From Escherichia phage vB_VIPECOMC06, in the sequence record PQ416618.1: a stretch of 64,000 nt of DNA; one strand, 5' to 3'. The notes beneath the pieces are model-generated. The model was not told the origin of the DNA, made no database searches, and was given only the letters and a program-made list of their open reading frames with translations. Numbering within the stretch: position 1 is the first letter of the stretch; every line of letters begins with the position of its first letter. Position numbers and translations under genes: made by a program. Positions 1 to 64,000 of this stretch are shown here, piece by piece.

Positions 1-29
1 CGTCTTCTGCGATGTGCTAAGGAATCATT

Positions 30-302
30 ATGTCTAAAGAACAAACCGAACTGGCCGAAGCCGTAGAAAAAATCTATGCAGCTATTGAGGCTGCCAAAGA
101 AATTGCTGATAAACAAAACACAACATTCGACTTGTATCCAGCTTATGGTATGGGTGGAACCTATCATTCACCTGGACAACTTAAAGCCGATCTTGAACGT
201 TGTACAAAAAACGGCTATGCTGAATGGGCTGACGTTTACCAATACGACTACAACCTGAGCCTCGAAACCGGTGGTTGGATTGCATCTTCTCACACTTGCT
301 AA
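30..302 (+). CDS. hypothetical protein (90 aa)
   Basis: ORF with AAGGAA SD before ATG; C-terminal GWIASSHTC resembles the C-terminus of the next ORF. Confidence 0.45.
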   Translation: MSKEQTELAEAVEKIYAAIEAAKEIADKQNTTFDLYPAYGMGGTYHSPGQLKADLERCTKNGYAEWADVYQYDYNLSLETGGWIASSHTC

Positions 303-311
303 GGAAATCAT

Positions 312-509
312 ATGTCTCGTGAATTAGATTGTGCTGTACGTACGGCAGTAGCTGCTCTGGAAAACCTGTTCCAAATTGCAACAGAAGAACGCGAAGAAGT
401 TACATTATGGATTGAAGATAACGCAGGTCTGAATCTCCAGAATGCAATCTCGGTATCAAATAATAGTATTACTGTTCAAGGCTGGGTATCATCTAGTTAT
501 TCTTGCTAA
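312..509 (+). CDS. hypothetical protein (65 aa), paralog of preceding ORF
   Basis: Near-identical SD/start context (AAGGAAATCATATGTCT) and similar C-terminus QGWVSSSYSC. Confidence 0.45.
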   Translation: MSRELDCAVRTAVAALENLFQIATEEREEVTLWIEDNAGLNLQNAISVSNNSITVQGWVSSSYSC

Positions 510-513
510 AACA

Positions 514-552
514 GTTTACAACAAGATAGGGCTATGTTATAGTAGTCCTATC
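514..552 (+). promoter_or_regulatory. early promoter with flanking inverted repeat (PeSL-like)
   Basis: GTTTAC, TGTTATAGT; GATAGGGCTA / TAGTCCTATC arms around the -10. Confidence 0.55.
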
Positions 553-571
553 AAATTAAATGGAGTCCACA

Positions 572-811
572 ATGATTTATTACGAAAGTATCGGAACCAA
601 AGTGGTTGGTAAAACCATTACTCGTGAAAAGTTTGCAAAGATATTCGATATGCGTTATAAAAAATCTGAACACAAAGGCATCAGATTCGAAGATGCACAC
701 TGTACAATTTGCCCTTATAATGAAGACATAAATGGTACAATCGTTCCATTGGTAGAGGCTTCACATGACGACCTCTGGGATGAATATAATATCGCATGTC
801 GCGAAATTTAA
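572..811 (+). CDS. hypothetical protein (~80 aa)
   Basis: ORF downstream of early-promoter cassette; GGAG SD before ATG at 572 (track start 560 is upstream in-frame). Confidence 0.4.
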   Translation: MIYYESIGTKVVGKTITREKFAKIFDMRYKKSEHKGIRFEDAHCTICPYNEDINGTIVPLVEASHDDLWDEYNIACREI

Positions 812-839
812 GTTAATGAATTAATCCGAGGAAATTATT

Positions 840-1796
840 ATGATGTTAGTTATTGGTTCTCGTGCACTTCACTATCATGGACTTATTGATTCTAACGCTA
901 TCAAAAATAGTGACTGGGACTTTATTGCGGACCAAGGTTCTTGGAATACATTCAAAAATCAAATGATGGGTGTATATGTTCACCAAGATAACCCTGATGT
1001 CCAAGTTTTCAAATGCTTCCATAACGGACGCGAAACTCATTTTGAAGCATATATTGTTCCGGCAATCACTAATGTCCGTGAATTAGTCGGTGAACTCACT
1101 CCTGAAGATTTCACGTCTTCTTACGACCTTTTAAAATACGCCAAGAAAAATTTAACTAAAGACCGTTTGAACGGGTTTTACTGGGCAACTCCTGGGATGT
1201 GTCTTGCAATTAAGATGTCTCATCGTTTCAAGAAAAATAATCCATTCTTTTTAAAGACTATGAACCATATTCAGTATCTTCGTGGTAAAGGTGTTACACT
1301 GAACGATGAACTTACTGAAATTATGCTGAAACGCCAGAAAGAAACCTTGAACTATGCTCACCCAGTTCTTGACACTTCTAAAAGTGCGTTCTTTAAAGAT
1401 GACATCTATACATATGACCATGATACTATTCATGAAGCCATTGCACTAACAGACCGTCCAGCATATACATTTTATATGAAAGACGGTTCTGAAGTCATGA
1501 CCTCACGCGAGAAGTTTGAATCATTACCAGAAATGGTCAAATTGGCCGGTGTATACGAAGAATCATGTGTACTAGCATTAGAACGTTCTCAGATTCCTAA
1601 TGACTTTAAAATTAACCCTGAATCCAGTTTCATGATGGCATTGGAAAAAGTCTGTACAAGCATCACCTCCGGTTGGTTCCGTGAGTATGCCTGGGAAAAC
1701 TACAGCAAAGTAGTAAGTATGTACCAAAGCTTAGGACATGATGATTACGTCAAACGTTTCAAACAAAATTTCCATATGGTAAAACCTTTCAAATAA
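840..1796 (+). CDS. hypothetical protein (318 aa)
   Basis: Long ORF with GAGGAAA SD; no family recognised. Confidence 0.55.
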   Translation: MMLVIGSRALHYHGLIDSNAIKNSDWDFIADQGSWNTFKNQMMGVYVHQDNPDVQVFKCFHNGRETHFEAYIVPAITNVRELVGELTPEDFTSSYDLLKYAKKNLTKDRLNGFYWATPGMCLAIKMSHRFKKNNPFFLKTMNHIQYLRGKGVTLNDELTEIMLKRQKETLNYAHPVLDTSKSAFFKDDIYTYDHDTIHEAIALTDRPAYTFYMKDGSEVMTSREKFESLPEMVKLAGVYEESCVLALERSQIPNDFKINPESSFMMALEKVCTSITSGWFREYAWENYSKVVSMYQSLGHDDYVKRFKQNFHMVKPFK

Positions 1797-1808
1797 CTTC
1801 ACAAAACT

Positions 1809-1846
1809 GTTTACAACATGATAGGACTATGTTATAGTAGTCCTAT
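1809..1846 (+). promoter_or_regulatory. early promoter with flanking inverted repeat (PeSL-like)
   Basis: GTTTAC, TGTTATAGT; ATAGGACTA / TAGTCCTAT perfect arms. Confidence 0.55.
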
Positions 1847-1866
1847 TAAAACATGAGGAGAATATT

Positions 1867-2172
1867 ATGAAATTAGGCGAAACCAACCGAATTGGTCTTT
1901 TAACAATATTTGCATCACCTTTTTACGCAGCCCTTTCTGTTGCAGTATTACAAAAGGCTTACGATATGGATGGTGTTCCTGGTTTTGTATTCTTATCGCC
2001 GTTTTTGCTATTCGTTGGAGCATTGTTATTATATGCCACGACTAGTTTCGACCATAACGTCTGGGTCAATTATAAATGTAAATTGTCTGAAGAAGAACAC
2101 GCGGAAGCTCGTAAAAAAGCTATTGAATCTACTAATCTAGAAAATTTCATTAAAGAATGTCGAGGAAAATAA
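1867..2172 (+). CDS. predicted membrane protein (101 aa)
   Basis: Two hydrophobic helices (LLTIFASPFYAALSVAVL, FVFLSPFLLFVGALLLYA); SD GAGGAGA upstream. Confidence 0.5.
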   Translation: MKLGETNRIGLLTIFASPFYAALSVAVLQKAYDMDGVPGFVFLSPFLLFVGALLLYATTSFDHNVWVNYKCKLSEEEHAEARKKAIESTNLENFIKECRGK

Positions 2173-2243
2173 TATGAATAGTTGATGGCAATGAAGGTAT
2201 TTCATACTATTCAGTAGATTGGACATCCTGTCCATCCTACTTA

Positions 2244-2642
2244 GTGAAACATATTTGCCAAGAATTTAAAATCGACCAGCCAGCAGGTATTATCGTGAAC
2301 AGATACATTAATGGATATCAACCTATCGATGAAGTAATACGAACAACCCAAGCTGAGCTTGAAAAGTTTTTCAATAAGTGCCAATGGATAACAGGATGGA
2401 TTATATTTGTACCATCGGTATGGTTTTTTAGTACTAAAGTAAGTGCCTTTGCCGTACTAGATATTATCGCCATCTTATTAGCATCTATTATCATAAGTGT
2501 TGTTGGTGGCATCATTGGCGGCGGTACCGCCGCCATCATTATTAATCTTATTAAAAGTAGTTTACAAGAACGTAAAGACAAGATAAAAGCCAAGAATAAT
2601 GAAGTTGAACGTTTTATTACCGAATGCAGGAATTTGAGATGA
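2244..2642 (+). CDS. predicted membrane protein (132 aa)
   Basis: Hydrophobic core with Gly-rich helix VVGGIIGGGTAAIII; start may be downstream of the track start. Confidence 0.45.
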   Translation: MKHICQEFKIDQPAGIIVNRYINGYQPIDEVIRTTQAELEKFFNKCQWITGWIIFVPSVWFFSTKVSAFAVLDIIAILLASIIISVVGGIIGGGTAAIIINLIKSSLQERKDKIKAKNNEVERFITECRNLR

Positions 2643-3097
2643 TGAGTAAGAAAAATAAAGTGAAAGAACTATCAGCCGGTATTATTTTCCTTACCGAAGA
2701 TAAAGAATTATTCATGGGGCGTGTAACTGGTTCTCGTCCTAAAGGTTCTTTAGCTCATCGGTGGGATATTCCTAAAGGTCGTGTCGAGCCCGGCGAATCT
2801 CCTATTGAAGCCGCTATTCGTGAATGTGAAGAAGAAACTGGGTTTACACAATATGACCCTGCCTTCCTGAAAGACCTAGGTGAACATCGTTACTCAGACA
2901 ATAAGAATATTCATCTGTTCCTATATACCATCCCTGTAGAGCACGAGCAATTCAGAAACAGTGTTTGTAATTCCTATCATACGTTCCCAGACGGACGACA
3001 GATTCCTGAATTTGATGCATTCGCTTTAATTAAACCTTCTCAATGGGAATATGTAATGGGCAAATCATTATATAAGGTGCTCACTACCCTCCTATAA
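2639..3097 (+). CDS. nudE: Nudix hydrolase
   Basis: Nudix box GRVEPGESPIEAAIRECEEETGF; sits immediately upstream of lysozyme as in T4 (e.1); ATGA overlap with upstream ORF. Confidence 0.8.
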   Translation: MMSKKNKVKELSAGIIFLTEDKELFMGRVTGSRPKGSLAHRWDIPKGRVEPGESPIEAAIRECEEETGFTQYDPAFLKDLGEHRYSDNKNIHLFLYTIPVEHEQFRNSVCNSYHTFPDGRQIPEFDAFALIKPSQWEYVMGKSLYKVLTTLL

Positions 3098-3104
3098 GTA
3101 ATAA

Positions 3105-3130
3105 ATACCTCCTATAAACGTGGGAGGTAT
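3105..3130 (+). promoter_or_regulatory. SD-sequestering hairpin with internal late-promoter-like box upstream of e
   Basis: ATACCTCC / GGAGGTAT inverted repeat; loop TATAAACG; right arm contains the e Shine-Dalgarno. Confidence 0.6.
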
Positions 3131-3131
3131 T

Positions 3132-3620
3132 ATGAATATATTTGAAATGCTTCGTAATGACGAAGGTCTTAGACTGACTTTATACAAAGACACTGAAGGC
3201 TTTTGGACGATTGGCATAGGTCATTTAGTAACAAAGAACCCGTCTTTAGCTGTAGCTAAAGCCGAACTTGACAGAATGATCGGGCGTAAATGCAACGGTA
3301 CAATTACCCTTGATGAGGCTGAAAAGTTATTTAATGAAGACGTTGATAAAGCTGTTCGCGGAATCTTGGGTAATGCTAAACTTAAACCGGTGTATGATTC
3401 TTTAGATGCAGTTCGTCGATGTGCATTGGTCAATATGGTCTTCCAAATGGGTGTAGCAGGCGTCGCCGGTTTTACTAATTCTCTTCGTATGCTTCAACAG
3501 AAACGTTGGGACGAAGCGGCAGTAAATCTAGCCCAATCTAAATGGTATCGTCAGACACCTAATCGCGCGAAACGCGTAATCTCAACATTTAAAACAGGAA
3601 CTTGGAAAGCGTATATATGA
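3132..3620 (+). CDS. e: endolysin (T4-type lysozyme)
   Basis: N-terminus [28 protein letters not shown] is the T4 lysozyme signature; ATG at 3132 (track start 3120 is a GTG inside the regulatory hairpin). Confidence 0.95.
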
Positions 3621-3898
3621 AAACATATAGTGAATTTTTATCAGAATCTATTCTTAACGAAGCTACTGACACATTTGCAACTAAGCTAGGTGCAGCTTTG
3701 GTTGAAGCTGAAAGTTTATTAGCACGTATTTCTGAACTTGCTAGTAAGATAGATACTCGCAAATTTGAGCGCACCAGTGATATCGTTAAGCTTGAAGCCT
3801 TGTTGCGTATGTGCGATAAACCAGAAGAAATCGCTAAGAACGGCTCGCTGATGAAACAACGTCTTGAAAAATATATTTCAGGCGCTTCAGAAAAATAG
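3617..3898 (+). CDS. internal-protein-like protein with capsid-targeting N-terminus
   Basis: Starts [10 protein letters not shown], resembling the T4 IP capsid targeting sequence MKTYQEFIAE; ATGA coupling to e. Confidence 0.5.
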
Positions 3899-3899
3899 T

Positions 3900-3953
3900 G
3901 TTTACTTCCTCCAAGGACTTTGATACTATACATTCATCAACTACTTGGAGGAA
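3900..3953 (+). promoter_or_regulatory. early promoter cassette with SD-pairing inverted repeat (denV)
   Basis: GTTTAC -35, TGATACTAT extended -10; TTCCTCCAAG (3906-3915) is the exact reverse complement of CTTGGAGGAA (3944-3953). Confidence 0.55.
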
Positions 3954-3956
3954 ATT

Positions 3957-4370
3957 ATGACTCGTATCAATTTAACACTTGTTTCTGAACTGACCGACCA
4001 ACATCTTATGGCGGAGTATCGTGAATTACCACGCGTATTTGGTGCAGTCCGTAAACATGTTCAAAACGGTAAACGTGTAAAGGATTTTAAAATCTCTCCA
4101 ACATTTATCTTAGGCACAGGACACGTAACATTCTTTTACGACAAACTCGAATTTTTACGTTTACGTCAAATCGAGCTAATCGCTGAATGCTTGAAACGTG
4201 GTTTCAAAATCAAGGACACGACTGTCCAGGATATTTCCGACATCCCTGCAGAATTTCGTAATAATTATGTCCCGTCCGAAGCGTCCATTGCGATAAGTCA
4301 AGCACGCTTAGACGAAAAAATTGCCCAACGTCCTACTTGGTACAAATACTATGGTAAATCAATTTACTAA
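3957..4370 (+). CDS. denV: endonuclease V (pyrimidine dimer DNA glycosylase)
   Basis: [32 protein letters not shown] matches the T4 endo V family; ATG at 3957 after GGAGG SD. Confidence 0.9.
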
Positions 4371-4401
4371 GGAAAAAGGTTGCGATGGTAAAGCTTAAAT
4401 T

Positions 4402-4431
4402 GTTTACGCTTAAGTATTAATATGGTATAAT
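4402..4431 (+). promoter_or_regulatory. early promoter upstream of internal protein genes
   Basis: GTTTAC, 18-bp spacer, TGGTATAAT. Confidence 0.55.
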
Positions 4432-4461
4432 TACTCTATCAAAACAAACAAGGAAACAAAA

Positions 4462-4776
4462 ATGAAAACGTATAAAGAATTTATTGCAGAATCCGCCAAC
4501 CAACGCGTTGAAGGTGGTTATATTTGGATTGAACAAGTTGAGCCACCGAGCCGCACTTCTACAGGTAAATGGAAAATTACTGTTGATGGTCCTGGTGGTA
4601 AACGTAGGACTCTTAAAGAAATTAATGGGTACTATGAAGAAGCTCTTTCGGATGCAGGAACTTACATGATGCAAATCATGATTAAAAACCCTGAAAACCG
4701 TTTTGCAGCTAAAGTCTTCCGTCGCATCGGTAATAAACTTTATGACGCATACTCTAAAAACTTCCCTAAAGAATAA
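4462..4776 (+). CDS. internal protein (injected, capsid-targeted)
   Basis: N-terminus MKTYKEFIAE (T4 IP capsid-targeting sequence with prohead-protease site). Confidence 0.7.
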   Translation: MKTYKEFIAESANQRVEGGYIWIEQVEPPSRTSTGKWKITVDGPGGKRRTLKEINGYYEEALSDAGTYMMQIMIKNPENRFAAKVFRRIGNKLYDAYSKNFPKE

Positions 4777-4802
4777 CATGAATTAAAACAATAGGAACAA
4801 AA

Positions 4803-5381
4803 ATGAAAACATATAAAGAATTTATCGCCGAGGCCTTTGCAGGAAAAGCTCAAGGCATTAATAAGGACGAGTGGACTTATCGTGGTGGAAACGGCTTTGA
4901 CCCTAAAACTGCTCCACTTGAACGATATCTAGCCACAAAGGCTTCCGACTTTAAAGCTTTCGCTTGGGAAGGACTTCGCTGGCGTAACGATCTAAATATT
5001 GAAGTTGACGGACTTAAATTTGCTCATATTGAAGATGTTGTTGCTAGTAACTTAGACGCAGCTTTTGTTAAAGCCGACAGTGATCTTCGACGCTGGAATT
5101 TAAAACTGTTCTCTAAACAAAAAGGACCGAAGTTTGTGCCTAAAGCTGGTAAATGGGTCATTGATAATAAATTAGCTAAGGCTGTCAACTACGCTGGTCT
5201 TGAATTCGCCAAGCACAAATCATCATGGAAAGGTCTTGATGCAATGGCTTTCCGTAAAGAATTTGCTGATGTTATGGCTAAAGGCGGCTTTAAGGCAGAA
5301 ATAGATACCTCTAAAGGTACGTTTAAAGACGCTAATGTTCAGTACGCTTACGCCGTTGCTAATGCAGCCCGTGGTAATTAA
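4803..5381 (+). CDS. internal protein (IPIII-like, 192 aa)
   Basis: N-terminus MKTYKEFIAEA; size similar to T4 IPIII. Confidence 0.7.
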   Translation: MKTYKEFIAEAFAGKAQGINKDEWTYRGGNGFDPKTAPLERYLATKASDFKAFAWEGLRWRNDLNIEVDGLKFAHIEDVVASNLDAAFVKADSDLRRWNLKLFSKQKGPKFVPKAGKWVIDNKLAKAVNYAGLEFAKHKSSWKGLDAMAFRKEFADVMAKGGFKAEIDTSKGTFKDANVQYAYAVANAARGN

Positions 5382-5402
5382 GGCCTATACTTAGGCCTAT
5401 TT
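5381..5402 (+). terminator. stem-loop, putative terminator after IPIII-like gene
   Basis: AGGCCTA-TACT-TAGGCCT perfect 7-bp stem followed by ATTT. Confidence 0.4.
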
Positions 5403-5419
5403 ACATTTAAAGGACACAT

Positions 5420-5749
5420 ATGAAAACATATCAAGAGTTTATCACTGAAGTTACATTATCTGCGGAACAGAAAGCTGCTATCGAAGAAGGTAAAAATCCC
5501 AAAGTAACATATAAAGTAAATAGTAAAGGCGTTTTTGATGGCTTGGTTCAAGACCCTGAATTGAAAAAAGCTCTTTCTAAAACTAATGCGTACTTTGCTC
5601 CTAAATTTAACACAGCCGGTGTACTTATTGGATTGGATGTATTCAACTCTAAAGGTGTTCTATCTAGTGCCTTTGGTTATGCCGCTAACAAAATTACCAA
5701 AGCCGCATGGGAATCCAATACCAAACAAGCTCAAAAGCCTAGAGTATAA
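5420..5749 (+). CDS. internal protein (109 aa)
   Basis: N-terminus MKTYQEFITE. Confidence 0.7.
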   Translation: MKTYQEFITEVTLSAEQKAAIEEGKNPKVTYKVNSKGVFDGLVQDPELKKALSKTNAYFAPKFNTAGVLIGLDVFNSKGVLSSAFGYAANKITKAAWESNTKQAQKPRV

Positions 5750-5922
5750 TTCTTGCCTAATAAAGGGAAACGCAACCTCTCCTTATGAACGTCGAGTCCT
5801 CTGAGTGATGTACCTTTTCCAACCTGTAATAAGGTCGAGCCCAAGTGCGGTAATGGGTTTACATAGCGAGTCGAAGGACCTAACATGTGCCACGGAATGG
5901 CCCCAACCTTAAGAGAAACTAA

Positions 5923-6462
5923 ATGAGAACATTTTTAACTGGACCTTATCTATCCCTGATGAATGCTTTTACACACCATTCTGATGCTAGAGTAGAAGAA
6001 ATTTGTAAGAACGGTTATGCCCCACCATTTGAAGACGTACTCAAGCAGTACTGTACACTTCGTTTAGATGGTGGCAGACAATCTGGTAAATCAACTGCAG
6101 TAACTAATTTTGCTGTTAATTGGCTGTATGACGGTGGAACGATTATTGTTCTTTCTAATACTTCAGCTTATGCTAAAATTTCTGCTGGCAACATTGAAAA
6201 AGAATTTTCTCGTTATTCTAGCGACGATATTCGATTCCGTTTATTTACTGATTCTGTTCGTAGTTTTATTGGCAATGAAGGTTCTAAATTCCGTGGATTA
6301 ACGCTTTCTCGTATTCTGTATATAATTGATGAGCCTATTAAAGCTCCTGATATGGATAAGATTTACAATGTCCATATTAAAACAGTCCAACACTGTTGCA
6401 AAAGCAAATATTGCATCAGCGGTAATGCTCGTCCTCAATTTTTTGTGATTGGAATGCAATGA
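5923..6462 (+). CDS. P-loop-containing hypothetical protein (179 aa)
   Basis: Walker-A-like GGRQSGKST; no family recognised. Confidence 0.45.
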   Translation: MRTFLTGPYLSLMNAFTHHSDARVEEICKNGYAPPFEDVLKQYCTLRLDGGRQSGKSTAVTNFAVNWLYDGGTIIVLSNTSAYAKISAGNIEKEFSRYSSDDIRFRLFTDSVRSFIGNEGSKFRGLTLSRILYIIDEPIKAPDMDKIYNVHIKTVQHCCKSKYCISGNARPQFFVIGMQ

Positions 6463-6767
6463 TGACAACTATTGAAGTTTTTGAGTATTGTTATAACAGC
6501 CCAGTATGCAATAAAAGGGCTCTTGTAGAAAATTATGAGATTTATCATTTTAAACCTAAACGATATCGTTTGACTAAAGGTCCGTTCGCAGGGCAGCAGG
6601 TTCTTTGTACTGCTCCTAATGCACGGTTGATGACTAGTATTCCGCATTTCAAAATGGAATTTATTGATGGGCCGTTTAAGGGATTAATCACTCAAAGTTT
6701 AATGGCGTTTAATTCCGACCCATTTTTGATTAAAGAAAAATCTTGGATAAATTTATTTTCTAATTGA
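6459..6767 (+). CDS. hypothetical protein (102 aa)
   Basis: ATGA start/stop overlap with upstream gene. Confidence 0.4.
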   Translation: MMTTIEVFEYCYNSPVCNKRALVENYEIYHFKPKRYRLTKGPFAGQQVLCTAPNARLMTSIPHFKMEFIDGPFKGLITQSLMAFNSDPFLIKEKSWINLFSN

Positions 6768-6773
6768 GGTTAT

Positions 6774-7136
6774 ATGAAAGCATATCAAATTCTTGAAGGC
6801 ACGCATAAAGGTACTATTTATTTTGAAGACGGTATTCAAGCACGAATTATTGTCTCTAAAACTTTTAAAGAAGACGCTATTGTAGACCCGGAAATTTTCT
6901 ACGGTTTGAATGCTCGTGAAATTGAAATTGAACATCAACCTAAAGTTAAAATTGAAGGTGGTCAACACCTGAACGTTAACGTTCTGCGTCGCGAAACTCT
7001 GGAAGATGCAGTTAAGCATCCAGAAAAATATCCACAGCTGACCATCCGTGTATCTGGTTATGCAGTTCGCTTTAACTCTCTGACTCCAGAACAGCAGCGC
7101 GACGTTATCGCTCGTACCTTTACTGAGAGTCTATAA
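6774..7136 (+). CDS. autonomous glycyl-radical cofactor (GrcA/YfiD-like)
   Basis: C-terminal glycyl radical motif [25 protein letters not shown]; ~120 aa as in GrcA and T4 Y06I. Confidence 0.8.
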
Positions 7137-7360
7137 TGGCTAAATTGATTATAGAAGGGTCTGAAGATGTTTTAAAATGTTTTGCCGCCTGGTTTAGTTG
7201 CTCAGGCGAGCAATCATTCATTGAAGCATTTAGAACGGGTGATATTACTGGAAAATATCCGTCAACCGATATCACTGTACGCGGATATGGTATTAATGAG
7301 CCTATCCAATTGGTCGAATATGACCTTGCCACCGATGAGGAAATTCCTTATGTCGATTGA
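7136..7360 (+). CDS. hypothetical protein (74 aa)
   Basis: Start overlaps upstream stop (TAATG). Confidence 0.4.
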   Translation: MAKLIIEGSEDVLKCFAAWFSCSGEQSFIEAFRTGDITGKYPSTDITVRGYGINEPIQLVEYDLATDEEIPYVD

Positions 7361-7616
7361 AGACATCAAAGGCTACAAGCCGCATACCGATGATAAAATC
7401 AGTAAAGTGAACGCTATTAAAGATGCAGAAGTCCGTCTTGGATTGATGTTTGATGCTCTGATTGAAGAAGCATATATCTTGAAAGAAAATGAATCAGAGC
7501 AACAAACCAAAGAAGATATGGATGCAGTGCAGGCTCTTAAGTATGCTAAGCAACATCTAAAAGAAGCCAGCATGTGGGCATGTCGTGCAGTATTTCGACC
7601 TGAGGAAAAATACTAA
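7350..7616 (+). CDS. hypothetical protein (~88 aa)
   Basis: In-frame ATG at 7350 overlapping the upstream stop; the longer track ORF from 7182 would overlap the upstream gene. Confidence 0.35.
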   Translation: MSIEDIKGYKPHTDDKISKVNAIKDAEVRLGLMFDALIEEAYILKENESEQQTKEDMDAVQALKYAKQHLKEASMWACRAVFRPEEKY

Positions 7617-7831
7617 TGGCTTCTACTATTACTGGGTTATTGGACTTTCAAGAAAAGGTCAACAAAATTTGTAGTGAATACTTAAAGTATCTTGAAGAAG
7701 ACCTTGAAGATTGTAAGGAAGAAGGCGAAGAAGACTATGCTGACCAGCGTCGTCGCCAAATCGAAGAGATGAGGCATTTCGCCGATATGGTATCTAAAGA
7801 ATCTTGGGCTTTAACTCCATTTTATCAATAA
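7616..7831 (+). CDS. hypothetical acidic protein (71 aa)
   Basis: TAATG coupling; highly acidic. Confidence 0.4.
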   Translation: MASTITGLLDFQEKVNKICSEYLKYLEEDLEDCKEEGEEDYADQRRRQIEEMRHFADMVSKESWALTPFYQ

Positions 7832-7835
7832 AGTA

Positions 7836-7886
7836 GTTTACTTCTCCTCTAGATGTGTTACTATAGACCTGTCAACTAGAGGAGAA
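7836..7886 (+). promoter_or_regulatory. early promoter cassette with SD-pairing inverted repeat (regB)
   Basis: GTTTAC, TGTTACTAT; TCTCCTCTAG (7843-7852) complementary to CTAGAGGAGA (7877-7886). Confidence 0.55.
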
Positions 7887-7892
7887 ATCAAA

Positions 7893-8351
7893 ATGACTAT
7901 CAATTCTGACGTTTTTATCCGCCGTAATAAACTCCGTCGAATCTTTGAAACGGAGTTCCGCAAAATAAATGCCGGTATAAAAGATGCTGCAAAGTCTCTT
8001 GGAATACCAGGCTTTCATATCAAGTATTCTCAACATCTCTTAGATCGTGCTATCCAGAGAGAAATAGATGAGAACTACGTTTTTGAATTATTTCGTAAAG
8101 TAAAAAATCATGTTAAAGAAGTTGCAGAATTTTTATCAATGCCGGCACGTCCAGATGTTGATGAAGATTTTGTCGAAGGTGTTGAATATCGCCCAGGCCG
8201 TTTAGAAATAACTGACGGAAATCTTTGGTTAGGACTTACAGTTTGTCGCGAAAATCCAGCATTCAAAATGAAGACTCTTCAATGCAGAATGGCTATTATT
8301 AACAGTAAACGACTACCAGGAAAAGCTTCTAAAGCAGTGATTAAAATCTAG
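7893..8351 (+). CDS. regB: RegB-like sequence-specific endoribonuclease
   Basis: MTINSDVFIRRNKLRR...HLLDRAIQREIDE...EYRPGRLEITDGNLWLG resembles T4 RegB as recalled; size ~152 aa; correct locus between denV and tk. Confidence 0.7.
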   Translation: MTINSDVFIRRNKLRRIFETEFRKINAGIKDAAKSLGIPGFHIKYSQHLLDRAIQREIDENYVFELFRKVKNHVKEVAEFLSMPARPDVDEDFVEGVEYRPGRLEITDGNLWLGLTVCRENPAFKMKTLQCRMAIINSKRLPGKASKAVIKI

Positions 8352-8359
8352 AGGTAAAC

Positions 8360-8902
8360 ATGAGAAAAGCACTACTCGCTGGTCTATTTGCTCTTTCATT
8401 ATCAGCACATAGCTCCGAGCATACTTTTAGTAATGTCCAACTCGATAACTTGAATTATGCTTATCAGTTTGGGGAACAGTTTTCTAAGGACGGAAAATTT
8501 AAAACGCATGAAAATATGCATAAGAAAGGACTTGGATACATAATGGCCGCAATACTATGGCAGGAATCATCTGCCGGTATTAATCTTAAAGATAAGAAAG
8601 GTCACCATGCGTATGGAATGTTCCAAAATTATCTACCAACAATGAGGGCAAGAATTAACCAGCTTGGTTATAATATGACTGATGCCCAAATTAAGAAAAT
8701 GCTATCTAAGCGGTCTAATTCAGCCAGATGGGCTTATATCGAATTTTCTTATTGGTTAAATATACATAACGGGGATATAAGAAAAGCTATATCCTCATAT
8801 AATGCGGGATGGAAGACGAGTGCTGGAAGTAAATATGCTTCTGAAGTCCTAGAAAAGGCTAATTACCTTAAATCAAACAAACTACTGGAAATAAAAGAAT
8901 GA
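8360..8902 (+). CDS. secreted protein, possible lytic transglycosylase-like
   Basis: Signal peptide MRKALLAGLFALSLSAHS; QESS...GxxQ motif region; family assignment tentative. Confidence 0.45.
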   Translation: MRKALLAGLFALSLSAHSSEHTFSNVQLDNLNYAYQFGEQFSKDGKFKTHENMHKKGLGYIMAAILWQESSAGINLKDKKGHHAYGMFQNYLPTMRARINQLGYNMTDAQIKKMLSKRSNSARWAYIEFSYWLNIHNGDIRKAISSYNAGWKTSAGSKYASEVLEKANYLKSNKLLEIKE

Positions 8903-9246
8903 CCAAAATGTTGGCTTTAATAGTTGGCTTGGTTTCATTTAACGCTCTTGCTAATACTACATATACTGATGTAACGGAGTATACAAACAGAACAGCGTCT
9001 GATTATTGTGGTAAAAGTCAAGAGTGTAAAGTAGATTTTTCACAAAAATTGTTATATGCGTATAAAGACGGAGAAAAAGATGGGGCGTCTAGTAGGTTCA
9101 AGGCGTCTACCTTAATTAAAAGATACTATAAAAAATGGCAAATATTAGAATGCTCGGTGGCGGAACCTAAAGATAAGGCAGCATGCAATTCTATGGTGGA
9201 CCGTCTAGTTGACTCTTATACTAGAGGACTTGCAGCAAGTGATTAA
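8899..9246 (+). CDS. secreted protein (115 aa)
   Basis: Signal peptide MTKMLALIVGLVSFNALA; Cys-containing mature part. Confidence 0.45.
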   Translation: MTKMLALIVGLVSFNALANTTYTDVTEYTNRTASDYCGKSQECKVDFSQKLLYAYKDGEKDGASSRFKASTLIKRYYKKWQILECSVAEPKDKAACNSMVDRLVDSYTRGLAASD

Positions 9247-9706
9247 AAACTATATCAAGGGCGATATTGTCGCCCTGTTTTCTAAAGGTAATAATATTGC
9301 TCATGGGTGTAATTGTTTTCATACAATGGGCGCTGGTGTGGCAGGACAATTAGCAAAGGCTTATCCAAAAATTCTAGAAGCCGATAAACTTCAAACCGAA
9401 TTCGGAGACGAGTCTAAACTCGGGACTTATTCGGTTTATGAAAAATATTTTAAGACCCATAAAGCTTATTGCTTTAATCTTTATACACAGTTTGAGCCTG
9501 GACCTAATTTTGAGTACTATGCTTTAATGAATTGTATAATAGAATTAAATGAATTCGGAAAGAATAAGATAACAAAGCCTGTAATTTATATGCCAAGAAT
9601 TGGTGCAGGTATCGGTGGCGGAAACTGGGATGTCATCGAAGAGATTTTAGATACGTATTCCACTAAACTAGAAATTGTGATTGTTGATTGGGAACCATTA
9701 TTATGA
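9209..9706 (+). CDS. macro-domain protein (ADP-ribose binding/processing)
   Basis: Macro-domain-like core NNIAHGCNCFHTMGAGVAGQLAKAYP and C-terminal GAGIGGGNW; start uncertain (overlaps upstream ORF by 38 nt). Confidence 0.55.
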   Translation: MTLILEDLQQVIKNYIKGDIVALFSKGNNIAHGCNCFHTMGAGVAGQLAKAYPKILEADKLQTEFGDESKLGTYSVYEKYFKTHKAYCFNLYTQFEPGPNFEYYALMNCIIELNEFGKNKITKPVIYMPRIGAGIGGGNWDVIEEILDTYSTKLEIVIVDWEPLL

Positions 9707-9915
9707 ATATACATTATCCACATCCATATGACCCAAAGAATAAGGCAGTAATTATTCGTCAATGGGAACGCATTTGTCGTACCAAATGTCCAATTAATAG
9801 TCCACACGATGTAGATAAAGACTACATCGGAACATTCGTTGAATATACCTTTATTGATAAGAAAGGCCGTAAACAACATGTAGAAGAATACTGCTTAAAG
9901 GTGACATGGCTATGA
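9703..9915 (+). CDS. hypothetical protein (~70 aa)
   Basis: ATGA overlap with macro-domain gene stop. Confidence 0.4.
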   Translation: MNIHYPHPYDPKNKAVIIRQWERICRTKCPINSPHDVDKDYIGTFVEYTFIDKKGRKQHVEEYCLKVTWL

Positions 9916-10097
9916 GTTTAAGCAAAGAACAAAAAGACAAACTCTTTTCTCTTATCCATGAAGTTATGGATAAAAATAGTGAATTGGAAAAAGTTTGTAA
10001 TGAATGCGGTCCTTTTAGTGCAAACGAGTACGAAGAACTTTCTAAAGAATTCGATAATAAAGAGCAAGAACTCATTGATTATATAAATTCCTTATGA
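9906..10097 (+). CDS. hypothetical protein (~61-63 aa)
   Basis: Overlapping start region with upstream stop (ATG at 9906 or 9912). Confidence 0.4.
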   Translation: MAMSLSKEQKDKLFSLIHEVMDKNSELEKVCNECGPFSANEYEELSKEFDNKEQELIDYINSL

Positions 10098-10291
10098 TTA
10101 CTCGCAAACAAAAGAACGAAATATTATTTTTAGTTAGTGAAATTGTTAGTTTAGAAAAGGATTTGTCTTTTGAAATATCTTCTGAATACGGAGATGCCGA
10201 AACATATTACGAATTAGTAAAATCTATCGATAAAGCTGAAAATGATTTAGAAACATATTTAGAAAATTTAACTAAGGACTCTTATGGCTAG
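10094..10291 (+). CDS. hypothetical acidic protein (65 aa)
   Basis: ATGA coupling. Confidence 0.4.
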   Translation: MITRKQKNEILFLVSEIVSLEKDLSFEISSEYGDAETYYELVKSIDKAENDLETYLENLTKDSYG

Positions 10292-10865
10292 TTTAATTTT
10301 TACATATGCCGCTATGAACGCTGGTAAATCTGCTTCATTACTTACTGCCGCACATAACTATAAAGAACGTGGCATGGGTGTATTAGTTCTTAAACCGGCT
10401 ATTGATACTCGCGATTCAAAAGGTGAAATAGTCTCTCGTATTGGTATTCGTCAGGACGCCAATATAATTACAAAAGACATGGATATCTTTGAATTCTATA
10501 AATGGGCTGCAGCACAAAAGGATATTCATTGTGTATTTGTTGACGAAGCTCAGTTTTTAACTACTGAAAAGGTGTATCAACTTAGTCGTATTGTTGACGT
10601 ATACAATGTGCCGGTAATGGCATATGGACTACGAACAGATTTTAAAGGTAATTTATTTGAAGGTTCTCAAGCATTAATGGCTATTGCCGATAAACTTGTT
10701 GAACTTAAAGGTGTCTGTCATTGCGGTAAAAAGGCCACAATGGTAGCTAGAGTCACGGAAGATGGACTTCCAATTACAGACGGCAGTCAAATTGAAATTG
10801 GTGATACTGATAGATATGTGTCATTATGCCGGAAGCATTGGAATGATTTGACAGGGTTGTTATAA
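10284..10865 (+). CDS. tk: thymidine kinase
   Basis: P-loop AAMNAGKSASLL, FVDEAQF, C-terminal Zn-binding CHCGKKAT...LCRKH; 193 aa as in T4 Tk. Confidence 0.9.
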   Translation: MASLIFTYAAMNAGKSASLLTAAHNYKERGMGVLVLKPAIDTRDSKGEIVSRIGIRQDANIITKDMDIFEFYKWAAAQKDIHCVFVDEAQFLTTEKVYQLSRIVDVYNVPVMAYGLRTDFKGNLFEGSQALMAIADKLVELKGVCHCGKKATMVARVTEDGLPITDGSQIEIGDTDRYVSLCRKHWNDLTGLL

Positions 10866-10892
10866 ATACTAATATCTAACCAAGAGGTATAT

Positions 10893-11105
10893 ATGCAGCA
10901 ATTAAACGAAAGACAACTTCGTAATCTTACTGTAACCCAATTGGATGAAATCCGAAGAGAATTAGGACATTCTATTTCTCATTTAAACGAGGATATCCGT
11001 CAAACTGGTTCTAAAGCTGATTATACACGCAAGCGCAAGCTGGAAAAATACCTCACAGATGTTAAGGCCGTCCAAAGGCGAAAAATAAATACTGGCCAAA
11101 ATTAA
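10893..11105 (+). CDS. hypothetical protein (70 aa)
   Basis: SD AAGAGG before ATG. Confidence 0.4.
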
Positions 11106-11117
11106 CAGGAGGCCTAT

Positions 11118-11420
11118 ATGGCCTTAAGAGCGATAGCTGTCATGGCGATGCTGGGGTTTTTTGCAGCAACAACTCCTATCGTTGGTACTGCGTACACTGA
11201 CCCATATTTTGATAACTTTATGGAATCAGGGATTAAAAACGTATATACTTTGTTTGAAATTCAAAATGTCGAGAATTCTGAAAAATTCTATAAGTATATG
11301 GCAAAGCATTACAAAAATAGCCCCTGTGATGATGCATTTGAATGTCATGAACAAGGCATAAAAACTGCTAGACAATTTGCCGAGTTCATGAAAATAAAAT
11401 TAGAGCCTACATCTATCTAA
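11118..11420 (+). CDS. hypothetical protein with N-terminal hydrophobic segment (100 aa)
   Basis: SD AGGAGG; N-terminus MALRAIAVMAMLGFFAATTPIVGTA is signal-peptide-like. Confidence 0.4.
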   Translation: MALRAIAVMAMLGFFAATTPIVGTAYTDPYFDNFMESGIKNVYTLFEIQNVENSEKFYKYMAKHYKNSPCDDAFECHEQGIKTARQFAEFMKIKLEPTSI

Positions 11421-11426
11421 TTTACT

Positions 11427-11454
11427 AGCCCCTTCCTTACGGTTGGGGCTTTTT
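11427..11454 (+). terminator. putative rho-independent terminator
   Basis: AGCCCC...GGGGCT stem followed by TTTT. Confidence 0.5.
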
Positions 11455-11465
11455 GGCATTTAGCA

Positions 11466-11494
11466 GTTTACTTTTCCTCAGGTTGTGTTATAGT
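11466..11494 (+). promoter_or_regulatory. early promoter
   Basis: GTTTAC, 17-bp spacer, TGTTATAGT. Confidence 0.55.
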
Positions 11495-11521
11495 AGACCT
11501 TACTTACTAGAGGAGAACGTT

Positions 11522-11701
11522 ATGTCACGTAAAGAAAAAATTTCTAAGTTAATGTTTTTGATTGAAGAGTACGCTAATGCGGTGTCTGATTGGGAAAATG
11601 CTCATGGTTGCGAAGATGGAGACATCGACATTAACAGAGCTATGAAAAAGATGGCAGATGCCCACACTGAATTACAAATGTATGTTAACGAGATTATGTG
11701 A
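11522..11701 (+). CDS. hypothetical protein (~59 aa)
   Basis: ATG at 11522 after GAGGAGA SD; track start 11453 lies inside the promoter. Confidence 0.35.
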   Translation: MSRKEKISKLMFLIEEYANAVSDWENAHGCEDGDIDINRAMKKMADAHTELQMYVNEIM

Positions 11702-11708
11702 GGATATT

Positions 11709-11876
11709 ATGCTTTACGATTATACCGGAAAATCTGAAGACGGTGTATTTGAACTTTTACCTGAAAGCGCTGAAGATGATGATATGGTGGTGATATATTG
11801 TGTTGGTTGTCAATCAATGCATGATGAAATTTTTAAACGTGAACCAAGAAACTGTTGGCACAGGAGCATGAGATGA
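11709..11876 (+). CDS. hypothetical protein (~55 aa), member of tandem paralog pair
   Basis: Starts MLYDYTGKSEDGVFELLPE; similar to ORF at 11968. Confidence 0.4.
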   Translation: MLYDYTGKSEDGVFELLPESAEDDDMVVIYCVGCQSMHDEIFKREPRNCWHRSMR

Positions 11877-11967
11877 TTTATTATCTTGAACCTTGGGCTT
11901 GGTTAACAATGGCTGTAGGACCTGTTTTAATTGGTTTATTCTTTTCATGGTTAGCGAGGAAACTGTA

Positions 11968-12183
11968 ATGTTATATGACCCAAGCGGTTGTTCTGAAGAT
12001 GGTGTGATTGTTCTGGAGCCTGAGCATCCAGTTGGTGATGTATATCGCACCGTTGAAGTATGCGAATGTAATTTCGTTGAAGGTAATACTGGCGGAATTT
12101 CCATTGAGCAAGATGATGATGTTATTTACCTGGATGCAAGCCAAGTAGAAGCTCTTTATAACATTTTAAAACATAATCGGTAG
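11968..12183 (+). CDS. hypothetical protein (~71 aa), member of tandem paralog pair
   Basis: Starts MLYDPSGCSEDGVIVLEPE; SD GAGGAAA. Confidence 0.4.
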   Translation: MLYDPSGCSEDGVIVLEPEHPVGDVYRTVEVCECNFVEGNTGGISIEQDDDVIYLDASQVEALYNILKHNR

Positions 12184-12221
12184 TTTACGTCTTGGTAGGA
12201 CTATGATATAGTAATCCTACC
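12183..12221 (+). promoter_or_regulatory. early promoter with flanking inverted repeat (PeSL-like)
   Basis: GTTTAC, TGATATAGT; GGTAGGACTA / TAATCCTACC arms. Confidence 0.55.
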
Positions 12222-12528
12222 AAAACAAATGGAGAACAAAATGAAACTTTTGCTTATCGCTTATGTTGTAGTACAATACAATTATCCGATGTTTACTTAT
12301 AACATGGTAAACGGCATAGTGAATCTTATTGAAACGAGTATGGTAAAATGACCCGTGAACAAGCTAATAAATTGATGGACCTTATCCATGACTTACGTGA
12401 AGCCGATTCAGATTTGAATGATGTAGCTTATCACGCGGTAAATGATAACGGAGACTTTTATGAAAATCAGGTTGATGCTTGCCAGAATGCTTTGGTGAAT
12501 TTTGTTGAAACTTTAATTGGTGAATAAT

Positions 12529-13059
12529 ATGAAAACTGTAATTGAAACGACCGAACTGTTCGGTGATTTGACTATCGAAAAACGTGGTAATGTATACGTT
12601 CTGACTCAGGAAGATGATGGTATTACTATTTGTCCTATGGAACTAGACGAGATTTTGAAACTCAATCCGCCTGGTCATGCATCGGCAATTAATATTGGTG
12701 GAGACCTTCAGGCTCGTTTTTATCATGGGCTTTATAACGGTGCTAATATCGAAACTGAAGACAAATGCCTTTCTATCGATAACTGGAAAACATTCGTTGC
12801 TAAGGTGAAAGAATTCTTGGAATCCGAACCACCTGAAAAGGCTAAACTTAAATGGGGTATCAGTCGTGGTGCTTACATTATTAATCCAATAGCTCCAAAC
12901 TATACCACGACTTTGGCTGTCATGAATTCTTATGAAGATGGTGATGTAGTAACTATTCGCCAAAATGATGATTTACGTTCACATGTTACTACATTTACCA
13001 AAGACGAAGCTGTAGCTCTTAAAGCTTATCTCGATTCCATTATCCCAACTTTGAAATAA
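12529..13059 (+). CDS. hypothetical protein (~176 aa)
   Basis: ATG at 12529 (track start is a TTG). Confidence 0.5.
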   Translation: MKTVIETTELFGDLTIEKRGNVYVLTQEDDGITICPMELDEILKLNPPGHASAINIGGDLQARFYHGLYNGANIETEDKCLSIDNWKTFVAKVKEFLESEPPEKAKLKWGISRGAYIINPIAPNYTTTLAVMNSYEDGDVVTIRQNDDLRSHVTTFTKDEAVALKAYLDSIIPTLK

Positions 13060-13068
13060 GGAATTATT

Positions 13069-13542
13069 ATGATTATCAATGAAAACTCTTGGCACTTTAA
13101 AATTTATGCCGCGTTCAATAGTACATGGAATCGTCCGAAAACGTTGTGTGTTTATTTTTGGAAAACGTTAATCCCGGTATTGGCTGTTTCAATTATTGGA
13201 TTTGCTATTTTAGCCGCAGTCACAATTATTGGCCAGGAATTTTTAACTAGATTCTTTGTTTTTAGTAGTCTATGGACATTAGTTCCGGCCTCAATTGGCG
13301 TAGGCATTTTAATGGTAGCAGTCATGGCTTTTATTGCTGCCGGGGCGGTAATTGGTCCGTCTTGGTTGTTAGACAAATATAACGACAGAAAATATTATAA
13401 AGAAATTGAGCTCATTGCGCAAAACCAAGAACGAATTAAAAATGGACTTGAACCTATTGAACGTAAGAAATCATTAATAGGTGAATACCTTAAAGCTCGT
13501 AAAGAAAAAGTCTGTCCTACTCTTGAATATAAGGCTAAATGA
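13069..13542 (+). CDS. predicted membrane protein (157 aa)
   Basis: Three hydrophobic helices; C-terminal charged tail. Confidence 0.5.
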   Translation: MIINENSWHFKIYAAFNSTWNRPKTLCVYFWKTLIPVLAVSIIGFAILAAVTIIGQEFLTRFFVFSSLWTLVPASIGVGILMVAVMAFIAAGAVIGPSWLLDKYNDRKYYKEIELIAQNQERIKNGLEPIERKKSLIGEYLKARKEKVCPTLEYKAK

Positions 13543-14528
13543 TGAAAACAATTATGAAAGGCTACTTTGGTAGCCACCTTTATGGAACGTCTACTCCTGA
13601 ATCTGACGTCGATTTTAAAGAAATTTATGTCCCTCACGCTCGTGATATCTTGACCGGTAACGTTAAAGAACACATGAGCAAGAACACGAATAACACATCT
13701 TCTAAGAACACAAAAGACGACGTGGACCATGAGTTGTATAGTCTCAAATATTTCTTTAAACTAGCTGCAGACGGTGAAACCGTCGCATTAGATATGCTTC
13801 ACACTCCACAAAGTCTAGTAGTTAAATCTGATTTGCCTGATGTATGGAAGTATATTCAAGATAACAGGTCTCGTTTCTATACTACTAACATGAAATCTTA
13901 TTTAGGGTATGTCCGTAAGCAAGCTTCTAAATATGGTGTCAAGGGTTCTCGACTGGCTGTTCTTCGTCAAGCCCTTAAACGTTCTAATGAATGGGGACAA
14001 TACTTTGATAATGGTGCAGTAATTCGTTTATCACATATGAAGAATGTTCTGCCTATAGGTGAATTTGCTTCATGGGTTGAAACAGAAAACGAGAAAACAG
14101 GTAAGCAAACATTCTATAATCTGTTAGACCGTAAATTCCAAGACACATTAACCAATAAAGAGTTCAATGCCATCCTGGTTAAACTGGAAGAGAACTATGG
14201 TGAACGTGCTCGTAAGGCAGAAGCTAACGAAGGTATTGACTGGAAAGCATTGAGTCATGCATGTCGTGGTGGACTTCAATTATTGGAAATTTACAAAACC
14301 GGCGACCTGGTTTACCCACTTCAGGATGCTCCATTTATTCTCGATGTTAAGCTTGGTAAACATACTTTTAAAACTGTACAAGAATTCCTAGAAGATATCG
14401 TTGACCAAGTTGAACATGCGTCAGAACAAGCTGCCAAGAACGGTATGCAACAAAAAGTAGATATGAGTTTCTGGGATGACTTCCTTGAACAGGTCTATCT
14501 CGAAAATCATAATTCTTACTATAAATAA
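13539..14528 (+). CDS. predicted pol-beta-superfamily nucleotidyltransferase (329 aa)
   Basis: N-terminal GSHLYGTSTPESDVDF (GS...SDxD nucleotidyltransferase signature); ATGA coupling. Confidence 0.55.
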   Translation: MMKTIMKGYFGSHLYGTSTPESDVDFKEIYVPHARDILTGNVKEHMSKNTNNTSSKNTKDDVDHELYSLKYFFKLAADGETVALDMLHTPQSLVVKSDLPDVWKYIQDNRSRFYTTNMKSYLGYVRKQASKYGVKGSRLAVLRQALKRSNEWGQYFDNGAVIRLSHMKNVLPIGEFASWVETENEKTGKQTFYNLLDRKFQDTLTNKEFNAILVKLEENYGERARKAEANEGIDWKALSHACRGGLQLLEIYKTGDLVYPLQDAPFILDVKLGKHTFKTVQEFLEDIVDQVEHASEQAAKNGMQQKVDMSFWDDFLEQVYLENHNSYYK

Positions 14529-14559
14529 GTAGATAAATAACCATTAACTTGAGGTAAAT

Positions 14560-14823
14560 ATGAAAAAATTGGTAATTGGTTTATTCGCAGTAATGATGGC
14601 ATTCTCTGTTGGTGCTACCACGGGTGCAGCCGGCGGTAACCAGACTTCTGGGCCTTCTAATGGTTCGGTAAATGCATCACATTCTCAGGGTATTGAGAAC
14701 ATTAAATCAAGCTATATTAATAGCACGGCCGGACAAGCAACTGAAGCATGGTCAAAGGGACGAGTAGTTACTCGCTCCGTATTCTGTGATATGCCTAATT
14801 ATGTTGCTAAGTGCGATAAGTAA
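14560..14823 (+). CDS. small secreted protein (87 aa)
   Basis: Signal peptide MKKLVIGLFAVMMAFSVGA; followed by GGGACC-TTCG-GGTCCC stem-loop. Confidence 0.45.
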   Translation: MKKLVIGLFAVMMAFSVGATTGAAGGNQTSGPSNGSVNASHSQGIENIKSSYINSTAGQATEAWSKGRVVTRSVFCDMPNYVAKCDK

Positions 14824-14826
14824 ATG

Positions 14827-14843
14827 TGGGGACCTTCGGGTCC
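14827..14843 (+). terminator. stem-loop, putative terminator
   Basis: GGGGACC-TTCG-GGTCCC; weak T-tract (TTTAGGGGG). Confidence 0.4.
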
Positions 14844-14875
14844 CTTTAGGGGGTTAAAATATTTTTAAAAAAGTA

Positions 14876-14904
14876 GTGTACATGCTTTTAGGATATGTTA
14901 TTAT
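14876..14904 (+). promoter_or_regulatory. early promoter variant
   Basis: GTGTAC, 17-bp spacer, TGTTATTAT. Confidence 0.5.
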
Positions 14905-14942
14905 AGACCTATCGAAACGAAATGAGTAAATTGGAGAATAAA

Positions 14943-15923
14943 ATGTTCAACGTTCAAATCAAAAAAGGTATCTATCGTAATAACGAAATCTCTGGTTCTT
15001 ATGTTGCCACAAAGACATGGTTCCCGGCAAAGCTTAATCCTGAATGTTCCCACTTAGGTGATGGTAAAATTTTCGTTATGATTGATGGTTCTGAACGTGG
15101 AGTATGGGTCTTCAAATCAGACATCGTAATGGAAGGAGTTGAGACATCACCAGTTGCAGTTGTTGAAAGCACTGAAGATATGAAAACTCGTATCAACAAA
15201 CGCTTTAAAGTAATGAACATGATGACGAATGGCATTATCGATGGCAAAATTCGTTCACTCATTATTTCAGGTGCAGCTGGTATTGGTAAGACGTATTCTC
15301 TGGATAAAGCACTTAATAACGCTAATGATAATGGTTTCATCAAATACAAAAGCATTAATGGTAAAATCTCTGGTATTGGCCTTTACGAACAACTTTGGCT
15401 CAACCGTGATGCAGACAGCGTTCTCTTAATCGACGACGTTGACGTATTCTCAGATATGGACATCTTGAACCTTCTTAAAGCAGCATTAGATACTGGAGAT
15501 AAACGCAAAGTTTGCTGGAGCACTGCGTCATCTTATCTCGATGATAAGGGTATTGATAAAGAATTTGAGTTTGAAGGTACTATCGTTTTCATTACAAACG
15601 TTGATATCGATAAAGAGTTAGAACGCGGTTCGAAACTTGCTCCACACCTTCAAGCTTTAGTATCTCGTTCAGTGTATCTCGACCTTGGAGTACACTCTAA
15701 TGAAGAGATTATGGTTCGAGTTGAAGATGTAATATTATCTACTGACATGATGCAGAAACGTGGTCTGACAGATGCAGAAACGTATAAAGCATTGTCCTGG
15801 ATGAAGGCTAACGTATCTCGTCTTCGCAATGTATCATTACGTACGGCTCTTTACGTAGCAGATTTTATTTCAACTGATAAAGATGGTTGGGAGGAAATCT
15901 CTGAAGTTACTTTACTGAAATAA
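14943..15923 (+). CDS. AAA+/P-loop ATPase (~326 aa)
   Basis: Walker A SGAAGIGKT and Walker B VLLIDDVD; ATG at 14943 preceded by GGAG. Confidence 0.6.
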   Translation: MFNVQIKKGIYRNNEISGSYVATKTWFPAKLNPECSHLGDGKIFVMIDGSERGVWVFKSDIVMEGVETSPVAVVESTEDMKTRINKRFKVMNMMTNGIIDGKIRSLIISGAAGIGKTYSLDKALNNANDNGFIKYKSINGKISGIGLYEQLWLNRDADSVLLIDDVDVFSDMDILNLLKAALDTGDKRKVCWSTASSYLDDKGIDKEFEFEGTIVFITNVDIDKELERGSKLAPHLQALVSRSVYLDLGVHSNEEIMVRVEDVILSTDMMQKRGLTDAETYKALSWMKANVSRLRNVSLRTALYVADFISTDKDGWEEISEVTLLK

Positions 15924-15939
15924 GCTTATAGGAAGTTCT

Positions 15940-15985
15940 GAGGTAACAAAAGCCATAAAGATGAATAATCATATGGCTTACCTCA
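15940..15985 (+). other. long imperfect hairpin in intergenic region
   Basis: GAGGTAA..GCCATA / TATGGC..TTACCTC nested inverted repeats. Confidence 0.35.
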
Positions 15986-16061
15986 AAGAAGGACACCAGG
16001 AACCTACTGAGGGCATAGAAATATTTAAAAATAATGTTGTACAAATCAAAGAGGCTATGTT

Positions 16062-16349
16062 ATGGATTTTATGCAAAAAATTAAAGCCGCAGTAGAACTG
16101 TATGCTCATCGTATGGTTAGTTCTACAATGCAATATAGCGAGGAGGTTCGCCAGGACTCTTCCTTGAAAGGAAAAACTAAAGCCTTAATTACCTTAGATC
16201 GTTTGCAAAAGAATGCCCTAGAGTTGTTCCAGTACGACAAGGATGCATATAAGAAAGAACAGGAAGAGAAACTTAAATCTGAAAAATTACAGAAAATTCC
16301 GAAATCAGTTTGGTTCAGTGGAAAAAATACCGAAAAAAGTTTCTTTTAG
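16062..16349 (+). CDS. hypothetical protein (95 aa)
   Basis: ORF, Lys/Glu-rich. Confidence 0.4.
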   Translation: MDFMQKIKAAVELYAHRMVSSTMQYSEEVRQDSSLKGKTKALITLDRLQKNALELFQYDKDAYKKEQEEKLKSEKLQKIPKSVWFSGKNTEKSFF

Positions 16350-16351
16350 TT

Positions 16352-16386
16352 GTTTACAAGGTCTATGGTTATGTTATTATAGACCT
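16352..16386 (+). promoter_or_regulatory. early promoter with flanking inverted repeat (PeSL-like)
   Basis: GTTTAC, TGTTATTAT; AGGTCTAT / ATAGACCT arms. Confidence 0.55.
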
Positions 16387-16407
16387 ATCAACTACTGGAG
16401 GTAAAAC

Positions 16408-16935
16408 ATGAACGCTAAAGATATTTTCAACCTGGTAAATTATAACGACGGTAAATTTAAATCTGAAGCACAAAGCAAGTTCTTTAATGACGTTGCTTAT
16501 GGTAACGAGATTACCGTGGACGGAGGTCAGATTTTCAAATCTCGCTGGAATTGGATTGTTATCATCGATTCAGTTGGAATTGTGGAAGTCTACAAAAACA
16601 CTAACAAAAAACGTACATTATTCTGGTCTCGTGAAACTAACGAGCAGTACAAAAAGGATAAAGCATCTCGTTTATCTAAAGTAACCCAGGAAGATATCGA
16701 GTTTATCAAGAAAGATATCGAGATGTACGAAAATTTAATCGCTGAAGACCAGGCAGTACTCGATAAGTTTGATGAAATTAAAGCTTCTCGTGAAATCCCT
16801 GACTTCATGAAAGAAACAGTAAACGAACGATACGCTCTCACTTCAGAACGTATTGCAAACTATACAAAACAGAAAGCAGAACGTATTAGTACTCTTCGGA
16901 AATTTGAAGAACGTTTAAAGACGGTTCACGCATAA
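16408..16935 (+). CDS. hypothetical protein (175 aa)
   Basis: SD GGAGG; downstream of promoter cassette. Confidence 0.45.
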   Translation: MNAKDIFNLVNYNDGKFKSEAQSKFFNDVAYGNEITVDGGQIFKSRWNWIVIIDSVGIVEVYKNTNKKRTLFWSRETNEQYKKDKASRLSKVTQEDIEFIKKDIEMYENLIAEDQAVLDKFDEIKASREIPDFMKETVNERYALTSERIANYTKQKAERISTLRKFEERLKTVHA

Positions 16936-16997
16936 ACGCTTTACCCAAGGACGGGTTATAATGGTTCTGAGTTCCAATTAAATCTGAGGAAATAGTT

Positions 16998-17993
16998 ATG
17001 AGCATTACATCTGATGCGGTAAAACATGAAATTAACGGTTTATGTGCTTCACAGATTAAAGTGTGGTTTAAAGACCATAATGATCGCAGAGCACTTAATT
17101 ATGAGCAAATTGCTATCCAAGTTCATCAATTACTGACTAGTAAATTTGATTTTCATATGCCGTCTGAAATCTATACTAATCTACCGCGAGCGCTTATTAA
17201 AGCGTGTAAAGGTTATGGAAAATCAATGGCTGATGGAATCTTCAGCGCGCTGAATAAACTTAACGTTCTGTCGATGATTAACTCTAACAACATCCTGCGT
17301 AATCTAGGACGTACTGATTTGTTCGGTCGTGAACAGTGTAAAATGCCTTTGAAATGGATTGTTGCTCATCTTAACGAGAACCAAACACGTTTTATGGCTG
17401 TATCAGCACGCTTACAAATGGGCCTAGATCGTCAGATGAACTTTAAAACTCATCCACGTTATTCAGGTTCAACAGACTTTTATAAATGTGAGCTTCAAAA
17501 GGTTGCAGGTAAAACTGTCTTAGTAGTTCGTGTAACGTTTGAAGGACGACGTCAAGGATATTTTGACCTAATCGGCTCTGGTCTTAAACATTGTGGATTT
17601 ATTGACGAAGTTGATATCAAGCGAGACAGCATTGGATACCGTATTGGATATGTTTGTACTCTTAAAGAAGAGATTTCAGGACCAGTACCAGGACTAAAAG
17701 ACGTTAGATATAAAGACGAGCTCGTTGAAGAAATAAAAGAAGTTGAATATGATATCAACCAAGAAGATGCTCTTAAAGACCTTATTGATGAACTAAACCA
17801 AGACGTTATTCCGGTTCAGAAATTTGAATCAAAACATGCTGAGCAAATCAAATACTTTGAAGCTTTGATTAACGAACTTAATGTAACTATTCAACAGACT
17901 GACGATGAAATCTCGCGATTAGCAGGCTTAAACGGTAAAAATAAAACGGAACGAGCTAATCTTATTCAGGTAGTAAAACTTCTTAAGGAATGA
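16998..17993 (+). CDS. hypothetical protein with C-terminal coiled coil (331 aa)
   Basis: SD GAGGAAA; heptad-like C-terminus. Confidence 0.5.
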   Translation: MSITSDAVKHEINGLCASQIKVWFKDHNDRRALNYEQIAIQVHQLLTSKFDFHMPSEIYTNLPRALIKACKGYGKSMADGIFSALNKLNVLSMINSNNILRNLGRTDLFGREQCKMPLKWIVAHLNENQTRFMAVSARLQMGLDRQMNFKTHPRYSGSTDFYKCELQKVAGKTVLVVRVTFEGRRQGYFDLIGSGLKHCGFIDEVDIKRDSIGYRIGYVCTLKEEISGPVPGLKDVRYKDELVEEIKEVEYDINQEDALKDLIDELNQDVIPVQKFESKHAEQIKYFEALINELNVTIQQTDDEISRLAGLNGKNKTERANLIQVVKLLKE

Positions 17994-18022
17994 TGTACAA
18001 CCAAGGATGGTTGGAGTATAAT
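17994..18022 (+). promoter_or_regulatory. repeated promoter cassette CAACCAAGGATGGTTGGAGTATAAT (copy 1)
   Basis: TGTACA -35-like, palindrome CAACCA-AGGA-TGGTTG, -10 TATAAT. Confidence 0.55.
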
Positions 18023-18048
18023 AAATTTTTCAACATGAGGAATATAAA

Positions 18049-18981
18049 ATGGCTTTTATTACACGTAGAGAACTTATCAAAGAATTTACCTCGAACGCAT
18101 ATACTCCAGGACCTAATCCTATCCGTATGCCTGTAAAGACTCCTGAAGAGATTGAGGAAATCTGTTCATATTATGGGATTAATTCTCGTAAGTTTACTCA
18201 ATTTGAATGCGTTACTAACACACCCGTTAAAGAGTTCATTAAAAATGGTGAGTTCAGCCGTTTATTAGCCAAACAGAAACTTCGTAATTTTTGTATCGGC
18301 GGTGAAGGACAATATTTCGCTAAGCAGTTCAGGAATAACCTTAACAATCTGATGGCCATTGCTTCTCGTATTCGTCCTCAAGCAATTAACATGAAACATT
18401 TGAAATATACTTACGATAAGTTAGAAATCATGGTTATCAGTGAGAACGAGTTCACTCTTAAGTATAAACCTAAGAATGATAACGTTGCTCGTGTATTCCA
18501 CCAAGCGTTGGAAGTTTTAGGTGATAATATCCACCAGATTAAAGCAATTTATTCTCGTGAGCTTAATATTATCGACCCTATCAAGAATAAGGGCCATATC
18601 GCTATCCAGGCTCGTGTATCTATTGGTAAAAAGGTTCCTGCGCCATGGTGGCACAAAGACTCTGAATATTATAAAAATCTTAAAAAGGAAAATGCAACGT
18701 TTGAAGCGTCAATTATTGTCGCCCCGACTATCGGTAAGATTAACGCAGCTTCAGCACAACCTGTTATGTTTAACGGCACGTCTTCGACTAAACTGGAAAT
18801 CTCTAATGGTCTTCTTCCTGCCGAAGATTACTATTATAATCAAATCAAAGCCACTGTGGACCAACTGTCTGTTGAACTTGACAAAGCACAAGCTAAGCTT
18901 CGTGATGCTCAACAAGTAGTTACCAAGCTCCAGTTGCAGTACTCTAAACTTTTTAACGCAATGAATGCATTAAAATCATAA
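18049..18981 (+). CDS. hypothetical protein with C-terminal coiled coil (310 aa)
   Basis: Preceded by CAACCAAGGATGGTTGGAGTATAAT cassette; C-terminal LDKAQAKLRDAQQVVTKLQLQ. Confidence 0.5.
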   Translation: MAFITRRELIKEFTSNAYTPGPNPIRMPVKTPEEIEEICSYYGINSRKFTQFECVTNTPVKEFIKNGEFSRLLAKQKLRNFCIGGEGQYFAKQFRNNLNNLMAIASRIRPQAINMKHLKYTYDKLEIMVISENEFTLKYKPKNDNVARVFHQALEVLGDNIHQIKAIYSRELNIIDPIKNKGHIAIQARVSIGKKVPAPWWHKDSEYYKNLKKENATFEASIIVAPTIGKINAASAQPVMFNGTSSTKLEISNGLLPAEDYYYNQIKATVDQLSVELDKAQAKLRDAQQVVTKLQLQYSKLFNAMNALKS

Positions 18982-18985
18982 ATCA

Positions 18986-19015
18986 GTTTACAACCAAGGA
19001 TGGTTGGAGTATAAT
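18986..19015 (+). promoter_or_regulatory. repeated promoter cassette (copy 2)
   Basis: GTTTAC, CAACCAAGGATGGTTGG, TATAAT. Confidence 0.6.
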
Positions 19016-19043
19016 CTTTCTATCTTAACGAGAGGAAAATATT

Positions 19044-19994
19044 ATGACACGTTCACATTACATTGATTATTTTGCAGGTCTTATCGCTAACGTTCATGCC
19101 CAACGTGCTTCTGGTTCATTAGGATTTGATGTTCCACACCGAGTTGTAGTAAGTGGTATTCTTCGCGATTTTGGTACATACACAGGCCAAGAAAATCATA
19201 TCTGTAAAGATACTCAGAATGCGTATTCTCATTCATTAGGGACACTGCTTCAATGGTTCAAACGTTCTCGTTTATTATCTTCTACTGTAGCTCGCGATAA
19301 CATTAAAAACTTTATGAAGCCGAGCTTTATTAAATCTGTGACATCTAAAACCGATTTGGTTGAATTTACTATTATTAACGATGTTAAAAAGACTCATTTA
19401 GCTGATTGGTTATCTACCATTCCTGAAACTAAATTTGCTGATAAATTTGCTTGTGAATTCAATAACCAAGTGAATATGCTTTTTAAACATTCTCGTAAAT
19501 TATTCACAGGTGGCGATGATCGTACAAATAAAGTTCATGTTAAAGATTGGGTTACTGCAGTATTCAAACCGACCGGTAATGGTAACGCATCATTGTCAAT
19601 TGATATCCAGGTTCCGTATTACTACTCACGTAATCTCGGCACCATGAAAGCTGAAGAAATTAAGAAGCACAACAAAACCATTCGTTCGCTGTCTTATAAA
19701 CTTCGCATGATGTTAAGAATCATGGACGTGGTAGAAATGTATGATGAAACCGAAGATAACGGTTCAATGTTATTCAGTTCTCGTATTCAAATTAAGCTGA
19801 AGAACCCTAACGAGTATAAGCCTAAGCCTATTAAAGAGACTAAAGCAGAAAAAGCTGATAATTTAAGAGAAGAACGCGAATATCTCAAATCTCGTCTGAA
19901 AGAAGTCGAAGCCCAGATTGCAGAACAAACTAAATCATTAAAAGCTCTGAATGCAAAAGCTGATGGTTTACGAAATGCTATTGAGGTTTTATAA
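19044..19994 (+). CDS. hypothetical protein with C-terminal coiled coil (316 aa)
   Basis: Preceded by the same promoter cassette; C-terminal LKSRLKEVEAQIAEQTKSLKALNAKADGL. Confidence 0.5.
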   Translation: MTRSHYIDYFAGLIANVHAQRASGSLGFDVPHRVVVSGILRDFGTYTGQENHICKDTQNAYSHSLGTLLQWFKRSRLLSSTVARDNIKNFMKPSFIKSVTSKTDLVEFTIINDVKKTHLADWLSTIPETKFADKFACEFNNQVNMLFKHSRKLFTGGDDRTNKVHVKDWVTAVFKPTGNGNASLSIDIQVPYYYSRNLGTMKAEEIKKHNKTIRSLSYKLRMMLRIMDVVEMYDETEDNGSMLFSSRIQIKLKNPNEYKPKPIKETKAEKADNLREEREYLKSRLKEVEAQIAEQTKSLKALNAKADGLRNAIEVL

Positions 19995-20299
19995 TGAAAC
20001 TACGTCTTTTAGAGGATATTGATATGAGCACTAATCACGGCTTGGTTAAGTTTATTGACGATAGTTCAAAGATTGAATTTGTTCAGCGAGATAAAATCCA
20101 CGGTGAAGAAGAGTTCGTTCCTCCGGCATGGAACGAAATCATGAAAATGGTTGAACGACGTGAAAATGCTGCCAAATCGGCAGCAAAACATCCGTGCCCG
20201 GAATGTGGAACTATCCAAGTCCAACTGGTTAACTGGACCACTGATAACTTGAAATTGAAATGCCGTAAATGCTTCCACAAATTTGAGAGAACATTATAA
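19994..20299 (+). CDS. zinc-ribbon protein (101 aa)
   Basis: CPECG...CRKCFH four-Cys motif. Confidence 0.45.
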   Translation: MKLRLLEDIDMSTNHGLVKFIDDSSKIEFVQRDKIHGEEEFVPPAWNEIMKMVERRENAAKSAAKHPCPECGTIQVQLVNWTTDNLKLKCRKCFHKFERTL

Positions 20300-20712
20300 T
20301 GAGATATAGCCTTCGTTGTTTTATCGCAGCTTTAGTTTTTGCCATCATTCCATTCATTTGGAACAGCCAGAATACTTACATGGAAACTAAAGTAATTCCT
20401 GTGGAGGTAGTGGAATTAATCTCAGGCCAATCTACAGGAAAATATTCTAAATTGGAATTTATTGCAGTTTATAAAGATGAACAAGGTCGAGTTTTTGACA
20501 GGCATGTATCACCGTCGTTTTATACGCTTCTGAATAAAGGTGATACGATAGCTATAGAAATTCGTGAGATGGATATCAAACAAACTACTAAAGATAACTT
20601 GATTTGGTTCTTTGGTACAGTGTTGTTGGTTTCTATCTGTATCACAGGTTTTATTACATGTATTGTATTTGGCATTACATATTTAATCGATGAAAGGAAA
20701 AATAATGTTTAA
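20299..20712 (+). CDS. predicted membrane protein (137 aa)
   Basis: N- and C-terminal hydrophobic helices. Confidence 0.45.
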   Translation: MRYSLRCFIAALVFAIIPFIWNSQNTYMETKVIPVEVVELISGQSTGKYSKLEFIAVYKDEQGRVFDRHVSPSFYTLLNKGDTIAIEIREMDIKQTTKDNLIWFFGTVLLVSICITGFITCIVFGITYLIDERKNNV

Positions 20713-20968
20713 AGTGTATGGTTATGACTCTACTATTCATAAATGCATTTATTGCGATAATGTAAAACGATTGCTGACTGTTAAGAAACAGCCATTCGAA
20801 TTCATTAATGTTATGCCAGAAAAAGGTATTTTTGATGATGAGAAAATTGCTGAGCTTCTGGTTAAGCTTGGACGTGAATCACAAGTCGGATTGACTATGC
20901 CTCAAGTGTTTGCTCCTGATGGAACTTCGATCGGTGGCTTTGACCAACTACGAGAATATTTTAAATGA
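20705..20968 (+). CDS. nrdC: thioredoxin/glutaredoxin-like (T4 NrdC type)
   Basis: MFKVYGYDS..HKCIYCDN..FDQLREYFK; 87 aa; CxYC active site; ATG at 20705 after AGGAAA. Confidence 0.85.
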   Translation: MFKVYGYDSTIHKCIYCDNVKRLLTVKKQPFEFINVMPEKGIFDDEKIAELLVKLGRESQVGLTMPQVFAPDGTSIGGFDQLREYFK

Positions 20969-21321
20969 CATATTCATTAAATCTTAAAGATTTCCAAGAT
21001 GTATACGAAGTTTGTGCTAATGAACTTGGTCCTGATGCTCCAACTATTATTGAAGTTTTAAATGTGCTCCCTTCATCATTAGCTTACGAAGCCAAATCAT
21101 GGGGTTGGAACGACACTGTCGTTCGTGATGACCTTTACGTCCTGATGAACGATATGATGGTTAAAAAGGCAGAACAGGCTGCACCAATGGTTACCATTAC
21201 CGTTAAAGAATATAATCGCCTGCAAGCCATTGAAGAGCTTCTGTGGAACATTGAATGTGACCTGCCATCCGGACTAGAATCCTGGATTGATTATGAAGAG
21301 CTCAATAAACTCCGGGGTTAA
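20965..21321 (+). CDS. hypothetical protein (118 aa)
   Basis: ATGA coupling to nrdC. Confidence 0.45.
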   Translation: MTYSLNLKDFQDVYEVCANELGPDAPTIIEVLNVLPSSLAYEAKSWGWNDTVVRDDLYVLMNDMMVKKAEQAAPMVTITVKEYNRLQAIEELLWNIECDLPSGLESWIDYEELNKLRG

Positions 21322-21333
21322 ACCGTGGTATTC

Positions 21334-21357
21334 GGCTCGATGGGAGACAGTCGAGCC
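21334..21357 (+). terminator. stem-loop, putative terminator
   Basis: GGCTCGA-(10 nt)-TCGAGCC perfect 7-bp stem. Confidence 0.35.
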
Positions 21358-21370
21358 AGACGTCGAAACA

Positions 21371-21400
21371 GTTTACAACGACGAAGAAAAATGTTATGAT
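21371..21400 (+). promoter_or_regulatory. early promoter
   Basis: GTTTAC, TGTTATGAT. Confidence 0.5.
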
Positions 21401-21449
21401 GAGCCTTCAATAAATGAATTAATTGATATGGAAATGGGAAGAGATTATT

Positions 21450-21620
21450 ATGCAAGTTAAATTATTGTACCGTTTATTAAAAAATGGCAAGCATGATTGG
21501 TATTTGCTTATTAAAACCGATCCGAATTTTTTCTCTGGACAACCATTTACAGTTCGTCCTACTAAACGTCAGCTTCGCAAAGCTAAACGTTCTCATCATA
21601 ACTTTTATAGAGAATATTGA
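21450..21620 (+). CDS. small basic protein (~56 aa)
   Basis: ATG at 21450; C-terminus VRPTKRQLRKAKRSHHNFYREY; paralog of the ORF at 22046. Confidence 0.35.
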   Translation: MQVKLLYRLLKNGKHDWYLLIKTDPNFFSGQPFTVRPTKRQLRKAKRSHHNFYREY

Positions 21621-21621
21621 T

Positions 21622-22035
21622 ATGAATATTTCTGAAACTCGCGGTAAATGGTTCAAGATTGTTAAAGAAGACGAAGAACTCCAAGATAAGTTTCCTGAAT
21701 TAAAGAAAGATACGATCATCAAGGTAATTGGTACTACTACCGAAGATGGTTATGGCGACCATGGCATTATCGAAGTGATGTTGAACACAGGTGAGAAACT
21801 TTGCATCTATGACCGTGATACTTCTCTTTGGTGCTTCTGGGAATCCCATTCAATAGATGAACTCGAAGAAATTGACCAAGTAGTTTGTGATGGTGGACTT
21901 GGCGAATTCGAAGGTGAACGTATTTCTTATGCTTTAGCTAAATTAGCCGCCCAAGAAAATAATGACGGTTATGAAGGTAATCTGATGCAAGCCGCAGCGG
22001 AATACATTGAATATTTAGAAAGACGTTTAAGTTAA
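21622..22035 (+). CDS. hypothetical acidic protein (~137 aa)
   Basis: ATG at 21622 just after upstream stop. Confidence 0.45.
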   Translation: MNISETRGKWFKIVKEDEELQDKFPELKKDTIIKVIGTTTEDGYGDHGIIEVMLNTGEKLCIYDRDTSLWCFWESHSIDELEEIDQVVCDGGLGEFEGERISYALAKLAAQENNDGYEGNLMQAAAEYIEYLERRLS

Positions 22036-22045
22036 GGGCTTATTA

Positions 22046-22225
22046 TGAAAACTGCATTATTTTTTGGCGAAAGAACAAACGGTCAAAAATCTTGGAAATT
22101 TGTTATGATTGGTGCTCCAAACAATCCGAACATGAGGACTTCAATCATTTCTGTAACACGTCCTACTAAAAGAATGATTCGCCAATACAAACGTTTCCAT
22201 CGTGACTTTTATAACATTTATTAAA
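22046..22225 (+). CDS. small basic protein (59 aa)
   Basis: Below track cutoff; C-terminus VTRPTKRMIRQYKRFHRDFYNIY parallels the ORF at 21450. Confidence 0.3.
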
Positions 22226-22226
22226 T

Positions 22227-22257
22227 TATAAATACCCTTATCTAATATGGTAAGGGT
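22227..22257 (+). promoter_or_regulatory. late promoter plus SD-sequestering hairpin upstream of gene 49
   Basis: Exact TATAAATA at 22227-22234; ACCCTTA / TAAGGGT stem including the SD. Confidence 0.65.
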
Positions 22258-22262
22258 TTATT

Positions 22263-22736
22263 ATGTTATTATCAGGCGCAAAATATAAAGAAGAAAAACA
22301 AAAATTTTATGATGCACAGAATGGTAAGTGTCCTATTTGCCACCGTGAATTAGACCCTGATGTTCAAGGTAACCATCTTGACCACGACCACGAATTAAAC
22401 GGGCCAAAAGCAGGTAGAGTTCGTGGGTTACTCTGTAATCTGTGCAACGCAGCAGAAGGCCAAATGAAGCATAAGTTCAACCGTTCGGGTCTTAAAGGAC
22501 GTGATGTCGACTACCTCGAATGGCTTGAAGCTCTTCTTGCTTATTTGAAACAAGATTATTCTGATAATAATATCCATCCTAATTTTGTTCCAGACAAAAC
22601 TAAAGAGTTCTCAAGACTAGGTAAAGAGGAAATGATGGCCGAGATGCTTCAAAGAGGATTTGAATATAATGAATCTGATACTAAAACACAATTAATAGCT
22701 TCATTCAAAAAGCAGCTTAGAAAGAGTTTAAAATGA
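22263..22736 (+). CDS. 49: endonuclease VII (Holliday junction resolvase)
   Basis: MLLSGAKYKEEKQKFYDAQNGKCPIC..HLDHDHELNGPKAG..RGLLCNLCN; 157 aa as in T4 gp49. Confidence 0.9.
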   Translation: MLLSGAKYKEEKQKFYDAQNGKCPICHRELDPDVQGNHLDHDHELNGPKAGRVRGLLCNLCNAAEGQMKHKFNRSGLKGRDVDYLEWLEALLAYLKQDYSDNNIHPNFVPDKTKEFSRLGKEEMMAEMLQRGFEYNESDTKTQLIASFKKQLRKSLK

Positions 22737-24550
22737 AAATTGAAAAAGAAATTGAAGGATTAATTCATAAAACTAATAAAGATCTTTTGAACGAGAATGC
22801 TAATAAAGATTCTCGTGTTTTTCCAACTCAACGGGACCTTATGGCTGGTATTGTGTCTAAGCACATTGCCAAAAATATGGTCCCGTCTTTTATTATGAAA
22901 GCACATGAAAGCGGAATTATCCATTTCCATGATATTGATTATTCCCCTGCTCTTCCATTTACTAATTGTTGTTTAGTAGATTTAAAGGGAATGCTTGAAA
23001 ATGGGTTTAAGCTAGGTAATGCTCAAATTGAAACGCCTAAATCTATCGGTGTTGCTACTGCAATTATGGCACAAATTACCGCACAGGTTGCTTCCCATCA
23101 ATATGGCGGAACGACTTTTGCTAATGTAGATAAAGTACTTTCTCCTTATGTTAAACGCACCTATGCAAAACATATTGAGGATGCAGAAAAATGGCAAATC
23201 GCTGATGCGTTGAATTATGCCCAATCTAAAACAGAAAAAGACGTATACGATGCATTTCAAGCTTATGAGTATGAAGTAAATACTCTTTTTAGCTCAAACG
23301 GTCAAACGCCTTTTGTAACAATTACATTTGGTACTGGAACTGACTGGACTGAACGAATTATTCAGAAGGCAATTCTTAAAAACCGCATTAAAGGCCTTGG
23401 TCGTGATGGAATAACTCCTATTTTCCCTAAACTTGTTATGTTCGTTGAAGAGGGTGTCAATCTTTATAAAGACGACCCGAACTACGATATTAAGCAGCTT
23501 GCTCTAGAGTGTGCAAGCAAAAGAATGTATCCTGATATTATTTCAGTTAAGAACAATAAAGCTATCACCGGTTCATCTATTCCTGTTTCTCCAATGGGTT
23601 GTCGTAGTTTCTTGAGTGTATGGAAAGATTCGACAGGTAATGAAATTCTTGATGGGCGTAATAATCTTGGTGTTGTAACACTGAATCTTCCTCGTATTGC
23701 GTTAGATTCTTATATTGGAACACAGTTCAATGAACAAAAATTTACTGAATTGTTCAATGAGCGAATGGATCTGTGTTTTGAAGCATTGATGTGTAGAATT
23801 AGTTCCTTAAAAGGAGTTAAAGCTACTGTTGCTCCTATTCTTTACCAAGAAGGTGCATTTGGGGTCCGTCTTAAACCTGATGATGATATAATTGAGTTAT
23901 TTAAAAACGGTAGAAGTTCAGTGTCCTTAGGATACATTGGAATTCACGAATTGAATATTCTTGTCGGACGTGATATTGGACAGGAAATTTTGACTAAAAT
24001 GAATGCTCGTCTTAAGCAGTGGACTGAAAGAACCGGTTTTGCTTTTAGCTTGTATTCTACTCCTGCTGAAAACCTGTGCTATCGATTCTGTAAACTTGAT
24101 ACTGAGAAATATGGAAGGGTAAAAGATGTTACTGATAAAGGCTGGTACACTAATAGTTTCCACGTTTCGGTAGAAGAAAATATTACTCCGTTTGAAAAGA
24201 TTTCTCGCGAAGCCCCATATCATTTCATTGCGACTGGCGGACACATTTCTTATGTTGAACTTCCTGATATGAAAAATAACCTAAAAGGTCTTGAGGCTGT
24301 CTGGGATTATGCTGCGCAACATTTAGATTATTTTGGTGTTAATATGCCGGTAGATAAATGTTTTACGTGTGGAAGTACTCATGAAATGACTCCTACTGAA
24401 AACGGATTTGTTTGTTCTATTTGTGGAGAAACTGATCCTAAAAAGATGAACACAATAAGAAGAACTTGTGGTTATTTGGGAAATCCGAATGAACGCGGAT
24501 TTAATCTCGGCAAAAATAAAGAAATCATGCATAGGGTTAAACACCAATGA
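22733..24550 (+). CDS. nrdD: anaerobic ribonucleoside-triphosphate reductase (class III)
   Basis: 605 aa; C-terminal Zn ribbon CFTCGS..CSICG and glycyl radical motif RRTCGYLG; uninterrupted (no intron). Confidence 0.95.
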   Translation: MKIEKEIEGLIHKTNKDLLNENANKDSRVFPTQRDLMAGIVSKHIAKNMVPSFIMKAHESGIIHFHDIDYSPALPFTNCCLVDLKGMLENGFKLGNAQIETPKSIGVATAIMAQITAQVASHQYGGTTFANVDKVLSPYVKRTYAKHIEDAEKWQIADALNYAQSKTEKDVYDAFQAYEYEVNTLFSSNGQTPFVTITFGTGTDWTERIIQKAILKNRIKGLGRDGITPIFPKLVMFVEEGVNLYKDDPNYDIKQLALECASKRMYPDIISVKNNKAITGSSIPVSPMGCRSFLSVWKDSTGNEILDGRNNLGVVTLNLPRIALDSYIGTQFNEQKFTELFNERMDLCFEALMCRISSLKGVKATVAPILYQEGAFGVRLKPDDDIIELFKNGRSSVSLGYIGIHELNILVGRDIGQEILTKMNARLKQWTERTGFAFSLYSTPAENLCYRFCKLDTEKYGRVKDVTDKGWYTNSFHVSVEENITPFEKISREAPYHFIATGGHISYVELPDMKNNLKGLEAVWDYAAQHLDYFGVNMPVDKCFTCGSTHEMTPTENGFVCSICGETDPKKMNTIRRTCGYLGNPNERGFNLGKNKEIMHRVKHQ

Positions 24551-25017
24551 ATTATGATAGATTTTATCCTTGCGATTTTGTGAATGGCCCTGGTTGCAGG
24601 GTCGTTCTTTTCGTTACAGGTTGTTTGCATAAATGCGAAGGGTGTTATAATAAATCAACATGGAACGCTAGAAATGGTATTCCATTCACGGGTGAAACAC
24701 TAGAGCAATTAATTGAATGTTTGAATAATGATTATATAGAAGGATTAACTATAACTGGAGGAGACCCTCTCTATCCTGATAACCGAGATGATGTTCATTG
24801 CATTGCTCAAACAGTAAAAAATCTTTATCCCAATAAAAGCATTTGGTTGTGGACAGGGTACAAGTTTGAAGATATTAAACAACTAGAAATGCTTAAATAT
24901 GTTGATGTTATTATTGATGGGAAGTATGAGAAAAATCTTCCGACTAAAAAGCTGTGGCGAGGATCAGATAATCAGCGACTTTGGTCAAATACCGATGGGG
25001 TGTGGAAACATGATTAA
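24547..25017 (+). CDS. nrdG: anaerobic RNR activating enzyme (radical SAM)
   Basis: N-terminal Cys-rich radical-SAM-type region (FVTGCLHKCEGCYNK); ATGA coupled to nrdD. Confidence 0.9.
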   Translation: MNYDRFYPCDFVNGPGCRVVLFVTGCLHKCEGCYNKSTWNARNGIPFTGETLEQLIECLNNDYIEGLTITGGDPLYPDNRDDVHCIAQTVKNLYPNKSIWLWTGYKFEDIKQLEMLKYVDVIIDGKYEKNLPTKKLWRGSDNQRLWSNTDGVWKHD

Positions 25018-25131
25018 ATTGAATTATATTATGGATACTATAAATGATATGATTTTTCATTTTGGTCCAGAATTTTATTCACAATATAGTTTAGTGTTTA
25101 TCAATGCTTGGTTAATTAATTAAGGGTAAAT

Positions 25132-25347
25132 ATGTATAAATTTCGTAAAGGTTTAGCTGATTTTCTTACAACTGTAACGTTCTTTTTGTTTATGGCAGTT
25201 GGAGCTATTTTTCTTATTCCTTTTACTGTTGTATTTTTCTTGATTAGTTTAATTTCTCCGGAAAAGGGTTTATCCTCCAGCGAATTCAATGAACGTTTGG
25301 ACAAAATTACTAATAAACTGAATTCTGTTCTTGATAAAAAGGCTTAA
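25132..25347 (+). CDS. small membrane protein (71 aa)
   Basis: Hydrophobic helix FFLFMAVGAIFLIPFTVVFFLISLI. Confidence 0.4.
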   Translation: MYKFRKGLADFLTTVTFFLFMAVGAIFLIPFTVVFFLISLISPEKGLSSSEFNERLDKITNKLNSVLDKKA

Positions 25348-25349
25348 TT

Positions 25350-25667
25350 ATGATTAGTTTTGAGCAGTATGTGGTAGAGAGTTGGAAAGGTTTTGATATG
25401 TTCGGTAATGACTATTATTTTTATGAATGTAGTCTAAATCCTAGTTTTTGGGCTGGACGTGAACGAGATCTCGAAGAAATTAATGCTCGTGTCGAATTGT
25501 TAGGTGAACTGCCTACAGTTTATTTTACCTTTGATGAATCTGGATTTGTTATCCAGGTTTATTTTCCTGAAGAAAACTCTGGCGAGGATTCTGTTAATCC
25601 TCCTTATTGGGCTTACCAAGGAATTATTTCTCGTGGAACAAAACTCGAACTTAAAGAACAAGATTGA
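25350..25667 (+). CDS. hypothetical protein (105 aa)
   Basis: ORF directly after upstream stop. Confidence 0.4.
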   Translation: MISFEQYVVESWKGFDMFGNDYYFYECSLNPSFWAGRERDLEEINARVELLGELPTVYFTFDESGFVIQVYFPEENSGEDSVNPPYWAYQGIISRGTKLELKEQD

Positions 25668-25956
25668 AATCTATGGCATCCCTGAAGAAGTAGGACGTTG
25701 TCCCGGATGTTATACTGTTACAAAACTTTTAAAGGAGCTCAATGCTCCTTATACATTTTATAAAGTCCTCACTAATAATGGTAAGATTGAATATGACCGT
25801 CCTTTAATCGTATCTCTTGCTAAACGTGCAGGATTCACTTCACTTAATATTCGTTATCCTGTCATATTTTTAAATGATAAGAAACAAAAGAATATTGCAG
25901 AGTTTAAAAAGTCCTTGATTTCATTAGGATATGACTCTGATATCATAGAAGATTGA
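25633..25956 (+). CDS. nrdH: glutaredoxin-like protein (NrdH-like)
   Basis: KIEIYGIPEEVGRCPGCYTV (CxxC redox motif) in the T4 nrdH position; no in-frame ATG, so a GTG at 25633 is assumed; start uncertain. Confidence 0.45.
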   Translation: MEQNSNLKNKIEIYGIPEEVGRCPGCYTVTKLLKELNAPYTFYKVLTNNGKIEYDRPLIVSLAKRAGFTSLNIRYPVIFLNDKKQKNIAEFKKSLISLGYDSDIIED

Positions 25957-26064
25957 CCAGGTGCCGCCTGGTCTTCTTTATCTCATTTCTAATATAATCC
26001 ATTGGAATCTTCACTTCACTATCTCCTTGTGCCCCTCTCAAATCAAAAATATTTTCATAAAACA

Positions 26065-26093
26065 GTTTACATCCTCAATAGATGTGTTAAGAT
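26065..26093 (+). promoter_or_regulatory. early promoter
   Basis: GTTTAC, 17-bp spacer, TGTTAAGAT. Confidence 0.5.
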
Positions 26094-26121
26094 TAAACCA
26101 TCTACTATAGAGGAAAATAAA

Positions 26122-26370
26122 ATGATTAGTTTAGATTCAAAGAAAGTTGTTCTAACTCTTAATGTAAACAACGAACGTCTGATATTCATTACCATTTCCG
26201 ATTTGAACGTTGAAATTGCTAATGGCGTCCGTACTTATCAAACGTCTAAAACACAATGGGACTATATCCCAATGTTGACGCTTACTCAGCGTTTAGAATC
26301 AATCGGTCTTAAAGACCTTTCAGTAAGTGAAGTGAATTTTATCAAACGCATTGTATCAATCAACCTCTGA
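26122..26370 (+). CDS. hypothetical protein (~82 aa)
   Basis: ATG at 26122 after AGAGGAAA SD, downstream of promoter cassette. Confidence 0.4.
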   Translation: MISLDSKKVVLTLNVNNERLIFITISDLNVEIANGVRTYQTSKTQWDYIPMLTLTQRLESIGLKDLSVSEVNFIKRIVSINL

Positions 26371-26377
26371 GGTACTT

Positions 26378-26671
26378 ATGGGTAAAACGTATCGTCGTAA
26401 AGATTTGAAAGTTCGTGATTACGACTATTTTGGTAAACGTAAAGCTCCTGACGGTGTTAGCCACAAAGACATGGTTGAAAACATTTTCCGCTCAGATAAA
26501 TGGAAACGTATGAAAGGTGTTGATTCTGAAGTCAAGAACGAAATGAATCGACAACTTCGCAAAGAAGTTCGTAAGTTGAAAAAAGATGTTTACAGTAAAG
26601 AAGATTATGATTATAATACTTCTCATACTGAAGCCAAACGTAAAGCTAACGAATGTTATCGTTACAGTTGA
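26378..26671 (+). CDS. small basic protein (~97 aa)
   Basis: ATG at 26378 after GAGG SD; Lys/Arg-rich. Confidence 0.4.
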   Translation: MGKTYRRKDLKVRDYDYFGKRKAPDGVSHKDMVENIFRSDKWKRMKGVDSEVKNEMNRQLRKEVRKLKKDVYSKEDYDYNTSHTEAKRKANECYRYS

Positions 26672-26678
26672 GGAAATT

Positions 26679-26813
26679 ATGAATATCAAACGAATGCTTT
26701 TTAAGCAGGGATTATATACTTTAAATGCTAATCCAAAGGGTGATACAACTAAATGGTCTGTAAATGACTGGATTAAGTTCATCGACGAAAACGGGGCGTG
26801 GAACACAAAATGA
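26679..26813 (+). CDS. hypothetical small protein (~44 aa)
   Basis: ATG at 26679 after GAGGAAA SD; the longer track ORF from 26586 overlaps the upstream gene. Confidence 0.3.
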   Translation: MNIKRMLFKQGLYTLNANPKGDTTKWSVNDWIKFIDENGAWNTK

Positions 26814-27010
26814 ATCCTGAAAATATTGTGTCATGGCAACTTCGTGAAGAACGTGCCGAATTCTTTGCCAATATGAAACTCAACGGTGTTGAGGACGAAG
26901 ACTTTTTACGTTGGTTCTGGATTTACAAATACAAAGAATGCCAGCACGCTGTACTACTGACTTGTGCAGTTATGTATGAAGGCTGGAAAGGCGCTAAAAA
27001 GTTCGGTTAA
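26810..27010 (+). CDS. hypothetical protein (~66 aa)
   Basis: ATG at 26810 overlapping upstream stop (ATGA). Confidence 0.35.
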   Translation: MNPENIVSWQLREERAEFFANMKLNGVEDEDFLRWFWIYKYKECQHAVLLTCAVMYEGWKGAKKFG

Positions 27011-27023
27011 TAATATACAACGA

Positions 27024-27057
27024 TAGGAAGACATGTTATTATCTTCCTATCGTCTTA
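27024..27057 (+). other. perfect 12-bp inverted repeat (PeSL-like stem-loop)
   Basis: ACGATAGGAAGA-(10 nt)-TCTTCCTATCGT. Confidence 0.5.
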
Positions 27058-27073
27058 AAATGAGGAAAATATC

Positions 27074-27313
27074 ATGGAACAAGAATTAGACATTATTACA
27101 TCGAAAAAACGTCTTGAAGTCGTAGTGAATGGCTCAACTATTAAGTTTGTATACGACACTTTAACTGATGCTATTACTGTTAGTTGTGGTGGAAAGGCTT
27201 TTAGTCTAGATTCTACTGAAAACAAATACCCGTTCTATAAAGGTATCTTTGATATGGGTGTTGATATCAGTGTTCGTCAAGCAAACTATTTACATTATCT
27301 TATCACGGAATAA
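27074..27313 (+). CDS. hypothetical protein (79 aa)
   Basis: SD GAGGAAA; downstream of inverted-repeat cassette. Confidence 0.4.
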   Translation: MEQELDIITSKKRLEVVVNGSTIKFVYDTLTDAITVSCGGKAFSLDSTENKYPFYKGIFDMGVDISVRQANYLHYLITE

Positions 27314-27381
27314 TGCACAAACTCTTGAGAGCAGAGTATAATGCTCTCTCATTGGATAATAAAATAACCGAGGAAAATAAT

Positions 27382-27714
27382 ATGTCTACTAAAATCAAAA
27401 ACGTAGTTAATTCTTTCGCTTTCGATAAAGTTGTTGCTCTTCTGGAATCCGGCAATATTGTTACTCCTCAAGTCCTTGACGCGTGGGAATTCCGTCTTTA
27501 TGAAATCATGCAAAAACACGACCAGAAAATTGGACGTAATTCTATTCGCGAAATTCTAGTACAATATATTCTTTCTGAATTTGACGTTGCTGCATTTGGT
27601 GTTGAATCTAAAGCTTATCAGAAACATGAAATCTCTGAAAAAACTATCCGTCGTATGAAAAATCAACGTAAGAAAAAATTCGTTGACCTGAAAATTGTTA
27701 AGGCGGTAAAATGA
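27382..27714 (+). CDS. hypothetical protein (~110 aa)
   Basis: ATG at 27382 after GAGGAAA SD. Confidence 0.4.
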   Translation: MSTKIKNVVNSFAFDKVVALLESGNIVTPQVLDAWEFRLYEIMQKHDQKIGRNSIREILVQYILSEFDVAAFGVESKAYQKHEISEKTIRRMKNQRKKKFVDLKIVKAVK

Positions 27715-27938
27715 GCGTATTAACAGAAACTTTGATTAATGACCTGCGTCTAGCTGGTTACGAAGTTGGTACAAATAGCCTAGGTCTTTCTCAGATTGAA
27801 GGGCTTGGATTTATCCTAGAATATGAATTCAAACAATGGTGGCTATATGCTACGGCTGACGATGCGTTGAATATCGATTTCGTTGACCAATTTGATTCGT
27901 TGGATGATGCTCTTGAAGCAGCAAAGGAACTAGAATGA
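27711..27938 (+). CDS. hypothetical acidic protein (75 aa)
   Basis: ATGA coupling. Confidence 0.4.
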   Translation: MSVLTETLINDLRLAGYEVGTNSLGLSQIEGLGFILEYEFKQWWLYATADDALNIDFVDQFDSLDDALEAAKELE

Positions 27939-28204
27939 AATTAACTCGAATCAGTATAACTGAAGAAAAGCTGGGCGAATTTTATGTTGACGAATACATG
28001 AAAGTCACGTATTTTCCATTCGTTAAAGGTGTTGGTTTTTGGGAAACTCATGTATCTCAATTAAACGAAGGCGACTATAACGAAACTCATGAGAACTTTT
28101 TAGATTTTCTTTATAATGCCGGTCTTACTGAGCTTTATATCGATATCCATGAGTTCAAACGTTTAATGGAAAAAGTGTTTCAGGCTTATTGTTTGCTCCG
28201 ATAG
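27935..28204 (+). CDS. hypothetical protein (89 aa)
   Basis: ATGA coupling. Confidence 0.4.
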   Translation: MKLTRISITEEKLGEFYVDEYMKVTYFPFVKGVGFWETHVSQLNEGDYNETHENFLDFLYNAGLTELYIDIHEFKRLMEKVFQAYCLLR

Positions 28205-28211
28205 TATCTCG

Positions 28212-28250
28212 TGCTTTAAGATAGGTCTCTAAATATTATGATATAATAGA
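28212..28250 (+). promoter_or_regulatory. putative middle/early promoter with inverted repeat upstream of gene 55
   Basis: MotA-box-like TGCTTTA; ATAGGTCT / AGACCTAT arms flanking TATGATATAAT. Confidence 0.4.
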
Positions 28251-28276
28251 CCTATGAATTGAGCTAAGAGGTACTT

Positions 28277-28834
28277 ATGACTGAACAAAAACCTAAAAAT
28301 AACTATGTGAATAATAAAGAGCTTCTCGCCGCTATAATCGAGTGGAAAAAGGAGCTCTTAAATAATAAAGACCCAAACAAAATTATTCGTCAGAATGATA
28401 CCATCGGTTTAGCAATTATGCTTATCGCCGAAGGCCTGTCCAAACGTTTCAACTTTTCAGGATATACCCAGTCTTGGAAGCAGGAGATGATTGCAGATGG
28501 GATTGAAGCCTCTATTAAGGGACTTCATAATTTCGACGAAACTAAGTACAATAACCCACATGCATACATAACTCGAGCTTGTTTTAATGCTTTTGTCCAA
28601 CGTATCAAAAAAGAACGTAAGGAAGTTGCAAAGAAATATAGTTACTTCGTTCATAACGTCTACGACAGTCATGACGATGATATGGTAGCGTTGGTAGATG
28701 AAACGTTTATTCAAGACATCTACGATAAAATGACGCATTACGAAGAATCCGCTTATAAAGCTCCTGGGGCTGAAAAGAAGGAAGTTGTTAGCGATTCGCC
28801 TAGTTTGGATTTTTTATATGAGGATGACAATTGA
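28277..28834 (+). CDS. 55: late sigma factor gp55
   Basis: 185 aa as in T4 gp55; position between nrdD side and gene 47; sequence recalled as gp55-like. Confidence 0.8.
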
Positions 28835-29033
28835 CATCTCTAACTACTTAGAAGAACCTTTTGACGAAGCAATCCCTTATTTGGTAAAACTGTTGGGTCG
28901 TGAATTTAAAATTAATTTTGACATCGACCCTTTGAACCCACATGACGTGTCATTTTCGATAAATGGGACTCCGGTTGAGTATGAGTTCTGTATTGAAGAG
29001 GACGGACGTTTTTATTTTAATTTAATGAGATAA
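28824..29033 (+). CDS. hypothetical protein (~69 aa)
   Basis: ATG overlapping end of gene 55. Confidence 0.35.
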
Positions 29034-29034
29034 T

Positions 29035-29358
29035 ATGACTACCGAGATTATTGAAAATAAAGAAGCAGAAGATGCAGTAGCTAAAATGCTACAAGAAATC
29101 CAAAAGAAAAATGAAGCTGAAGCACGTAAAAAATCCGAAAAGATTCTTAAAAAGAATCGTTTTGAACTAAACCGTCTTTATGCTCATGCTCAAGAAGCAG
29201 CAATTCAAAACAACTTCGAAGCTTATGAATATGCTATTAAGAAATCTCGGGATATTCTACGACAACCATATAATGACAAGTTAATTAAAATCCAGTGGGT
29301 TACTACACGTCAGGCTATTGAGGACATCATTAATGGCGCTAGTTCAAACAAAGTTTAA
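29035..29358 (+). CDS. hypothetical protein (107 aa)
   Basis: Lys/Glu-rich helical ORF. Confidence 0.4.
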   Translation: MTTEIIENKEAEDAVAKMLQEIQKKNEAEARKKSEKILKKNRFELNRLYAHAQEAAIQNNFEAYEYAIKKSRDILRQPYNDKLIKIQWVTTRQAIEDIINGASSNKV

Positions 29359-29539
29359 ACGTCTGAAGTTGAACGCAGGGTTCACCCTTAAATTGGGAGG
29401 TCCTCTTTGTGTTAAAATCTCTGAAAAGGAATATCACGACGGTTCTATTACAGAAATTTGTCCGCCTATTGTAAAGGCAGACCCAAAACAACTCGTGTGG
29501 GTTGATTCATTTCAAGTTAAGAAATGGTGGAAACGATGA
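29333..29539 (+). CDS. hypothetical protein (~68 aa)
   Basis: ATG at 29333 overlapping upstream gene end. Confidence 0.35.
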   Translation: MALVQTKFKRLKLNAGFTLKLGGPLCVKISEKEYHDGSITEICPPIVKADPKQLVWVDSFQVKKWWKR

Positions 29540-29578
29540 GAGAAATCGATTTAGGTATTTTCTGAGAGGTGATTATGC

Positions 29579-29752
29579 ATGACGAACGACCTGACCTCTG
29601 AAAATTTCGATAAAATCCGTAAAGGCAAAGCAGAAAGAATGAGACGTTTTAAAGAGTCTTATGATAAAGCTAAAGCCGAAGGAACTATTACATACAAGCC
29701 CATTCGATTTAAAAGTTCAAATGAGCCTCTGTACGGTGTACTATGTGGATAG
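29579..29752 (+). CDS. hypothetical small protein (57 aa)
   Basis: Below track cutoff; followed directly by a strong terminator. Confidence 0.3.
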   Translation: MTNDLTSENFDKIRKGKAERMRRFKESYDKAKAEGTITYKPIRFKSSNEPLYGVLCG

Positions 29753-29775
29753 GAACTCTTCGGAGTTCCTTTTTT
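29752..29775 (+). terminator. rho-independent terminator
   Basis: GGAACTC-TTCG-GAGTTCC followed by TTTTTT. Confidence 0.8.
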
Positions 29776-29821
29776 GCTTTATAAACGGATGATAGAATGA
29801 ATTAACTAATGAGGAAATAAT

Positions 29822-30841
29822 ATGAAAATTTTAAATTTAGGTGATTGGCATTTAGGTGTTAAAGCTGATGATGAGTGGGTTCAATCCATTCAGTTGGATG
29901 GAATTAAGCAGGCGATAGAATATTCTAAGAAAAATGGAATTACTACATGGATTCAATACGGTGATATTTTTGATGTGCGAAAAGCAATCACGCATAAAAC
30001 TATGGAGTTCGCACGTGAAATAGTTCAAATGCTTGATGATGCTGGTATTACCCTACATACTGTTGTAGGAAACCATGATATGCACTTTAAAAATACTTTA
30101 ACTCCAAACGCTTCTACTGAGCTTTTAGCTAAATATCCTAATGTTAAAGTATATGATAAGCCTACTACAGTAGATTTTGACGGATGTTTGATTGATTTAA
30201 TTCCTTGGATGTGCGAAGAAAATACTGGTGAAATTCTTGAACATATCAAAACTTCATCTGCTTCTTTTTGTGTTGGGCACTGGGAACTGAATGGCTTTTA
30301 TTTCTATAAAGGAATGAAGTCTCATGGGCTTGAACCTGATTTCTTAAAGACCTATAAACAAGTCTGGTCCGGCCACTTCCACACAATCTCTGAAGCTGCT
30401 AACGTCAAATATATTGGGACACCATGGACACTTACTGCAGGTGATGAGAATGACCCGCGCGGATTCTGGGTATTTGACACTGATGTTGAACGTATGGAAT
30501 TTATTCCTAATGAAACAACATGGCATCGACGAATCACTTATCCGTTTAAAGGCAAAATCAATTATTCTGATTATACTAATCTAGCCGTACGTGTTATAGT
30601 ATCAGAAATTGATTCAGAGTTGACTAAGTTTGAATCTGAACTTGAAAAAGTAGTTCACTCTCTTCGTATGGTTTCTAAAGTTGATAACAGTGTTGAATCT
30701 GATGATGACCAGGAAATCGAGATTAAATCACTTCAAGATATCATTAAAGAATATATTGACGCGATTCCAGATATCTCAGACGAAGACAGAGAAGCGCTGG
30801 TCAAATATTCTAACGAACTTTATATTGAGGCAACACAATGA
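29822..30841 (+). CDS. 47: recombination endonuclease subunit gp47 (Mre11/SbcD-like)
   Basis: Phosphoesterase motifs GDWHLG, GDIFD, GNHD, GHWE; 339 aa. Confidence 0.9.
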   Translation: MKILNLGDWHLGVKADDEWVQSIQLDGIKQAIEYSKKNGITTWIQYGDIFDVRKAITHKTMEFAREIVQMLDDAGITLHTVVGNHDMHFKNTLTPNASTELLAKYPNVKVYDKPTTVDFDGCLIDLIPWMCEENTGEILEHIKTSSASFCVGHWELNGFYFYKGMKSHGLEPDFLKTYKQVWSGHFHTISEAANVKYIGTPWTLTAGDENDPRGFWVFDTDVERMEFIPNETTWHRRITYPFKGKINYSDYTNLAVRVIVSEIDSELTKFESELEKVVHSLRMVSKVDNSVESDDDQEIEIKSLQDIIKEYIDAIPDISDEDREALVKYSNELYIEATQ

Positions 30842-31095
30842 CTTTAGATGAATTTAACAATGCTGGGCTTGGGCTTGAAGTTGAAATGGACGTTAAAGAT
30901 GATGACGGATTCGAGAACACTATCAAGTATTGGATTGAGCCATTACGCGTTGAAGGCAATGAAGTTAAAGCAGTTCATGTCTGCACCGACTGGGCTATTG
31001 AATTTAGCTTTAATATAATGGACAACGATACTCCTGGCTCTATTCTTAAAATGGCTGAAGCATGTATTGAGGACGCGTATAATGACGAAGACTGA
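30838..31095 (+). CDS. hypothetical acidic protein (85 aa)
   Basis: ATGA coupling to gene 47. Confidence 0.4.
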   Translation: MTLDEFNNAGLGLEVEMDVKDDDGFENTIKYWIEPLRVEGNEVKAVHVCTDWAIEFSFNIMDNDTPGSILKMAEACIEDAYNDED

Positions 31096-31321
31096 TTATG
31101 AAATCCATCGTCATGAATTTAGTATTGGCGACGGTTATATTGGTGTCGTTGAATGGACTGAGAATTACGAGGAATCAACTCCTCGTTTCTTTGGAACCAT
31201 GTATGTTACCTGTGAGTACGCACCAGGTGTTGTCATGTATGCAGAACTAGATGAATATTTTGCTGATAGAGATGACATGTTAAAATATGTAGAGGACTTC
31301 ATTCGAAGAGAATACATATGA
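31082..31321 (+). CDS. hypothetical protein (~79 aa)
   Basis: ATG at 31082; start uncertain. Confidence 0.4.
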   Translation: MTKTDYEIHRHEFSIGDGYIGVVEWTENYEESTPRFFGTMYVTCEYAPGVVMYAELDEYFADRDDMLKYVEDFIRREYI

Positions 31322-33006
31322 AATCATTTAAATTAAATCGTGTTCGTTATCAAAACATCATGTCGGTAGGTGGGAATCCTATTGACATCCAATTAGATAA
31401 AGTCCAAAAGACATTAATCACTGGTAAAAATGGTGGTGGTAAATCTACGATGTTAGAAGCCATTACTTTCGGACTTTTCGGTAAACCATTTCGTGATGTT
31501 AAGAAAGGGCAAATCATTAATAGCACGAACAAGAAAGAGCTCTTAGTTGAGCTTTGGATGGAATTTGATGGTAAAAAATACTTCATTAAACGTGGCCAAA
31601 AGCCCAATATTTTCGAAATCTCCGTTGACGGTGTTCGTCTCGATGAATCTGCCAGCAGTCGTGACTTCCAAGAAGAATTTGAACGTAGCATCGGAATGTC
31701 ATACGCGTCTTTTAAACAAATCGTTGTGCTTGGGACGGCAGGGTATACCCCTTTCATGGCTCTTAGCACCCCTGCTCGCAGAAAACTTGTCGAAGACCTT
31801 TTAGAAGTCGGCACACTCGCTGAAATGGATAAAATCAATAAGTCTCAAGTTCGAGAACTTAATTCCCAAGGACAAGTTCTCGATGCCAAGAAAGATGGTA
31901 TTATCCAACAAATTAAGATTTATAACGAGAATATCGAACGTCAAAAGAAATTATCTGGTGATAATGTAGCGCGTCTACAGAATATGTATGACGACCTAGC
32001 CAAAGAAGCTCGTTCATTAAAAGCAGAAATCGAAGAAGCTAACGAGCGTCTACTTAATATCGTTCTTGACGAAGACCCTACTGAGGCATTCAACAAGATA
32101 GGACAAGAAGCATTCTTGATTAAATCTAAAATTGACTCATATAATAAAGTTATTAAGATGTATCATGATGGTGGTACATGTCCTACTTGTGCATCACAGT
32201 TGCACCAGGGTGATCCTATTGTCTCTAAGATTACCGATAAGCTTCATGAATGTAATCACTCATTCGAGCAACTTACCTGTCACAGAGATAATCTGAGTGT
32301 CCTAGTGGACGAATATAGAGCTAATGTTAAGACTAAACAGGACCTTGCATCTGATATTCGTACTAAGAAACAAGCAATGATTGCCACTATTGATAAAGCT
32401 AAGAAAGTTAAAGCTGCAATAGAACAAGCCTCAGCGGAATTTATCGACCATGCTGATGAGATAGCTTTGCTTCAAAAAGAACTTGATAAAATCATTAAAA
32501 CAAAATCGGATATCGTTCTTGAAAAATACCATCGTGGTATTATCACAGATATGTTAAAAGATTCCGGTATTAAAGGTGCTATCATTAAAAAATATGTGCC
32601 TCTGTTCAACAAGCAGATTAACTATTATCTTAAAATCATGGAAGCTGATTATGTGTTTTCTATTGACGAAGAATTCAATGAATCTATAAAATCACGTGGT
32701 CGTGAAGATTTTAGTTATGCTTCATTTAGTCAAGGTGAAAAGGCACGTATCGATATCGCATTGTTGTTTACATGGCGAGATATTGCTGAAAAGGTCTCTG
32801 GTGTTAAAATCAACACTCTGATTCTTGATGAGGTTTTTGATGGTGCTGTCGATTCTGAGGCTGTTAAGGCTATAGATACCATTCTTGGAAGTTTACAAAA
32901 TACTAATGTGTTCATTATCTCTCATCGAGACCATGACCCTCAACGTTATGGACAACATCTTCAAATGAGCAAAGTTGGACGATTTACGGTAATGACTGTT
33001 TCATAA
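31318..33006 (+). CDS. 46: recombination endonuclease subunit gp46 (Rad50/SbcC-like)
   Basis: Walker A GKNGGGKST, central coiled coil with Zn-hook-like CPTC, C-terminal signature/Walker B LILDEVFDG; 562 aa. Confidence 0.9.
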   Translation: MKSFKLNRVRYQNIMSVGGNPIDIQLDKVQKTLITGKNGGGKSTMLEAITFGLFGKPFRDVKKGQIINSTNKKELLVELWMEFDGKKYFIKRGQKPNIFEISVDGVRLDESASSRDFQEEFERSIGMSYASFKQIVVLGTAGYTPFMALSTPARRKLVEDLLEVGTLAEMDKINKSQVRELNSQGQVLDAKKDGIIQQIKIYNENIERQKKLSGDNVARLQNMYDDLAKEARSLKAEIEEANERLLNIVLDEDPTEAFNKIGQEAFLIKSKIDSYNKVIKMYHDGGTCPTCASQLHQGDPIVSKITDKLHECNHSFEQLTCHRDNLSVLVDEYRANVKTKQDLASDIRTKKQAMIATIDKAKKVKAAIEQASAEFIDHADEIALLQKELDKIIKTKSDIVLEKYHRGIITDMLKDSGIKGAIIKKYVPLFNKQINYYLKIMEADYVFSIDEEFNESIKSRGREDFSYASFSQGEKARIDIALLFTWRDIAEKVSGVKINTLILDEVFDGAVDSEAVKAIDTILGSLQNTNVFIISHRDHDPQRYGQHLQMSKVGRFTVMTVS

Positions 33007-33046
33007 ACGCTTTAACACGATGTGGTTATAATGACCACATCAAATT
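33007..33046 (+). promoter_or_regulatory. putative middle promoter with hairpin after gene 46
   Basis: CGCTTTA box, TATAAT 13 bp downstream, inside ATGTGGT-TATAATG-ACCACAT hairpin. Confidence 0.4.
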
Positions 33047-33060
33047 AAATGGAGAACAAC

Positions 33061-33249
33061 ATGGAGTATTCAACCGGACAACATCTTCTCGTTGTCCCTG
33101 AAATTAAAAAATATGTTTTGACCAATACGTTTTCAGGTGAAGAACATATTGTTACTGAACAAATGCTCAAATCTGCTTTTAAAGATGAGTATAATAAAAT
33201 AATGTCTAATCGCAATTCCGCATGGACAGTTACCGACTTCTACGAATAA
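33061..33249 (+). CDS. hypothetical protein (~62 aa)
   Basis: ATG at 33061 after GGAG; downstream of hairpin/promoter. Confidence 0.35.
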   Translation: MEYSTGQHLLVVPEIKKYVLTNTFSGEEHIVTEQMLKSAFKDEYNKIMSNRNSAWTVTDFYE

Positions 33250-33261
33250 GAGAGAAATAAT

Positions 33262-33678
33262 ATGTTTACTACTGCTAAAGGTTTCACTGCTGCTGATCTG
33301 AAAGTTACTTCTATCCGTACTGACGCTAACCCACATAACCATAATCGTGTTCGTAAAGCATGGGTCCTGCATTGTGATGACGCAAGTGCTAAAAAACTCC
33401 AATCTTTGCCACAAGAAACTCGTTTTATGATTTATGGTTTTATTGATAACGATGTATCTGATATGTGGATTCATCTGATGCGTAAGCACTATAAAGATTC
33501 TATTGAAGCCGGCGGAAAAATCGTTCTTGATAAAGATGGTTCTGAGCGTCTGGAAGATTTCTACTGTGTTGATGCCGACGAACAACTAATTGCAGCTGGC
33601 GAAATTGTTGCTTCTAAAATTCCAGAATATATTGAATCATTGCCTGAAGCTATTAAAAAGCAGATGGTTGCTGCATAA
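33262..33678 (+). CDS. rpbA: RNA polymerase-binding protein RpbA-like
   Basis: Position between gene 46 and gene 45 as in T4; ~138 aa; assignment is positional. Confidence 0.5.
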   Translation: MFTTAKGFTAADLKVTSIRTDANPHNHNRVRKAWVLHCDDASAKKLQSLPQETRFMIYGFIDNDVSDMWIHLMRKHYKDSIEAGGKIVLDKDGSERLEDFYCVDADEQLIAAGEIVASKIPEYIESLPEAIKKQMVAA

Positions 33679-33720
33679 TAAATTTGTTATAAACTTTGAA
33701 TTGTCTTGAAAGGAAATAAA

Positions 33721-34407
33721 ATGAAACTGTCTAAAGATACTATCGCTATTCTGAAAAACTTTGCCTCTATTAACTCTGGTATTCTGCTGAGTCAAGGTAA
33801 ATTTATTATGACTCGTGCAGTTAATGGCACCACTTATGCGGAAGCAAATATCTCTGATGAAATTGATTTTGACGTAGCACTTTATGATTTGAATAGCTTC
33901 TTAAGCATTTTGAGTCTAGTGTCTGATGACGCCGAAATTTCAATGCACACCGATGGCAATATTAAAATTGCAGATACACGTTCCACGGTTTATTGGCCTG
34001 CCGCTGACAAGAGCACCATTGTTTTTCCTAATAAGCCAATTCAATTCCCAGTGGCTTCTGTGATTACTGAAATTAAAGCTGAAGACCTTCAACAATTGCT
34101 TCGAGTTTCACGTGGTCTTCAGATTGATACAATTGCTATTACAAATAAAGATGGTAAAATTGTTATCAATGGCTATAATAAAGTTGAAGATTCTGGACTA
34201 ACTCGTCCTAAGTATTCTTTGACTCTTACCGATTATGATGGTTCTAACAATTTTAACTTCGTAATCAATATGGCTAATATGAAAATCCAGCCAGGTAACT
34301 ATAAAGTAATGTTGTGGGGAGCTGGTGATAAAGTTGCAGCCAAGTTTGAAAGCTCTCAAGTAAGTTATGTTATTGCGATGGAAGCCGATTCTACTCACGA
34401 CTTCTAA
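33721..34407 (+). CDS. 45: sliding clamp gp45
   Basis: MKLSKDTIAILKNFASINSGI...EADSTHDF; 228 aa as T4 gp45; ATG at 33721 (track start is a TTG). Confidence 0.9.
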   Translation: MKLSKDTIAILKNFASINSGILLSQGKFIMTRAVNGTTYAEANISDEIDFDVALYDLNSFLSILSLVSDDAEISMHTDGNIKIADTRSTVYWPAADKSTIVFPNKPIQFPVASVITEIKAEDLQQLLRVSRGLQIDTIAITNKDGKIVINGYNKVEDSGLTRPKYSLTLTDYDGSNNFNFVINMANMKIQPGNYKVMLWGAGDKVAAKFESSQVSYVIAMEADSTHDF

Positions 34408-34482
34408 GTCAAAGCTTTACGTTTATTGTGATACGATTATGGAGGAGAAATCCTCCAGTTTAATGATAATGAGGAAAATTAC

Positions 34483-35445
34483 ATGATTACTATCAATTCC
34501 AAAGAACACATTCTAGAACAGAAATATCGTCCTTCTTCCATTGACGAATGTATTCTGCCTGCGTATGACCATGAAACATTCAAGTCTTTAGTATCTAAAG
34601 GAAAACTTCCTCATATTATTTTGCACTCTCCTTCTCCTGGTACAGGTAAAACAACCGTAGCAAAAGCATTATGTAATGATATCAATGCCGAAATGATGTT
34701 CGTCAACGGTTCTGATTGTAAGATTGATTTTGTGCGGGGTCCGTTAACCGCATTCGCTCGTTCAGTCTCAATGGAAGGCAAGCCTAAAGTTATTGTTATT
34801 GATGAATTTGACCGTAGTGGCCTCGCCGAATCACAACGTCACCTTCGTACGTTTATGGAAGAATTCTCTAGTAACTGTTCTATTATTATTACTGCTAACA
34901 ACATCGATGGAATTATTGAACCATTACGTAGTCGTTGTCGAGTTATCGAATTCGGACGTCCAACCGAAGAAGATAAAATCTCGATGATGAAGAAAATGAT
35001 TCATCGTATGGTTGAAATCTGTAAGAACGAAAATATCGAAATCGCTGATATGAAAGTTGTTGCAGCTCTGGTTAAAAAGAACTTCCCGGACTTTCGTCGC
35101 ACAATCGGTCAATTAGACCAGTACTCGTCTAAAGGTGTTCTTGATGCGGGTATTTTGTCTATCGTAACTAATGACCGTGGCACAGTCTCTGATGTTATCG
35201 AAGCAATGAAGAACAAAGATATCAAACAGCTTCGTGCATTAGCTCCAAAATATGCCGCAGATTATTCATGGTTCATCGATAAATTAGTTTCAGAATGTTA
35301 TGACCAAGTTGCACCTGGTAAAAGTATTATTTCGCTTTATGAAATTGCAGGCGAAAACAATAAGTTTCATGGATTAGCAAGTAATATTGAATTACATGTT
35401 ATGTATATGCTTCTTCAACTGACCTGCGAACTGACTTGGAAATAA
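34483..35445 (+). CDS. 44: clamp loader large subunit gp44 (AAA+)
   Basis: Walker [11 protein letters not shown], Walker [12 protein letters not shown] motif LRSRC; 320 aa. Confidence 0.9.
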
Positions 35446-35446
35446 T

Positions 35447-36010
35447 ATGAACTTATTTGATGATGACGTCCAGCTTAACGAGCACCAAATTGCATGGAAG
35501 TCTAATGACGCTGATGCGATTCAAAAATGTGCTGATATGTTTAAAGAAAAACCTGAGAATGAATTCTTTAAAATCATTAATGCTATTAATGAAAAGAAAT
35601 CTATGTCAATTGCTCAGGTCGACTACTCAAAATTTATGGTTGAGAACTCATTATCCCAGTTCCCAGAATGTATGCCAGCTGTTTACATGATGAACTTAGT
35701 CGGTTCTGAATTAAGTGATGAAGCGCACTTCAACTATATGATGGCGGCAATTCCGCGTGGTCGTCGATTCTCTAAATGGGCTAAACTAGTCGAAGACACT
35801 TCAGAGTTACTAGTTATCAAACTGTTGATGAAACATTACACAATCAACATGAATGATGCTACAGAGTATAAGCGGCTCCTTGAAAAAAATAACAAGTTGC
35901 CAATAGTCCTTAAAGAACTGAAGGCCATGGTCACTGATGAGTTTCTCAAAGAAGTTACAAAAAATGTGAAAGAACAAAAACAATTTAAAAAATTAGCATT
36001 GGAATGGTAA
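35447..36010 (+). CDS. 62: clamp loader small subunit gp62
   Basis: 187 aa immediately after gene 44, as in T4. Confidence 0.85.
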
Positions 36011-36012
36011 AA

Positions 36013-36381
36013 ATGATTGAAATTAAATTGAAGAACCCTGAAGATTTTCTGAAAGTCAAAGAGACTTTGACCCGTATGGGCATCGCTAATAACAAGGATA
36101 AAGTCCTTTACCAGTCTTGTCATATCCTCCAAAAGCAAGGTAAGTACTATATCGTCCACTTTAAAGAAATGCTGCGTATGGACGGACGTCAGGTTGATAT
36201 TGATGGTGAAGACTATCAGCGACGTGATTCGATTGCTCAGTTGCTTGAAGAATGGGGATTGATTGTTATTGAAGACTCTGCTCGTGAAGATCTGTTTGGC
36301 CTGACTAATAACTTCCGTGTTATCTCTTTTAAACAGAAAGATGACTGGACTTTGAAAGCAAAATATACAATTGGTAATTAA
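36013..36381 (+). CDS. regA: translational repressor RegA
   Basis: MIEIKLKNPEDFLKVKETLTRMGIANNKDKVLYQSCHILQK; 122 aa; ATG at 36013. Confidence 0.85.
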   Translation: MIEIKLKNPEDFLKVKETLTRMGIANNKDKVLYQSCHILQKQGKYYIVHFKEMLRMDGRQVDIDGEDYQRRDSIAQLLEEWGLIVIEDSAREDLFGLTNNFRVISFKQKDDWTLKAKYTIGN

Positions 36382-36385
36382 AGCA

Positions 36386-36415
36386 ATGGGACTTCGGTCC
36401 CATTTGGAGTATAAT
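36386..36415 (+). promoter_or_regulatory. stem-loop plus -10 element between regA and gene 43
   Basis: ATGGGAC-TTCG-GTCCCAT hairpin followed by GAGTATAAT. Confidence 0.5.
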
Positions 36416-36462
36416 AAGTTCATCAACAAACAAAAGACAATAACTCGTCTAAAGGAAATTAA

Positions 36463-39174
36463 ATGAAAGAATTTTACTTAACGGTTGAACAGATTGGTGA
36501 TTCAATTTTTGAACGTTACATCGATTCTAATGGCCGTGAACGTACTCGTGAAGTAGAATATAAACCATCACTGTTTGCTCATTGTCCAGAAAGTCAGGCT
36601 ACGAAATATTTCGATATCTACGGTAAGCCGTGTACTCGTAAGTTGTTCGCCAATATGCGTGATGCCTCCCAATGGATTAAACGCATGGAAGATATCGGAC
36701 TTGAAGCACTTGGCATGGACGATTTCAAATTGGCGTATTTGTCTGACACTTATAACTATGAAATCAAATACGACCATACAAAAATTCGTGTGGCTAACTT
36801 CGACATCGAAGTAACATCTCCAGATGGGTTCCCTGAGCCGGCACAAGCAAAACATCCTATTGATGCTATCACCCATTATGACTCAATTGACGACAGGTTC
36901 TACGTATTTGATCTATTGAATTCTCCATATGGTAATGTAGAAGAATGGTCTATCGAAATTGCGGCTAAGCTTCAAGAACAAGGTGGTGATGAAGTTCCAT
37001 CTGAAATTATCGATAAAATCATTTATATGCCGTTCGATAACGAAAAAGAATTGTTGATGGAATATCTCAACTTCTGGCAACAGAAAACTCCTGTCATTTT
37101 GACTGGATGGAACGTTGAGTCATTTGATATTCCATATGTGTATAACCGAATCAAGAATATTTTTGGCGAATCTACTGCGAAACGTTTATCACCACATCGT
37201 AAAACTCGTGTTAAAGTTATCGAAAACATGTATGGTTCTCGTGAAATCATTACATTGTTCGGTATCTCTGTTCTTGATTACATTGACCTTTACAAAAAAT
37301 TCTCTTTTACCAATCAACCGTCATATTCCCTGGATTACATTTCAGAATTTGAATTGAACGTTGGTAAACTGAAATATGACGGCCCTATTTCTAAGCTTCG
37401 TGAAAGCAATCACCAACGATATATTTCTTATAACATTATCGACGTGTATCGTGTATTGCAAATTGATGCTAAGCGTCAGTTCATCAACTTGAGTTTGGAC
37501 ATGGGTTATTATGCTAAAATTCAGATTCAATCTGTGTTTAGCCCAATTAAAACATGGGATGCTATTATTTTTAATAGCCTTAAAGAGCAGAACAAGGTGA
37601 TTCCACAAGGTCGTTCTCATCCGGTTCAACCTTATCCTGGCGCTTTTGTTAAGGAACCTATTCCAAATCGATACAAATATGTAATGAGTTTCGACCTTAC
37701 ATCTCTGTATCCAAGTATTATTCGCCAAGTGAATATTAGCCCAGAAACAATAGCAGGAACGTTTAAAGTAGCTCCATTGCATGATTATATTAACGCTGTT
37801 GCTGAACGTCCTTCTGATGTGTACAGTTGTTCTCCTAACGGCATGATGTATTATAAAGACCGTGACGGTGTTGTTCCAACTGAAATCACTAAGGTCTTTA
37901 ATCAACGTAAAGAACATAAAGGTTACATGCTTGCAGCTCAACGTAATGGTGAAATAATTAAAGAGGCATTGCATAATCCTAATCTTTCTGTTGACGAACC
38001 ATTAGATGTTGATTATCGTTTCGACTTCAGTGATGAGATTAAAGAAAAGATTAAAAAGTTGTCTGCTAAATCTCTTAATGAAATGTTGTTTAGAGCTCAA
38101 CGTACTGAAGTTGCAGGTATGACTGCCCAAATTAACCGTAAATTGCTCATCAACTCGCTTTATGGTGCGCTTGGCAACGTTTGGTTCCGTTATTACGATT
38201 TGCGTAATGCTACTGCAATCACAACATTTGGTCAAATGGCTTTACAGTGGATTGAACGTAAAGTTAATGAATATCTGAATGAAGTTTGTGGCACAGAAGG
38301 TGAAGCTTTCGTTCTTTATGGTGATACAGACTCTATTTACGTATCTGCCGATAAAATTATCGATAAGGTTGGTGAATCTAAATTCCGTGATACCAACCAT
38401 TGGGTAGACTTCTTAGATAAGTTTGCACGTGAACGTATGGAACCAGCTATTGATAGAGGTTTCCGTGAAATGTGTGAATACATGAACAATAAACAACACT
38501 TAATGTTCATGGACCGAGAAGCTATCGCTGGGCCTCCACTCGGTTCTAAAGGTATTGGCGGATTCTGGACCGGTAAGAAACGTTATGCATTAAACGTGTG
38601 GGATATGGAAGGTACTCGTTACGCTGAGCCTAAACTCAAAATCATGGGTCTAGAGACTCAGAAATCTTCGACTCCTAAAGCAGTACAGAAAGCTCTTAAA
38701 GAATGTATTCGTCGTATGCTTCAAGAAGGTGAAGAATCATTACAAGAATATTTTAAAGAGTTTGAAAAAGAATTCCGTCAATTGAATTATATTAGCATCG
38801 CGTCGGTATCTTCTGCGAATAACATTGCTAAATATGATGTAGGTGGATTCCCTGGTCCCAAATGCCCGTTCCATATTCGTGGAATTCTGACGTATAACCG
38901 GGCTATCAAAGGTAATATCGATGCACCGCAAGTTGTAGAAGGTGAAAAAGTATATGTTCTGCCTTTACGTGAAGGAAACCCATTCGGTGATAAATGTATC
39001 GCATGGCCTTCCGGTACTGAAATCACAGATTTAATTAAAGACGACGTACTTCATTGGATGGACTACACTGTTCTCCTTGAGAAGACATTTATTAAACCAC
39101 TTGAAGGATTCACATCAGCAGCGAAACTCGAGTATGAGAAGAAAGCATCTCTGTTCGATATGTTCGATTTTTGA
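36463..39174 (+). CDS. 43: DNA polymerase (family B) gp43
   Basis: 903 aa; exo motifs FDIEV and YNIIDV, polymerase motifs DLTSLYPSII, KLLINSLYG, YGDTDS; length and N-terminus typical of the RB69-type enzyme. Confidence 0.97.
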   Translation: MKEFYLTVEQIGDSIFERYIDSNGRERTREVEYKPSLFAHCPESQATKYFDIYGKPCTRKLFANMRDASQWIKRMEDIGLEALGMDDFKLAYLSDTYNYEIKYDHTKIRVANFDIEVTSPDGFPEPAQAKHPIDAITHYDSIDDRFYVFDLLNSPYGNVEEWSIEIAAKLQEQGGDEVPSEIIDKIIYMPFDNEKELLMEYLNFWQQKTPVILTGWNVESFDIPYVYNRIKNIFGESTAKRLSPHRKTRVKVIENMYGSREIITLFGISVLDYIDLYKKFSFTNQPSYSLDYISEFELNVGKLKYDGPISKLRESNHQRYISYNIIDVYRVLQIDAKRQFINLSLDMGYYAKIQIQSVFSPIKTWDAIIFNSLKEQNKVIPQGRSHPVQPYPGAFVKEPIPNRYKYVMSFDLTSLYPSIIRQVNISPETIAGTFKVAPLHDYINAVAERPSDVYSCSPNGMMYYKDRDGVVPTEITKVFNQRKEHKGYMLAAQRNGEIIKEALHNPNLSVDEPLDVDYRFDFSDEIKEKIKKLSAKSLNEMLFRAQRTEVAGMTAQINRKLLINSLYGALGNVWFRYYDLRNATAITTFGQMALQWIERKVNEYLNEVCGTEGEAFVLYGDTDSIYVSADKIIDKVGESKFRDTNHWVDFLDKFARERMEPAIDRGFREMCEYMNNKQHLMFMDREAIAGPPLGSKGIGGFWTGKKRYALNVWDMEGTRYAEPKLKIMGLETQKSSTPKAVQKALKECIRRMLQEGEESLQEYFKEFEKEFRQLNYISIASVSSANNIAKYDVGGFPGPKCPFHIRGILTYNRAIKGNIDAPQVVEGEKVYVLPLREGNPFGDKCIAWPSGTEITDLIKDDVLHWMDYTVLLEKTFIKPLEGFTSAAKLEYEKKASLFDMFDF

Positions 39175-39214
39175 TATAATGTCATGGACGGTAAACTAAT
39201 TAAATGAGAGAAAT

Positions 39215-39850
39215 ATGAAAACTACTCCTATTACTATCGCTATTGACGCAATCATAAAACAAGCTTCTTCTTTGGCCGCTATGGCCAAAGTAATTAGTCA
39301 AAACCCTGCTCGTTATAATGCTATTCTAGAAACTCTTCGACGCCCAGGACTTAGTAATTATGAAAGCCGAGTAATTATTACAGGTGTTGGTAAGAATGCT
39401 AATATTGCAACTAAAGCTTCTGAGACATTTGCTTCACTCGGTATCCCGAGTATGTACTTGAACACAGGGCATTATTCTCATGGTGATGCAGGATTCATTG
39501 CGCCTAATGATGTGTTGATTCATATTAGTCGTTCTGGTAAAACTGAAGAAATGATAGGTGTGGCTAAGCATCTTAAAATGATTCGTCCGAACGTCAAACA
39601 GATTCTGTTGCATTGTAACCCTGACATTCCACAAGAATACGAAGCTCTTTTTGATTATACGTTCTGTACAGGCATCGCAGTAGAGGTTGATGAGAATTCT
39701 CTGGCTCCGACCATGTCCACTACATTGTTGTTAGCGCTTATCGATACGTTTGCTATCAACCTTTCGTCTGAACGTGGATTTACCTCTAATGACTTCCTTA
39801 AGTTCCACCCTGGCGGTGCACTAGGTGCCATGTTACGAGGCGAACAATGA
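39215..39850 (+). CDS. SIS-domain sugar-phosphate isomerase (KdsD/GutQ-like arabinose-5-phosphate isomerase, no CBS domains)
   Basis: SIS core VIITGVGKNANIATKASETFASLGIPSMYLNTGHYSHGDAGFIAPNDVLIHISRSGKTEEM parallels the KdsD N-terminal domain. Confidence 0.7.
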   Translation: MKTTPITIAIDAIIKQASSLAAMAKVISQNPARYNAILETLRRPGLSNYESRVIITGVGKNANIATKASETFASLGIPSMYLNTGHYSHGDAGFIAPNDVLIHISRSGKTEEMIGVAKHLKMIRPNVKQILLHCNPDIPQEYEALFDYTFCTGIAVEVDENSLAPTMSTTLLLALIDTFAINLSSERGFTSNDFLKFHPGGALGAMLRGEQ

Positions 39851-39990
39851 AAGCAATAACAATAGGACTTTTACTATTGATGCTTGTCATGACTATCTAC
39901 TGGAGCTTAACGGCTCCAGTATTGATTCCAACACTTGTAATCGGATGGATTATGATTGGACTACAAGCAAAGTATGAATGCTTTAACTAG
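39847..39990 (+). CDS. small hydrophobic peptide (47 aa)
   Basis: ATGA-coupled to the SIS gene; two hydrophobic segments; not in ORF track (<60 aa). Confidence 0.35.
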   Translation: MKAITIGLLLLMLVMTIYWSLTAPVLIPTLVIGWIMIGLQAKYECFN

Positions 39991-40003
39991 AATAGTGTAC
40001 AAT
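39979..40003 (+). promoter_or_regulatory. putative MotA-dependent middle promoter for the nucleotidyltransferase/kinase gene
   Basis: MotA-box TGCTTTA (39979-39985) with TACAAT 12 bp downstream. Confidence 0.4.
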
Positions 40004-40031
40004 ACACCTACTTACCAATGAGGACCACAAC

Positions 40032-41717
40032 ATGAAAAAAGCTGTTATTCTTGGTGCTGGATTGGCAACTCGTTTGTATCCAATAACGCATCATATTCCT
40101 AAGGTGCTTGTTAACTATAAACAAGACACTATTCTGAGCAATTTGTATACAATTTATTCTGACCTTGGCGCAGATGAAATTATTGTAGTAGTTCATTCAA
40201 AATTTGCTGAAACTGTTCGAGCTTATTGTGAGCAAGAAGGGTTCAATGTGACTATTCGTACAGTTGATGAAGCGTATGGTTCTGCTTATGCTCTTGCTAA
40301 ATTACACAAAGATTTAGACGGCCATAATGTAATTGTTAACTGGTGTGATATTATTCCTGATTTCGGTTCATGGTCTTGGAATGTTAACGCAATCTATGTT
40401 AAGGGTGACGAATGTCGATATAATTTCGACGGTGAAAATATCACTAACGTAGGTTCAACAGGTGGTAATGTTGTAGGAATTTATCAGTTCAAAGACTGGG
40501 AATTCTATATGGGTTCTACTGATGAGGAAATTCATGAATACTGCAAAGGACGTGATTTCGTAGAATTCCTTTACGGCAGCGCATTCAATAAATCAGAGCT
40601 TATGAATCTAATTGATTTAGGTGATATGCCTAAACTTGAAAAAGCTCATGAAGTTCGTGAACTTAATCGTAGTTTTAATGCAGTTGAAATTGGTGAAGAA
40701 ACTGTAACTAAATTCGCATTAACCGAACAGGGCCGAGCTCTTCAGAAAGATGAGATTTCATGGTATCTTAAAGTGAAATCAGATTCAGTTCCTCAGTTAG
40801 TTTCTGTTAATGAAAATAACTTTGAAATGGAACGCATTAAAGGTAAGCCGGCATTTGAATATATTAAATCCAAATCAAGTCTTGCTCGTCCACAAATTGT
40901 TGATGCAATTTTAGACGCACTGAAATTCAGCACAGACACTTATTTTGTAAGTCCTGAAACTGTTCGTCGTGATTTCACTAAAGAATTCTATACGAAAGTT
41001 ATTGATCGTTGTGAAAGTATTCAACCATTGATTGATTCATTTGGTAAAATCACACATGTAAACTACACTAAGATTGGGCGTCTGAAGCCAATGTTGAAAC
41101 AAGCTTTAGAACACCTTATTCGTTATCATAACCGTTCTCAGGGACAGTACTCTGTTATTCATGGTGACCCGAACTTCAGTAATACTATGATTACTGATAA
41201 CGGTGAAGTCAAGTTTATCGACCCTCGTGGATATTTTGGCGAAACCAAGATTTACGGGCCAAAATTGTATGATGAAGCTAAAGTGCTTTATGCTGTTTCA
41301 GGTTATGATGAATTCAACGCTAATCCGACCTGGGGGCAGTTTACTATTGATGAAACAACTTGTAATGTGACTATTAACATCAATCCATTAGTTTACAAAT
41401 ATGGAAAGATGAGTTCGTTTAACGAGTATCATCATTTGGCAGTGGCAATTATCTGGATTGCATTAGGTGGTTATTTCAAGAATAATCCACTTAAAGCGGT
41501 AGCCGCATATTATAAAGGTATGGAACTTCTGACTAAGCAATTACGTAACATGGGCCGTGTACTTCAGGACGGCTCTATTAGTTATGACGTAGCAGAACCT
41601 GTAACGGCTACTCTGATTACAAAAAATCCTGGTAAATGGGTACTAACTGATAAAGAAACTGGTGTTTCCTATCGTCCAATCGGTGGCGATATCACTCATC
41701 AATGGGAACGAATCTAA
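40032..41717 (+). CDS. bifunctional sugar-1-phosphate nucleotidyltransferase / anomeric sugar kinase (561 aa)
   Basis: N-terminal RmlA/MurU-type motif AVILGAGLATRLYP; C-terminal APH/choline-kinase-type catalytic loop VIHGDPNFSN and FIDPRGYFG. Confidence 0.7.
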   Translation: MKKAVILGAGLATRLYPITHHIPKVLVNYKQDTILSNLYTIYSDLGADEIIVVVHSKFAETVRAYCEQEGFNVTIRTVDEAYGSAYALAKLHKDLDGHNVIVNWCDIIPDFGSWSWNVNAIYVKGDECRYNFDGENITNVGSTGGNVVGIYQFKDWEFYMGSTDEEIHEYCKGRDFVEFLYGSAFNKSELMNLIDLGDMPKLEKAHEVRELNRSFNAVEIGEETVTKFALTEQGRALQKDEISWYLKVKSDSVPQLVSVNENNFEMERIKGKPAFEYIKSKSSLARPQIVDAILDALKFSTDTYFVSPETVRRDFTKEFYTKVIDRCESIQPLIDSFGKITHVNYTKIGRLKPMLKQALEHLIRYHNRSQGQYSVIHGDPNFSNTMITDNGEVKFIDPRGYFGETKIYGPKLYDEAKVLYAVSGYDEFNANPTWGQFTIDETTCNVTININPLVYKYGKMSSFNEYHHLAVAIIWIALGGYFKNNPLKAVAAYYKGMELLTKQLRNMGRVLQDGSISYDVAEPVTATLITKNPGKWVLTDKETGVSYRPIGGDITHQWERI

Positions 41718-42103
41718 TGCACCGTGTAAAAAACATGCTTAATCTTTGTTTTGATGTCGATGATTGTATAACAGAGTGGAATAACAATCGTGATTACGTG
41801 AACTTCAAACCAGACGTCGAAATGGTATCTGCCATTAATGCTCTGTATGATGCAGGGCATACCATAACGCTTTACACTGCTCGCGGTATGAAGTCAGTCG
41901 GTCCTGGTCGTATAGCAATCGACATTCTCCCAAGTCTGATTCAGAACTTGGCAAACATTGGCTTGAAGTACCATAATTTGCTAACACATAAACCAGTATA
42001 TGATTGGATTATCGACGACAAAGCTATGCGTCCTGACGAATTCAAAGCTCTTATGAATAAAGGCGAATTCGAAACATTTAAATCATATAAACCGAATCTA
42101 TAA
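41717..42103 (+). CDS. HAD-superfamily phosphatase (KdsC-like)
   Basis: HAD motif I FDVDDCITE, motif II TLYTARG, motif III K (THKPVYD), motif IV IIDDKA; start uncertain (41717 or 41735). Confidence 0.65.
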   Translation: MHRVKNMLNLCFDVDDCITEWNNNRDYVNFKPDVEMVSAINALYDAGHTITLYTARGMKSVGPGRIAIDILPSLIQNLANIGLKYHNLLTHKPVYDWIIDDKAMRPDEFKALMNKGEFETFKSYKPNL

Positions 42104-42157
42104 TAATTTAAGTAAGACCTGCAAAAACCATCGCAACAATTAACGCGAGATGCAAAA

Positions 42158-43318
42158 ATGAATACCTTTAAAATCGGAACGAATTTTGATTTAGCTCTTC
42201 TTGATAAAATCGTAGAGCTCAATAAAACTTATCCTAATAGCTTGATAAACGAAGTATACGGCTCTACAAGAGAAATGGCTTTTGTAGCAGCCAGACCTGA
42301 TTTTAGGCTTCCTGACGTTGACAAAAAGATGTTAGAAGATTACGTTAAACGTTGTAACGAATTAGGTATTTGCTTTAACTATACACTCAACACGATAAAT
42401 CCTGGTTCAAAAAGAGAACTAGTTGAGTGGAAGAAGAAAGCTATTCAGGATTATGTTCAGTATCTTTGGTCAATAGGCGTATGGCGTATTACTATCGCTA
42501 ACCCTGTTGTTATGGAAATTGTTCGTGAAGTCAATAAAGACATTGAGATTGAAGTTTCAACAATTCTACATGTCGATGCTGTAACTCAAATCAAATACTT
42601 GCATGACCAGTATAATATCAAAAAGGTCTGCTGTGGAATTCATAAGAACCGTTCAGTTTCTTTCCTGAAGCGTGCAGCAGAGTTTTGCAATAAGAACAAT
42701 ATAATATTTGAAGTTCTTGTAAATGAGTTCTGTTCTAATGCTGGTAAAGGGTATACAACACATTGTAGTTATCGTGACTCTTGCTATATTTTCCATAGCA
42801 CCGATGTTACAGTAGATGATGCCAAATCCTTAAATGGATATCCAATGCAACACTGCATTAAAGCTCGTGATACAGACCCATTTAACTGGTTGAGAACTCG
42901 TTTTGTTCGTCCTCAAGATTTGAAACTTTATAATGATATTGGTATCACTCAATTTAAAGTTTCTGGACGTACAGGTAGCACCGACTACATTTTGAAAGTT
43001 CTTGAAGCTTATGCTTCTGAAAAGTTTGAAGGTAATTTGTTAGAACTGTGGAAGCCTTTAGAGACTATTTTCACTCTTGAAAACGAAACTGAGTTTTCAC
43101 ATACGGTAAATATTGAAACCTCTTTGTTAGATGGCTTTTTAGAAAAAAGGTGGTTCAAACATCCAGATTTCGATTGTGCTAATGAAATCTGTGGGACGAC
43201 GTGTACATATTGTGAAAGATATTATAAACGTCAGTTATCTAAAAACGGGTTATCAGAAAATTCTATATCTATTATTGATATAACTAACTCTGATGACGCT
43301 TTGAGGTACCCAGAATGA
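42158..43318 (+). CDS. Cys-rich enzyme of unknown function (386 aa)
   Basis: Cys cluster EFCSNAGKGYTTHCSYRDSC and C-terminal CANEICGTTCTYC; weak resemblance to the TIM-barrel peptidase-U32 (RlhA/UbiU) pattern; part of the sugar-nucleotide cassette. Confidence 0.55.
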   Translation: MNTFKIGTNFDLALLDKIVELNKTYPNSLINEVYGSTREMAFVAARPDFRLPDVDKKMLEDYVKRCNELGICFNYTLNTINPGSKRELVEWKKKAIQDYVQYLWSIGVWRITIANPVVMEIVREVNKDIEIEVSTILHVDAVTQIKYLHDQYNIKKVCCGIHKNRSVSFLKRAAEFCNKNNIIFEVLVNEFCSNAGKGYTTHCSYRDSCYIFHSTDVTVDDAKSLNGYPMQHCIKARDTDPFNWLRTRFVRPQDLKLYNDIGITQFKVSGRTGSTDYILKVLEAYASEKFEGNLLELWKPLETIFTLENETEFSHTVNIETSLLDGFLEKRWFKHPDFDCANEICGTTCTYCERYYKRQLSKNGLSENSISIIDITNSDDALRYPE

Positions 43319-43458
43319 TTTCTAGAAAAACTTTTAACCACCAACTTAATGAAGAGATTTTGACTATTAAAATTAACAGCAACGAACAAATTCTTAAACA
43401 GGCCCATAAGGGCCTGTTTGAAACTAAAGCGGCTAAAGTGATTAAAGAACCTAACTAG
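43315..43458 (+). CDS. hypothetical small ORF (47 aa)
   Basis: ATGA-coupled to upstream gene; contains CAGGCCC-ATAA-GGGCCTG hairpin; may be noncoding. Confidence 0.2.
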   Translation: MISRKTFNHQLNEEILTIKINSNEQILKQAHKGLFETKAAKVIKEPN

Positions 43459-43591
43459 AATACTACGCTGATGCATTTCTTCATAGTGTTCTTGGAAGTA
43501 TCGATGCCGAAGCTTTACGTTATATCAACATCGCTAAGAAATTCAAATAAGCTTTATGAATTGAGTATATAATAACTGTATTGAGGTAAAC

Positions 43592-44308
43592 ATGGGAAAA
43601 CATAACACAATGAAATATATTAAAGCCGCAGATTTTCAATCCGCATTTAAAGCAGTCAATCGTGAAATTTTAGAAAACCCGGAATTCGTAACTGATTCTC
43701 GTATTGGACGTTGTAATGAAATTGGGTCTATGACAGTAGTTGTTGACACTCCATCTTCATTCAAAATGACCGATCCACGTATTAACCGCATCTCTTATGA
43801 ATATGCTGAAGATTTCTGGAAGTTTATGATTTCTGGTGGTACTGATGCAGAAGAAGCATTTAAGGCATATCCTAACGTTGCTAAATTTATTTCTAAACCT
43901 AAATCAGACGCTTTGCCTGCAAACTTCAACACTTTCTATGGTCCACGAATTGCGGCCCAGTTACCAGCTCTTTTAAAAGAACTTAAAGAGAAACCTAACT
44001 CCCGAAGAGTTGTGTTCCAAATTCTTGAAAGTTCAGATCAGGCTTTGCTTGATTCAGACGAAACACTTGAATATCCATGTACTGACTCAGTGACTTATTA
44101 TATTCGTGATGGTAAGCTTTATACCCACTGTCATATGCGTTCACAGAACTGTGCTGTTGTTATGCAGTTGGATTTTTATCTCCAAGGAAAATTACTTCAT
44201 TATATCGCTAAAGAATGTGGTGTAGAAGTTGGTGATTATACTCATACCATGGTAAGTGCCCATGTGTTTGAACGTGATTTTGATTATGTTAAAGGATTCC
44301 TTGACTAA
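43592..44308 (+). CDS. 42: thymidylate-synthase-fold pyrimidine hydroxymethylase (dCMP hydroxymethylase-like)
   Basis: TS-family pattern NSRR, catalytic Cys in YPCTDSVTYYIRDGK, MRSQN; position of gene 42 between 43 and uvsX; N-terminal half differs from T4 gp42 as recalled. Confidence 0.6.
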   Translation: MGKHNTMKYIKAADFQSAFKAVNREILENPEFVTDSRIGRCNEIGSMTVVVDTPSSFKMTDPRINRISYEYAEDFWKFMISGGTDAEEAFKAYPNVAKFISKPKSDALPANFNTFYGPRIAAQLPALLKELKEKPNSRRVVFQILESSDQALLDSDETLEYPCTDSVTYYIRDGKLYTHCHMRSQNCAVVMQLDFYLQGKLLHYIAKECGVEVGDYTHTMVSAHVFERDFDYVKGFLD

Positions 44309-45207
44309 TGGCTATTTTCCGCGTACCTATCTTGAGTATGCGGTCTTATGAAACTGGACAGTATGCTATCCTTAAGGATGGCAACTTCCAACTTCATTTG
44401 CACCGTGCTAATCCAGGTGATGTGATTACATATCCACGTAATGCATCTGATATTAAAGAATGCGAACGTCTTTTCCCAGAATTTAAGTTTGTTCCATTAT
44501 GGTATAAAGATAACGCGTATAACACTCGTAAATATTTCTGGTCTGAAAATGAATTTGTGGTTGATTCATTAATTGATTATTATGATTGTGATTTTCTAAT
44601 CACAGATATCACTGGATATGACGGCGCTTTTGATGTGGAATTCAATTTCAATATCACTGCAGACCCTAATAAACCACGTTTTTATATTGACGAATTCTTA
44701 AAAACCGACATGTTGTCTGTTAATCGTTCACTTCAAACTACTGTGTTGAATGAACGTCAAAAAGAAGTGCTGGTTAACGCAGGTGCAGATGGTAATAAGA
44801 TTATCGTAACCCAGAAAGTTATACGTCCTTCCATCATGCAGCGTCTTGTAGGTGATTTGGCTCCTATTCATCTAGATGGTATTTTTCATCCATTTCGAAT
44901 TAGTGACCCATGCTATCGTTTTGAACAAGTGGTTGAATGCGCAATTCAATTAGGCCAACCGCTTTATATAACCGATCCAAATAATAGCTTCGACAGAAAT
45001 AAGTATCCTGAAGAAGCGCTGATTCGAATTTTTAATCCAACTAAAACTGAGTACTATCAAATTCTTAAAGGACGTCCGAAGATTCAATATTTCGAAAATC
45101 CTGAAGAAGTATTCCATCCAGGTCTTGGTGAGTTCATCTACTTTAATGCTTTAATTTCTTCGCCGTATAATATACCTAAATATGAAGATGTCGTAATCGA
45201 GGAATAA
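44308..45207 (+). CDS. hypothetical protein in the beta-gt slot (299 aa); candidate DNA sugar transferase
   Basis: TAATG-coupled to gene 42; occupies the locus where T4 has beta-glucosyltransferase; no motif recognised. Confidence 0.5.
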   Translation: MAIFRVPILSMRSYETGQYAILKDGNFQLHLHRANPGDVITYPRNASDIKECERLFPEFKFVPLWYKDNAYNTRKYFWSENEFVVDSLIDYYDCDFLITDITGYDGAFDVEFNFNITADPNKPRFYIDEFLKTDMLSVNRSLQTTVLNERQKEVLVNAGADGNKIIVTQKVIRPSIMQRLVGDLAPIHLDGIFHPFRISDPCYRFEQVVECAIQLGQPLYITDPNNSFDRNKYPEEALIRIFNPTKTEYYQILKGRPKIQYFENPEEVFHPGLGEFIYFNALISSPYNIPKYEDVVIEE

Positions 45208-45208
45208 A

Positions 45209-45757
45209 ATGGCTAAAATTATTTTAGTAGATGGCCCGGATAATGCCGGTAAAACAACTTTCATTAATGACATAATGGAAATTAGTGAAAGATATGTAAA
45301 GATTGATTTCCCTAAACGAACAGTTGATGGACGTTTCGATGTTAAGTCTCGAAATGAAGTTGGCTGTTTCGAAACGATGTTGAATTATTTAGACCCTACT
45401 AAGATTTATCTGTTAGACCGTGGATATATTAGTAACTGGGTTTATGGACGTATTCGACAAGATGCGGACTCGGTTCTTGACGTTTATGAACAGGATTATG
45501 TTCGTCTTTGCCAAAACCATGATGTGTTCACAATTATTTTAACACGTAACGAAATGACTGAAAGTTTTGAAGACGACCTTATTACTTTGTCTTCATTCGG
45601 TTTTAATACAGTCATTTCATATTTTGAAGAGTTTGCAATTCATAACAAAATTCAAACGTATCAATTACTTAATCATGATGGTGCTAACAAAGTTATAGGA
45701 TTTAATGCAAGCGAACGTAATAATTTGATTACAGAAATTATCAAATGGGCTCGTTAA
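45209..45757 (+). CDS. P-loop nucleoside/nucleotide kinase-like protein (182 aa)
   Basis: Walker A ILVDGPDNAGKTT, LLDRGY; resembles dNK/TMK-type kinases, not T4 gp1. Confidence 0.55.
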   Translation: MAKIILVDGPDNAGKTTFINDIMEISERYVKIDFPKRTVDGRFDVKSRNEVGCFETMLNYLDPTKIYLLDRGYISNWVYGRIRQDADSVLDVYEQDYVRLCQNHDVFTIILTRNEMTESFEDDLITLSSFGFNTVISYFEEFAIHNKIQTYQLLNHDGANKVIGFNASERNNLITEIIKWAR

Positions 45758-45856
45758 GAGCCTGTTTAAAGTTTTAAATGCTGTATAACCGTTAGTATAT
45801 AATCGTCTTATCTTTTAAACATGAGTAAAATATAATGATGCCTATGGAAAAATACA

Positions 45857-47029
45857 ATGTCTGATTTAAAATCTCGTCTGATTAAAGCTTCTACTTCTAA
45901 AATGACTGCAGACTTGACTAAGTCTAAGCTGTTTAATAATCGTGATGAAGTCCCTACTCGTATTCCGATGTTGAATATTGCATTAGGTGGTGCACTGAAT
46001 GCCGGGTTGCAATCAGGCTTAACTATTTTTGCTGCTCCTTCTAAACACTTTAAAACGTTGTTTGGACTGACCATGGTTGCAGCGTATATGAAGAAATATA
46101 AAGATGCAATTTGTTTGTTCTATGATTCAGAATTTGGTGCTTCAGAATCTTATTTTCGTTCAATGGGTGTTGATTTAGACCGTGTAGTTCATACCCCGAT
46201 TCAATCTGTCGAACAACTTAAAGTTGATATGACTAATCAGCTTGACGCGATTGAACGCGGTGATAAAGTTATTATCTTTATCGATTCAATCGGTAATACT
46301 GCATCTAAGAAAGAAACCGAAGATGCGTTGAACGAGAAAGTTGTAGGTGATATGTCTCGTGCTAAGGCACTTAAATCTCTGTTCCGCATTGTGACTCCTT
46401 ATCTGACTATTAAAGATATTCCATGTGTTGCAATCAACCACACAGCAATGGAAATCGGCGGACTATATCCTAAAGAGATTATGGGTGGTGGTACAGGTAT
46501 TCTTTACTCTGCTAACACTGTGTTCTTTATCTCTAAACGTCAGGTTAAAGAAGGTACAGAATTGACTGGTTATGACTTCACACTGAAAGCAGAAAAATCT
46601 CGTACAGTTAAAGAGAAATCTACTTTCCCGATCACGGTTAATTTTGATGGCGGTATTGACCCATTCAGTGGCTTGTTAGAAATGGCAACTGAAATTGGTT
46701 TTGTAGTTAAGCCTAAAGCTGGTTGGTATGCTCGCGAATTCCTTGACGAAGAAACAGGCGAAATGATTCGTGAAGAAAAATCATGGCGTGCTAAAGCTAC
46801 TGATTGTGTAGAATTCTGGGGGCCGTTGTTTAAACATAAGCCTTTCCGTGACGCAATTGAAACTAAATATAAACTAGGTGCTATCTCTTCTATTAAAGAA
46901 GTTGATGATGCTGTTAACGACCTTATTAATTGCAAAGCAACAACTAAAGTTCCGGTTAAAACTTCTGATGCTCCGTCTGCAGCAGATATAGAAAACGACC
47001 TTGACGAAATGGAAGATTTCGATGAATAA
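45857..47029 (+). CDS. uvsX: RecA-like recombinase UvsX
   Basis: Walker A region FAAPSKHFKT, 390 aa, acidic C-terminus DLDEMEDFDE; order uvsX-40-41. Confidence 0.95.
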   Translation: MSDLKSRLIKASTSKMTADLTKSKLFNNRDEVPTRIPMLNIALGGALNAGLQSGLTIFAAPSKHFKTLFGLTMVAAYMKKYKDAICLFYDSEFGASESYFRSMGVDLDRVVHTPIQSVEQLKVDMTNQLDAIERGDKVIIFIDSIGNTASKKETEDALNEKVVGDMSRAKALKSLFRIVTPYLTIKDIPCVAINHTAMEIGGLYPKEIMGGGTGILYSANTVFFISKRQVKEGTELTGYDFTLKAEKSRTVKEKSTFPITVNFDGGIDPFSGLLEMATEIGFVVKPKAGWYAREFLDEETGEMIREEKSWRAKATDCVEFWGPLFKHKPFRDAIETKYKLGAISSIKEVDDAVNDLINCKATTKVPVKTSDAPSAADIENDLDEMEDFDE

Positions 47030-47363
47030 TCTCGATGATTTAAATCTAGAAATCGTTGATGAATCCCCTTCTTCGGAAGGGGAAGACATTCGCAAAGAAC
47101 GAGTGTTTAATGAATCTCTTAAAATTATCCGTTCAGCAATGGAAAATGTCATTCAAGAGATTCTGATTACACTTGAAGATGGTTCTCATCATATAGTCTA
47201 TATTACAAAACTAGACTGGGTTGATGGTAAAATCGTAATGGACTTTGCAGTTCTTGACCAGGACAGAAAAGCAGAACTTGCACCACATGTTGAAAAATGT
47301 GTTACAATGCAAGTACAACAAGCTTTTAATGAACGGGCCAAGAAAAAATTTAAATTCTTTTAA
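47022..47363 (+). CDS. 40: gp40-like protein (head vertex assembly accessory)
   Basis: Small ORF between uvsX and gene 41 as in T4; ATG at 47022 overlapping uvsX end. Confidence 0.55.
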   Translation: MNNLDDLNLEIVDESPSSEGEDIRKERVFNESLKIIRSAMENVIQEILITLEDGSHHIVYITKLDWVDGKIVMDFAVLDQDRKAELAPHVEKCVTMQVQQAFNERAKKKFKFF

Positions 47364-47372
47364 GGAGTTATC

Positions 47373-48815
47373 GTGGTAGAAATTATTTTGTCTCATCTAG
47401 TATATGACCAGGCTTATTTTTCTAAGGTCTGGCCTTATATGGATTCTGAGTATTTTGAGCGTGGACCGGCAAAAAACGTCTTTAAAATTATAAAGAGCCA
47501 CGTTAACGAATATAATGCAATGCCGTCTATCAATGCATTAAAGGTGGCTTTAGATAACAGTTCTTTAACTGAAGCCGAATATAAAGGAACTTCAGACCTA
47601 ATTGAAAAATTGGCTGATACTCCTGAAGACCATGAATGGTTGGTTAAAGAAACTGAGAAATATGTCCAGCAAAAAGCGATGTATAATGCTACATCCAAAA
47701 TCATTGAGATTCAGTCTAATGCTGAACTACCTCCAGAACAACGTAACAAGAAAATGCCTGATGTAGGAGCTATTCCTGATATTATGCGTCAAGCACTTTC
47801 AATTTCGTTTGATAGTTATGTTGGACATGACTGGATGGAAGACTACGAAGCACGCTGGCTTTCTTATCTGAACAAAGCACGTAAGGTCCCGTTCAAATTA
47901 AACATTCTGAATAAAATCACTAAAGGTGGTGCTGAAACCGGTACACTGAATGTTTTAATGGCTGGTGTTAACGTTGGTAAATCTTTAGGCCTTTGTTCAC
48001 TTGCTGCAGATTATCTTCAAACAGGTCATAACGTTCTTTATATTTCCATGGAAATGGCTGAAGAAGTTTGTGCTAAGCGTATAGATGCAAACATGCTTGA
48101 CGTATCGCTCGATGATATCGATGATGGTAACGTATCTTATGCTGAATATAAAGCTAAGATGGAAAAATGGCGTTCAAAAACAACATTAGGACGTTTAGTA
48201 GTTAAACAGTATCCTACTGGCGGAGCTAATGCTAATACATTCCGTGCATTGCTTAATGAATTGAAACTCAAGAAGAACTTTGTGCCGTCTGTAATCATGG
48301 TTGATTACTTAGGTATTTGTGGGTCTTGTCGTATCAGAGTTTACACTGAAAATAGCTACACATTAGTTAAAGCTATCGCAGAAGAACTTCGGGCATTAGC
48401 AGTAGAATCTGAAACAGTTCTATGGACTGCAGCTCAAGTAGGACGTGCAGCATGGGATGCTTCGGATATGAACATGAGTGATATTGCAGAATCAGCAGGT
48501 TTACCAGCAACGGCAGATTTCATGTTGGCTGTAATTGAAACCGAAGAACTTGCACAAGCTGAACAACAACTTATCAAGCAAATCAAATCACGATATGGCG
48601 ATAAGAATAAGTGGAATAAATTCCTGATGGGTGTACGTAAAGGCAACCAGAAATGGGTTGAGATTGAGCAAGAAGGCATGAACACACCTAACACAGTAAA
48701 TGAAAACGCAGGTGCTCAGATGCGTCAGGCAGAGGTGAATCGTACGGAACGCGTAGGTAAAGCCAAAGCAACACGTGCTGACCTAGATAGCTTAGCCAAT
48801 GAGTTAAAATTTTAA
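47373..48815 (+). CDS. 41: replicative DNA helicase gp41 (DnaB-like)
   Basis: MVEIILSHL...Walker A GVNVGKSLG; 480 aa; GTG start after AAGGAG SD. Confidence 0.95.
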   Translation: MVEIILSHLVYDQAYFSKVWPYMDSEYFERGPAKNVFKIIKSHVNEYNAMPSINALKVALDNSSLTEAEYKGTSDLIEKLADTPEDHEWLVKETEKYVQQKAMYNATSKIIEIQSNAELPPEQRNKKMPDVGAIPDIMRQALSISFDSYVGHDWMEDYEARWLSYLNKARKVPFKLNILNKITKGGAETGTLNVLMAGVNVGKSLGLCSLAADYLQTGHNVLYISMEMAEEVCAKRIDANMLDVSLDDIDDGNVSYAEYKAKMEKWRSKTTLGRLVVKQYPTGGANANTFRALLNELKLKKNFVPSVIMVDYLGICGSCRIRVYTENSYTLVKAIAEELRALAVESETVLWTAAQVGRAAWDASDMNMSDIAESAGLPATADFMLAVIETEELAQAEQQLIKQIKSRYGDKNKWNKFLMGVRKGNQKWVEIEQEGMNTPNTVNENAGAQMRQAEVNRTERVGKAKATRADLDSLANELKF

Positions 48816-48821
48816 TAAAAA

Positions 48822-48840
48822 GGAGACTTCGGTCTCCTTT
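48822..48840 (+). terminator. rho-independent terminator after gene 41
   Basis: GGAGAC-TTCG-GTCTCC followed by TTT. Confidence 0.65.
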
Positions 48841-48844
48841 CGGG

Positions 48845-48875
48845 GTTTACATCTTCCTCTAGGCATGATATGATA
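48845..48875 (+). promoter_or_regulatory. early promoter
   Basis: GTTTAC, TGATATGAT. Confidence 0.5.
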
Positions 48876-48903
48876 TACTTACACTAACCAAGAGGAGAAC
48901 AAA

Positions 48904-49221
48904 ATGGAAACCATCGATTGTAAAGCAGAATTTAAGATTTTTTATCACGGTTCAAGCAGTTCAGCTAACATCGAAAACATGCTTTGTCCTCCTGAGGAAA
49001 CAGGAGTTCTGTCTGAAACTGGACGTAAGAAAAACTTGGATCGTGTATTCTTTACTGAAGATATCGGTTTAGCAAAGATTTATGCAGGACGAGCAGCACG
49101 CTCTTATGGAGGTGAACCACGTCTCTATCGAGTAATTTCTCCGGTAGACGTAGTTCAAATGAATAATACTAAAGGTGCTACAGTTTATCACGCTGAATGG
49201 GCATTTTGCGAGGAAATATGA
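48904..49221 (+). CDS. hypothetical protein (105 aa)
   Basis: SD AGAGGAGAA downstream of promoter cassette. Confidence 0.4.
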   Translation: METIDCKAEFKIFYHGSSSSANIENMLCPPEETGVLSETGRKKNLDRVFFTEDIGLAKIYAGRAARSYGGEPRLYRVISPVDVVQMNNTKGATVYHAEWAFCEEI

Positions 49222-49406
49222 ACAAATTAACTAAAGTTACTTTTATCGGTTGGTTTAAAAGCGGCGAGATGTTCACTAAAGATATCATGTTATCAGGTGA
49301 TCGCGAAGAAATCGAGTGGGTTGCGGTACAACTCGCTGAAGTGAACAGTGCACTTGTTAAAGCATTTGTCGATGATAAGAAAGTTTTTGAAGCAGATTTT
49401 CGATAA
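49218..49406 (+). CDS. dmd: Dmd-like antitoxin (inhibitor of host RnlA/LsoA toxins)
   Basis: VTFIGWFKSGEMFTKDI...WVAVQLAEVNSALVKAFVDDKKVFEADFR matches the T4 Dmd pattern as recalled; ~62 aa; next to gene 41. Confidence 0.6.
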   Translation: MNKLTKVTFIGWFKSGEMFTKDIMLSGDREEIEWVAVQLAEVNSALVKAFVDDKKVFEADFR

Positions 49407-49419
49407 TTTTAAAATAACT

Positions 49420-49449
49420 GTTTACAAGCATCGCATACTGTGTTACTAT
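49420..49449 (+). promoter_or_regulatory. early promoter
   Basis: GTTTAC, 18-bp spacer, TGTTACTAT. Confidence 0.55.
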
Positions 49450-49477
49450 CTTTCTATCAACTACAGAGGAAATTGAA

Positions 49478-49846
49478 ATGAAAAAATTAATCGCTTTAGC
49501 AATGGTATTTGGATTAACCGGATGTGGTGCCCATGGCTTTATCCCTAATAACGTCGGCCAATTGATTTACAATCCGAATGTTAAACAGTATGACCAACCT
49601 AAAGTTGAAGTGGAAGACCCGGTTACTGTAGGTAATCGAATGATTCAAGCTGATGCCCATGCTCAACGTTATCGTGACTCTGATACTGTAGCATTGTCAA
49701 AAGAACAACGCGTTAAAGAACATTGTCTACAGGCTACTGAAATCGCATTCATTCGCTATGTTGAAACAACTGGTAAAGAGCCTACCCAGAAACAAATCGC
49801 AAATAACTACGTCCAGTGTATTGAACGTTTAAACAAATTTAACTAA
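49478..49846 (+). CDS. predicted lipoprotein (122 aa)
   Basis: Signal peptide with lipobox LTGC (MKKLIALAMVFGLTGC). Confidence 0.5.
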   Translation: MKKLIALAMVFGLTGCGAHGFIPNNVGQLIYNPNVKQYDQPKVEVEDPVTVGNRMIQADAHAQRYRDSDTVALSKEQRVKEHCLQATEIAFIRYVETTGKEPTQKQIANNYVQCIERLNKFN

Positions 49847-49907
49847 TTGGTTTATACCAAAGTTAAAATAAGATATTATAAACATAACAAATCAAGAGGA
49901 AATTAAC

Positions 49908-50156
49908 ATGGAATTATTCGTAGCTAGTTCAGTAGCTGTTTTAATCGCAGGTATTGGTTCAATCATCATTTACATGTTGCCTTGGGTAATCGCACTTATT
50001 CGTGGCACAAAAAGCACAACAGCAATCTTTTTTGTATCTTTACTCTTTAACTGGACGATGATTGGTTGGATTGGAACTTTAATTTGGTCTATCGTTGCCG
50101 AAAAGAAATCTGCTCAGCAGCCTCAACAAGTAATTATTATTCGCGAAAAAGAATAA
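49908..50156 (+). CDS. small inner-membrane protein (82 aa)
   Basis: Two hydrophobic helices; size and topology reminiscent of superinfection-immunity-type proteins. Confidence 0.45.
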   Translation: MELFVASSVAVLIAGIGSIIIYMLPWVIALIRGTKSTTAIFFVSLLFNWTMIGWIGTLIWSIVAEKKSAQQPQQVIIIREKE

Positions 50157-50160
50157 ACTT

Positions 50161-50198
50161 GTTTACATTATAGATGGACTATAGTATAGTAGTCCTAT
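50161..50198 (+). promoter_or_regulatory. early promoter with flanking inverted repeat (PeSL-like)
   Basis: GTTTAC; GGACTAT / TAGTCC arms around TATAGT. Confidence 0.5.
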
Positions 50199-50219
50199 CA
50201 AATCAACTAAGGAGTTAAA

Positions 50220-50513
50220 ATGAAAAAGTTATCATTGGCAGCAATCTTACTTGCAGTATCATGTGCACCGGCTCCAGTTACGGCAGGTTATGATAAAGAC
50301 CTCTGTGAGTGGTCAATGACTGCAAATCAAGAAGATGTTGAACAACAAATCTTCTCTGATATCATGAACATCACTAAACGAGACCGTCCTAATATGGTTA
50401 ATAAAGTTGTTGAACAACTTAAGTCTGGCGGTATCATGCAGTACAATTATGTTTTGTATTGTGACCCTAATTTCGATAACAAAGATATCGTAACCGAAAT
50501 CACAGGTGAATAA
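50220..50513 (+). CDS. sp: spackle-like periplasmic protein (97 aa)
   Basis: Signal peptide MKKLSLAAILLAVSCAPAPVTAG; mature part GYDKDLCEWSMT...YNYVLYCD; size and locus (41-61 interval) as T4 sp. Confidence 0.45.
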   Translation: MKKLSLAAILLAVSCAPAPVTAGYDKDLCEWSMTANQEDVEQQIFSDIMNITKRDRPNMVNKVVEQLKSGGIMQYNYVLYCDPNFDNKDIVTEITGE

Positions 50514-50514
50514 T

Positions 50515-51165
50515 ATGATTTATTATATGCACAAAAATGCGCCATTTAAATATGGTAAATTTCCTAATGCACAATGTTATAATATAACGCCGAACGAAAA
50601 TAATAACGGATATCATATTGGTGTAATTTTTGTAATTGTTAAAGATAACGAAATCGTTGCCTGGGCAGATTTTAAAGGTACAACGTATGATGTTAATCCA
50701 GTGCCTTTCACATATTACAATATAATGGATTTGGCATATGATTATAATTGGTTTAATCACGACGCGTTGGCTCATATTGAAGGTGTAGGATTTGACATCT
50801 CTTATTCTAGCTATTCATTATGTCCTATGAGCCGAGCTCACGGTAAAGATGCATCATATCTTTCATTTCGGAAACGTGTAAACTTCAAACGTAGTACAGA
50901 GTATGTCGGTGGACTCTTTGTTAAAGATAATAAAATAACCCGTATTAGTTATCCTTTAAGTGTAGGTCAAAAAGATGTTGATGTTGATTTAGACTTAACC
51001 GAAAATAACATTAATCATATTGCTTCTGTATATTTTGATATCGATGAAAAAATTGTAGTGTGTGGATACGAATTACCACCTGAAGAAAAGGCCGAAACAA
51101 TTGAAGTCGAATTAGAAATTTCTGTTGATGACCAAATATTTAATGCATTTATGAATCGAGGTTAA
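50515..51165 (+). CDS. hypothetical protein (~216 aa)
   Basis: ATG at 50515 (track start is a GTG overlapping the upstream stop). Confidence 0.45.
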   Translation: MIYYMHKNAPFKYGKFPNAQCYNITPNENNNGYHIGVIFVIVKDNEIVAWADFKGTTYDVNPVPFTYYNIMDLAYDYNWFNHDALAHIEGVGFDISYSSYSLCPMSRAHGKDASYLSFRKRVNFKRSTEYVGGLFVKDNKITRISYPLSVGQKDVDVDLDLTENNINHIASVYFDIDEKIVVCGYELPPEEKAETIEVELEISVDDQIFNAFMNRG

Positions 51166-51166
51166 A

Positions 51167-51364
51167 ATGACTACTGCAATTTGCACTGGTTCTAAAATTA
51201 GTGTTTTTACAAGTTTTGAAGATTATGAAGTTGTTTCAAAACACCAATACCATATTAGCGTAAAAGCTAATGATGGTGTAATTTGGAATATTCCACAGTA
51301 TGAAGGCACCACATATGAAGTCACAGATATAAATGGTGACAAAGCAATCTTTGTAATTGATTAA
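51167..51364 (+). CDS. hypothetical protein (65 aa)
   Basis: SD GAGG before ATG. Confidence 0.4.
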   Translation: MTTAICTGSKISVFTSFEDYEVVSKHQYHISVKANDGVIWNIPQYEGTTYEVTDINGDKAIFVID

Positions 51365-51383
51365 ATATACTCAGGAGGTACCT

Positions 51384-51851
51384 ATGGGTATTATTAACAC
51401 TGCAATAGATTCTGTTTATGCATATAAGTTTATTCGACTAATGCAAAAACCTTTTATCGAATGGAAAGCATACGAAGCCAAAATCATCGATGAACGTGGA
51501 AGCGTTCTTAAACGTCCTTCTACTCCCGAAGAGAAAGCGGCGTATACACCTTTTCATGCTTCAGTTCGTTCAATGAAGCGAATGATGAGCACTGTTCCGG
51601 GTCTTAATGGAATGGCCTCAATGATGTCTGCCTGGAGTGCTGTAGCATCCCGCTATAACATTACAGAAGAACAACAGAAAGAAATATTTAAAGAACTCCC
51701 TTTATTTGAGGATATGGTTGCTGGTGATTCAGGTGGCAGCCCCCAAGCTATTGCATCAGGAACAACTACAGGTGCAGTCGTAAATAAAGGTCCAGAACAA
51801 ATTCCTTCCAAGAAAAGAAAGCGAATTAAAGTAAATATTAATAAGTTGTGA
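51384..51851 (+). CDS. hypothetical protein (~155 aa)
   Basis: ATG at 51384 after AGGAGG SD; basic C-terminus KKRKRIK. Confidence 0.45.
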   Translation: MGIINTAIDSVYAYKFIRLMQKPFIEWKAYEAKIIDERGSVLKRPSTPEEKAAYTPFHASVRSMKRMMSTVPGLNGMASMMSAWSAVASRYNITEEQQKEIFKELPLFEDMVAGDSGGSPQAIASGTTTGAVVNKGPEQIPSKKRKRIKVNINKL

Positions 51852-51890
51852 TATGATGGCCTTATTAATTTAAGGCCTCTGGAGAATACT

Positions 51891-52913
51891 ATGGCTGAAT
51901 GGATAGATAATGAATTTGCTTATCGTGCGTTTTCTCACCTACCTCGTTTTAGACAAATCAATAATTCAAGCACATTTAAATTAACATTTCGATGTCCAGT
52001 TTGTGGCGACTCCCAGACAGATGCAATGAAAGCTCGCGGATGGTATTATGGCGGTACTCCTGGTAATGTACATTGCTATAATTGTCAATACCACAATACA
52101 ATTTCCGGATACTTAAAAGAGTATGATGAAGAGCTTTATCGCGAATATCTAATGGAAGTTCGTAAAGAAAAAGCTAGAATGGAACCAAAGATTGAAAAGG
52201 TTCCTGAACATAAACCAGAGCCGGAGAAAAAGACTATAAATTCTTTGCCGTCTTGTTCTCGTCTGGACAAGCTGCCTGAAGAGCATCCTATTGTGAAATA
52301 TGTTAAGTCTCGATGCATTCCTAAAGAATCATGGAACAGATTATGGTTCACATTAGAATGGCCTAAATTGGTCAACAAGATTCAACCCGGCACATATAAG
52401 AAAGAGATTCCTGAACCGCGTTTGGTTATTCCTATTTTTAATAAAGACGGGAAGGCTGAGTCATTCCAAGGACGTGCACTTCGTAAAGATGCTCCTCAGA
52501 AATATATCACTATTAAAGCGTTTGAGTCTGCAACAAAAATTTATGGTGTTGAACGTGTTAAGGAAGGAGACGTCTGGGTAATGGAAGGCCCTATTGATAG
52601 TTTATTCATACCCAATGCAATAGCTATTACAGGCGGCTCGATAGATTTAGATGTGGTACCATTTAAAGAACGTCGGGTATGGGTAATGGATAATGAACCT
52701 AGGCATCCGGATACTATAGCTCGCATGAAGCGATTAGTTGATGCAGGCGAACGTGTCATGTTCTGGGACCGAGCTCCGTGGAGATCAAAGGATGTGAATG
52801 ATATGGTGATGAAAGAAAATGCAACACCACAAGAAATTTTAGAATATATGAAACAGAATATTTCAAGTGGGTTGCATGCTAAAATGAGATTATCTCGTTA
52901 TTCGAAGATTTAA
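51891..52913 (+). CDS. 61: DNA primase gp61
   Basis: Zn ribbon CPVCGDS...CYNC followed by TOPRIM-like region (VMEGPIDS); 340 aa. Confidence 0.9.
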   Translation: MAEWIDNEFAYRAFSHLPRFRQINNSSTFKLTFRCPVCGDSQTDAMKARGWYYGGTPGNVHCYNCQYHNTISGYLKEYDEELYREYLMEVRKEKARMEPKIEKVPEHKPEPEKKTINSLPSCSRLDKLPEEHPIVKYVKSRCIPKESWNRLWFTLEWPKLVNKIQPGTYKKEIPEPRLVIPIFNKDGKAESFQGRALRKDAPQKYITIKAFESATKIYGVERVKEGDVWVMEGPIDSLFIPNAIAITGGSIDLDVVPFKERRVWVMDNEPRHPDTIARMKRLVDAGERVMFWDRAPWRSKDVNDMVMKENATPQEILEYMKQNISSGLHAKMRLSRYSKI

Positions 52914-53107
52914 ACAAGCCCTATAATAGCAAAGGCCAAATCAACTACAGTATCCAATGGAACAGAAGGAACTATAATACCATGGGCAACTAACAATGGT
53001 GCAATCCCGAAGTTCCACGAAATAATGCCACCTACAACTATTGCAGCGATAGCAGTTTTCTTTTTATTGCCTTTAATAGCGTTGATTAACGATGGAAGTT
53101 TAAACAT
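52910..53107 (-). CDS. small hydrophobic membrane protein (65 aa)
   Basis: Only convincing minus-strand gene: strong SD (AAGGAG, 5-nt spacer) before ATG on the minus strand; lies in the 61-56 intergenic gap. Confidence 0.5.
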   Translation of the reverse strand: MFKLPSLINAIKGNKKKTAIAAIVVGGIISWNFGIAPLLVAHGIIVPSVPLDTVVDLAFAIIGLV

Positions 53108-53196
53108 AATATCTCCTTAGTTACCTTATTATTTATTACGCTTTATAAAATTAATGTTAGAATTAACTCTCTTATACTGAATTGAAAGGAAAAATA

Positions 53197-53718
53197 ATGG
53201 CGCACTTTAACGAATGTTCACAACTTATTTCTGGTGTTGATAAAGCAGAAGAAGCTTATTTTAATGCTCTGATTCACGAAGATAAAGACCCACTGCAGGT
53301 AATGCTTGATATGCAGAAATCTTTACAAGTTCGTCTGGCAAATGACAAGCCTGAACATAACAAACATCCTGATGAATTGGCCACTGCTGGTGATGTTGTT
53401 GATTGGCTGCGTAATCAGAAAGATTATATTGATGATGAATTCCGTGAACTGTTGACTTCACTTGGCGGTATGAGCAATGGTGAAAAAGCCGCTAGCTCTG
53501 TATGGAAACCGTGGAAGGCACAACATGCTGAATATCGAAATCGTCGTATCGATGAACTGTCTCCTGAAGACCAGCTTGAAATTAAATTCGAGATGATTGA
53601 TATCCTCCACTTTGTCCTGAACATGTTCCAAGGTCTGGGTCTTTCTGCTGAAGAAATCTTTAAACTGTATTACTTGAAAAACCAACACAACTTTGAACGT
53701 CAGGATAATGGTTACTAA
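53197..53718 (+). CDS. 56: dCTP pyrophosphatase (dCTPase) gp56
   Basis: MAHFNECSQLISGVDKAEE...EIFKLYYLKNQHNFERQDNGY matches the T4 gp56 pattern; ATG at 53197. Confidence 0.85.
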   Translation: MAHFNECSQLISGVDKAEEAYFNALIHEDKDPLQVMLDMQKSLQVRLANDKPEHNKHPDELATAGDVVDWLRNQKDYIDDEFRELLTSLGGMSNGEKAASSVWKPWKAQHAEYRNRRIDELSPEDQLEIKFEMIDILHFVLNMFQGLGLSAEEIFKLYYLKNQHNFERQDNGY

Positions 53719-53724
53719 TTAAGT

Positions 53725-53732
53725 TATAAATA
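53725..53732 (+). promoter_or_regulatory. late promoter (soc)
   Basis: Exact T4 late consensus TATAAATA about 30 nt upstream of soc ATG. Confidence 0.65.
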
Positions 53733-53763
53733 CACCTGTAATTAAACAACAAAGGAGTTAATT

Positions 53764-54000
53764 ATGGGTGGTTATGTAAACATCAAAACCTTTACGCATC
53801 CTGCCGGTGAAGGCAAAGAAGTTAAAGGTATGGAAGTTTCTGTACCGTTTGAGATTTATTCAAACGAACATCGGATTGCAGATTCTCATTACCAAATCTT
53901 TCCGTCAGAAAAGGCAGCATATTCTACTGTAGTTTCTGATGCAGCTGATTGGAAAACTAAGAATGCTGCAATGTTTACCCCTACACCGGTAAGCGGTTAA
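53764..54000 (+). CDS. soc: small outer capsid protein Soc
   Basis: GYVNIKTF...HYQIFPSEKAAYSTV; 78 aa; preceded by exact late-promoter box TATAAATA and followed by a strong terminator. Confidence 0.75.
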   Translation: MGGYVNIKTFTHPAGEGKEVKGMEVSVPFEIYSNEHRIADSHYQIFPSEKAAYSTVVSDAADWKTKNAAMFTPTPVSG

Positions 54001-54008
54001 TAATTTAA

Positions 54009-54042
54009 GGAATCCTTCGGGATTCCTTTTTTTTTTTTTTGT
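54009..54042 (+). terminator. strong rho-independent terminator after soc
   Basis: GGAATCC-TTCG-GGATTCC followed by a 16-nt T-tract. Confidence 0.9.
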
Positions 54043-54049
54043 TTCTACA

Positions 54050-54078
54050 GTTTACAACCACTAAAAACTGTGTTAAGA
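54050..54078 (+). promoter_or_regulatory. early promoter
   Basis: GTTTAC, TGTTAAGAT. Confidence 0.5.
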
Positions 54079-54108
54079 TAATTCTTACTTACTCAAGAGG
54101 AGAACAAT

Positions 54109-54336
54109 ATGTTAAATCGTTGGATTAAACCTAATAACACATTAGGTGCTTTGATTGCTCAAGAAGTTTCGTTGAAATACGGTCTTGGATATTACGATGA
54201 TGTAGTCGTACACTCATTCATGATGGATGGTGAAGACGTCAAATTTAATGCCGAAATCCGTTGGGATGATGGTGGTGTTCGTTTTGTTCGAGGAACAATT
54301 AATGCTTACGATGCTGAAGAAGTTGTTTGCTGTTAA
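54109..54336 (+). CDS. hypothetical protein (75 aa)
   Basis: SD GAGGAGAA downstream of promoter. Confidence 0.45.
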   Translation: MLNRWIKPNNTLGALIAQEVSLKYGLGYYDDVVVHSFMMDGEDVKFNAEIRWDDGGVRFVRGTINAYDAEEVVCC

Positions 54337-54349
54337 ACCAGGCGAAGGT

Positions 54350-54550
54350 ATGATGCCTATTCCCGATGCACACGAAAAAAGTTGGGAATATATCGGTGAC
54401 GGAATGGTGGAAGAAGTTGTTCGTCCAAAAACAAAACAGGTTAATGTTTCAAGCTCTTCAAGTTATAATCATTCATACGTATCGTCTTGGCCCGGTGATT
54501 CTGGGTCAAGTTATTCTGATTGTGGTTCAAGCTCAGGGAGCTGCGAATGA
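54350..54550 (+). CDS. hypothetical Ser-rich protein (~66 aa)
   Basis: ATG at 54350; Ser-rich C-terminus. Confidence 0.35.
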   Translation: MMPIPDAHEKSWEYIGDGMVEEVVRPKTKQVNVSSSSSYNHSYVSSWPGDSGSSYSDCGSSSGSCE

Positions 54551-54726
54551 ACAGAGTGATAAGATGGTTTAAAAGCTGGGACGATGGTGTCGGTCCGGAA
54601 GATTGGCTGGATGTTCTTGAAGAGAATATGGCTAAAGAATTCCAGAAACACGAAGAGAAGCTCATCGAAGATGAAGGCGAACGTATTGTAAAACTTTATA
54701 TGGGTGAACCATTGAGGAAATTATAA
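54547..54726 (+). CDS. hypothetical protein (~59 aa)
   Basis: ATGA coupling. Confidence 0.35.
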   Translation: MNRVIRWFKSWDDGVGPEDWLDVLEENMAKEFQKHEEKLIEDEGERIVKLYMGEPLRKL

Positions 54727-55190
54727 TGGATGCTATGTTATTTAAAATGTATTTGCTTGAAGCCAAGTCGTTTAAACATATACCAGTAGAAGATAAGACT
54801 CCACTAGAAATAGCTATTCTCATTAACAAAAGTCTAAATAATCCGCAATATATCGTAGAAGAATTCTGTAAATTGCAGATTCCTAAAGGTTACAAAATTC
54901 GTGTAGAGCGAGTTGGAGCTATTACTCATTCTAAAAATTCTCCGTTTAGTCTTGAAGAAGGCATAAAGGACTTAGGTTATGAATCTACGGAAAATGCCGT
55001 TTATGTTAATCCTGAAAAGCGTTTAGATTTGTTTGAAAAGCGAGACCATAAGTATTTTGCTAAAAAATACTTTATTACATCATTAGCAGATTTAACCCAT
55101 TTGCAACGAGCTATTTGGAAATTTTTTAAGACAAAAGGTGTATCGCTAGAAACATTCTCTGAACCTGCTAGTTTTTATCTCGGTGAATAA
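54726..55190 (+). CDS. hypothetical protein (154 aa)
   Basis: TAATG coupling. Confidence 0.45.
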   Translation: MDAMLFKMYLLEAKSFKHIPVEDKTPLEIAILINKSLNNPQYIVEEFCKLQIPKGYKIRVERVGAITHSKNSPFSLEEGIKDLGYESTENAVYVNPEKRLDLFEKRDHKYFAKKYFITSLADLTHLQRAIWKFFKTKGVSLETFSEPASFYLGE

Positions 55191-55191
55191 T

Positions 55192-55371
55192 ATGGACTTG
55201 ATGAGTATGTTTGATGAGCCTGAAGTTGAGGCTCCTAAAGTGCATCGTAGTGAACTTGTTGATGAACTAGATAGTATTATACAACGTCACGGCTTTAGTT
55301 TACCTGTTGAAGCCCTGAAAGACCTTGCCTCTTATTATGATGACCCTCCACCATGGAGTCCTTGGAAATGA
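55192..55371 (+). CDS. hypothetical acidic protein (~59 aa)
   Basis: ATG at 55192. Confidence 0.35.
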   Translation: MDLMSMFDEPEVEAPKVHRSELVDELDSIIQRHGFSLPVEALKDLASYYDDPPPWSPWK

Positions 55372-55532
55372 AAGAGAAATTTAAAGAGAAATTCTTACTA
55401 GAAATCAAGGAAAAAGACTTTGAGACATGGTATCGAATGGTGAAAGGGTTGACATTGCTTTTTAAAGCATCGTTATTCATGTTAGAACAACCTGGACCTG
55501 ATGGACCTTTAGTAGGAAAGCTTAAAAAGTAG
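55368..55532 (+). CDS. hypothetical small protein (54 aa)
   Basis: ATGA coupling; below track cutoff. Confidence 0.3.
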   Translation: MKEKFKEKFLLEIKEKDFETWYRMVKGLTLLFKASLFMLEQPGPDGPLVGKLKK

Positions 55533-55560
55533 TTTACATTCCCTCCTCTCGTGTTATGAT
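55532..55560 (+). promoter_or_regulatory. early promoter
   Basis: GTTTAC, 17-bp spacer, TGTTATGAT. Confidence 0.5.
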
Positions 55561-55660
55561 AGGCTTATCTTTAAATGGAGGTCTATCATGACATGTCAAT
55601 CTGAACTTCAAGAACGCGAATACCTAACAAAATCATTCATTTAAAAATATTGAATTTTTA

Positions 55661-55690
55661 GTGTACAATCTCTTCCGATGATGATACTAT
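55661..55690 (+). promoter_or_regulatory. early promoter variant upstream of the ART gene
   Basis: GTGTAC, TGATACTAT. Confidence 0.45.
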
Positions 55691-55718
55691 ACCTTTATCA
55701 ACCATAGGAGAAACCTAA

Positions 55719-56327
55719 ATGTTTATGCCGTATAATGAATGTGAAATTGAAGAAATGGTTCGTCGTGCTCAATGCCCGGACTATCAGGATGAACTTCAGT
55801 ACAAAATAGATGAGCAATTCAGTGACATTGAACAAAGTGTACTGTGGCAATGTATGGAAAACAAGCCAGACAGCATCCAACAAGATTTAAGTGCAATTGT
55901 TCGTAGAAATTGGTCTTCTTCTGTTCCTGAGACAATGTATCGTGGAATCTCTAAGAAAACTATGGCCACACTCGATGATAAAGGCATTGGTAGTATTATT
56001 AAATTTGACAGAGTAATGAGCTTCAGCCCAGTGTTCAGTGTAGCACGTAACTTCGCTTCATATAATTTTTATGGAACATTTAATATGTTCTGCATCAAAG
56101 ATGCACCATTTGCTTTCAACTTCCGTGAACATATGCTTAACATGATTCTGGCTGCACCATCTTGCGAGTTCAATGGAGCTTTCCCTGAAGCTACAAGACG
56201 GTCTAATGCTAGACTTATATCTGACGAATGTGAATTTATGCTCCCTATAGGGACTACACTGCGTGTAGATTCTATTATTCAAGATGGACGTTATACAATC
56301 TGGAATCTGTCTATTGTAGGTTACTGA
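55719..56327 (+). CDS. ADP-ribosyltransferase (T4 ModA/ModB-like)
   Basis: ART triad-like elements: Arg in YRGIS, S-x-S in FSPVFSV, ExE in SDECEFM; ~200 aa; locus between soc and dda as T4 mod genes. Confidence 0.55.
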   Translation: MFMPYNECEIEEMVRRAQCPDYQDELQYKIDEQFSDIEQSVLWQCMENKPDSIQQDLSAIVRRNWSSSVPETMYRGISKKTMATLDDKGIGSIIKFDRVMSFSPVFSVARNFASYNFYGTFNMFCIKDAPFAFNFREHMLNMILAAPSCEFNGAFPEATRRSNARLISDECEFMLPIGTTLRVDSIIQDGRYTIWNLSIVGY

Positions 56328-56401
56328 CTGGATTGGAATAACCAGATGGAACTCAGAACCATTATAACACATAAAAAATTAAAGCATTTTACGAAAAAAG
56401 A

Positions 56402-56430
56402 GTGTACACTACCTGAGGGCATGATATTAT
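56402..56430 (+). promoter_or_regulatory. early promoter variant
   Basis: GTGTAC, 17-bp spacer, TGATATTAT. Confidence 0.45.
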
Positions 56431-56479
56431 AAGCTTATCAGCTAAACGACCTAACGTCCGTAAGACAGAGGAAAATATT

Positions 56480-57226
56480 ATGTTATCAAATAATAAAATT
56501 AACAAAATCAATCGTCGTCTTGACCACACCAGAGCTTCTGCGAAGAGACGCTCTAAGGATTTTAACTTAGACTTTAATTACCTTAAAAACATTCTTGATC
56601 AAAAGGTCTGCGCTTACTCAGGTGAATCTTTCAATAACTCTGTTGAAGGTGAGAAATTATCCTTAGAACGTTTTAATAATGATATAGGCTACATTAAAGG
56701 TAATGTTATCCCAGTTAAGAAAAAATATAACACGGCTCGTTCTGATTTAACATTAGAAGAGCTTATTGAGAAACGTGATGCCATTGCAAGACGTATCGCT
56801 AATCCTTCTGCCCGTAAAGTAGAGAAACTTAACCTCGACGAGAAGAAATGGGCCCAAATTAAAAAGGTTTATGGTACTATTTTAAAAATCCGAGCAAAAC
56901 GTGAAAATCGTGTTAAGCATATGGCGAACATGATGAAAAATCAACCTTTATCTAACGAATCTAAACTTAGAATTGTTGCTTTGAAAGCACGCATTAATGG
57001 CTCACATCAAGCAGAAGGCCATGAACTTACTAAACTCAACGTTCTTCTTAAAGGCTCTGACTGGAAAACTAAAACTAAATTAACTGACGCTGAATCGCTT
57101 TTCGATACATATGATAAAGTTATCCAAGGTCTGCAACGTTTTGAAAAGATCGGTTTCATTGGTAAATTAAAATTGAAACGTGGCTTACCACTTAGCGCAT
57201 CATTATTCCAACTGATTAAAGGTTAA
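56480..57226 (+). CDS. hypothetical basic protein (248 aa), possibly Srd-like
   Basis: Position corresponds to T4 srd (upstream of dda.1/dda); assignment is positional only. Confidence 0.4.
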   Translation: MLSNNKINKINRRLDHTRASAKRRSKDFNLDFNYLKNILDQKVCAYSGESFNNSVEGEKLSLERFNNDIGYIKGNVIPVKKKYNTARSDLTLEELIEKRDAIARRIANPSARKVEKLNLDEKKWAQIKKVYGTILKIRAKRENRVKHMANMMKNQPLSNESKLRIVALKARINGSHQAEGHELTKLNVLLKGSDWKTKTKLTDAESLFDTYDKVIQGLQRFEKIGFIGKLKLKRGLPLSASLFQLIKG

Positions 57227-57228
57227 TT

Positions 57229-57540
57229 ATGGTTTATGTATATGCAATAGTTTATCGAGATATGGAAGGATTTACTGTCCCGGTTCCACTTGATGAGCAT
57301 CGTCCTGCAGTATTTTTTAGAAAGGATATTGCAGATAAAGTTTTCGATACTTTGAAAACACAGTATAAAACAGATTTAAAAATGGGAGTTCTAAGAATGG
57401 TCGAAACTCCGCGTAAGTTCTGGTTTAATAAGCTTGAAATGAAACACGTTAAACTGGATGCGGAGACGCAAAAATTGTATCAACGAATCCTGGACACAGG
57501 CCGTATTGTTAGTATTCCAATTGCAGGGACTTTACGATGA
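57229..57540 (+). CDS. hypothetical protein (103 aa)
   Basis: Immediately upstream of dda, ATGA-coupled. Confidence 0.45.
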   Translation: MVYVYAIVYRDMEGFTVPVPLDEHRPAVFFRKDIADKVFDTLKTQYKTDLKMGVLRMVETPRKFWFNKLEMKHVKLDAETQKLYQRILDTGRIVSIPIAGTLR

Positions 57541-58850
57541 CATTTGATGATTTGACTGAAGGCCAGAAAAACGCCTTCAACGTTGTTATGAACGCTATTA
57601 AAGAAAAGAAACATCACGTAACTATTAATGGGCCTGCTGGTACAGGTAAAACAACCCTTACTAGATTCATCGTTGAAGCCCTTATTTCTTCTGGAGAATC
57701 AGGTATTATTTTAGCAGCCCCTACACATGCCGCTAAAAAGGTTCTAAGCAAACTTGCTGGACAAGAAGCATCGACTATTCATAGCATTCTTAAAATCAAC
57801 CCAACTACATACGAAGAAAACGTATTGTTTGAACAGAAAAAGGTTCCCGACTTAGCCTTGTGCCGTGTACTGTTATTTGATGAAGCATCAATGTGCGACC
57901 GTTCTCTGTTTAAAATAATGTTAGCTAGTATCCCTAAATGGTGTACAGTAATTGGAATCGGCGACCGATGCCAGATTCGTCCAGTAGACCCAGGCGAATC
58001 AACTGCGTATCTAAGTCCTTTCTTCACTCACAAAGACTTCGTGCAATGCAACCTTACAGAAGTTAAACGTAGCAATGCGCCAATTATTGATGTTGCGACT
58101 GATATTCGTAATGGCAAATGGATTTATGATAAAGTAGTTGATGGACATGGTGTTCATGGATATACAGACCTTAAATCGTATATGATGAACTATTTTAATG
58201 TCGTTAAAACTCCTGAAGACCTTTTCGAAAATCGAATGATGGCATTCACAAATAAGTCGGTGGACAAGTTAAATTCAATTATTCGCCGAAAACTTCTTGA
58301 AACAGAAAAACCATTTATTAAAGACGAAGTCATTGTTCTACAAGAGCCATTTACTAAGACATATAAGCTAGATGGTAAAAATATGACCGAAATGCTTTTC
58401 AATAACGGTCAATTCGTTCGTATTCGAGATGCTGTAGAAACGTCTACATTCGTTAAAGCACGTGGTGTTTCGGGCGAATATATGATACGATACTGGAATC
58501 TTACAGTAGAAACATATGGGGATGATGAAGAATACATCCGTGAAGATATAAAGGTTATTTCTTCTGAAGAAGAGCTTTATAAATTCAATTTGTTTTTGGC
58601 TAAGACAGCAGAAACATACAAATTCTGGAATAAAGGTGGTAAAGCTCCATGGAGCGAATTCTGGGATGCTAAACGTATGTTCACTAAGGTGAAGGCACTA
58701 CCAGTATCAACCTTCCATAAGGCTCAGGGTATGTCTGTTGACACGGCCTTTGTTTATACACCGTGTATCCATTATGCCGATTCAGAATTAGCTAAACAGT
58801 TATTGTATGTCGGCACAACTCGTGGCCGGTTTGACGTCCATTTTATTTGA
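57537..58850 (+). CDS. dda: SF1 DNA helicase Dda
   Basis: Walker A GPAGTGKTT, Walker B LFDEASM, C-terminal YVGTTRG; 437 aa. Confidence 0.9.
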   Translation: MTFDDLTEGQKNAFNVVMNAIKEKKHHVTINGPAGTGKTTLTRFIVEALISSGESGIILAAPTHAAKKVLSKLAGQEASTIHSILKINPTTYEENVLFEQKKVPDLALCRVLLFDEASMCDRSLFKIMLASIPKWCTVIGIGDRCQIRPVDPGESTAYLSPFFTHKDFVQCNLTEVKRSNAPIIDVATDIRNGKWIYDKVVDGHGVHGYTDLKSYMMNYFNVVKTPEDLFENRMMAFTNKSVDKLNSIIRRKLLETEKPFIKDEVIVLQEPFTKTYKLDGKNMTEMLFNNGQFVRIRDAVETSTFVKARGVSGEYMIRYWNLTVETYGDDEEYIREDIKVISSEEELYKFNLFLAKTAETYKFWNKGGKAPWSEFWDAKRMFTKVKALPVSTFHKAQGMSVDTAFVYTPCIHYADSELAKQLLYVGTTRGRFDVHFI

Positions 58851-58859
58851 GAGAAAATT

Positions 58860-59537
58860 ATGAGCACTGATGTTATTATAGATTTTGAAACATTCGGCAA
58901 TACATCAAAAGCGGCTGTTATTGACCTTGCGGTTATTGCATATAATTCCGGCCCTGAAGTTGTTGAATCATTTGAAGAACTTGTTCAACGAGGTAAGCGA
59001 ATTAAATTTAATTTAGCTTCTCAGAAAGGGAAGCGAGTTTTCGCTAAATCCACTATGAAATGGTGGAAAGAACAATCGGCTGAAGCACGTAAAAACTTGG
59101 CTCCGTCTGAAGACGATGTCACTACGCTTGAAGGCATTAAAATCTTTTTAGATTATTGTCGAGCTAATAAAGTTGACCAATGGAAATCACAGATGTGGTG
59201 CCGTGGTATGAGCTTTGACTTCCCGATCTTGGTCGATTTGATTCGTGACCTCTATCGTGATGAAGGTGTTCTTGAACCAGATATTGATACTGATAAATTA
59301 GAACCGGTTAAATTCTGGGCTCAACGTGATATTCGTACGGCAATCGAAGCTTACTCGTTGACACGAGGATTAAGTATGTGTCCATTACCGATGGGTACGC
59401 TAAAAGGATTCATTGCCCATGATAGTATTCATGATTGTGCTAAAGATATTTTGATGTTAAAATATGCTCAGCGTTATGCGCTTGGCCTTGAAGATGTCCC
59501 TGAGAATCCTGACCCGTTAAGTGTAAAACAGCGATAA
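58860..59537 (+). CDS. dexA: exonuclease A (DEDD-type)
   Basis: N-terminal IIDFETFG exonuclease motif; 225 aa; adjacent to dda as in T4. Confidence 0.85.
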   Translation: MSTDVIIDFETFGNTSKAAVIDLAVIAYNSGPEVVESFEELVQRGKRIKFNLASQKGKRVFAKSTMKWWKEQSAEARKNLAPSEDDVTTLEGIKIFLDYCRANKVDQWKSQMWCRGMSFDFPILVDLIRDLYRDEGVLEPDIDTDKLEPVKFWAQRDIRTAIEAYSLTRGLSMCPLPMGTLKGFIAHDSIHDCAKDILMLKYAQRYALGLEDVPENPDPLSVKQR

Positions 59538-59542
59538 AACCA

Positions 59543-59572
59543 GTTTACAACCAAGGATGGTTGGAGTATAAT
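59543..59572 (+). promoter_or_regulatory. repeated promoter cassette (copy 3)
   Basis: GTTTAC, CAACCAAGGATGGTTGG, TATAAT; same sequence as at 18986. Confidence 0.6.
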
Positions 59573-59601
59573 GAATTCAATTAAACAAAGAGAGAGAAAT
59601 T

Positions 59602-60057
59602 ATGATTACTATTGGTGAAATTAAGTATGTATCGCCTGTATCTCGTTCTAAAGCTGCAGGACGATTGGTTGAAGTGGTGGGACTTCGCACAAATGGCATG
59701 GGACGCATTAAAGAAGTTAAAGTTCGAATCATTCATAACTCCGGGCAAAAAGATGTTCAGTTCGCTTATGTAAGTCCTAAATTCTTGGAAACTCCTGCGA
59801 GCGCTCATTCTGCTTCTACCGAACCTAATGTACAGTTCAAATGGGCCCTTTGCAAAGGCGTTGAATTTATAACCGATAAAGAATTTGATTACATCGACGA
59901 ATACGGTTATCCAAGCAAAACTGATACTATGTGTGGCTTCATTAGTGACCAATGGGTTGAAGATGGTGAAAAGCTATACAATATCGTATTCTTAGGTGAC
60001 TTCCGAGTTGTTAAAGAATCTGAAATCACTCGCTATGTGTCTCCTCGTAAAGCTTAA
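59602..60057 (+). CDS. hypothetical protein (151 aa), tandem paralog A
   Basis: Shares FKWxLC..GFISDxWVEDGxKLYNIVF with the next ORF. Confidence 0.5.
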   Translation: MITIGEIKYVSPVSRSKAAGRLVEVVGLRTNGMGRIKEVKVRIIHNSGQKDVQFAYVSPKFLETPASAHSASTEPNVQFKWALCKGVEFITDKEFDYIDEYGYPSKTDTMCGFISDQWVEDGEKLYNIVFLGDFRVVKESEITRYVSPRKA

Positions 60058-60066
60058 GGAATTATT

Positions 60067-60486
60067 ATGAATATTGTAAATCTCTCTACAGGTGATTACG
60101 TATATGTATCTGTTGCTTCTCACTCTAAAGTTGCCGGGAAGTTGGTTGAAGTTCTTTCTGTGAGTGATCCGGTTTTTGGACGTAACCAAGTTAAAGTTCG
60201 TGATGCTAATGGTAATATTGGTTACGTTAAAAGCCAATTCATTGAACCAGAAGAAAAAGCGTTCAAATGGGGACTATGCAGATCAGTTTCTGTTGAAAAA
60301 GACCATGAATTCACTATTGCTGCGGCAACTGATGGAACACCGTGGAAAACTAAGCAAATCGCCGGATTTATTAGCGACCGTTGGGTAGAAGATGGTGTTA
60401 AGCTTTATAACATCGTTTTCGCTGGACAGTTCATGGTAGTTCCTGAATTCCAAATTAAAAAATATAGCCCAGCTGCTTTCGCATAA
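60067..60486 (+). CDS. hypothetical protein (139 aa), tandem paralog B
   Basis: Paralog of the ORF at 59602. Confidence 0.5.
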   Translation: MNIVNLSTGDYVYVSVASHSKVAGKLVEVLSVSDPVFGRNQVKVRDANGNIGYVKSQFIEPEEKAFKWGLCRSVSVEKDHEFTIAAATDGTPWKTKQIAGFISDRWVEDGVKLYNIVFAGQFMVVPEFQIKKYSPAAFA

Positions 60487-60490
60487 AGTT

Positions 60491-60541
60491 GTTTACTTCT
60501 CCTCCGGTTTTGATATTATAACCATATCAACCAGAGGAGAA
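60491..60541 (+). promoter_or_regulatory. early promoter cassette with SD-pairing inverted repeat
   Basis: GTTTAC, TGATATTAT; TTCTCCTCCGGTT vs AACCAGAGGAGAA (12/13 complementary). Confidence 0.5.
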
Positions 60542-60545
60542 TAAT

Positions 60546-61070
60546 ATGTTAGTTTACCGCGTAGAACGTAGTTTTTGTACTCAACGTGAATCATTACCAG
60601 GAATTGCTATCGAAGATGGTAAAGCCGTCAGAATTTGGGAAACCTCTTGGAATAAAGAACCTCGCTCGCCATACGGTTGGTCGGGCACCGACAACTCTGA
60701 AGAAACATGGGAGTTCCTTGATAAGCATGGAATAATCTCAGGTAACTTCTACCATCACGGCGACAACTATAATGTCCCTAATCGTCCTACAGTAAATGAA
60801 GACAAACTCCTTGAACAAAATATCTTAAGATACCATAGAATTGAGCACACATTTGAATTGAGTGAAGATTGGGCTCAAGGGTTCTATTTTGGATTTGAAA
60901 GTGTTGACGCGGTTTATGCATGGTTTGATGACCAGATGGATGTTGAACTCTTGAAAGCTAAAGGATACTACATCGCGATCTATGAAGCACCTGATTTCAT
61001 CCTCGGAAGTTGTCAATTAATGTTTAGACGTTCATTGGCAGAACAAGTTGATTTTATTTTGCTAAAATGA
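60546..61070 (+). CDS. hypothetical protein (174 aa)
   Basis: SD GAGGAGAA. Confidence 0.45.
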   Translation: MLVYRVERSFCTQRESLPGIAIEDGKAVRIWETSWNKEPRSPYGWSGTDNSEETWEFLDKHGIISGNFYHHGDNYNVPNRPTVNEDKLLEQNILRYHRIEHTFELSEDWAQGFYFGFESVDAVYAWFDDQMDVELLKAKGYYIAIYEAPDFILGSCQLMFRRSLAEQVDFILLK

Positions 61071-61103
61071 TGTACAACAACTACGGTCTATGATACTATA
61101 GAC
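61071..61103 (+). promoter_or_regulatory. early promoter variant with flanking inverted repeat
   Basis: TGTACA, TGATACTAT; GGTCTAT / ATAGACC arms. Confidence 0.45.
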
Positions 61104-61127
61104 CTATCAAAACAAGAGGAGAATATT

Positions 61128-61355
61128 ATGAAACGTCAAATCATTAAAAACGTGACTACTGATTCAAACATCGATGAGTTTGAAGATGTTCTGTTTAATC
61201 CTGATTTAGTTGTTGTACAGAAAAACTGGACCGAATTTTTATGCTACACTGAAGTGGTTTACGTTTATGAAAAACTCGGTGATGAAATGCCTATCTATGG
61301 TATCTTCCGTGAAATCACTGAAAACGGTACAACTTATTGGAAGGAAACTTACTAA
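61128..61355 (+). CDS. hypothetical protein (75 aa)
   Basis: SD AGAGGAGAA. Confidence 0.4.
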
Positions 61356-61765
61356 TGGCTAATAAATTCCGCGTTAACTCATGGTACCAATTTATAGATA
61401 AACGTGCCCAAGAAGAGTTTATTAAAGACCACACTGATAACGGGATTTATGCACGACGTCTTGGCATGGAACCATTTAAAGTATTAGATGTTGACCATCT
61501 TGGTCGTCCTACTAAAATTGTGACATCTACTGGCACGGTTGGATACGCAACAGGCGGTGATATTCTTGATGAAAACTTTATCTGGCTCTCTACTAGTGAA
61601 GCAGAGTTTTTTGACGAAGTGGGAAATCCATATCAAGCGTCTGAAGAGCAAGATTCTGGTGAACTTGACGAATTGACTGAATTTCCTGTGATGACGATTA
61701 CTATCGAAAATAACGACCAGGCATGGTCTTTGTATCAAATGTTGAAAGCACATTTTAAGGAATAA
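61355..61765 (+). CDS. hypothetical acidic protein (~136 aa)
   Basis: ATG at 61355 overlapping upstream stop (TAATG). Confidence 0.45.
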
Positions 61766-61767
61766 TA

Positions 61768-61947
61768 ATGCCGTTATACGACTATAAATGTCAATCTGAA
61801 GATTGTGGTCATGAATATGAAAAAATTAAAAGGATCTCTGAACGAGAAAACGATGTTTGCCCTGAATGTCATCGTCTGTCTACTCGTCGGGTTTCTGCTC
61901 CTAAACATGTAAATGGTGGTTTTTACGACTTACTTAAGAAGGGTTAA
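61768..61947 (+). CDS. FmdB-type zinc-ribbon protein (59 aa)
   Basis: MPLYDYKCQSEDCGHEYE...CPECH; below track cutoff. Confidence 0.4.
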   Translation: MPLYDYKCQSEDCGHEYEKIKRISERENDVCPECHRLSTRRVSAPKHVNGGFYDLLKKG

Positions 61948-61949
61948 TT

Positions 61950-62375
61950 ATGGCTTTTAAAGGTTTTGAAGTTGGTAAGAAATATCGTATTATCAAAGGA
62001 CAGGAAGATAATTTCTTGAGAATGCTTAATACGACTGGTAAACGTCTTAATACTAATCTGCATACTACTTTATTGTCCAAAGATTTTATTGTAGAAGAGA
62101 TGATTGGTTACGGCGTTTCGATTATTGCTGTAGAAGCCGTAGGCGATTATGGCCGAACTATTCATAGTATGCAAGGTGATATTCTGCTTTATGGTGCAGA
62201 ATTTAAATTCTTTGAAGAAGTTCCGGAACCAGATACAGCTGTCGATTTCAAAAAAGGCTCTGTAGAATTTGTTGATGGTTCGGTGATCGTATCAGGTGAT
62301 GTGGTCATTACAGTTAAAAGTGAACAAGGGCGTTTGGCTGCAATTGATGCACTTCAGAAAATTAAATTTAAATAA
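61950..62375 (+). CDS. hypothetical protein (141 aa)
   Basis: Followed by GGGC-TTCG-GCCC-TTTTT terminator. Confidence 0.45.
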   Translation: MAFKGFEVGKKYRIIKGQEDNFLRMLNTTGKRLNTNLHTTLLSKDFIVEEMIGYGVSIIAVEAVGDYGRTIHSMQGDILLYGAEFKFFEEVPEPDTAVDFKKGSVEFVDGSVIVSGDVVITVKSEQGRLAAIDALQKIKFK

Positions 62376-62392
62376 GGGCTTCGGCCCTTTTT
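62376..62392 (+). terminator. rho-independent terminator upstream of gene 39
   Basis: GGGC-TTCG-GCCC followed by TTTTT. Confidence 0.75.
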
Positions 62393-62438
62393 GCTTTAGA
62401 TTTCGGATGATAGAATACCTTCATAACGAGGAGACAAC

Positions 62439-64000
62439 ATGATTAAAAATGAAATTAAGGTATTGTCAGATGTAGAACATATTAAGAAACGCAGTGGCAT
62501 GTATATTGGTTCTTCGGCCAAAGAAGCCCACGAGCGTTTTTTGTTTGGTAAATATCAACAAGTTGAATATGTTCCTGGTCTGGTTAAATTAATCGATGAG
62601 ATTATTGACAACTCGGTTGATGAAGCTATTCGTACATCATTTAAGTTTGCAAATAAAATCGATGTGCAAATTAAAAATAATCAAGTTTCGGTGGAAGATA
62701 ACGGACGTGGTATTCCTCAAGGTTTAGTTACTGACCAAACAGGTGAACAAATTCCTGGGCCTGTAGCAGCCTGGACTATTCCAAAGGCTGGCGGCAACTT
62801 TGGCGATGACTCTGAACGCAAGACTGGTGGTATGAACGGCGTCGGGAGTAGTTTAACTAATATCTTCTCTACGTTGTTTACAGGCATCACGTCAGATGGC
62901 GAAAATGAAATCACCGTTAACTGTTCAAACGGAATGGAAAACAAATCATGGTCTTCTAAGAAATCTAAAGGTAAAGGCACTAAAGTAATCTTCACTCCTG
63001 ATTTCTCTTCATTTGAAGAACATAATTTATCTCAAATTTATTTAGATATTACTTTAGACCGACTTCAAACGTTGGCAGTCGTTTATCCTGATATCAAGTT
63101 CACATTTAATGGTAAAAAGGTTGATGGTAATTTTAAACGATTTGCTAAACAATTTGGCGAAGATAACATCATTCAAGAAAATGATAAAGTCTCTATAGCA
63201 TTCACAACATCACCAGACGGCTTCCGTCATTTAACTTATGTGAATAACATCCATACTAAAAATGGCGGTCATCATGTTGAATGTGTAATGGATGATATCT
63301 GCGAACATCTTTTGCCGGGTATTAAAAAGAAATATAAGGGTATTGAAGTCACTAAAGCTCGTGTTAAAGAATGCCTCACAATGTTGATGTTTATTAGAGA
63401 CATGAGCAACATGCGTTTTGATTCTCAGACTAAAGAACGTTTAACGTCAACGTATGGTGATATTCGTAATCATATCCAATTAGATGCTAAGAAAATTGCT
63501 CAGGCACTTCTTAAAAACGAAGCCTTGATTATGCCTATTGTTGAAGCAGCATTAGCTCGTAAATTGGCAGCAGAAAAGGCTGCAGAAACTAAAGCAGCTA
63601 AAAAGGCAACTAAAGCTAAGGTTCATAAGCATATTAAAGCTAACCAATGCGGTAAAGATGCAGATACGACATTGTTCTTAACAGAAGGTGATTCAGCAAT
63701 TGGTTATCTCATTGATGTTCGTGACCGTGAACTACACGGCGGATTCCCATTACGTGGTAAGGTGATGAATAGCTGGGGTATGTCATATGCTGATATGATG
63801 AAGAACAAAGAGCTCTTTGATATCTGTGCTATCACAGGTCTTATTCTTGGTGAAAAGGCAGAGAATACAAACTATCGTAATATTGCAATTATGACCGATG
63901 CCGATCATGACGGTCTTGGAAGTATTTATCCGGCTTTGCTTGCTTTCTTTAGTAATTGGCCTGAATTGTTTGAACAAGGACGTATTCGCTTTGTTAAAAC
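62439..64000 (+). CDS. 39: DNA topoisomerase II large subunit gp39 (GyrB-like), 5' partial
   Basis: GHKL ATPase motifs EIIDNSVDE, DNGRGIP, GGMNGVGSS; TOPRIM region TEGDSA; runs off the window end. Confidence 0.9.
   Translation, partial: MIKNEIKVLSDVEHIKKRSGMYIGSSAKEAHERFLFGKYQQVEYVPGLVKLIDEIIDNSVDEAIRTSFKFANKIDVQIKNNQVSVEDNGRGIPQGLVTDQTGEQIPGPVAAWTIPKAGGNFGDDSERKTGGMNGVGSSLTNIFSTLFTGITSDGENEITVNCSNGMENKSWSSKKSKGKGTKVIFTPDFSSFEEHNLSQIYLDITLDRLQTLAVVYPDIKFTFNGKKVDGNFKRFAKQFGEDNIIQENDKVSIAFTTSPDGFRHLTYVNNIHTKNGGHHVECVMDDICEHLLPGIKKKYKGIEVTKARVKECLTMLMFIRDMSNMRFDSQTKERLTSTYGDIRNHIQLDAKKIAQALLKNEALIMPIVEAALARKLAAEKAAETKAAKKATKAKVHKHIKANQCGKDADTTLFLTEGDSAIGYLIDVRDRELHGGFPLRGKVMNSWGMSYADMMKNKELFDICAITGLILGEKAENTNYRNIAIMTDADHDGLGSIYPALLAFFSNWPELFEQGRIRFVK

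Follow-up and report, generated by a model that had tools for sequence, protein, structure and literature searches.

The closest described relatives of the genes analysed here are TifA of the phages T4 and RB69 (gp61.4; T4 gene 61.4 is tifA, PMC9391042), on which Srikant et al. 2022 (PMC9391042) and Guegler et al. 2023 (PMC10853763) have reported. TifA is a small early phage protein which binds RNA and inhibits the type III toxin ToxN, the abortive-infection endoribonuclease of the type III toxin-antitoxin system toxIN (PMC9391042, PMC10853763). Its helix begins with a conserved Pro-Thr cap followed by exposed basic residues (PMC10853763). TifA binds RNA with a Kd of 0.36-2.3 µM, binds ssDNA and dsDNA as well with no obvious sequence specificity, and on its own co-purifies with bulk RNA (PMC10853763). 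Substitution of P53A/T54A or of K55A/R56A/R59A abolished RNA binding, ToxN binding and ToxN neutralisation (PMC10853763). TifA co-purifies ToxN together with 16S rRNA, and it was proposed that ToxN is trapped on abundant RNA, notably 16S rRNA (PMC10853763). Which ToxN homologs TifA acts on was traced to the sheet and to a loop about 20 residues long, and not to the RNA-binding helix (PMC10853763). Six TifA homologs of other origin than T2, T4, T6 and RB69 were assayed against seven type III toxins, and not one of the toxins was neutralised (PMC10853763).

The characterised tifA genes all adjoin dmd. Dmd (T4 gp61.5), the antitoxin against RnlA and LsoA, is likewise a small early T-even protein neutralising a host RNase toxin, and it belongs to the published concept of an "anti-TA island". 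Its inhibition of the RnlA toxin is direct and does not involve an RNA co-factor of the kind proposed for TifA (PMC9391042).

The DNA analysed here, called the window, is a stretch of 64,000 nt from Escherichia phage vB_VIPECOMC06 (record PQ416618.1), a T-even phage of the genus Mosigvirus (RB69/JS09-like). Two small basic genes, ORF1 and ORF2, flank pinA between nrdC and gene 49 (Table 1), and the 1.9 kb round this locus shares 98.9% identity with phage vB_EcoM_JQD51 and 95.9% with RB69. We find that ORF1 and ORF2 are almost certainly members of the TifA family, and that they are the only TifA-family genes in the window, since the canonical tifA beside dmd has been deleted.

Table 1. Features of the pin/49 locus and of the dmd region in the window
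Feature	Position	Strand	Basis or remark
nrdC	20690-20968	+	
118-aa ORF	20965-21321	+	
49.1-like ORF, 55 aa, acidic, pI 4.1, charge -8	21293-21460	+	RB69 annotation; PHROG 2382, E 3e-28
Candidate sigma-70-type (early) promoter inside 49.1, 5' of ORF1	21372-21400	+	consensus scan
ORF1, assigned TifA-family paralog, 56 aa, pI 10.6	21450-21620 (ATG to TGA)	+	PF23945, PHROG 3272
pinA, inhibitor of host Lon protease, 137 aa, pI 4.3	21622-22035	+	PF10465, PHROG 2167
ORF2, assigned TifA-family paralog, 59 aa, pI 11.4	22045-22224 (ATG to TAA)	+	PF23945, PHROG 3272
T4-type late-promoter motif TATAAATA for gene 49	22227-22234	+	read from sequence
Hairpin 5' of gene 49	22234-22257	+	9 bp stem, -13.4 kcal/mol, z -2.8
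Gene 49 (endonuclease VII)	22263-22736 (ATG 22263)	+	
nrdD	from 22733	+	
dmd, antitoxin gene usually preceding canonical tifA	49218-49406	+	tblastn; ORF list; JQD51 alignment
Scar of a 206-bp deletion removing canonical tifA (61.4); last codons TTTAAAATAA left	49407-49416	+	alignment to JQD51

Because their starts and stops overlap or abut, 49.1, ORF1, pinA and ORF2 form a tightly coupled block: the stop of 49.1 and the start of ORF1 overlap by 11 nt, pinA starts one base past the ORF1 stop, and ORF2 starts 9 nt past the pinA stop with a Shine-Dalgarno-like AAGGG before its start codon. The late-promoter motif TATAAATA begins 3 nt past the ORF2 stop. The candidate early promoter inside 49.1 (TTTACA, a 17-nt spacer, TATGAT and a TG extension) is a weak one, and the count of sigma-70-type sites found in the region by the consensus scan was not above the shuffled expectation. 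A search of the region against Rfam gave no match. The gene between ORF1 and ORF2 was identified as pinA by a match of its product to Pfam Inhibitor_I24 (PF10465, E 3e-47, residues 7-137) and to PHROG 2167 (E 4e-51). It is 50% identical to T4 PinA, it lies between 49.1 and 49, its RB69 counterpart is annotated pin, and the window has the short form, which lacks a C-terminal tail of the T4 type.

A preliminary description of the locus, made from the sequence alone, had pointed out two small basic proteins with a common C-terminal RPTKR...FY motif flanking an acidic protein, just upstream of the late promoter and hairpin of gene 49. All of this holds: ORF1 and ORF2 each carry a charge of +10, the protein between them has a charge of -17, the C-termini had been quoted exactly, and both genes lie on the upstream side of the gene 49 signals. 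The start given for ORF1 (21450) was right, and the positions given for ORF2 (22046 and 22225) were each one base too high. The description had further guessed at nucleic-acid- or ribosome-binding peptides, which fits the TifA family and the conserved RNA-binding residues considered below; it had recognised neither that family nor PinA. The resemblance of ORF1 and ORF2 is far beyond chance and is not limited to the tail: the two proteins are 34% identical over 59 columns along the full length (BLASTP, E 6e-10), having in common N12, G13, W17, a P, RPTKR, an R, KR, an H and FY. An HMM scan of the window in six frames found no further copies of the family beyond these two.

Both proteins score above the 24.5-bit cut-off of Pfam PF23945 (DUF7279), ORF1 with 50.5 bits (E 2e-13) and ORF2 with 53.0 bits (E 3e-14), and both match PHROG 3272 (E 2e-25 and E 1e-29, respectively). 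When the published TifA sequences of Table S2 of PMC10853763 were scanned against Pfam, PF23945 also matched TifA of T4 (72.7 bits, E 2e-20), RB69 (E 2e-17), vB_EcoM_005 (E 6e-20) and PM2 (E 5e-19). TifA of vB_EcoM_005 falls, over its full length, into PHROG 3272 (E 1e-25), the same group as ORF1 and ORF2. An HMM built from nine pin-adjacent members and run against the complete T4 genome in six frames had its best match in gene 61.4 (E 2.7e-6, "FAVRPTKRQIRQCKRYFRK" / "IKFAVRPTKRQIRQCKRYFRK") and its second match at the end of pin. Alignment of the pin-adjacent family to eight published TifA homologs with hhalign gave a probability of 96.9% (E 1.8e-10), with residues 15-56 of ORF2 aligned to residues 25-69 of T4 TifA. 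The motif [VT]RPTKRx[IL]Rxx[KR]R is common to ORF1, ORF2 and TifA of T4 and RB69, and all are small, basic, encoded in an early-gene region and confined to T4-like phages. On these grounds the membership of ORF1 and ORF2 in the TifA family is held to be close to certain, and, as judged by sequence comparison, DUF7279 is the TifA family, which is new here. The databases still label these proteins as hypothetical or DUF7279.

The ORF1 type already figures in the literature as a TifA homolog, since the phiE142 protein A0A0U4JDN8, which is 93% identical to ORF1 and represents its 90% cluster, is one of ten sequences shown as "TifA homologs" in Fig. 5C of PMC10853763, where it appears in the alignment only. 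It is the product of a single ORF1/ORF2 chimera left after loss of pinA. TifA of vB_EcoM_005 (Dhakavirus cluster) comes near to ORF1 in its helix ("ARPTKRQIRKLKKAHRQ" compared with "VRPTKRQLRKAKRSHHN" in ORF1); it has 73 aa and is encoded by the dmd-side gene at 120.6 kb, while the pin-side copy of that genome lies at 95.0 kb. This protein, one of the six homologs assayed, was well expressed yet neutralised none of the seven type III toxins (PMC10853763).

Outside the T4-like phages the family is essentially absent, and a search of IMG/VR returned two loci only. A word-indexed homolog search gave 9 matches and an exhaustive profile search 11, several of them low-complexity artefacts, and at database scale a profile of 10 sequences, limited to pin-adjacent members, did not extend to TifA; the link came out with the direct scan of the T4 genome. 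PADLOC and NCBIfam gave no match for ORF1 or ORF2, a literature search on DUF7279 or on RB69ORF087c/RB69ORF089c found nothing, and no sequence relationship to Dmd was found for either protein.

AlphaFold2 (AF2) models of the two proteins were obtained with pLDDT 80.1 for ORF1 (strands 2-9, 15-24 and 27-33, helix 39-55) and 87.6 for ORF2 (strands 2-9, 15-22 and 31-36, helix 42-58). Both are thus predicted to have the beta-beta-beta-alpha architecture of TifA, the comparison being one of prediction with prediction. The cap and basic residues are P37, T38, K39, R40 and R43 in ORF1 and P40, T41, K42, R43 and R46 in ORF2, equivalent to P53, T54, K55, R56 and R59 of TifA; the Pro-Thr cap and the K, R and R positions are invariant or nearly so across the subfamily. 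The C-terminal helix of ORF1 and ORF2 is amphipathic, its basic face set apart from its hydrophobic face. Homology together with these conserved residues makes it quite probable that ORF1 and ORF2 bind RNA.

The proteins are shorter than TifA of T4 and RB69 (56-59 aa as against 68-98 aa), with a shorter connection between beta1 and beta2 and no C-terminal extension. By the strand boundaries of the AF2 models, the beta2-beta3 loop is about 8 residues long in ORF2 and some 2-3 residues long in ORF1, so that neither has the loop, about 20 residues in length and with position 41 in it, which is predicted to contact ToxN. hhalign placed a 4-residue insertion in TifA, and its loop sequence is unrelated to those of ORF1 and ORF2, whose specificity loops also differ from each other. 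Since the loops are shorter, unrelated and mutually different, the targets of ORF1 and ORF2 probably differ from E. coli ToxN and from each other.

Foldseek against the PDB gave a best E of 0.7 with TM ≤ 0.46; the few matches to dsRBD and PUR-alpha were all in the noise, and these and other known nucleic-acid-binding folds were set aside. Searches of BFVD returned uncharacterised proteins of T4-like phages only; that no named TifA model was among them counts against the explanation proposed below. A profile search of PDB sequences returned only repeat artefacts from designed "Bagel" propellers. A SulA-type Lon degron in the tail (RQL..K..H.NFY) was also considered and rejected, its similarity being not significant: local alignment of the tails of seven family members to SulA sul20, with 5000 shuffles, gave P from 0.02 to 0.8, a SulA HMM search gave no match, and the extreme C-termini of the family are variable, as against the terminal Tyr-His that Lon recognises.

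ORF1 and ORF2 are real genes under purifying selection, and the close coupling of their starts to the adjoining genes points the same way. In the informative pairs dN/dS is 0.15 for ORF1 (window against RPN187, dS 0.46), 0.11 for ORF2 (window against RB69, dS 0.58) and 0.14-0.29 for ORF2 against its Tequatrovirus and Dhakavirus counterparts, which is the same range as for pinA (0.11-0.19). The preliminary description had named lack of conservation in related phages as the result that would speak against it, and that result did not appear. By tblastn, 145 phage records hold ORF1-type genes (at least 80% identity), about 55 hold ORF2-type genes and 122 hold Mosigvirus-type PinA. About 300 further records hold more distant full-length relatives, mostly in Tequatrovirus and nearly always beside pin and 49. 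A TifA-like gene beside pin is found in Mosigvirus, in about one third of sampled Tequatrovirus and in Dhakavirus.

All four arrangements of ORF1, ORF2 and pin occur in Mosigvirus. The order 49.1-ORF1-pin-ORF2-49 is that of this window and JS09, and also of RB69, in which ORF1 is disrupted by a frameshift in the reference sequence. RPN187 has 49.1-ORF1-pin-49, ORF2 being deleted between TAA repeats, and this deletion also turns TATAAATA into GTTAAATA. LNA2 has 49.1-pin-ORF2-49. In CAU_ECP01 and phiE142 pin is deleted and the order is 49.1-chimera-49, with the crossover in a 9-nt stretch, ACTTTTATA, common to both paralogs. The record counts given above agree with these variants being common. 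The Tequatrovirus variants comprise pin followed by a full TifA-like gene (PP01), a TifA-like tail fused to pin (T4), a fused tail plus a full copy (RB32) and clean loss of the gene (JoYop). Salmonella phage S16, which has no pin, carries a 49.1 homolog followed by two TifA-like genes with a 116-aa gene between them, the second of the two being more divergent (PF23945, E 1e-10), and Dhakavirus carries a TifA-like gene with only a 57-aa pin remnant. These comparisons show that ORF1 and ORF2 are accessory genes, made and removed by short-homology deletions and by recombination between and around the copies; the deletions can take pinA along with them. Such a pattern of presence and absence is accessory, arms-race behaviour. 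Since loss of either copy is frequent in nature and the RB69 reference has a disrupted ORF1, any function must be conditional.

The gene 49 signals are kept throughout. The late-promoter motif is retained as ATAAATA in T4, PP01, RB32 and RB69, and the hairpin is intact in every deletion variant examined. A role of the small genes in the control of gene 49 was considered and dropped, since the deletion variants all keep the promoter-hairpin unit, with or without a TifA-like gene upstream.

Comparison of T4 with PP01 gave the origin of the second match in the T4 genome. A single 137-bp deletion joins the pin codon of "...SDR" in frame to the last 15 codons of the TifA-like gene (MIQQYKRLHQMFYNT, then the stop), so that the last 15 residues of T4 PinA (161 aa) are the remnant of a TifA-family gene, which is likewise new here. 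The T4-type fusion is colinear in T2 and many natural isolates and makes up about two thirds of a spread sample from 384 records covering the junction. The tail gains amino-acid changes faster than the PinA core. The six-frame HMM scan found no intact pin-side TifA-like copy in T4.

The window phage has lost the canonical tifA beside dmd, a third point that is new here. In its closest relative JQD51, as well as in JS09 and RB69, tifA directly follows dmd; here a 206-bp deletion has left only a scar (Table 1), and tblastn found no sequence like RB69 TifA in the window. Elsewhere, 69 phage records have RB69-type tifA, or roughly half of those Mosigvirus records that have ORF1. Unlike TifA of T4 and RB69, encoded in a dmd-tifA operon, ORF1 and ORF2 do not adjoin dmd, lying about 27 kb from it at the pin/49 locus, and they are two copies in one phage.

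Taken together, we consider it probable (roughly 0.65) that ORF1 and ORF2 are RNA-binding counter-defence proteins of the TifA type whose target is probably an RNase toxin. They would be early products of nrdC-to-49 transcripts, translationally coupled to 49.1 and pinA. The basic helix would bind RNA, and the sheet and beta2-beta3 loop would tether a host protein, in the likeliest case a toxin of the RNase type, to bulk RNA, where it could no longer cut phage transcripts. That the two act in counter-defence against a toxin stands, taken alone, at even odds. Six homologs neutralised none of the seven toxins in the published assays, so that an anti-ToxN role cannot be assumed for ORF1 and ORF2, and ToxN itself is an unlikely target. 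Since neither the loop nor the location beside dmd is carried over and the tested homologs were negative, we speak of TifA-type counter-defence and not of a ToxN inhibitor.

Other explanations were weighed against this one. The two proteins could be general RNA- or ribosome-binding proteins of host takeover, which would coat or sequester RNA such as 16S rRNA, or affect translation or mRNA stability, with no toxin partner. TifA alone binds bulk RNA, ssDNA and dsDNA without obvious sequence specificity, the part that it has in common with ORF1 and ORF2 is the RNA-binding helix and not the toxin-contacting loop, and most TifA homologs assayed neutralised no toxin. TifA is nevertheless specific for particular ToxN homologs, which shows that the family does not simply coat RNA, and frequent gain and loss among near-identical phages is typical of host-specific counter-defence and not of core takeover; we regard a general binder as unlikely. 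The repeated independent losses, the frameshift of ORF1 in the RB69 reference and the survival of a gene remnant as the tail of T4 PinA would also fit decaying tifA duplicates, without function and persisting between useful genes and the gene 49 control region. Decay is very hard to reconcile with a dN/dS of 0.11-0.27 over dS values reaching beyond 1 and equal to that of pinA, with RNA-binding residues invariant across genera and with intact copies in hundreds of genomes; moreover, the window phage keeps both copies despite having lost the canonical tifA.

The neighbourhood of pinA suggests yet another role, as a module directed at Lon, in which the basic helix would bind PinA or gp49.1 as a chaperone, modulator or antagonist, or would bind Lon itself as a substrate or decoy. 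This is very unlikely, for the two genes are repeatedly found apart: TifA-like genes occur without pin in CAU_ECP01, phiE142 and S16 and beside a mere 57-aa remnant of it in Dhakavirus, while pin occurs without a TifA-like copy in JoYop, CC31 and Klebsiella phages, and RPN187 lacks ORF2. The likeness of the tail to the SulA Lon degron was, as noted, not significant. What speaks for such a module is the alternation of charges along the cluster (49.1 -8, ORF1 +10, PinA -17, ORF2 +10), its overlapping or abutting start and stop codons, the recurrence of a TifA-like gene beside pin in Mosigvirus, in about a third of sampled Tequatrovirus and in Dhakavirus, and the in-frame fusion of the last 15 codons of such a gene to pinA in T4, T2 and many relatives; that fusion, however, takes no more than the one 137-bp deletion to explain, and amino-acid changes build up faster in its tail than in the PinA core.

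A wider reading of the locus may also be considered, which as a whole we hold to be improbable: in RB69-like phages the interval from nrdC to 49 would serve as a second island directed against toxin-antitoxin systems. As components of this joint reading, the two minimal TifA paralogs, differing in their specificity loops, would each trap a different host RNase toxin on RNA, not necessarily one of type III; PinA would block the Lon-dependent release of type II toxins; the upstream ORF that matches PHROG 3402 ("antitoxin") in its C-terminal half would bring a further activity; the pin-side copies would be able to substitute for the canonical tifA that the window phage has lost; and the tail of T4 PinA would have a function, that of anchoring the Lon inhibitor to RNA or to ribosomes.

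TifA belongs to the few phage counter-defence proteins whose mechanism, here the unusual one of trapping a toxin on RNA, has been worked out. ORF1 and ORF2 appear as natural "minimal" forms of it, in which the RNA-binding base is kept and the specificity loop changed, and two differing minimal paralogs in a phage without canonical tifA offer a ready-made system for studying toxin range and how specificity is encoded. In Pfam, "TifA family" can take the place of the label "DUF7279", and the TifA-like remnant on the biochemically studied PinA of T4 bears on how structure-function work on PinA is read. The pin/49 interval itself emerges as a hot spot of short-homology deletion, shuffling counter-defence genes among near-identical phages.

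The gene 61.4 (canonical tifA) was absent downstream of dmd in the window owing to the loss of 206 bp by deletion when compared with phage JQD51, its closest relative, and the TifA-family genes of the window were the pin-side paralogs only. A 105-aa ORF (48904–49221) was located immediately 5′ of dmd, with its end 4 nt past the dmd start codon.

Coordinates of the features in the window and in the comparison loci (L) of related phages
Feature	Locus	Position	Remark
tifA deletion scar	window	49407–49416	after dmd; final tifA codons alone left, TTTAAAATAA
dmd	window	49218–49406	
Acidic ORF	window	20965–21321	118 aa
T4 pin	L003	1898–2383	
ORF1 counterpart RB69ORF089c	L001	2025–2223	RB69 reference
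S16 TifA-like genes and gene between	L007	2001–2697	Salmonella phage S16
Intervening genes compared with S16 (Virsaitis27 and TNG87)	L015; L016	1943–2254; 1940–2242	
RPN187 ORF2-deletion junction	L011	1620–1665	
VR5 reduced pin	L006	1328–1501	Dhakavirus VR5; 57 aa

The two pin-side paralogs were compared with RB69. Near the 5′ end of ORF1, the RB69 GenBank sequence carries a frame change and a stop which disrupt the gene, so that the RB69 annotation gives an ORF of 38 aa. The disruption reflects either a sequencing error or gene loss in the laboratory strain. For ORF2 (22045–22224 vs. 2648–2827 of the RB69 locus), dS between the window and RB69 was 0.58, compared with 0.057 for the neighbouring pinA; recombination with a more distant lineage has swapped the ORF2 allele.

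The final 15 residues of T4 PinA (MIQQYKRLHQMFYNT) originate from a TifA-like gene, whose 3′ end was joined to pin by a 137-bp in-frame deletion. Such a pin/TifA-like tail fusion was common, being found in T2, PST, HP3 and others (loci L003, L004, L008 and L017–L021 compared). RB32 carries both the fused PinA tail and a complete TifA-like gene, while JoYop carries neither. In RPN187, loss of ORF2 by deletion has fused the pinA stop with the hairpin, turning the late-promoter motif of gene 49 from TATAAATA into GTTAAATA. The reduced VR5 pin encodes only the C-terminal part of PinA (PHROG 9092 type) and is followed by an intact TifA-like gene.

Salmonella phage S16 has a 116-aa gene between two TifA-like genes, and Erwinia phage Virsaitis27 has a gene of ~100 aa between pin and 49; by eye, both share an 'RWALFT..H' stretch, while the Klebsiella phage TNG87 gene at the equivalent position showed only a loose likeness to them. 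The next gene in S16, gp48, looks like a GIY-YIG homing endonuclease.

The RB69 record splits the 118-aa ORF in two, RB69ORF092c and RB69ORF091c. The C-terminal half of the 118-aa ORF matched PHROG 3402 (E 1e-32), 'antitoxin from a toxin-antitoxin system', and there were weak matches to the T7 gp5.9 RecBCD-inhibitor models. The 118-aa ORF, PinA and the TifA-like genes jointly suggest a second anti-TA-type gene cluster.

Follow-up and report, generated by a model that had tools for sequence, protein, structure and literature searches.

In phage T4 the alpha-glucosyltransferase gene (a-gt) lies between genes 55 and 47. A sequence-only reading of a 64 000-nt stretch of Escherichia phage vB_VIPECOMC06 (PQ416618.1; referred to here as the window) found no a-gt in that interval and took this, together with a missing beta-glucosyltransferase gene (b-gt) and a sugar cassette, as support for a non-glucose hmC modification system. 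The locus therefore raises the questions of what the interval contains, what its content says about the modified base of this phage and how the a-gt slot came to be empty.

Content of the 55–47 interval

The window extends from upstream of tk to inside gene 39, with its major genes all on the plus strand and in the gene order of Mosigvirus genomes. Positions 28000–31000 share 98.9 % nucleotide identity with Escherichia phages pEK20, PNJ-6 and JQD51, 98.8 % with ST0 and 98.3 % with JS09. RefSeq places ST0 and JS09 in the lineage Straboviridae, Tevenvirinae, Mosigvirus, species Mosigvirus JS09, and the source phage is, as judged by nucleotide identity and gene order, a Mosigvirus of the JS09 species (RB69/JS09 group, T4-like). 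The interval and its two landmarks comprise the following features.

28277..28834, plus strand: gene 55, late sigma factor gp55, 185 aa (left landmark); 99.5 % identical to RB69 gp55 and 90.7 % to T4 gp55
28818..29033, plus strand: orthologue of T4 a-gt.5, 71 aa (69 aa if the second ATG is used), overlapping the end of gene 55
29035..29358, plus strand: orthologue of T4 a-gt.4, 107 aa
29333..29539, plus strand: orthologue of T4 a-gt.3, 68 aa, without a Pfam match
29579..29752, plus strand: orthologue of T4 a-gt.2, 57 aa
29751..29776, plus strand: intrinsic-terminator-like hairpin (29751–29770), AGGAACTC-TTCG-GAGTTCCT, then T6; the 5' arm of the hairpin overlaps the stop codon of a-gt.2
29753..29821, plus strand: empty a-gt slot, 69 bp, with the terminator, a promoter-like site and a ribosome-binding site (GAGGA, 29811–29815)
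29775..29798, plus strand: putative MotA-dependent middle promoter, a consensus match only (TGCTTTA, 11 nt, TAGAAT), 24 nt upstream of the gene 47 ATG
29822..30841, plus strand: gene 47, Mre11/SbcD-like nuclease subunit (right landmark); product 86 % identical to T4 gp47

The four small plus-strand ORFs (57–107 aa) and the terminator noted in the earlier reading were all found, together with the promoter-like site. The small ORFs are not filler: homology (47–75 % identity to T4) and a conserved order downstream of gene 55, both seen in the present analysis along with the gene content, identify them as orthologues of T4 a-gt.5, a-gt.4, a-gt.3 and a-gt.2. Identity to the T4 protein was 47 % for a-gt.5 (E 9e-19; Pfam DUF5491, E 5.8e-13; PHROG 1169), 58 % for a-gt.4 (E 3e-38; Pfam DUF2654, E 1e-27), 71 % for a-gt.3 (E 4e-35; PHROG 1648) and 75 % for a-gt.2 (E 2e-28; Pfam DUF5486, E 4.5e-28), and for three of these proteins the Pfam match exceeded the gathering score. 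The a-gt.5, a-gt.4 and a-gt.3 orthologues are each 100 % identical to the RB69 and HY126 proteins, and the four together show 98–100 % identity to these counterparts. All four belong to PHROG families of unknown function, and the names a-gt.2 to a-gt.5 reflect position only. They are already used in the RB69 record and the JS09 annotation, in which a-gt is not annotated. The only other ORF in the interval is a 50-aa TTG ORF on the minus strand; an Rfam scan of the interval gave no match and a repeat scan gave nothing notable.

The T4 arrangement given in the sequence-only reading was right in placing a-gt between genes 55 and 47 but was slightly incomplete, as T4 carries the same four ORFs and, in addition, mobB (an HNH homing endonuclease gene), a-gt and 47.1 before gene 47. 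T4 and other Tequatrovirus genomes thus share with the window the order 55, a-gt.5, a-gt.4, a-gt.3, a-gt.2, 47 and a hairpin plus TGCTTTA after a-gt.2, whereas mobB, a-gt and 47.1 are missing from the window. RB69, JS09, ST0 and HY126 have the same gene order as the window, and their terminator/promoter region is identical to that of the window except for one or two bases. The interval is very probably the normal, previously annotated 55–47 region of a JS09-species Mosigvirus, a reading that forms part of the explanation of the whole modification pathway given below.

The hairpin at 29751..29776 folds with −13.9 kcal/mol (z −3.86; none of 200 shuffled sequences was as stable) and is predicted to act as a terminator. 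T4 middle promoters have a consensus in which a MotA box, TGCTTtA, stands 11–13 nt upstream of a −10 element, TAnnnT. The pattern TGCTTYA-N11–13-TANNNT occurs 14 times in the window, compared with 1.6 expected, and the site at 29775..29798 may be active as a middle promoter.

No homologue of either T4 glucosyltransferase was detected when the window and the complete ST0 genome were searched. By tblastn, the best E value was 2 for T4 a-gt and 5.1 for T4 b-gt, while the control searches against T4 gave 838 and 717 bits, respectively. An HMM of a-gt, built from four genera (T4, EcNP1, Klebsiella Roth79 and Erwinia Cronus), reached at best E 0.18, which is noise, against 988 six-frame ORF segments from the window and ST0; phmmer with b-gt against the same segments reached at best E 2.3. 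The absence of a-gt from the 55–47 interval, as claimed in the earlier reading, was thus confirmed, and the tblastn check that it had proposed located no homologue elsewhere. The 69 bp that separate the a-gt.2 stop (29752) from the gene 47 ATG (29822) are non-coding, and no remnant of a-gt or 47.1 was found in them; T4 shares only the regulatory module with this spacer. The 310–333-aa genes at 13539–19994 were considered as hidden glycosyltransferases and rejected, as they match RlaP, AAA-like or DUF families.

An empty slot is not confined to the window. The slot is filled with a-gt in Tequatrovirus, Klebsiella Roth79 and Erwinia Cronus (Roskildevirus), and it is empty in RB69, HY126, JS09, mar005P1, Gaprivervirus VR7 and Serratia 92A1. 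Because it is also empty in VR7, the empty slot by itself is weak evidence and is not diagnostic of the type of DNA modification.

Proposed genes for the modified base

The sugar cassette of the earlier reading is present, in the form of sugar-nucleotide genes between gene 43 and uvsX. The seven products encoded there all have 97–100 % protein identity to those of RB69 and HY126.

39215..39850, plus strand: arabinose-5-phosphate isomerase, first gene of the cassette; Pfam SIS; 99 % to RB69 gp55 and 100 % to the HY126 protein
40032..41717, plus strand: bifunctional sugar kinase and nucleotidyltransferase (AfhE-like; RB69 gp52:53), 561 aa
41717..42103, plus strand: HAD-like sugar phosphatase (AfhF-like; RB69 gp51); 99 % to HY126 and 98 % to RB69 gp51; PHROG 1238
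42158–43318: U32-peptidase-like gene
43592..44308, plus strand: thymidylate-synthase homologue, predicted 5-hydroxy-dCMP synthase, in the T4 gene 42 position
44308..45207, plus strand: 299-aa GT-B glycosyltransferase (RB69 gp46:47), in the T4 b-gt slot; proposed first arabinosyltransferase
45209..45757, plus strand: thymidylate-kinase-like nucleotide kinase (RB69 gp45); 98–99 % to RB69 and HY126; PHROG 761, thymidylate kinase

The AfhE-like protein matches Pfam NTP_transferase in its N-terminal part and, weakly, kinase families in its C-terminal part; it is 97 % identical to the HY126 protein and 99.5–99.7 % to the two RB69 halves. Functions for the AfhE-like and AfhF-like proteins were assigned from PMC13326640. 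The dCTPase gp56 is also present (97 % identity to the RB69 protein).

The modified base of the RB69 group has been studied directly. RB69 DNA carries arabinose instead of glucose, and no a-gt, b-gt or ba-gt homologue was found in that phage (Thomas et al. 2018, PMC6024577). By MS and NMR the sugar is ether-linked to 5-hydroxycytosine and not to hmC (Lee et al. 2026, PMC13326640). In Mosigvirus NP, 5-ara-dC and 5-ara-ara-dC were reported and the hmC assignment for RB69 was called an error (PMC13390438); mono- and di-arabinosylated 5-hydroxycytosine is described for the DNA of RB69, NP and HY126 (PMC13326640; PMC13390438). RB69 gp48 was shown experimentally to convert dCMP to 5-hydroxy-dCMP, and an Asn at the position of ThyA Asp169 was proposed as a diagnostic signature for 5-hydroxy-dCMP synthases (PMC13326640).

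The thymidylate-synthase homologue of the window is 99.2 % identical to RB69 gp48, compared with 24.8 % to T4 gp42, and matches a near-identical solved structure, PDB 9IQC, with E 1e-161. In the present analysis its Asn186 aligned with ThyA Asp169, and the D169N-type signature is thus present: the window reads RSQN where ThyA reads QRSCD, phage td RSVD and T4 gp42 RSND. The phage td and T4 gp42 rows of this alignment fix the column independently of ThyA. Since the predicted synthase is 99.2 % RB69 gp48-like and has the Asn signature, the sugar of the source phage is probably ether-linked to 5-hydroxycytosine. These near-identical enzymes point to 5-hydroxycytosine, and not hmC, as the modified base, and by analogy the source phage would share the DNA chemistry of RB69, HY126 and NP. 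Of the non-glucose hmC system proposed in the earlier reading, the non-glucose part is right, as the closest studied relatives carry arabinose (PMC6024577, PMC13326640, PMC13390438); the hmC label is wrong, given a 5-hydroxy-dCMP synthase-type enzyme, and the base should be called 5-hydroxycytosine.

The claim of a missing b-gt was likewise correct in part. There is no sequence homologue of b-gt, but its position is occupied by a different GT-B glycosyltransferase. In T4 (gene 42, b-gt, uvsX) a glycosyltransferase gene also follows a thymidylate-synthase homologue and precedes uvsX; in the window the gene for the 299-aa protein lies directly 3' of the thymidylate-synthase homologue and 5' of the nucleotide kinase gene and uvsX. 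Its product shows no detectable sequence similarity to b-gt, and it is the proposed arabinosyltransferase (PMC13326640). Pfam assigned no glycosyltransferase family to the 299-aa protein, nor to ten further large, functionally uncharacterised ORFs of the window, and a PDB sequence search with the 299-aa protein gave no match. However, an AlphaFold2 model from a 76-sequence alignment (pLDDT 95.5) had a GT-B fold; a single-sequence model (pLDDT 38) was set aside in its favour. A GT-B fold enzyme is therefore encoded in this genome, and fold-level relatives of a-gt exist here. The protein is 98.7 % identical to its HY126 counterpart. Single purified transferases had no in vitro activity on 5hoC DNA (Lee et al., PMC13326640), which leaves the first-transferase assignment a hypothesis for the present. 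A second, GT4-like transferase is expected in the source phage by analogy with its relatives, in which the gene starts approximately 300 bp past the point corresponding to the window end, inside gene 39. In ST0 it encodes 366 aa, lies between gene 39 and rIIA and matches PDB 9IQZ, a solved HY126 glycosyltransferase, with E 1e-250.

Taken as a whole, the locus is very likely a normal Mosigvirus 55–47 region without a-gt, in a phage that would make arabinosyl-5-hydroxycytosine through other enzymes. In the proposed pathway, for which the chemistry and enzyme activities are borrowed from the literature on RB69, HY126 and NP, dCTPase gp56 would supply dCMP, and the flavin-dependent thymidylate-synthase homologue (43592–44308) would convert it to 5-hydroxy-dCMP, which kinases and the polymerase would carry into DNA. 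The cassette between gene 43 and uvsX would lead from ribulose-5-phosphate to UDP-arabinofuranose. The first arabinose would be added by the GT-B transferase of the b-gt slot (44308–45207) and the second by the GT4-like transferase encoded, in relatives, just past the window end. Because hmC would not be made, the phage would have no use for a-gt or b-gt, and the terminator and middle-promoter-like module after a-gt.2 would lead straight into gene 47. In T4, by comparison, hmC is made by gp42 and glucosylated by a-gt and b-gt, neither of which has a sequence homologue in the window or ST0.

That glucosyl-hmC is still made, by a diverged glucosyltransferase encoded elsewhere, is highly improbable. 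The gene 42 position holds a 5-hydroxy-dCMP synthase-type enzyme with the Asn signature, the window carries a cassette for arabinose-5-phosphate isomerase and UDP-arabinose, and LC-MS and NMR of RB69 and NP found arabinose on 5-hydroxycytosine and no glucose (PMC13326640; PMC13390438). An assembly or sequencing artefact as the cause of the missing a-gt can be dismissed almost entirely, as positions 28000–31000 aligned as one unbroken piece of 3001–3006 bp in the best 30 independent matching genomes, and in RB69, HY126, JS09, ST0 and mar005P1 gene 47 likewise comes directly after these four ORFs.

The absence of a-gt is a known trait of the RB69/JS09 group, and the biology of the pathway has been published (RB69 annotation; Thomas et al. 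2018; Lee et al. 2026). As cited in PMC13326640, it is also covered by He et al. 2026 (Nat Chem Biol), with the HY126 Afh enzymes and their crystal structures, and by Mahler et al. 2025, in which related phages are treated. The gene clusters of Acinetobacter DLP3, Serratia 92A1 and Shewanella Thanatos share the synthase, isomerase, kinase/nucleotidyltransferase, phosphatase and GT-B transferases (PMC13326640), and these three phage groups also have homologues of the 299-aa transferase; in Serratia 92A1 the a-gt slot is empty, as in the window. DLP3 has three transferases and tri-arabinosyl DNA, while the Mosigviruses have two and mono- and di-arabinosyl DNA (PMC13326640). The window adds nothing new on the pathway, and its modification type can be read from known markers. 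The kind of modification, glucosyl-hmC or arabinosyl-5-hydroxycytosine, determines which host defences a T4-like phage escapes or triggers, among them restriction enzymes, CRISPR-Cas, type IV enzymes (GmrSD, BrxU) and defence glycosylases, and this matters when therapeutic phages are selected.

Origin of the empty a-gt slot

The distance from the a-gt.2 stop to the gene 47 ATG is 69 bp in the window, 1445 bp in Tequatrovirus EcNP1 (a-gt, 47.1) and 2283 bp in T4 (mobB, a-gt, 47.1). Hairpins homologous to that of the window flank a-gt in T4, EcNP1, Roth79 and Cronus, and in these four phages a-gt is bracketed by two modules, each a hairpin plus TGCT(T/A)TA, where the window has one. The promoter-like module of the window aligns with the module upstream of a-gt in EcNP1. 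The two sequences are colinear through the a-gt.2 stop, the hairpin, TTGCTTTATAAA, the −10-like box and the AATGAGGA ribosome-binding site up to the a-gt ATG, and colinearity resumes at the gene 47 ATG, with both start codons at the junction reading ATGAAA. The window therefore lacks exactly the 1379 bp between the a-gt and gene 47 start codons of EcNP1.

Two histories may account for this arrangement, and they are about equally probable. In the first, which has a little under an even chance, an ancestor of the Mosigviruses had a-gt and lost it on the switch from hmC to 5-hydroxycytosine, by a precise deletion between the ATGAAA starts of a-gt and gene 47. The identical slot in Tequatrovirus, Roth79 and Cronus, with proteins 56–66 % identical to T4 a-gt, indicates an old and stable a-gt location, and the intergenic region, which is colinear with the EcNP1 sequence preceding a-gt, runs into gene 47 precisely at ATGAAA. 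Against loss, no remnant of a-gt is seen in the slot, and the slots of Gaprivervirus VR7 and Serratia 92A1 are also empty, so the absence could equally be ancestral.

In the second history, to which we give the same somewhat less than even probability, the empty slot is ancestral and a-gt, in some cases together with mobB and 47.1, forms a self-contained cassette, equipped with a terminator and a middle promoter of its own, that was inserted, possibly repeatedly, into hmC-making lineages. The two hairpin plus TGCT(T/A)TA copies that bracket a-gt in four phages are as expected of an inserted transcription unit; empty slots occur in several genera, and a homing-endonuclease gene, mobB, adjoins a-gt in T4. 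However, a-gt occupies the same slot in three divergent genera and its divergence roughly tracks that of the genomes, for which vertical inheritance is a better fit than repeated insertion.

A mosaic patch at the start of gene 47

Whichever history applies, the right edge of the slot is also a border in sequence identity. Bases 1–450 of gene 47 (29822 to approximately 30270) are 98.4 % identical to EcNP1 and 91.1 % to T4, compared with 71 % to RB69, HY126 and mar005P1, whereas bases 480–1020 are 98.7 % identical to RB69 and 75.7 % to EcNP1. Sliding identity to RB69 was 98–100 % from a-gt.5 to the ribosome-binding site, approximately 70 % over the first 450 bp of gene 47 and approximately 99 % thereafter. 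At sites where RB69 and EcNP1 differ, the window has the EcNP1 base at nearly all within the patch and the RB69 base downstream. Matches to Tequatrovirus start at 29820, two bases before the gene 47 ATG, and the patch is the only T4-like segment in window positions 23118–52848, the 30 kb of the window compared with T4. The window, ST0 and JS09 thus have a Tequatrovirus-type start of gene 47 (~450 bp), in contrast to the 71 %-identical Mosigvirus allele of RB69, HY126 and mar005P1. ST0 has the same patch as the window; the JS09 version is slightly shorter and more diverged, with 94.7 % identity to EcNP1. No published report of the patch was found in a limited literature check, and it appears to be new.

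The pattern of identity makes the patch look like the product of a recent gene conversion, with a glucosyl-hmC phage as donor and an arabinosyl-5-hydroxycytosine phage as recipient, ending at a homology border. The donor-type a-gt and 47.1, which lie directly upstream in Tequatrovirus, are absent beside the patch. On balance we lean towards the right edge of the slot being the breakpoint of a recent intergeneric transfer, from Tequatrovirus into JS09-clade Mosigviruses, in which the a-gt and 47.1 of the donor were left behind.

Different DNA modifications have been suggested to limit exchange among Tevenvirinae (PMC6024577; PMC8056088). The gene 47 patch would be a small, concrete case of exchange between phages of different DNA chemistry. 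If this is true and recurrent, differences in hypermodification leave these phage groups incompletely isolated from one another in genetic terms, at odds with what was suggested for RB69. The border of the slot, which in T4 is the site of mobB, may be a preferred site of breakage or repair.

Tequatrovirus-type sequence in gene 47

The 5′ part of gene 47 (29822-30270) is a Tequatrovirus-type patch in a genome that is otherwise of Mosigvirus type, with 98.4 % identity to EcNP1 versus 71 % to RB69, HY126 and mar005P1. Its left edge coincides with the gene 47 ATG and adjoins the empty α-gt slot, the 69 bp after α-gt.2 (29753-29821), at the position where T4 and EcNP1 carry α-gt. The patch is also found in ST0 and, in a slightly shorter version, in JS09, and it is the sole T4-like segment within 23118-52848 of the window.

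Besides the gene 47 patch, six short intervals were 76–88 % identical to RB69, against a background of 98–100 %:

26000-26400, low-identity segment
27000-27400, low-identity segment
32800-33000, low-identity segment, in the 3′-terminal part of gene 46
53600-54000, low-identity segment
59600-59800, low-identity segment
62000-62200, low-identity segment

ST0 also differs at 32800-33000, and its alignment contains a gap near 32995-33063.

Genes and putative promoters of the arabinosylation cassette

Two cassette genes are split in the RB69 reference record NC_004928, namely ORF046/047 (24597-25497) and ORF052/053 (28094-29780), and these splits have been published as sequencing errors (PMC13326640). 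The window counterparts, at 44308-45207 and 40032-41717 respectively, are single intact ORFs, in agreement with the published account. Mid-cassette, 42158-43318 encodes a 386-aa U32-peptidase-family protein (Pfam E 6e-11) with 99 % identity to RB69 gp50; Lee et al. (PMC13326640) tentatively assign it the role of "sugar or heterocycle reductase".

The window contains 14 matches to the MotA-box-like pattern TGCTTYA-N11-13-TANNNT, compared with 1.6 expected, including the following:

29775-29798, MotA-box-like site
39979-40003, MotA-box-like site just upstream of the sugar-cassette kinase/nucleotidyltransferase gene (40032-41717)
45147-45171, MotA-box-like site just upstream of a kinase gene (45209-45757)

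The positions of the latter two sites, each upstream of a modification gene, suggest that the modification genes may be transcribed in the middle mode.

Other genes in the window

Five consecutive genes of 310–333 aa occupy the nrdC.x region (13539-19994). Family matches were to an RlaP-like nucleotidyltransferase, a weak AAA/HTH protein and DUF7235, with two genes having no family, and no glycosyltransferase family was detected among the five by Pfam. The 219-aa product of 50506-51165 is covered from end to end by a match to Pfam AdfA (anti-DarT factor A; E 5e-121), and the gene is a predicted counter-defence gene, unconnected with the missing α-gt.

What the first reader, a model, noticed from the sequence alone, without database searches (positions are those of the whole stretch)
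39215..43458. Sugar-nucleotide biosynthesis cassette inserted between DNA polymerase (43) and hydroxymethylase (42)
Where T4 has only imm between genes 43 and 42, this phage carries about 4.2 kb encoding a KdsD-like SIS isomerase, a small membrane peptide, a fused sugar-1-P nucleotidyltransferase/anomeric kinase, a KdsC-like HAD phosphatase and a 386-aa Cys-rich enzyme, all co-oriented and partly translationally coupled. Together they form a plausible route from ribulose-5-P to arabinose-5-P (isomerase), free arabinose (phosphatase), arabinose-1-P (kinase) and NDP-arabinose (nucleotidyltransferase). RB69-type phages are known to carry arabinosyl-hmC and to lack alpha/beta-gt; this cassette would supply the activated sugar donor. 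The enzymology is inference from domain motifs.
Basis: partly seen in the sequence, partly recalled or inferred. Interest (0 to 1): 0.9.

Follow-up and report, generated by a model that had tools for sequence, protein, structure and literature searches.

The report
Phage DNA arabinosylation cassette, already published
This is the already published gene cluster by which RB69-type phages make an activated arabinose sugar to decorate their DNA; one gene in it, wrongly counted as a sugar enzyme, looks instead like an oxygen-independent hydroxylase that could let the phage modify its DNA without air.

Summary
Six co-oriented ORFs sit at exactly 39215-43458 in an RB69-type Mosigvirus (97.7% nt identity to RB69). 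The core interpretation, an NDP-arabinose supply line, is right but already known. It was proposed for RB69 in 2018 and, as summarised by Lee et al. 2026, reconstituted in phage HY126, whose proteins are 97-100% identical to the window's.

Three details are outdated.
- Step order: Ru5P -> Ara5P -> Araf-1,5-P2 -> Araf-1-P -> UDP-Araf. The phosphatase acts after the kinase and there is no free arabinose.
- The modified base is 5-O-arabinosyl-5-hydroxycytosine, not ara-hmC.
- "Gene 42" is an FMN/O2-dependent 5-hydroxy-dCMP synthase, not a hydroxymethylase.

The 386-aa Cys-rich protein is a Peptidase_U32 member and probably not a sugar enzyme. Phages lacking it make the same sugar. It is the most conserved protein in the region. 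In other genera it is translationally coupled to a chorismate mutase. In uncultured phages its homologs cluster with chorismate mutase or DAHP synthase, DNA glycosyltransferases and dCMP deaminase, almost never with a TS homolog. U32 enzymes (RlhA, TrhP, UbiU/V) are prephenate-dependent, O2-independent hydroxylases. My inference, untested and not found in the literature I could read: it is an anaerobic route to the 5-hydroxypyrimidine.

The parts
39215..39850 (+). SIS-domain D-arabinose-5-phosphate isomerase (= RB69 gp55; Ru5P -> Ara5P). It has no CBS domains.
   Evidence: Pfam SIS 1.7e-10. NCBIfam KpsF/GutQ subfamily 2e-32 and KdsD 1e-30, both below the full-length cut-offs. PDB 3etn 5.5e-25 and 2xhz 6.5e-19. 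100% identical to HY126.
39847..39990 (+). 47-aa peptide with two hydrophobic helices (= RB69 ORF054c). A T4-like backbone gene of the imm region, probably not part of the pathway.
   Evidence: PHROG 3610, unknown function. The RB69 note reads 'similar to T4 42-imm intercistronic region'. A 56% identical match lies beside imm in Dhakavirus VR5.
40032..41717 (+). Bifunctional enzyme (AfhE type, = RB69 ORF53_52c). The C-terminal APH/choline-kinase-like domain makes Ara5P -> Araf-1,5-P2. The N-terminal sugar-1-P nucleotidyltransferase makes Araf-1-P + UTP -> UDP-Araf.
   Evidence: NTP_transferase 8.5e-10 at residues 3-99; weak kinase hits at residues 344-409. The GAGLATRL and HGDPNFSN motifs are read directly from the sequence. 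97% identical to HY126. Activities are as reported for HY126 AfhE.
41702..42103 (+). HAD-superfamily phosphatase (AfhF type, = RB69 gp51): Araf-1,5-P2 -> Araf-1-P.
   Evidence: TIGR01689 EcbF/BcbF capsule phosphatase 4e-13. PDB 9iqw 2.8e-87 and 1xpj 5e-10. DVDD motif. 99.2% identical to HY126.
42158..43318 (+). U32-family Fe-S protein (= RB69 gp50). Inferred to be a prephenate-dependent, O2-independent pyrimidine C5 hydroxylase, not a sugar enzyme.
   Evidence: Pfam Peptidase_U32 6e-11. AF2 model pLDDT 92.6, top PDB match the U32 structure 5d88. Ten invariant Cys in 63 homologs. Gene-neighbourhood evidence.
43315..43458 (+). Truncated ORF049c: 47 aa here, 79 aa in most Mosigviruses. A small U32 companion of unknown function that sits where other genera have a chorismate mutase.
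   Evidence: A 4-nt deletion relative to RB69. Not a chorismate mutase: no Pfam hit, hhalign probability 0.1%. Full length in 154 of 162 records.
43592..44308 (+). Thymidylate-synthase homolog (= RB69 gp48): FMN/O2-dependent 5-hydroxy-dCMP synthase. It lies outside the flagged span but belongs to the same system.
   Evidence: PDB 9iqc/9ir2 1e-161. 99% identical to RB69 gp48. Function shown. EYPC...RSQNCAVVMQLDF motif.
44308..45207 (+). Putative first DNA arabinosyltransferase (= RB69 gp46:47, GT1).
   Evidence: PHROG 3891. Assigned by structure comparison in Lee et al. Table 1. Intact here, split in the RB69 record.
45209..45757 (+). Thymidylate-kinase-like nucleotide kinase (= RB69 gp45).
   Evidence: PHROG 761 thymidylate kinase 5e-45. 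Lee et al. Table 1.

Best explanation
The flagged span is the sugar-donor half of the published arabinosyl-5-hydroxycytosine DNA-hypermodification cluster of RB69/HY126-type phages.

Sugar steps, shown in a near-identical phage:
- The SIS isomerase converts host ribulose-5-P to D-arabinose-5-P.
- The C-terminal kinase domain of the 561-aa enzyme makes arabinofuranose-1,5-bisphosphate.
- The HAD phosphatase removes the 5-phosphate.
- The N-terminal nucleotidyltransferase domain makes UDP-arabinofuranose.

Downstream genes complete the system. The TS homolog makes 5-hydroxy-dCMP with FMN and O2, kinases raise it to the triphosphate, the polymerase incorporates it, and glycosyltransferases arabinosylate 5hoC in DNA.

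Inferred by me: the 386-aa U32 protein is not a sugar enzyme. It is an Fe-S, prephenate-dependent, O2-independent hydroxylase that provides the 5-hydroxypyrimidine when O2 is absent. This parallels UbiU/V versus UbiI/H/F, TrhP versus TrhO, and the phage's own NrdDG versus NrdAB.
For: Identity of the cassette:
- 97.7% nt identity to RB69. Proteins are 97-100% identical to HY126.
- PDB entries 9iqw and 9iqc match at E 3e-87 and 1e-161.
- The published pathway is.

Evidence for the U32 reading:
1. Pfam U32 above threshold, and a U32 fold.
2. Ten invariant Cys in 63 homologs. Cys1 and Cys3 of the family's Fe-S motif align with UbiU, UbiV, RlhA and TrhP.
3. The family is prephenate-dependent and O2-independent, and RlhA makes 5-hydroxycytidine.
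4. In 55 of 56 phage records a chorismate mutase of this clade lies beside the U32 gene. The five aligned examples keep all catalytic residues. The pair stays together when the cluster is rearranged in Thanatos.
5. In 28 dereplicated uncultured viral loci, 8 have CM and/or DAHP synthase next to the U32 gene, 14 have a GT1-type DNA glycosyltransferase, 10 have an AfhE-like enzyme (9 of them with a SIS isomerase), 3 have an abutting dCMP deaminase, and only 1 has a weak TS hit.
6. Acinetobacter and Dhakavirus phages make the cassette without a U32 gene. DLP3 still has arabinosyl-5hoC, so the U32 is not needed for the sugar.
7. The U32 gene was found only in phages of facultative anaerobes. No Acinetobacter or Rhizobium phage appears among the listed carriers, although 57 and 22 of them carry the TS homolog.
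8. The U32 is 80-87% identical across genera, against 64-80% for the polymerase.
9. The window encodes NrdD/NrdG and a dCTPase, while the known 5hodCMP synthase needs O2.
Against: - No U32 enzyme has been shown to hydroxylate anything in vitro.
- Nothing here shows that gp50 binds Fe-S, uses prephenate, or touches a nucleotide.
- Cys2 and Cys4 of the canonical motif do not align cleanly.
- Mosigviruses, this window included, have no chorismate mutase of their own. The small ORF in that slot is unrelated and truncated here.
- Dhakaviruses infect E. coli yet lack the U32 gene.
- The aerobe/anaerobe contrast rests on few independent lineages and on truncated tool listings.
- Lee et al. label gp50 'sugar or heterocycle reductase' without discussion.
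- I could not read He et al. 2026 or Mahler et al. 2025, which may assign it.
Confidence: 0.85

Rival explanations
1. All five proteins form one linear sugar route: Ru5P -> Ara5P -> free arabinose (phosphatase) -> Ara-1-P (anomeric kinase) -> NDP-arabinose. This would feed arabinosyl-hydroxymethylcytosine made through a gp42 hydroxymethylase.
For: The domain content is compatible. The same order of steps is still printed in Table 1 of Lee et al.. Ara-hmC was the 2018 assignment.
Against: For HY126, whose proteins are 97-100% identical, the kinase is reported to act on Ara5P and the phosphatase on the 1,5-bisphosphate. The base is 5hoC with a direct ether link, and the TS homolog is a hydroxylase that uses O2. 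The U32 is absent from phages that make the same sugar.
Confidence: 0.07
2. The U32 protein tailors the sugar or the heterocycle after hydroxylation, for example as a reductase or epimerase-like Fe-S enzyme. It would then be part of donor or adduct maturation, not of hydroxylation.
For: It sits between the sugar genes and the TS homolog. Lee et al. label it 'sugar or heterocycle reductase'. Some distant homologs neighbour epimerase-family genes.
Against: It is at least 80% identical in phages that attach different sugars: arabinose in RB69, and a pentose discussed as possibly xylose in Thanatos. Distant homologs sit with galactofuranose-type genes (L012, L042). It is absent from DLP3 and Lazarus-type phages, and DLP3 has the same arabinosyl-5hoC. 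The recurrent link to chorismate mutase and DAHP synthase has no sugar logic.
Confidence: 0.12
3. The U32 protein, with its chorismate mutase where present, acts on RNA or on host metabolism. It could hydroxylate tRNA or rRNA like TrhP and RlhA, drain chorismate, or be a true protease. Its place in the cluster would then be incidental.
For: All characterised nucleic-acid U32 enzymes act on RNA. The historical annotation is peptidase.
Against: Its neighbours are consistently deoxynucleotide and DNA-glycosylation genes, in T4-like and unrelated phages alike: dCMP deaminase, thymidylate-kinase-like, dUTPase/DCD, NT5C, dNK, GT1, TAGT. It is only 16-21% identical to the E. coli paralogs.
Confidence: 0.08

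Closest known systems
RB69 gp45-gp55 / HY126 Afh cluster (arabinosyl-5-hydroxycytosine DNA hypermodification; Thomas 2018, Mahler 2025, He 2026, Lee 2026)
   Same: Same genes in the same order between gp43 and uvsX. Proteins are 97-100% identical to HY126 and 98-100% to RB69. It is the same system.
   Different: Only allelic differences. ORF049c is truncated, as in HY126. The 561-aa and 299-aa genes are intact where the RB69 record splits them.
T4 hmC glucosylation (gp42 dCMP hydroxymethylase + alpha/beta-glucosyltransferases using host UDP-glucose)
   Same: Same logic: a TS-superfamily enzyme makes a hydroxyl-bearing dCMP analogue, a dCTPase removes dCTP, and glycosyltransferases act on DNA. 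Same genomic neighbourhood.
   Different: The base is 5-hydroxy-C made with flavin and O2, not 5-hydroxymethyl-C made with folate. The sugar donor is not a host metabolite, so the phage must encode its synthesis.
KdsD/GutQ arabinose-5-phosphate isomerases and the HAD phosphatases of Kdo and capsule pathways (KdsC; EcbF/BcbF)
   Same: An SIS catalytic domain with KpsF/GutQ-type similarity, and a HAD fold with the DxD motif.
   Different: The isomerase lacks the CBS pair and scores below the family cut-offs. The phosphatase matches the EcbF/BcbF model and not KdsC, and its reported substrate is a 1,5-bisphosphate.
AmgK-MurU and other kinase + sugar-1-P nucleotidyltransferase salvage pairs
   Same: An APH-like sugar kinase combined with a MurU-like uridylyltransferase. 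MurU is the top structural match reported by Lee et al..
   Different: Here the two are fused in one 561-aa protein. The kinase works on a sugar 5-phosphate, so a phosphatase step is needed between the two activities.
U32-family prephenate-dependent hydroxylases: RlhA (ho5C2501 in 23S rRNA), TrhP (ho5U34 in tRNA), UbiU-UbiV (anaerobic ubiquinone)
   Same: The Pfam U32 domain, a TIM-barrel fold, conserved cysteines in the Fe-S region, and a genomic link to prephenate supply. RlhA performs the chemistry needed here, hydroxylation at C5 of cytosine.
   Different: A separate subfamily at 16-21% identity. The cysteine spacing differs (C192/C203/C209/C233) and there is an extra C-terminal CX4CX3CX2C. 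The substrate would be a deoxynucleotide or DNA. No activity has been shown.
Paired aerobic and anaerobic enzymes for one step: phage NrdAB/NrdDG; E. coli UbiIHF/UbiUV; TrhO/TrhP
   Same: A flavin/O2-dependent enzyme and an O2-independent Fe-S enzyme encoded side by side for what would be the same product. NrdD and NrdG are in this window.
   Different: For gp48/gp50 the redundancy is inferred and has not been demonstrated.

Membership tests
RB69/HY126 arabinosyl-5hoC hypermodification cluster | Gene set and order: gp43 - SIS isomerase - bifunctional kinase/NTase - HAD - (U32) - TS homolog - GT1 - TMK-like - uvsX | tested here: met
   Per-protein identity 97-100% to HY126 and 98-100% to RB69.
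RB69/HY126 arabinosyl-5hoC hypermodification cluster | TS homolog with the 5hodCMP-synthase signature (L143E, D169N, N177D in E. coli ThyA numbering) | tested here: inconclusive
   The EYPC and RSQNCAVVMQLDF motifs are present. Read without gaps they give L143E, D169N and N177D as in Lee et al., but MAFFT inserts a 2-residue gap and maps them differently. Near-identity to the experimentally characterised gp48 and PDB 9iqc settles function by homology.
RB69/HY126 arabinosyl-5hoC hypermodification cluster | Arabinosylated 5-hydroxycytosine replaces C in virion DNA | not testable with these tools
   Needs nucleoside LC-MS of this phage. Shown for RB69, NP and HY126-type phages.
KpsF/GutQ/KdsD arabinose-5-phosphate isomerase | SIS catalytic domain with KpsF-type similarity | tested here: met
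   Pfam SIS 1.7e-10. TIGR00393 2e-32 over profile positions 2-153 of 268. PDB 2xhz and 3etn.
KpsF/GutQ/KdsD arabinose-5-phosphate isomerase | C-terminal CBS domain pair and a score above the equivalog cut-off | tested here: not met
   The protein is 211 aa and only the SIS half of the profile is matched. It scores 107 bits against a KdsD cut-off of 505.
   No KdsC hit. The best NCBIfam match is TIGR01689 EcbF/BcbF (4e-13, below its cut-off), with HAD-IIIA only at 0.026. PDB 9iqw and 1xpj. The HAD DxD motif is present.
Sugar-1-phosphate nucleotidyltransferase + APH-like kinase fusion (AfhE type) | N-terminal G-x-G-x-x-T-R-L NTase domain and C-terminal HxDxxxxN kinase motif in one polypeptide | tested here: met
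   NTP_transferase 8.5e-10 at residues 3-99. Weak kinase-family hits at residues 344-409. Both motifs read in the sequence. PHROG 4098 over the full length.
Peptidase_U32 / prephenate-dependent hydroxylases | Pfam PF01136 domain and U32 TIM-barrel fold | tested here: met
   42.4 bits against a cut-off of 22.4. AF2 pLDDT 92.6, top PDB hit 5d88 with TM 0.70 on the target.
Peptidase_U32 / prephenate-dependent hydroxylases | Four-cysteine Fe-S motif (CX6CX15-16CX3-4C, or the UbiU variant CX6CX16CX38C) | tested here: inconclusive
   Cys1 and Cys3 align (C192, C209). C203 and C233 are invariant, but their equivalence to Cys2 and Cys4 is not established.
Peptidase_U32 / prephenate-dependent hydroxylases | Dependence on prephenate and independence of O2 | not testable with these tools
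   Genomic association only: chorismate mutase beside the U32 gene in 55 of 56 phage records, and CM or DAHP synthase in 8 of 28 uncultured loci.
   Not tested by assay here. By homology the protein is 99% identical to RB69 gp48, which yields 5hodC with oxygen from 18O2 and binds FMN.
AroQ (CM_2) chorismate mutase, for ORF 43315-43458 / RB69 ORF049c | CM_2 profile match and the catalytic Arg/Arg/Lys/Glu/Ser/Gln set | tested here: not met
   No Pfam hit at E<=1. hhalign probability 0.1% against the phage CM alignment. True CMs occupy this slot in other genera.

The most novel reading that the evidence does not exclude
The U32 gene (42158-43318) encodes a new subfamily of Fe-S, prephenate-dependent hydroxylases that make 5-hydroxypyrimidine deoxynucleotides, or hydroxylate DNA, without O2.

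In RB69-type phages it would be the anaerobic twin of the flavin/O2-dependent 5hodCMP synthase. That would let a gut phage which destroys dCTP still replicate in anoxia.

In many uncultured phages that lack the TS-type enzyme it would be the only hydroxylase feeding DNA glycosylation. Phage-encoded chorismate mutase and DAHP synthase would boost the oxygen donor.
Probability: 0.45. Interest if true: 0.75.

Novelty: already known. Interest (0 to 1): 0.4.

Why it matters
The cassette itself matters because it explains how these phages build a sugar donor their hosts do not make, and so shield their DNA from restriction and CRISPR. That story is already published, so this window adds another near-identical copy.

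What could matter is the U32 gene. The only known route to 5-hydroxy-dCMP needs molecular oxygen. These phages carry an anaerobic ribonucleotide reductase and a dCTPase, and their hosts are gut and sediment bacteria. An O2-independent hydroxylase would resolve that contradiction.

If confirmed, it would be:
- the first U32 enzyme acting in DNA metabolism;
- the first reason for phages to carry shikimate-pathway genes;
- a marker for a large set of uncultured phages likely to have hydroxy-pyrimidine-based glycosylated DNA.

It would also offer a small soluble substrate for a protein family whose chemistry has never been reconstituted in vitro.

Tried and rejected
- A sequence search of the PDB with the U32 protein found nothing at E<=0.1. 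Only the fold search found 5d88.
- Promoter and terminator scans of 39000-46000 were at or below shuffle expectation, so they say nothing about transcription units.
- ORF049c as a diverged chorismate mutase: rejected.
- A local pairwise alignment of the Cys region with UbiU gave an ambiguous register, so I do not claim one-to-one equivalence of Cys2 and Cys4.
- MAFFT alignment of the TS homolog with E. coli ThyA did not reproduce the published D169N/N177D mapping, because of a 2-residue gap.
- The gut scaffold MT836175, which matched the CM, has a 373-aa multidomain CM protein and no U32 gene. It is neither an informative exception nor support.
- A literature search for the Afh gene names returned only noise.
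- He et al. 2026 and Mahler et al. 2025 are not held.
- I did not determine the biomes of the metagenomic contigs, so the anaerobic ecology of the distant U32 clade is untested.
- I considered and rejected the membrane peptide as part of the pathway.
- My first per-locus tblastn script failed because all loci are stored in one file. I reran it correctly.


Full report
**What is there.** The window comes from an RB69-type Mosigvirus. The stretch 39100-43600 is 97.7% identical to RB69 and 98.5% identical to phage F2, and about 150 phage genomes carry it at 95-99% identity.
- SIS protein, 39215-39850
- 47-aa hydrophobic peptide, 39847-39990
- 561-aa protein, 40032-41717
- 133-aa protein, 41702-42103
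- 386-aa protein, 42158-43318
- 47-aa ORF, 43315-43458

All are on the + strand, between DNA polymerase (36463-39174) and a thymidylate-synthase homolog (43592-44308). Overlaps of 4, 16 and 4 nt confirm partial translational coupling. The ORFs correspond to RB69 ORF055c through ORF049c.

**What the sugar genes are.**
- The 211-aa protein has an SIS domain. It resembles KpsF/GutQ/KdsD isomerases (2e-32; PDB 3etn, 2xhz) but lacks their CBS half.
- The 561-aa protein has an N-terminal sugar-1-P nucleotidyltransferase domain with the GAGLATRL motif. Its C-terminal region has weak aminoglycoside/choline-kinase-type hits and an HGDPNFSN motif.
- The 133-aa protein is a HAD phosphatase. It matches the EcbF/BcbF capsule-phosphatase model and PDB 1xpj, and it matches PDB 9iqw almost exactly (E 3e-87). 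It does not match KdsC.

**What is already published.** Thomas et al. 2018 (PMC6024577) proposed ORF055c and the fused ORF53_52c as UDP-arabinose enzymes. They also showed that the split in the RB69 record is a sequencing error; the window has the intact 561-aa gene. Lee et al. 2026 (PMC13326640) report three things.
- RB69 DNA carries mono- and di-arabosylated 5-hydroxycytosine with a direct ether link, not ara-hmC.
- The TS homolog gp48 makes 5-hydroxy-dCMP, takes its oxygen from 18O2, and binds FMN.
- Citing He et al. 2026 on phage HY126: the bifunctional enzyme AfhE phosphorylates Ara5P to Araf-1,5-bisphosphate, the HAD enzyme AfhF removes the 5-phosphate, and the AfhE N-terminal domain makes UDP-Araf.

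The window's proteins compare with HY126's as follows: 100% (SIS), 97% (AfhE type), 99.2% (HAD), 98.7% (TS homolog) and 98.7% (GT1). An independent 2026 paper confirms the revised chemistry for the Mosigvirus NP.

Its step order (phosphatase, then free arabinose, then anomeric kinase), its base (hmC) and its name for the flanking gene (hydroxymethylase) are superseded.

**The gene that does not fit.** The 386-aa 'Cys-rich enzyme' is a Peptidase_U32 protein (Pfam 6e-11). A confident AlphaFold model (pLDDT 92.6) has the U32 structure 5d88 as its best PDB match. Lee et al. list it only in a table, as 'sugar or heterocycle reductase', and never discuss it. Their Discussion cites the U32 RNA hydroxylases as unrelated pathways. 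I found no accessible paper linking U32 or chorismate mutase to phage 5hoC.

**Why it is unlikely to be a sugar enzyme.** Acinetobacter phage Lazarus and Dhakavirus VR5 have the isomerase/kinase-NTase/HAD/TS/GT cassette with no U32 gene. The Acinetobacter phage DLP3 still has arabinosyl-5hoC. The U32 protein stays 80-87% identical across genera in which the kinase/NTase drops to 44-73% and the polymerase to 64-80%. One of these is Shewanella phage Thanatos, which attaches a different pentose.

**What it is probably doing.** U32 proteins are now understood as Fe-S, prephenate-dependent, O2-independent hydroxylases.
- RlhA forms 5-hydroxycytidine in 23S rRNA and needs prephenate and Fe-S clusters (PMC5727448).
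- TrhP forms ho5U in tRNA.
- UbiU/V use prephenate as the oxygen donor for anaerobic ubiquinone synthesis (PMC10990095).

The phage protein has ten cysteines that are invariant across 63 homologs of 47-87% identity: C158, C177, C192, C203, C209, C233, C340, C345, C349 and C352. C192 and C209 align with the first and third Fe-S cysteines of UbiU, UbiV, RlhA and TrhP.

In Enterobacter phage Entb_45 the gene downstream of the U32, overlapping it by 4 nt, is a 79-aa AroQ chorismate mutase (Pfam CM_2, 2.4e-10). Relatives of that CM occur in 56 phage records. These include Klebsiella, Serratia, Yersinia, Edwardsiella, Erwinia, Pectobacterium, Proteus, Providencia, Morganella and Shewanella phages. 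In 55 of them the CM lies next to the U32 or TS genes. The five I aligned keep the full catalytic set R/R/K/E/S/Q (the mapping to E. coli CM residue numbers is from my memory). In Thanatos the cluster is rearranged, but U32 and CM remain an overlapping pair.

**Independent support from uncultured phages.** The U32 subfamily has hundreds of metagenomic members at 40-58% identity. I examined 28 dereplicated loci.
- 8 have a chorismate mutase, a DAHP synthase or a CM-DAHP synthase fusion beside the U32 gene.
- 14 have a homolog of the RB69-type first DNA arabinosyltransferase, 7 of them directly abutting the U32 gene.
- 10 have an AfhE-like kinase/NTase, 9 of them with a SIS isomerase.
- 3 have an abutting dCMP deaminase.
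- 2 combine the U32 with a TET-associated glycosyltransferase, dUTPase/DCD and UDP-galactopyranose mutase.
- Only 1 has even a weak TS-homolog hit.

A Pfam census of the 120 nearest neighbours ranks thymidylate-kinase-like (8), DAHP synthase (5) and CM_2 (4) at the top. Shikimate-pathway genes make little sense in a phage unless something nearby consumes prephenate.

**Why an anaerobic route makes sense.** The window also encodes NrdD and NrdG (22733-25017) and a gp56-type dCTPase (53182-53718). The phage is therefore built to make dNTPs without oxygen, and it destroys dCTP. Yet its only known source of the replacement nucleotide needs O2.

Among cultured phages, 377 records carry the TS homolog. 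These include 57 Acinetobacter and 22 Rhizobium phages, plus Agrobacterium and Sphingomonas phages. The U32 gene is in 221 records, and every host name listed is an Enterobacterales genus or Shewanella. The TS active-site motif is the same in phages with and without the U32, so the U32 is an addition and not a replacement.

**Caveats.**
- All of this is inference from family membership and gene neighbourhood.
- No U32 enzyme has been reconstituted in vitro.
- Cys2 and Cys4 of the canonical motif do not map cleanly.
- Mosigviruses have no CM of their own. The 79-aa ORF049c in that slot is unrelated (hhalign probability 0.1%) and is truncated to 47 aa here by a 4-nt deletion, as also in HY126. 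The host enzymes PheA and TyrA would have to supply prephenate.
- Dhakaviruses of E. coli lack the U32 gene.
- The host contrast rests on few independent lineages and on truncated listings.
- Two key papers were not readable.
- I cannot say whether the substrate would be dCMP, another nucleotide or DNA.

**Verdict.** The finding is real and its main interpretation is right, but it describes a system already published in 2018 and 2025-2026, and some of its details are out of date. As flagged it is 'already known' and of modest interest.

The follow-up produced one lead that I could not find in the literature available to me and that is directly testable: the U32 gene, with a chorismate mutase in most other genera, as an oxygen-independent hydroxylase for DNA hypermodification. 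I put this at about 45%, and at about 55-60% for the looser claim that the protein is a base hydroxylase of some kind acting in this pathway.

Noticed in passing
window 43315-43458: The small ORF after the U32 gene is a truncated allele (47 aa) of RB69 ORF049c (79 aa), caused by a 4-nt deletion. 154 of 162 phage records have the full length, and HY126 is also truncated (40 aa). ORF049c homologs also sit between U32 and chorismate mutase in Yersinia phages, so it is a second U32 companion of unknown function and apparently dispensable.
   Followed up: partly
window 22733-24550 and 24547-25017: Anaerobic ribonucleotide reductase NrdD (Pfam 1e-170) and its radical-SAM activase NrdG. The phage is equipped for anoxic dNTP synthesis, although its known 5-hydroxy-dCMP synthase needs O2.
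   Followed up: partly
window 53182-53718: A 178-aa dUTPase_2-family protein, the gp56-type dCTPase that removes dCTP so that only the modified cytosine nucleotide is incorporated.
   Followed up: no
window 40032-41717 and 44308-45207: Both genes are intact here (561 aa and 299 aa). The RB69 reference record splits each in two (ORF053c/052c and ORF047c/046c), which fits the published view that the RB69 splits are sequencing errors.
   Followed up: yes
window 39847-39990: A 47-aa peptide with two hydrophobic helices. It is annotated in RB69 as similar to the T4 42-imm intercistronic region, and a 56% identical match lies beside imm in Dhakavirus VR5. It is probably a backbone gene and not part of the sugar pathway.
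   Followed up: partly
window 42158-43318 versus L002, L016, L017, L018, L019: The U32 protein is the most conserved protein of the whole region across genera: 80-87% identity, against 64-80% for DNA polymerase and 44-73% for the kinase/NTase. The adjacent chorismate mutase diverges normally (33-79%).
   Followed up: partly
L045 5411-6433, L048 5321-6376, L049 5332-6387, L059 8079-9197: Uncultured phage contigs encode fused chorismate mutase-DAHP synthase proteins next to the U32 gene. L011 and L034 have stand-alone DAHP synthases there. Shikimate-pathway genes in phages appear not to have been discussed.
   Followed up: partly
L012 6028-13179 and L042 6010-13284: A cluster of GT1-type glycosyltransferase, U32, TET-associated glycosyltransferase, dUTPase/DCD and UDP-galactopyranose mutase, with no TS homolog within 7 kb. 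This suggests a different glycosylated hydroxy-pyrimidine made with the U32 as the only hydroxylase.
   Followed up: partly
L006 7447-9086, L009 7504-9083, L061 6540-8110: In very large phage contigs (up to 466 kb) with DnaE-type polymerases, the U32 gene directly follows a dCMP deaminase and lies near thymidylate kinase and UDG. This hints at a hydroxy-uracil or hydroxy-cytosine nucleotide pathway.
   Followed up: no
L007 8001-14360: A contig with bacterial-looking genes (GH43 and dockerin) carries two U32 paralogs among nucleoside-salvage genes: NT5C, an NMN transporter, dNK, nucleoside deoxyribosyltransferase and a radical SAM/SPASM protein.
   Followed up: no
L017 (Klebsiella phage F48) and L018 (Shewanella phage Thanatos-2): These cassettes have no detectable SIS isomerase, so they would presumably depend on host KdsD/GutQ for arabinose-5-phosphate or use a different sugar.
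   Followed up: no
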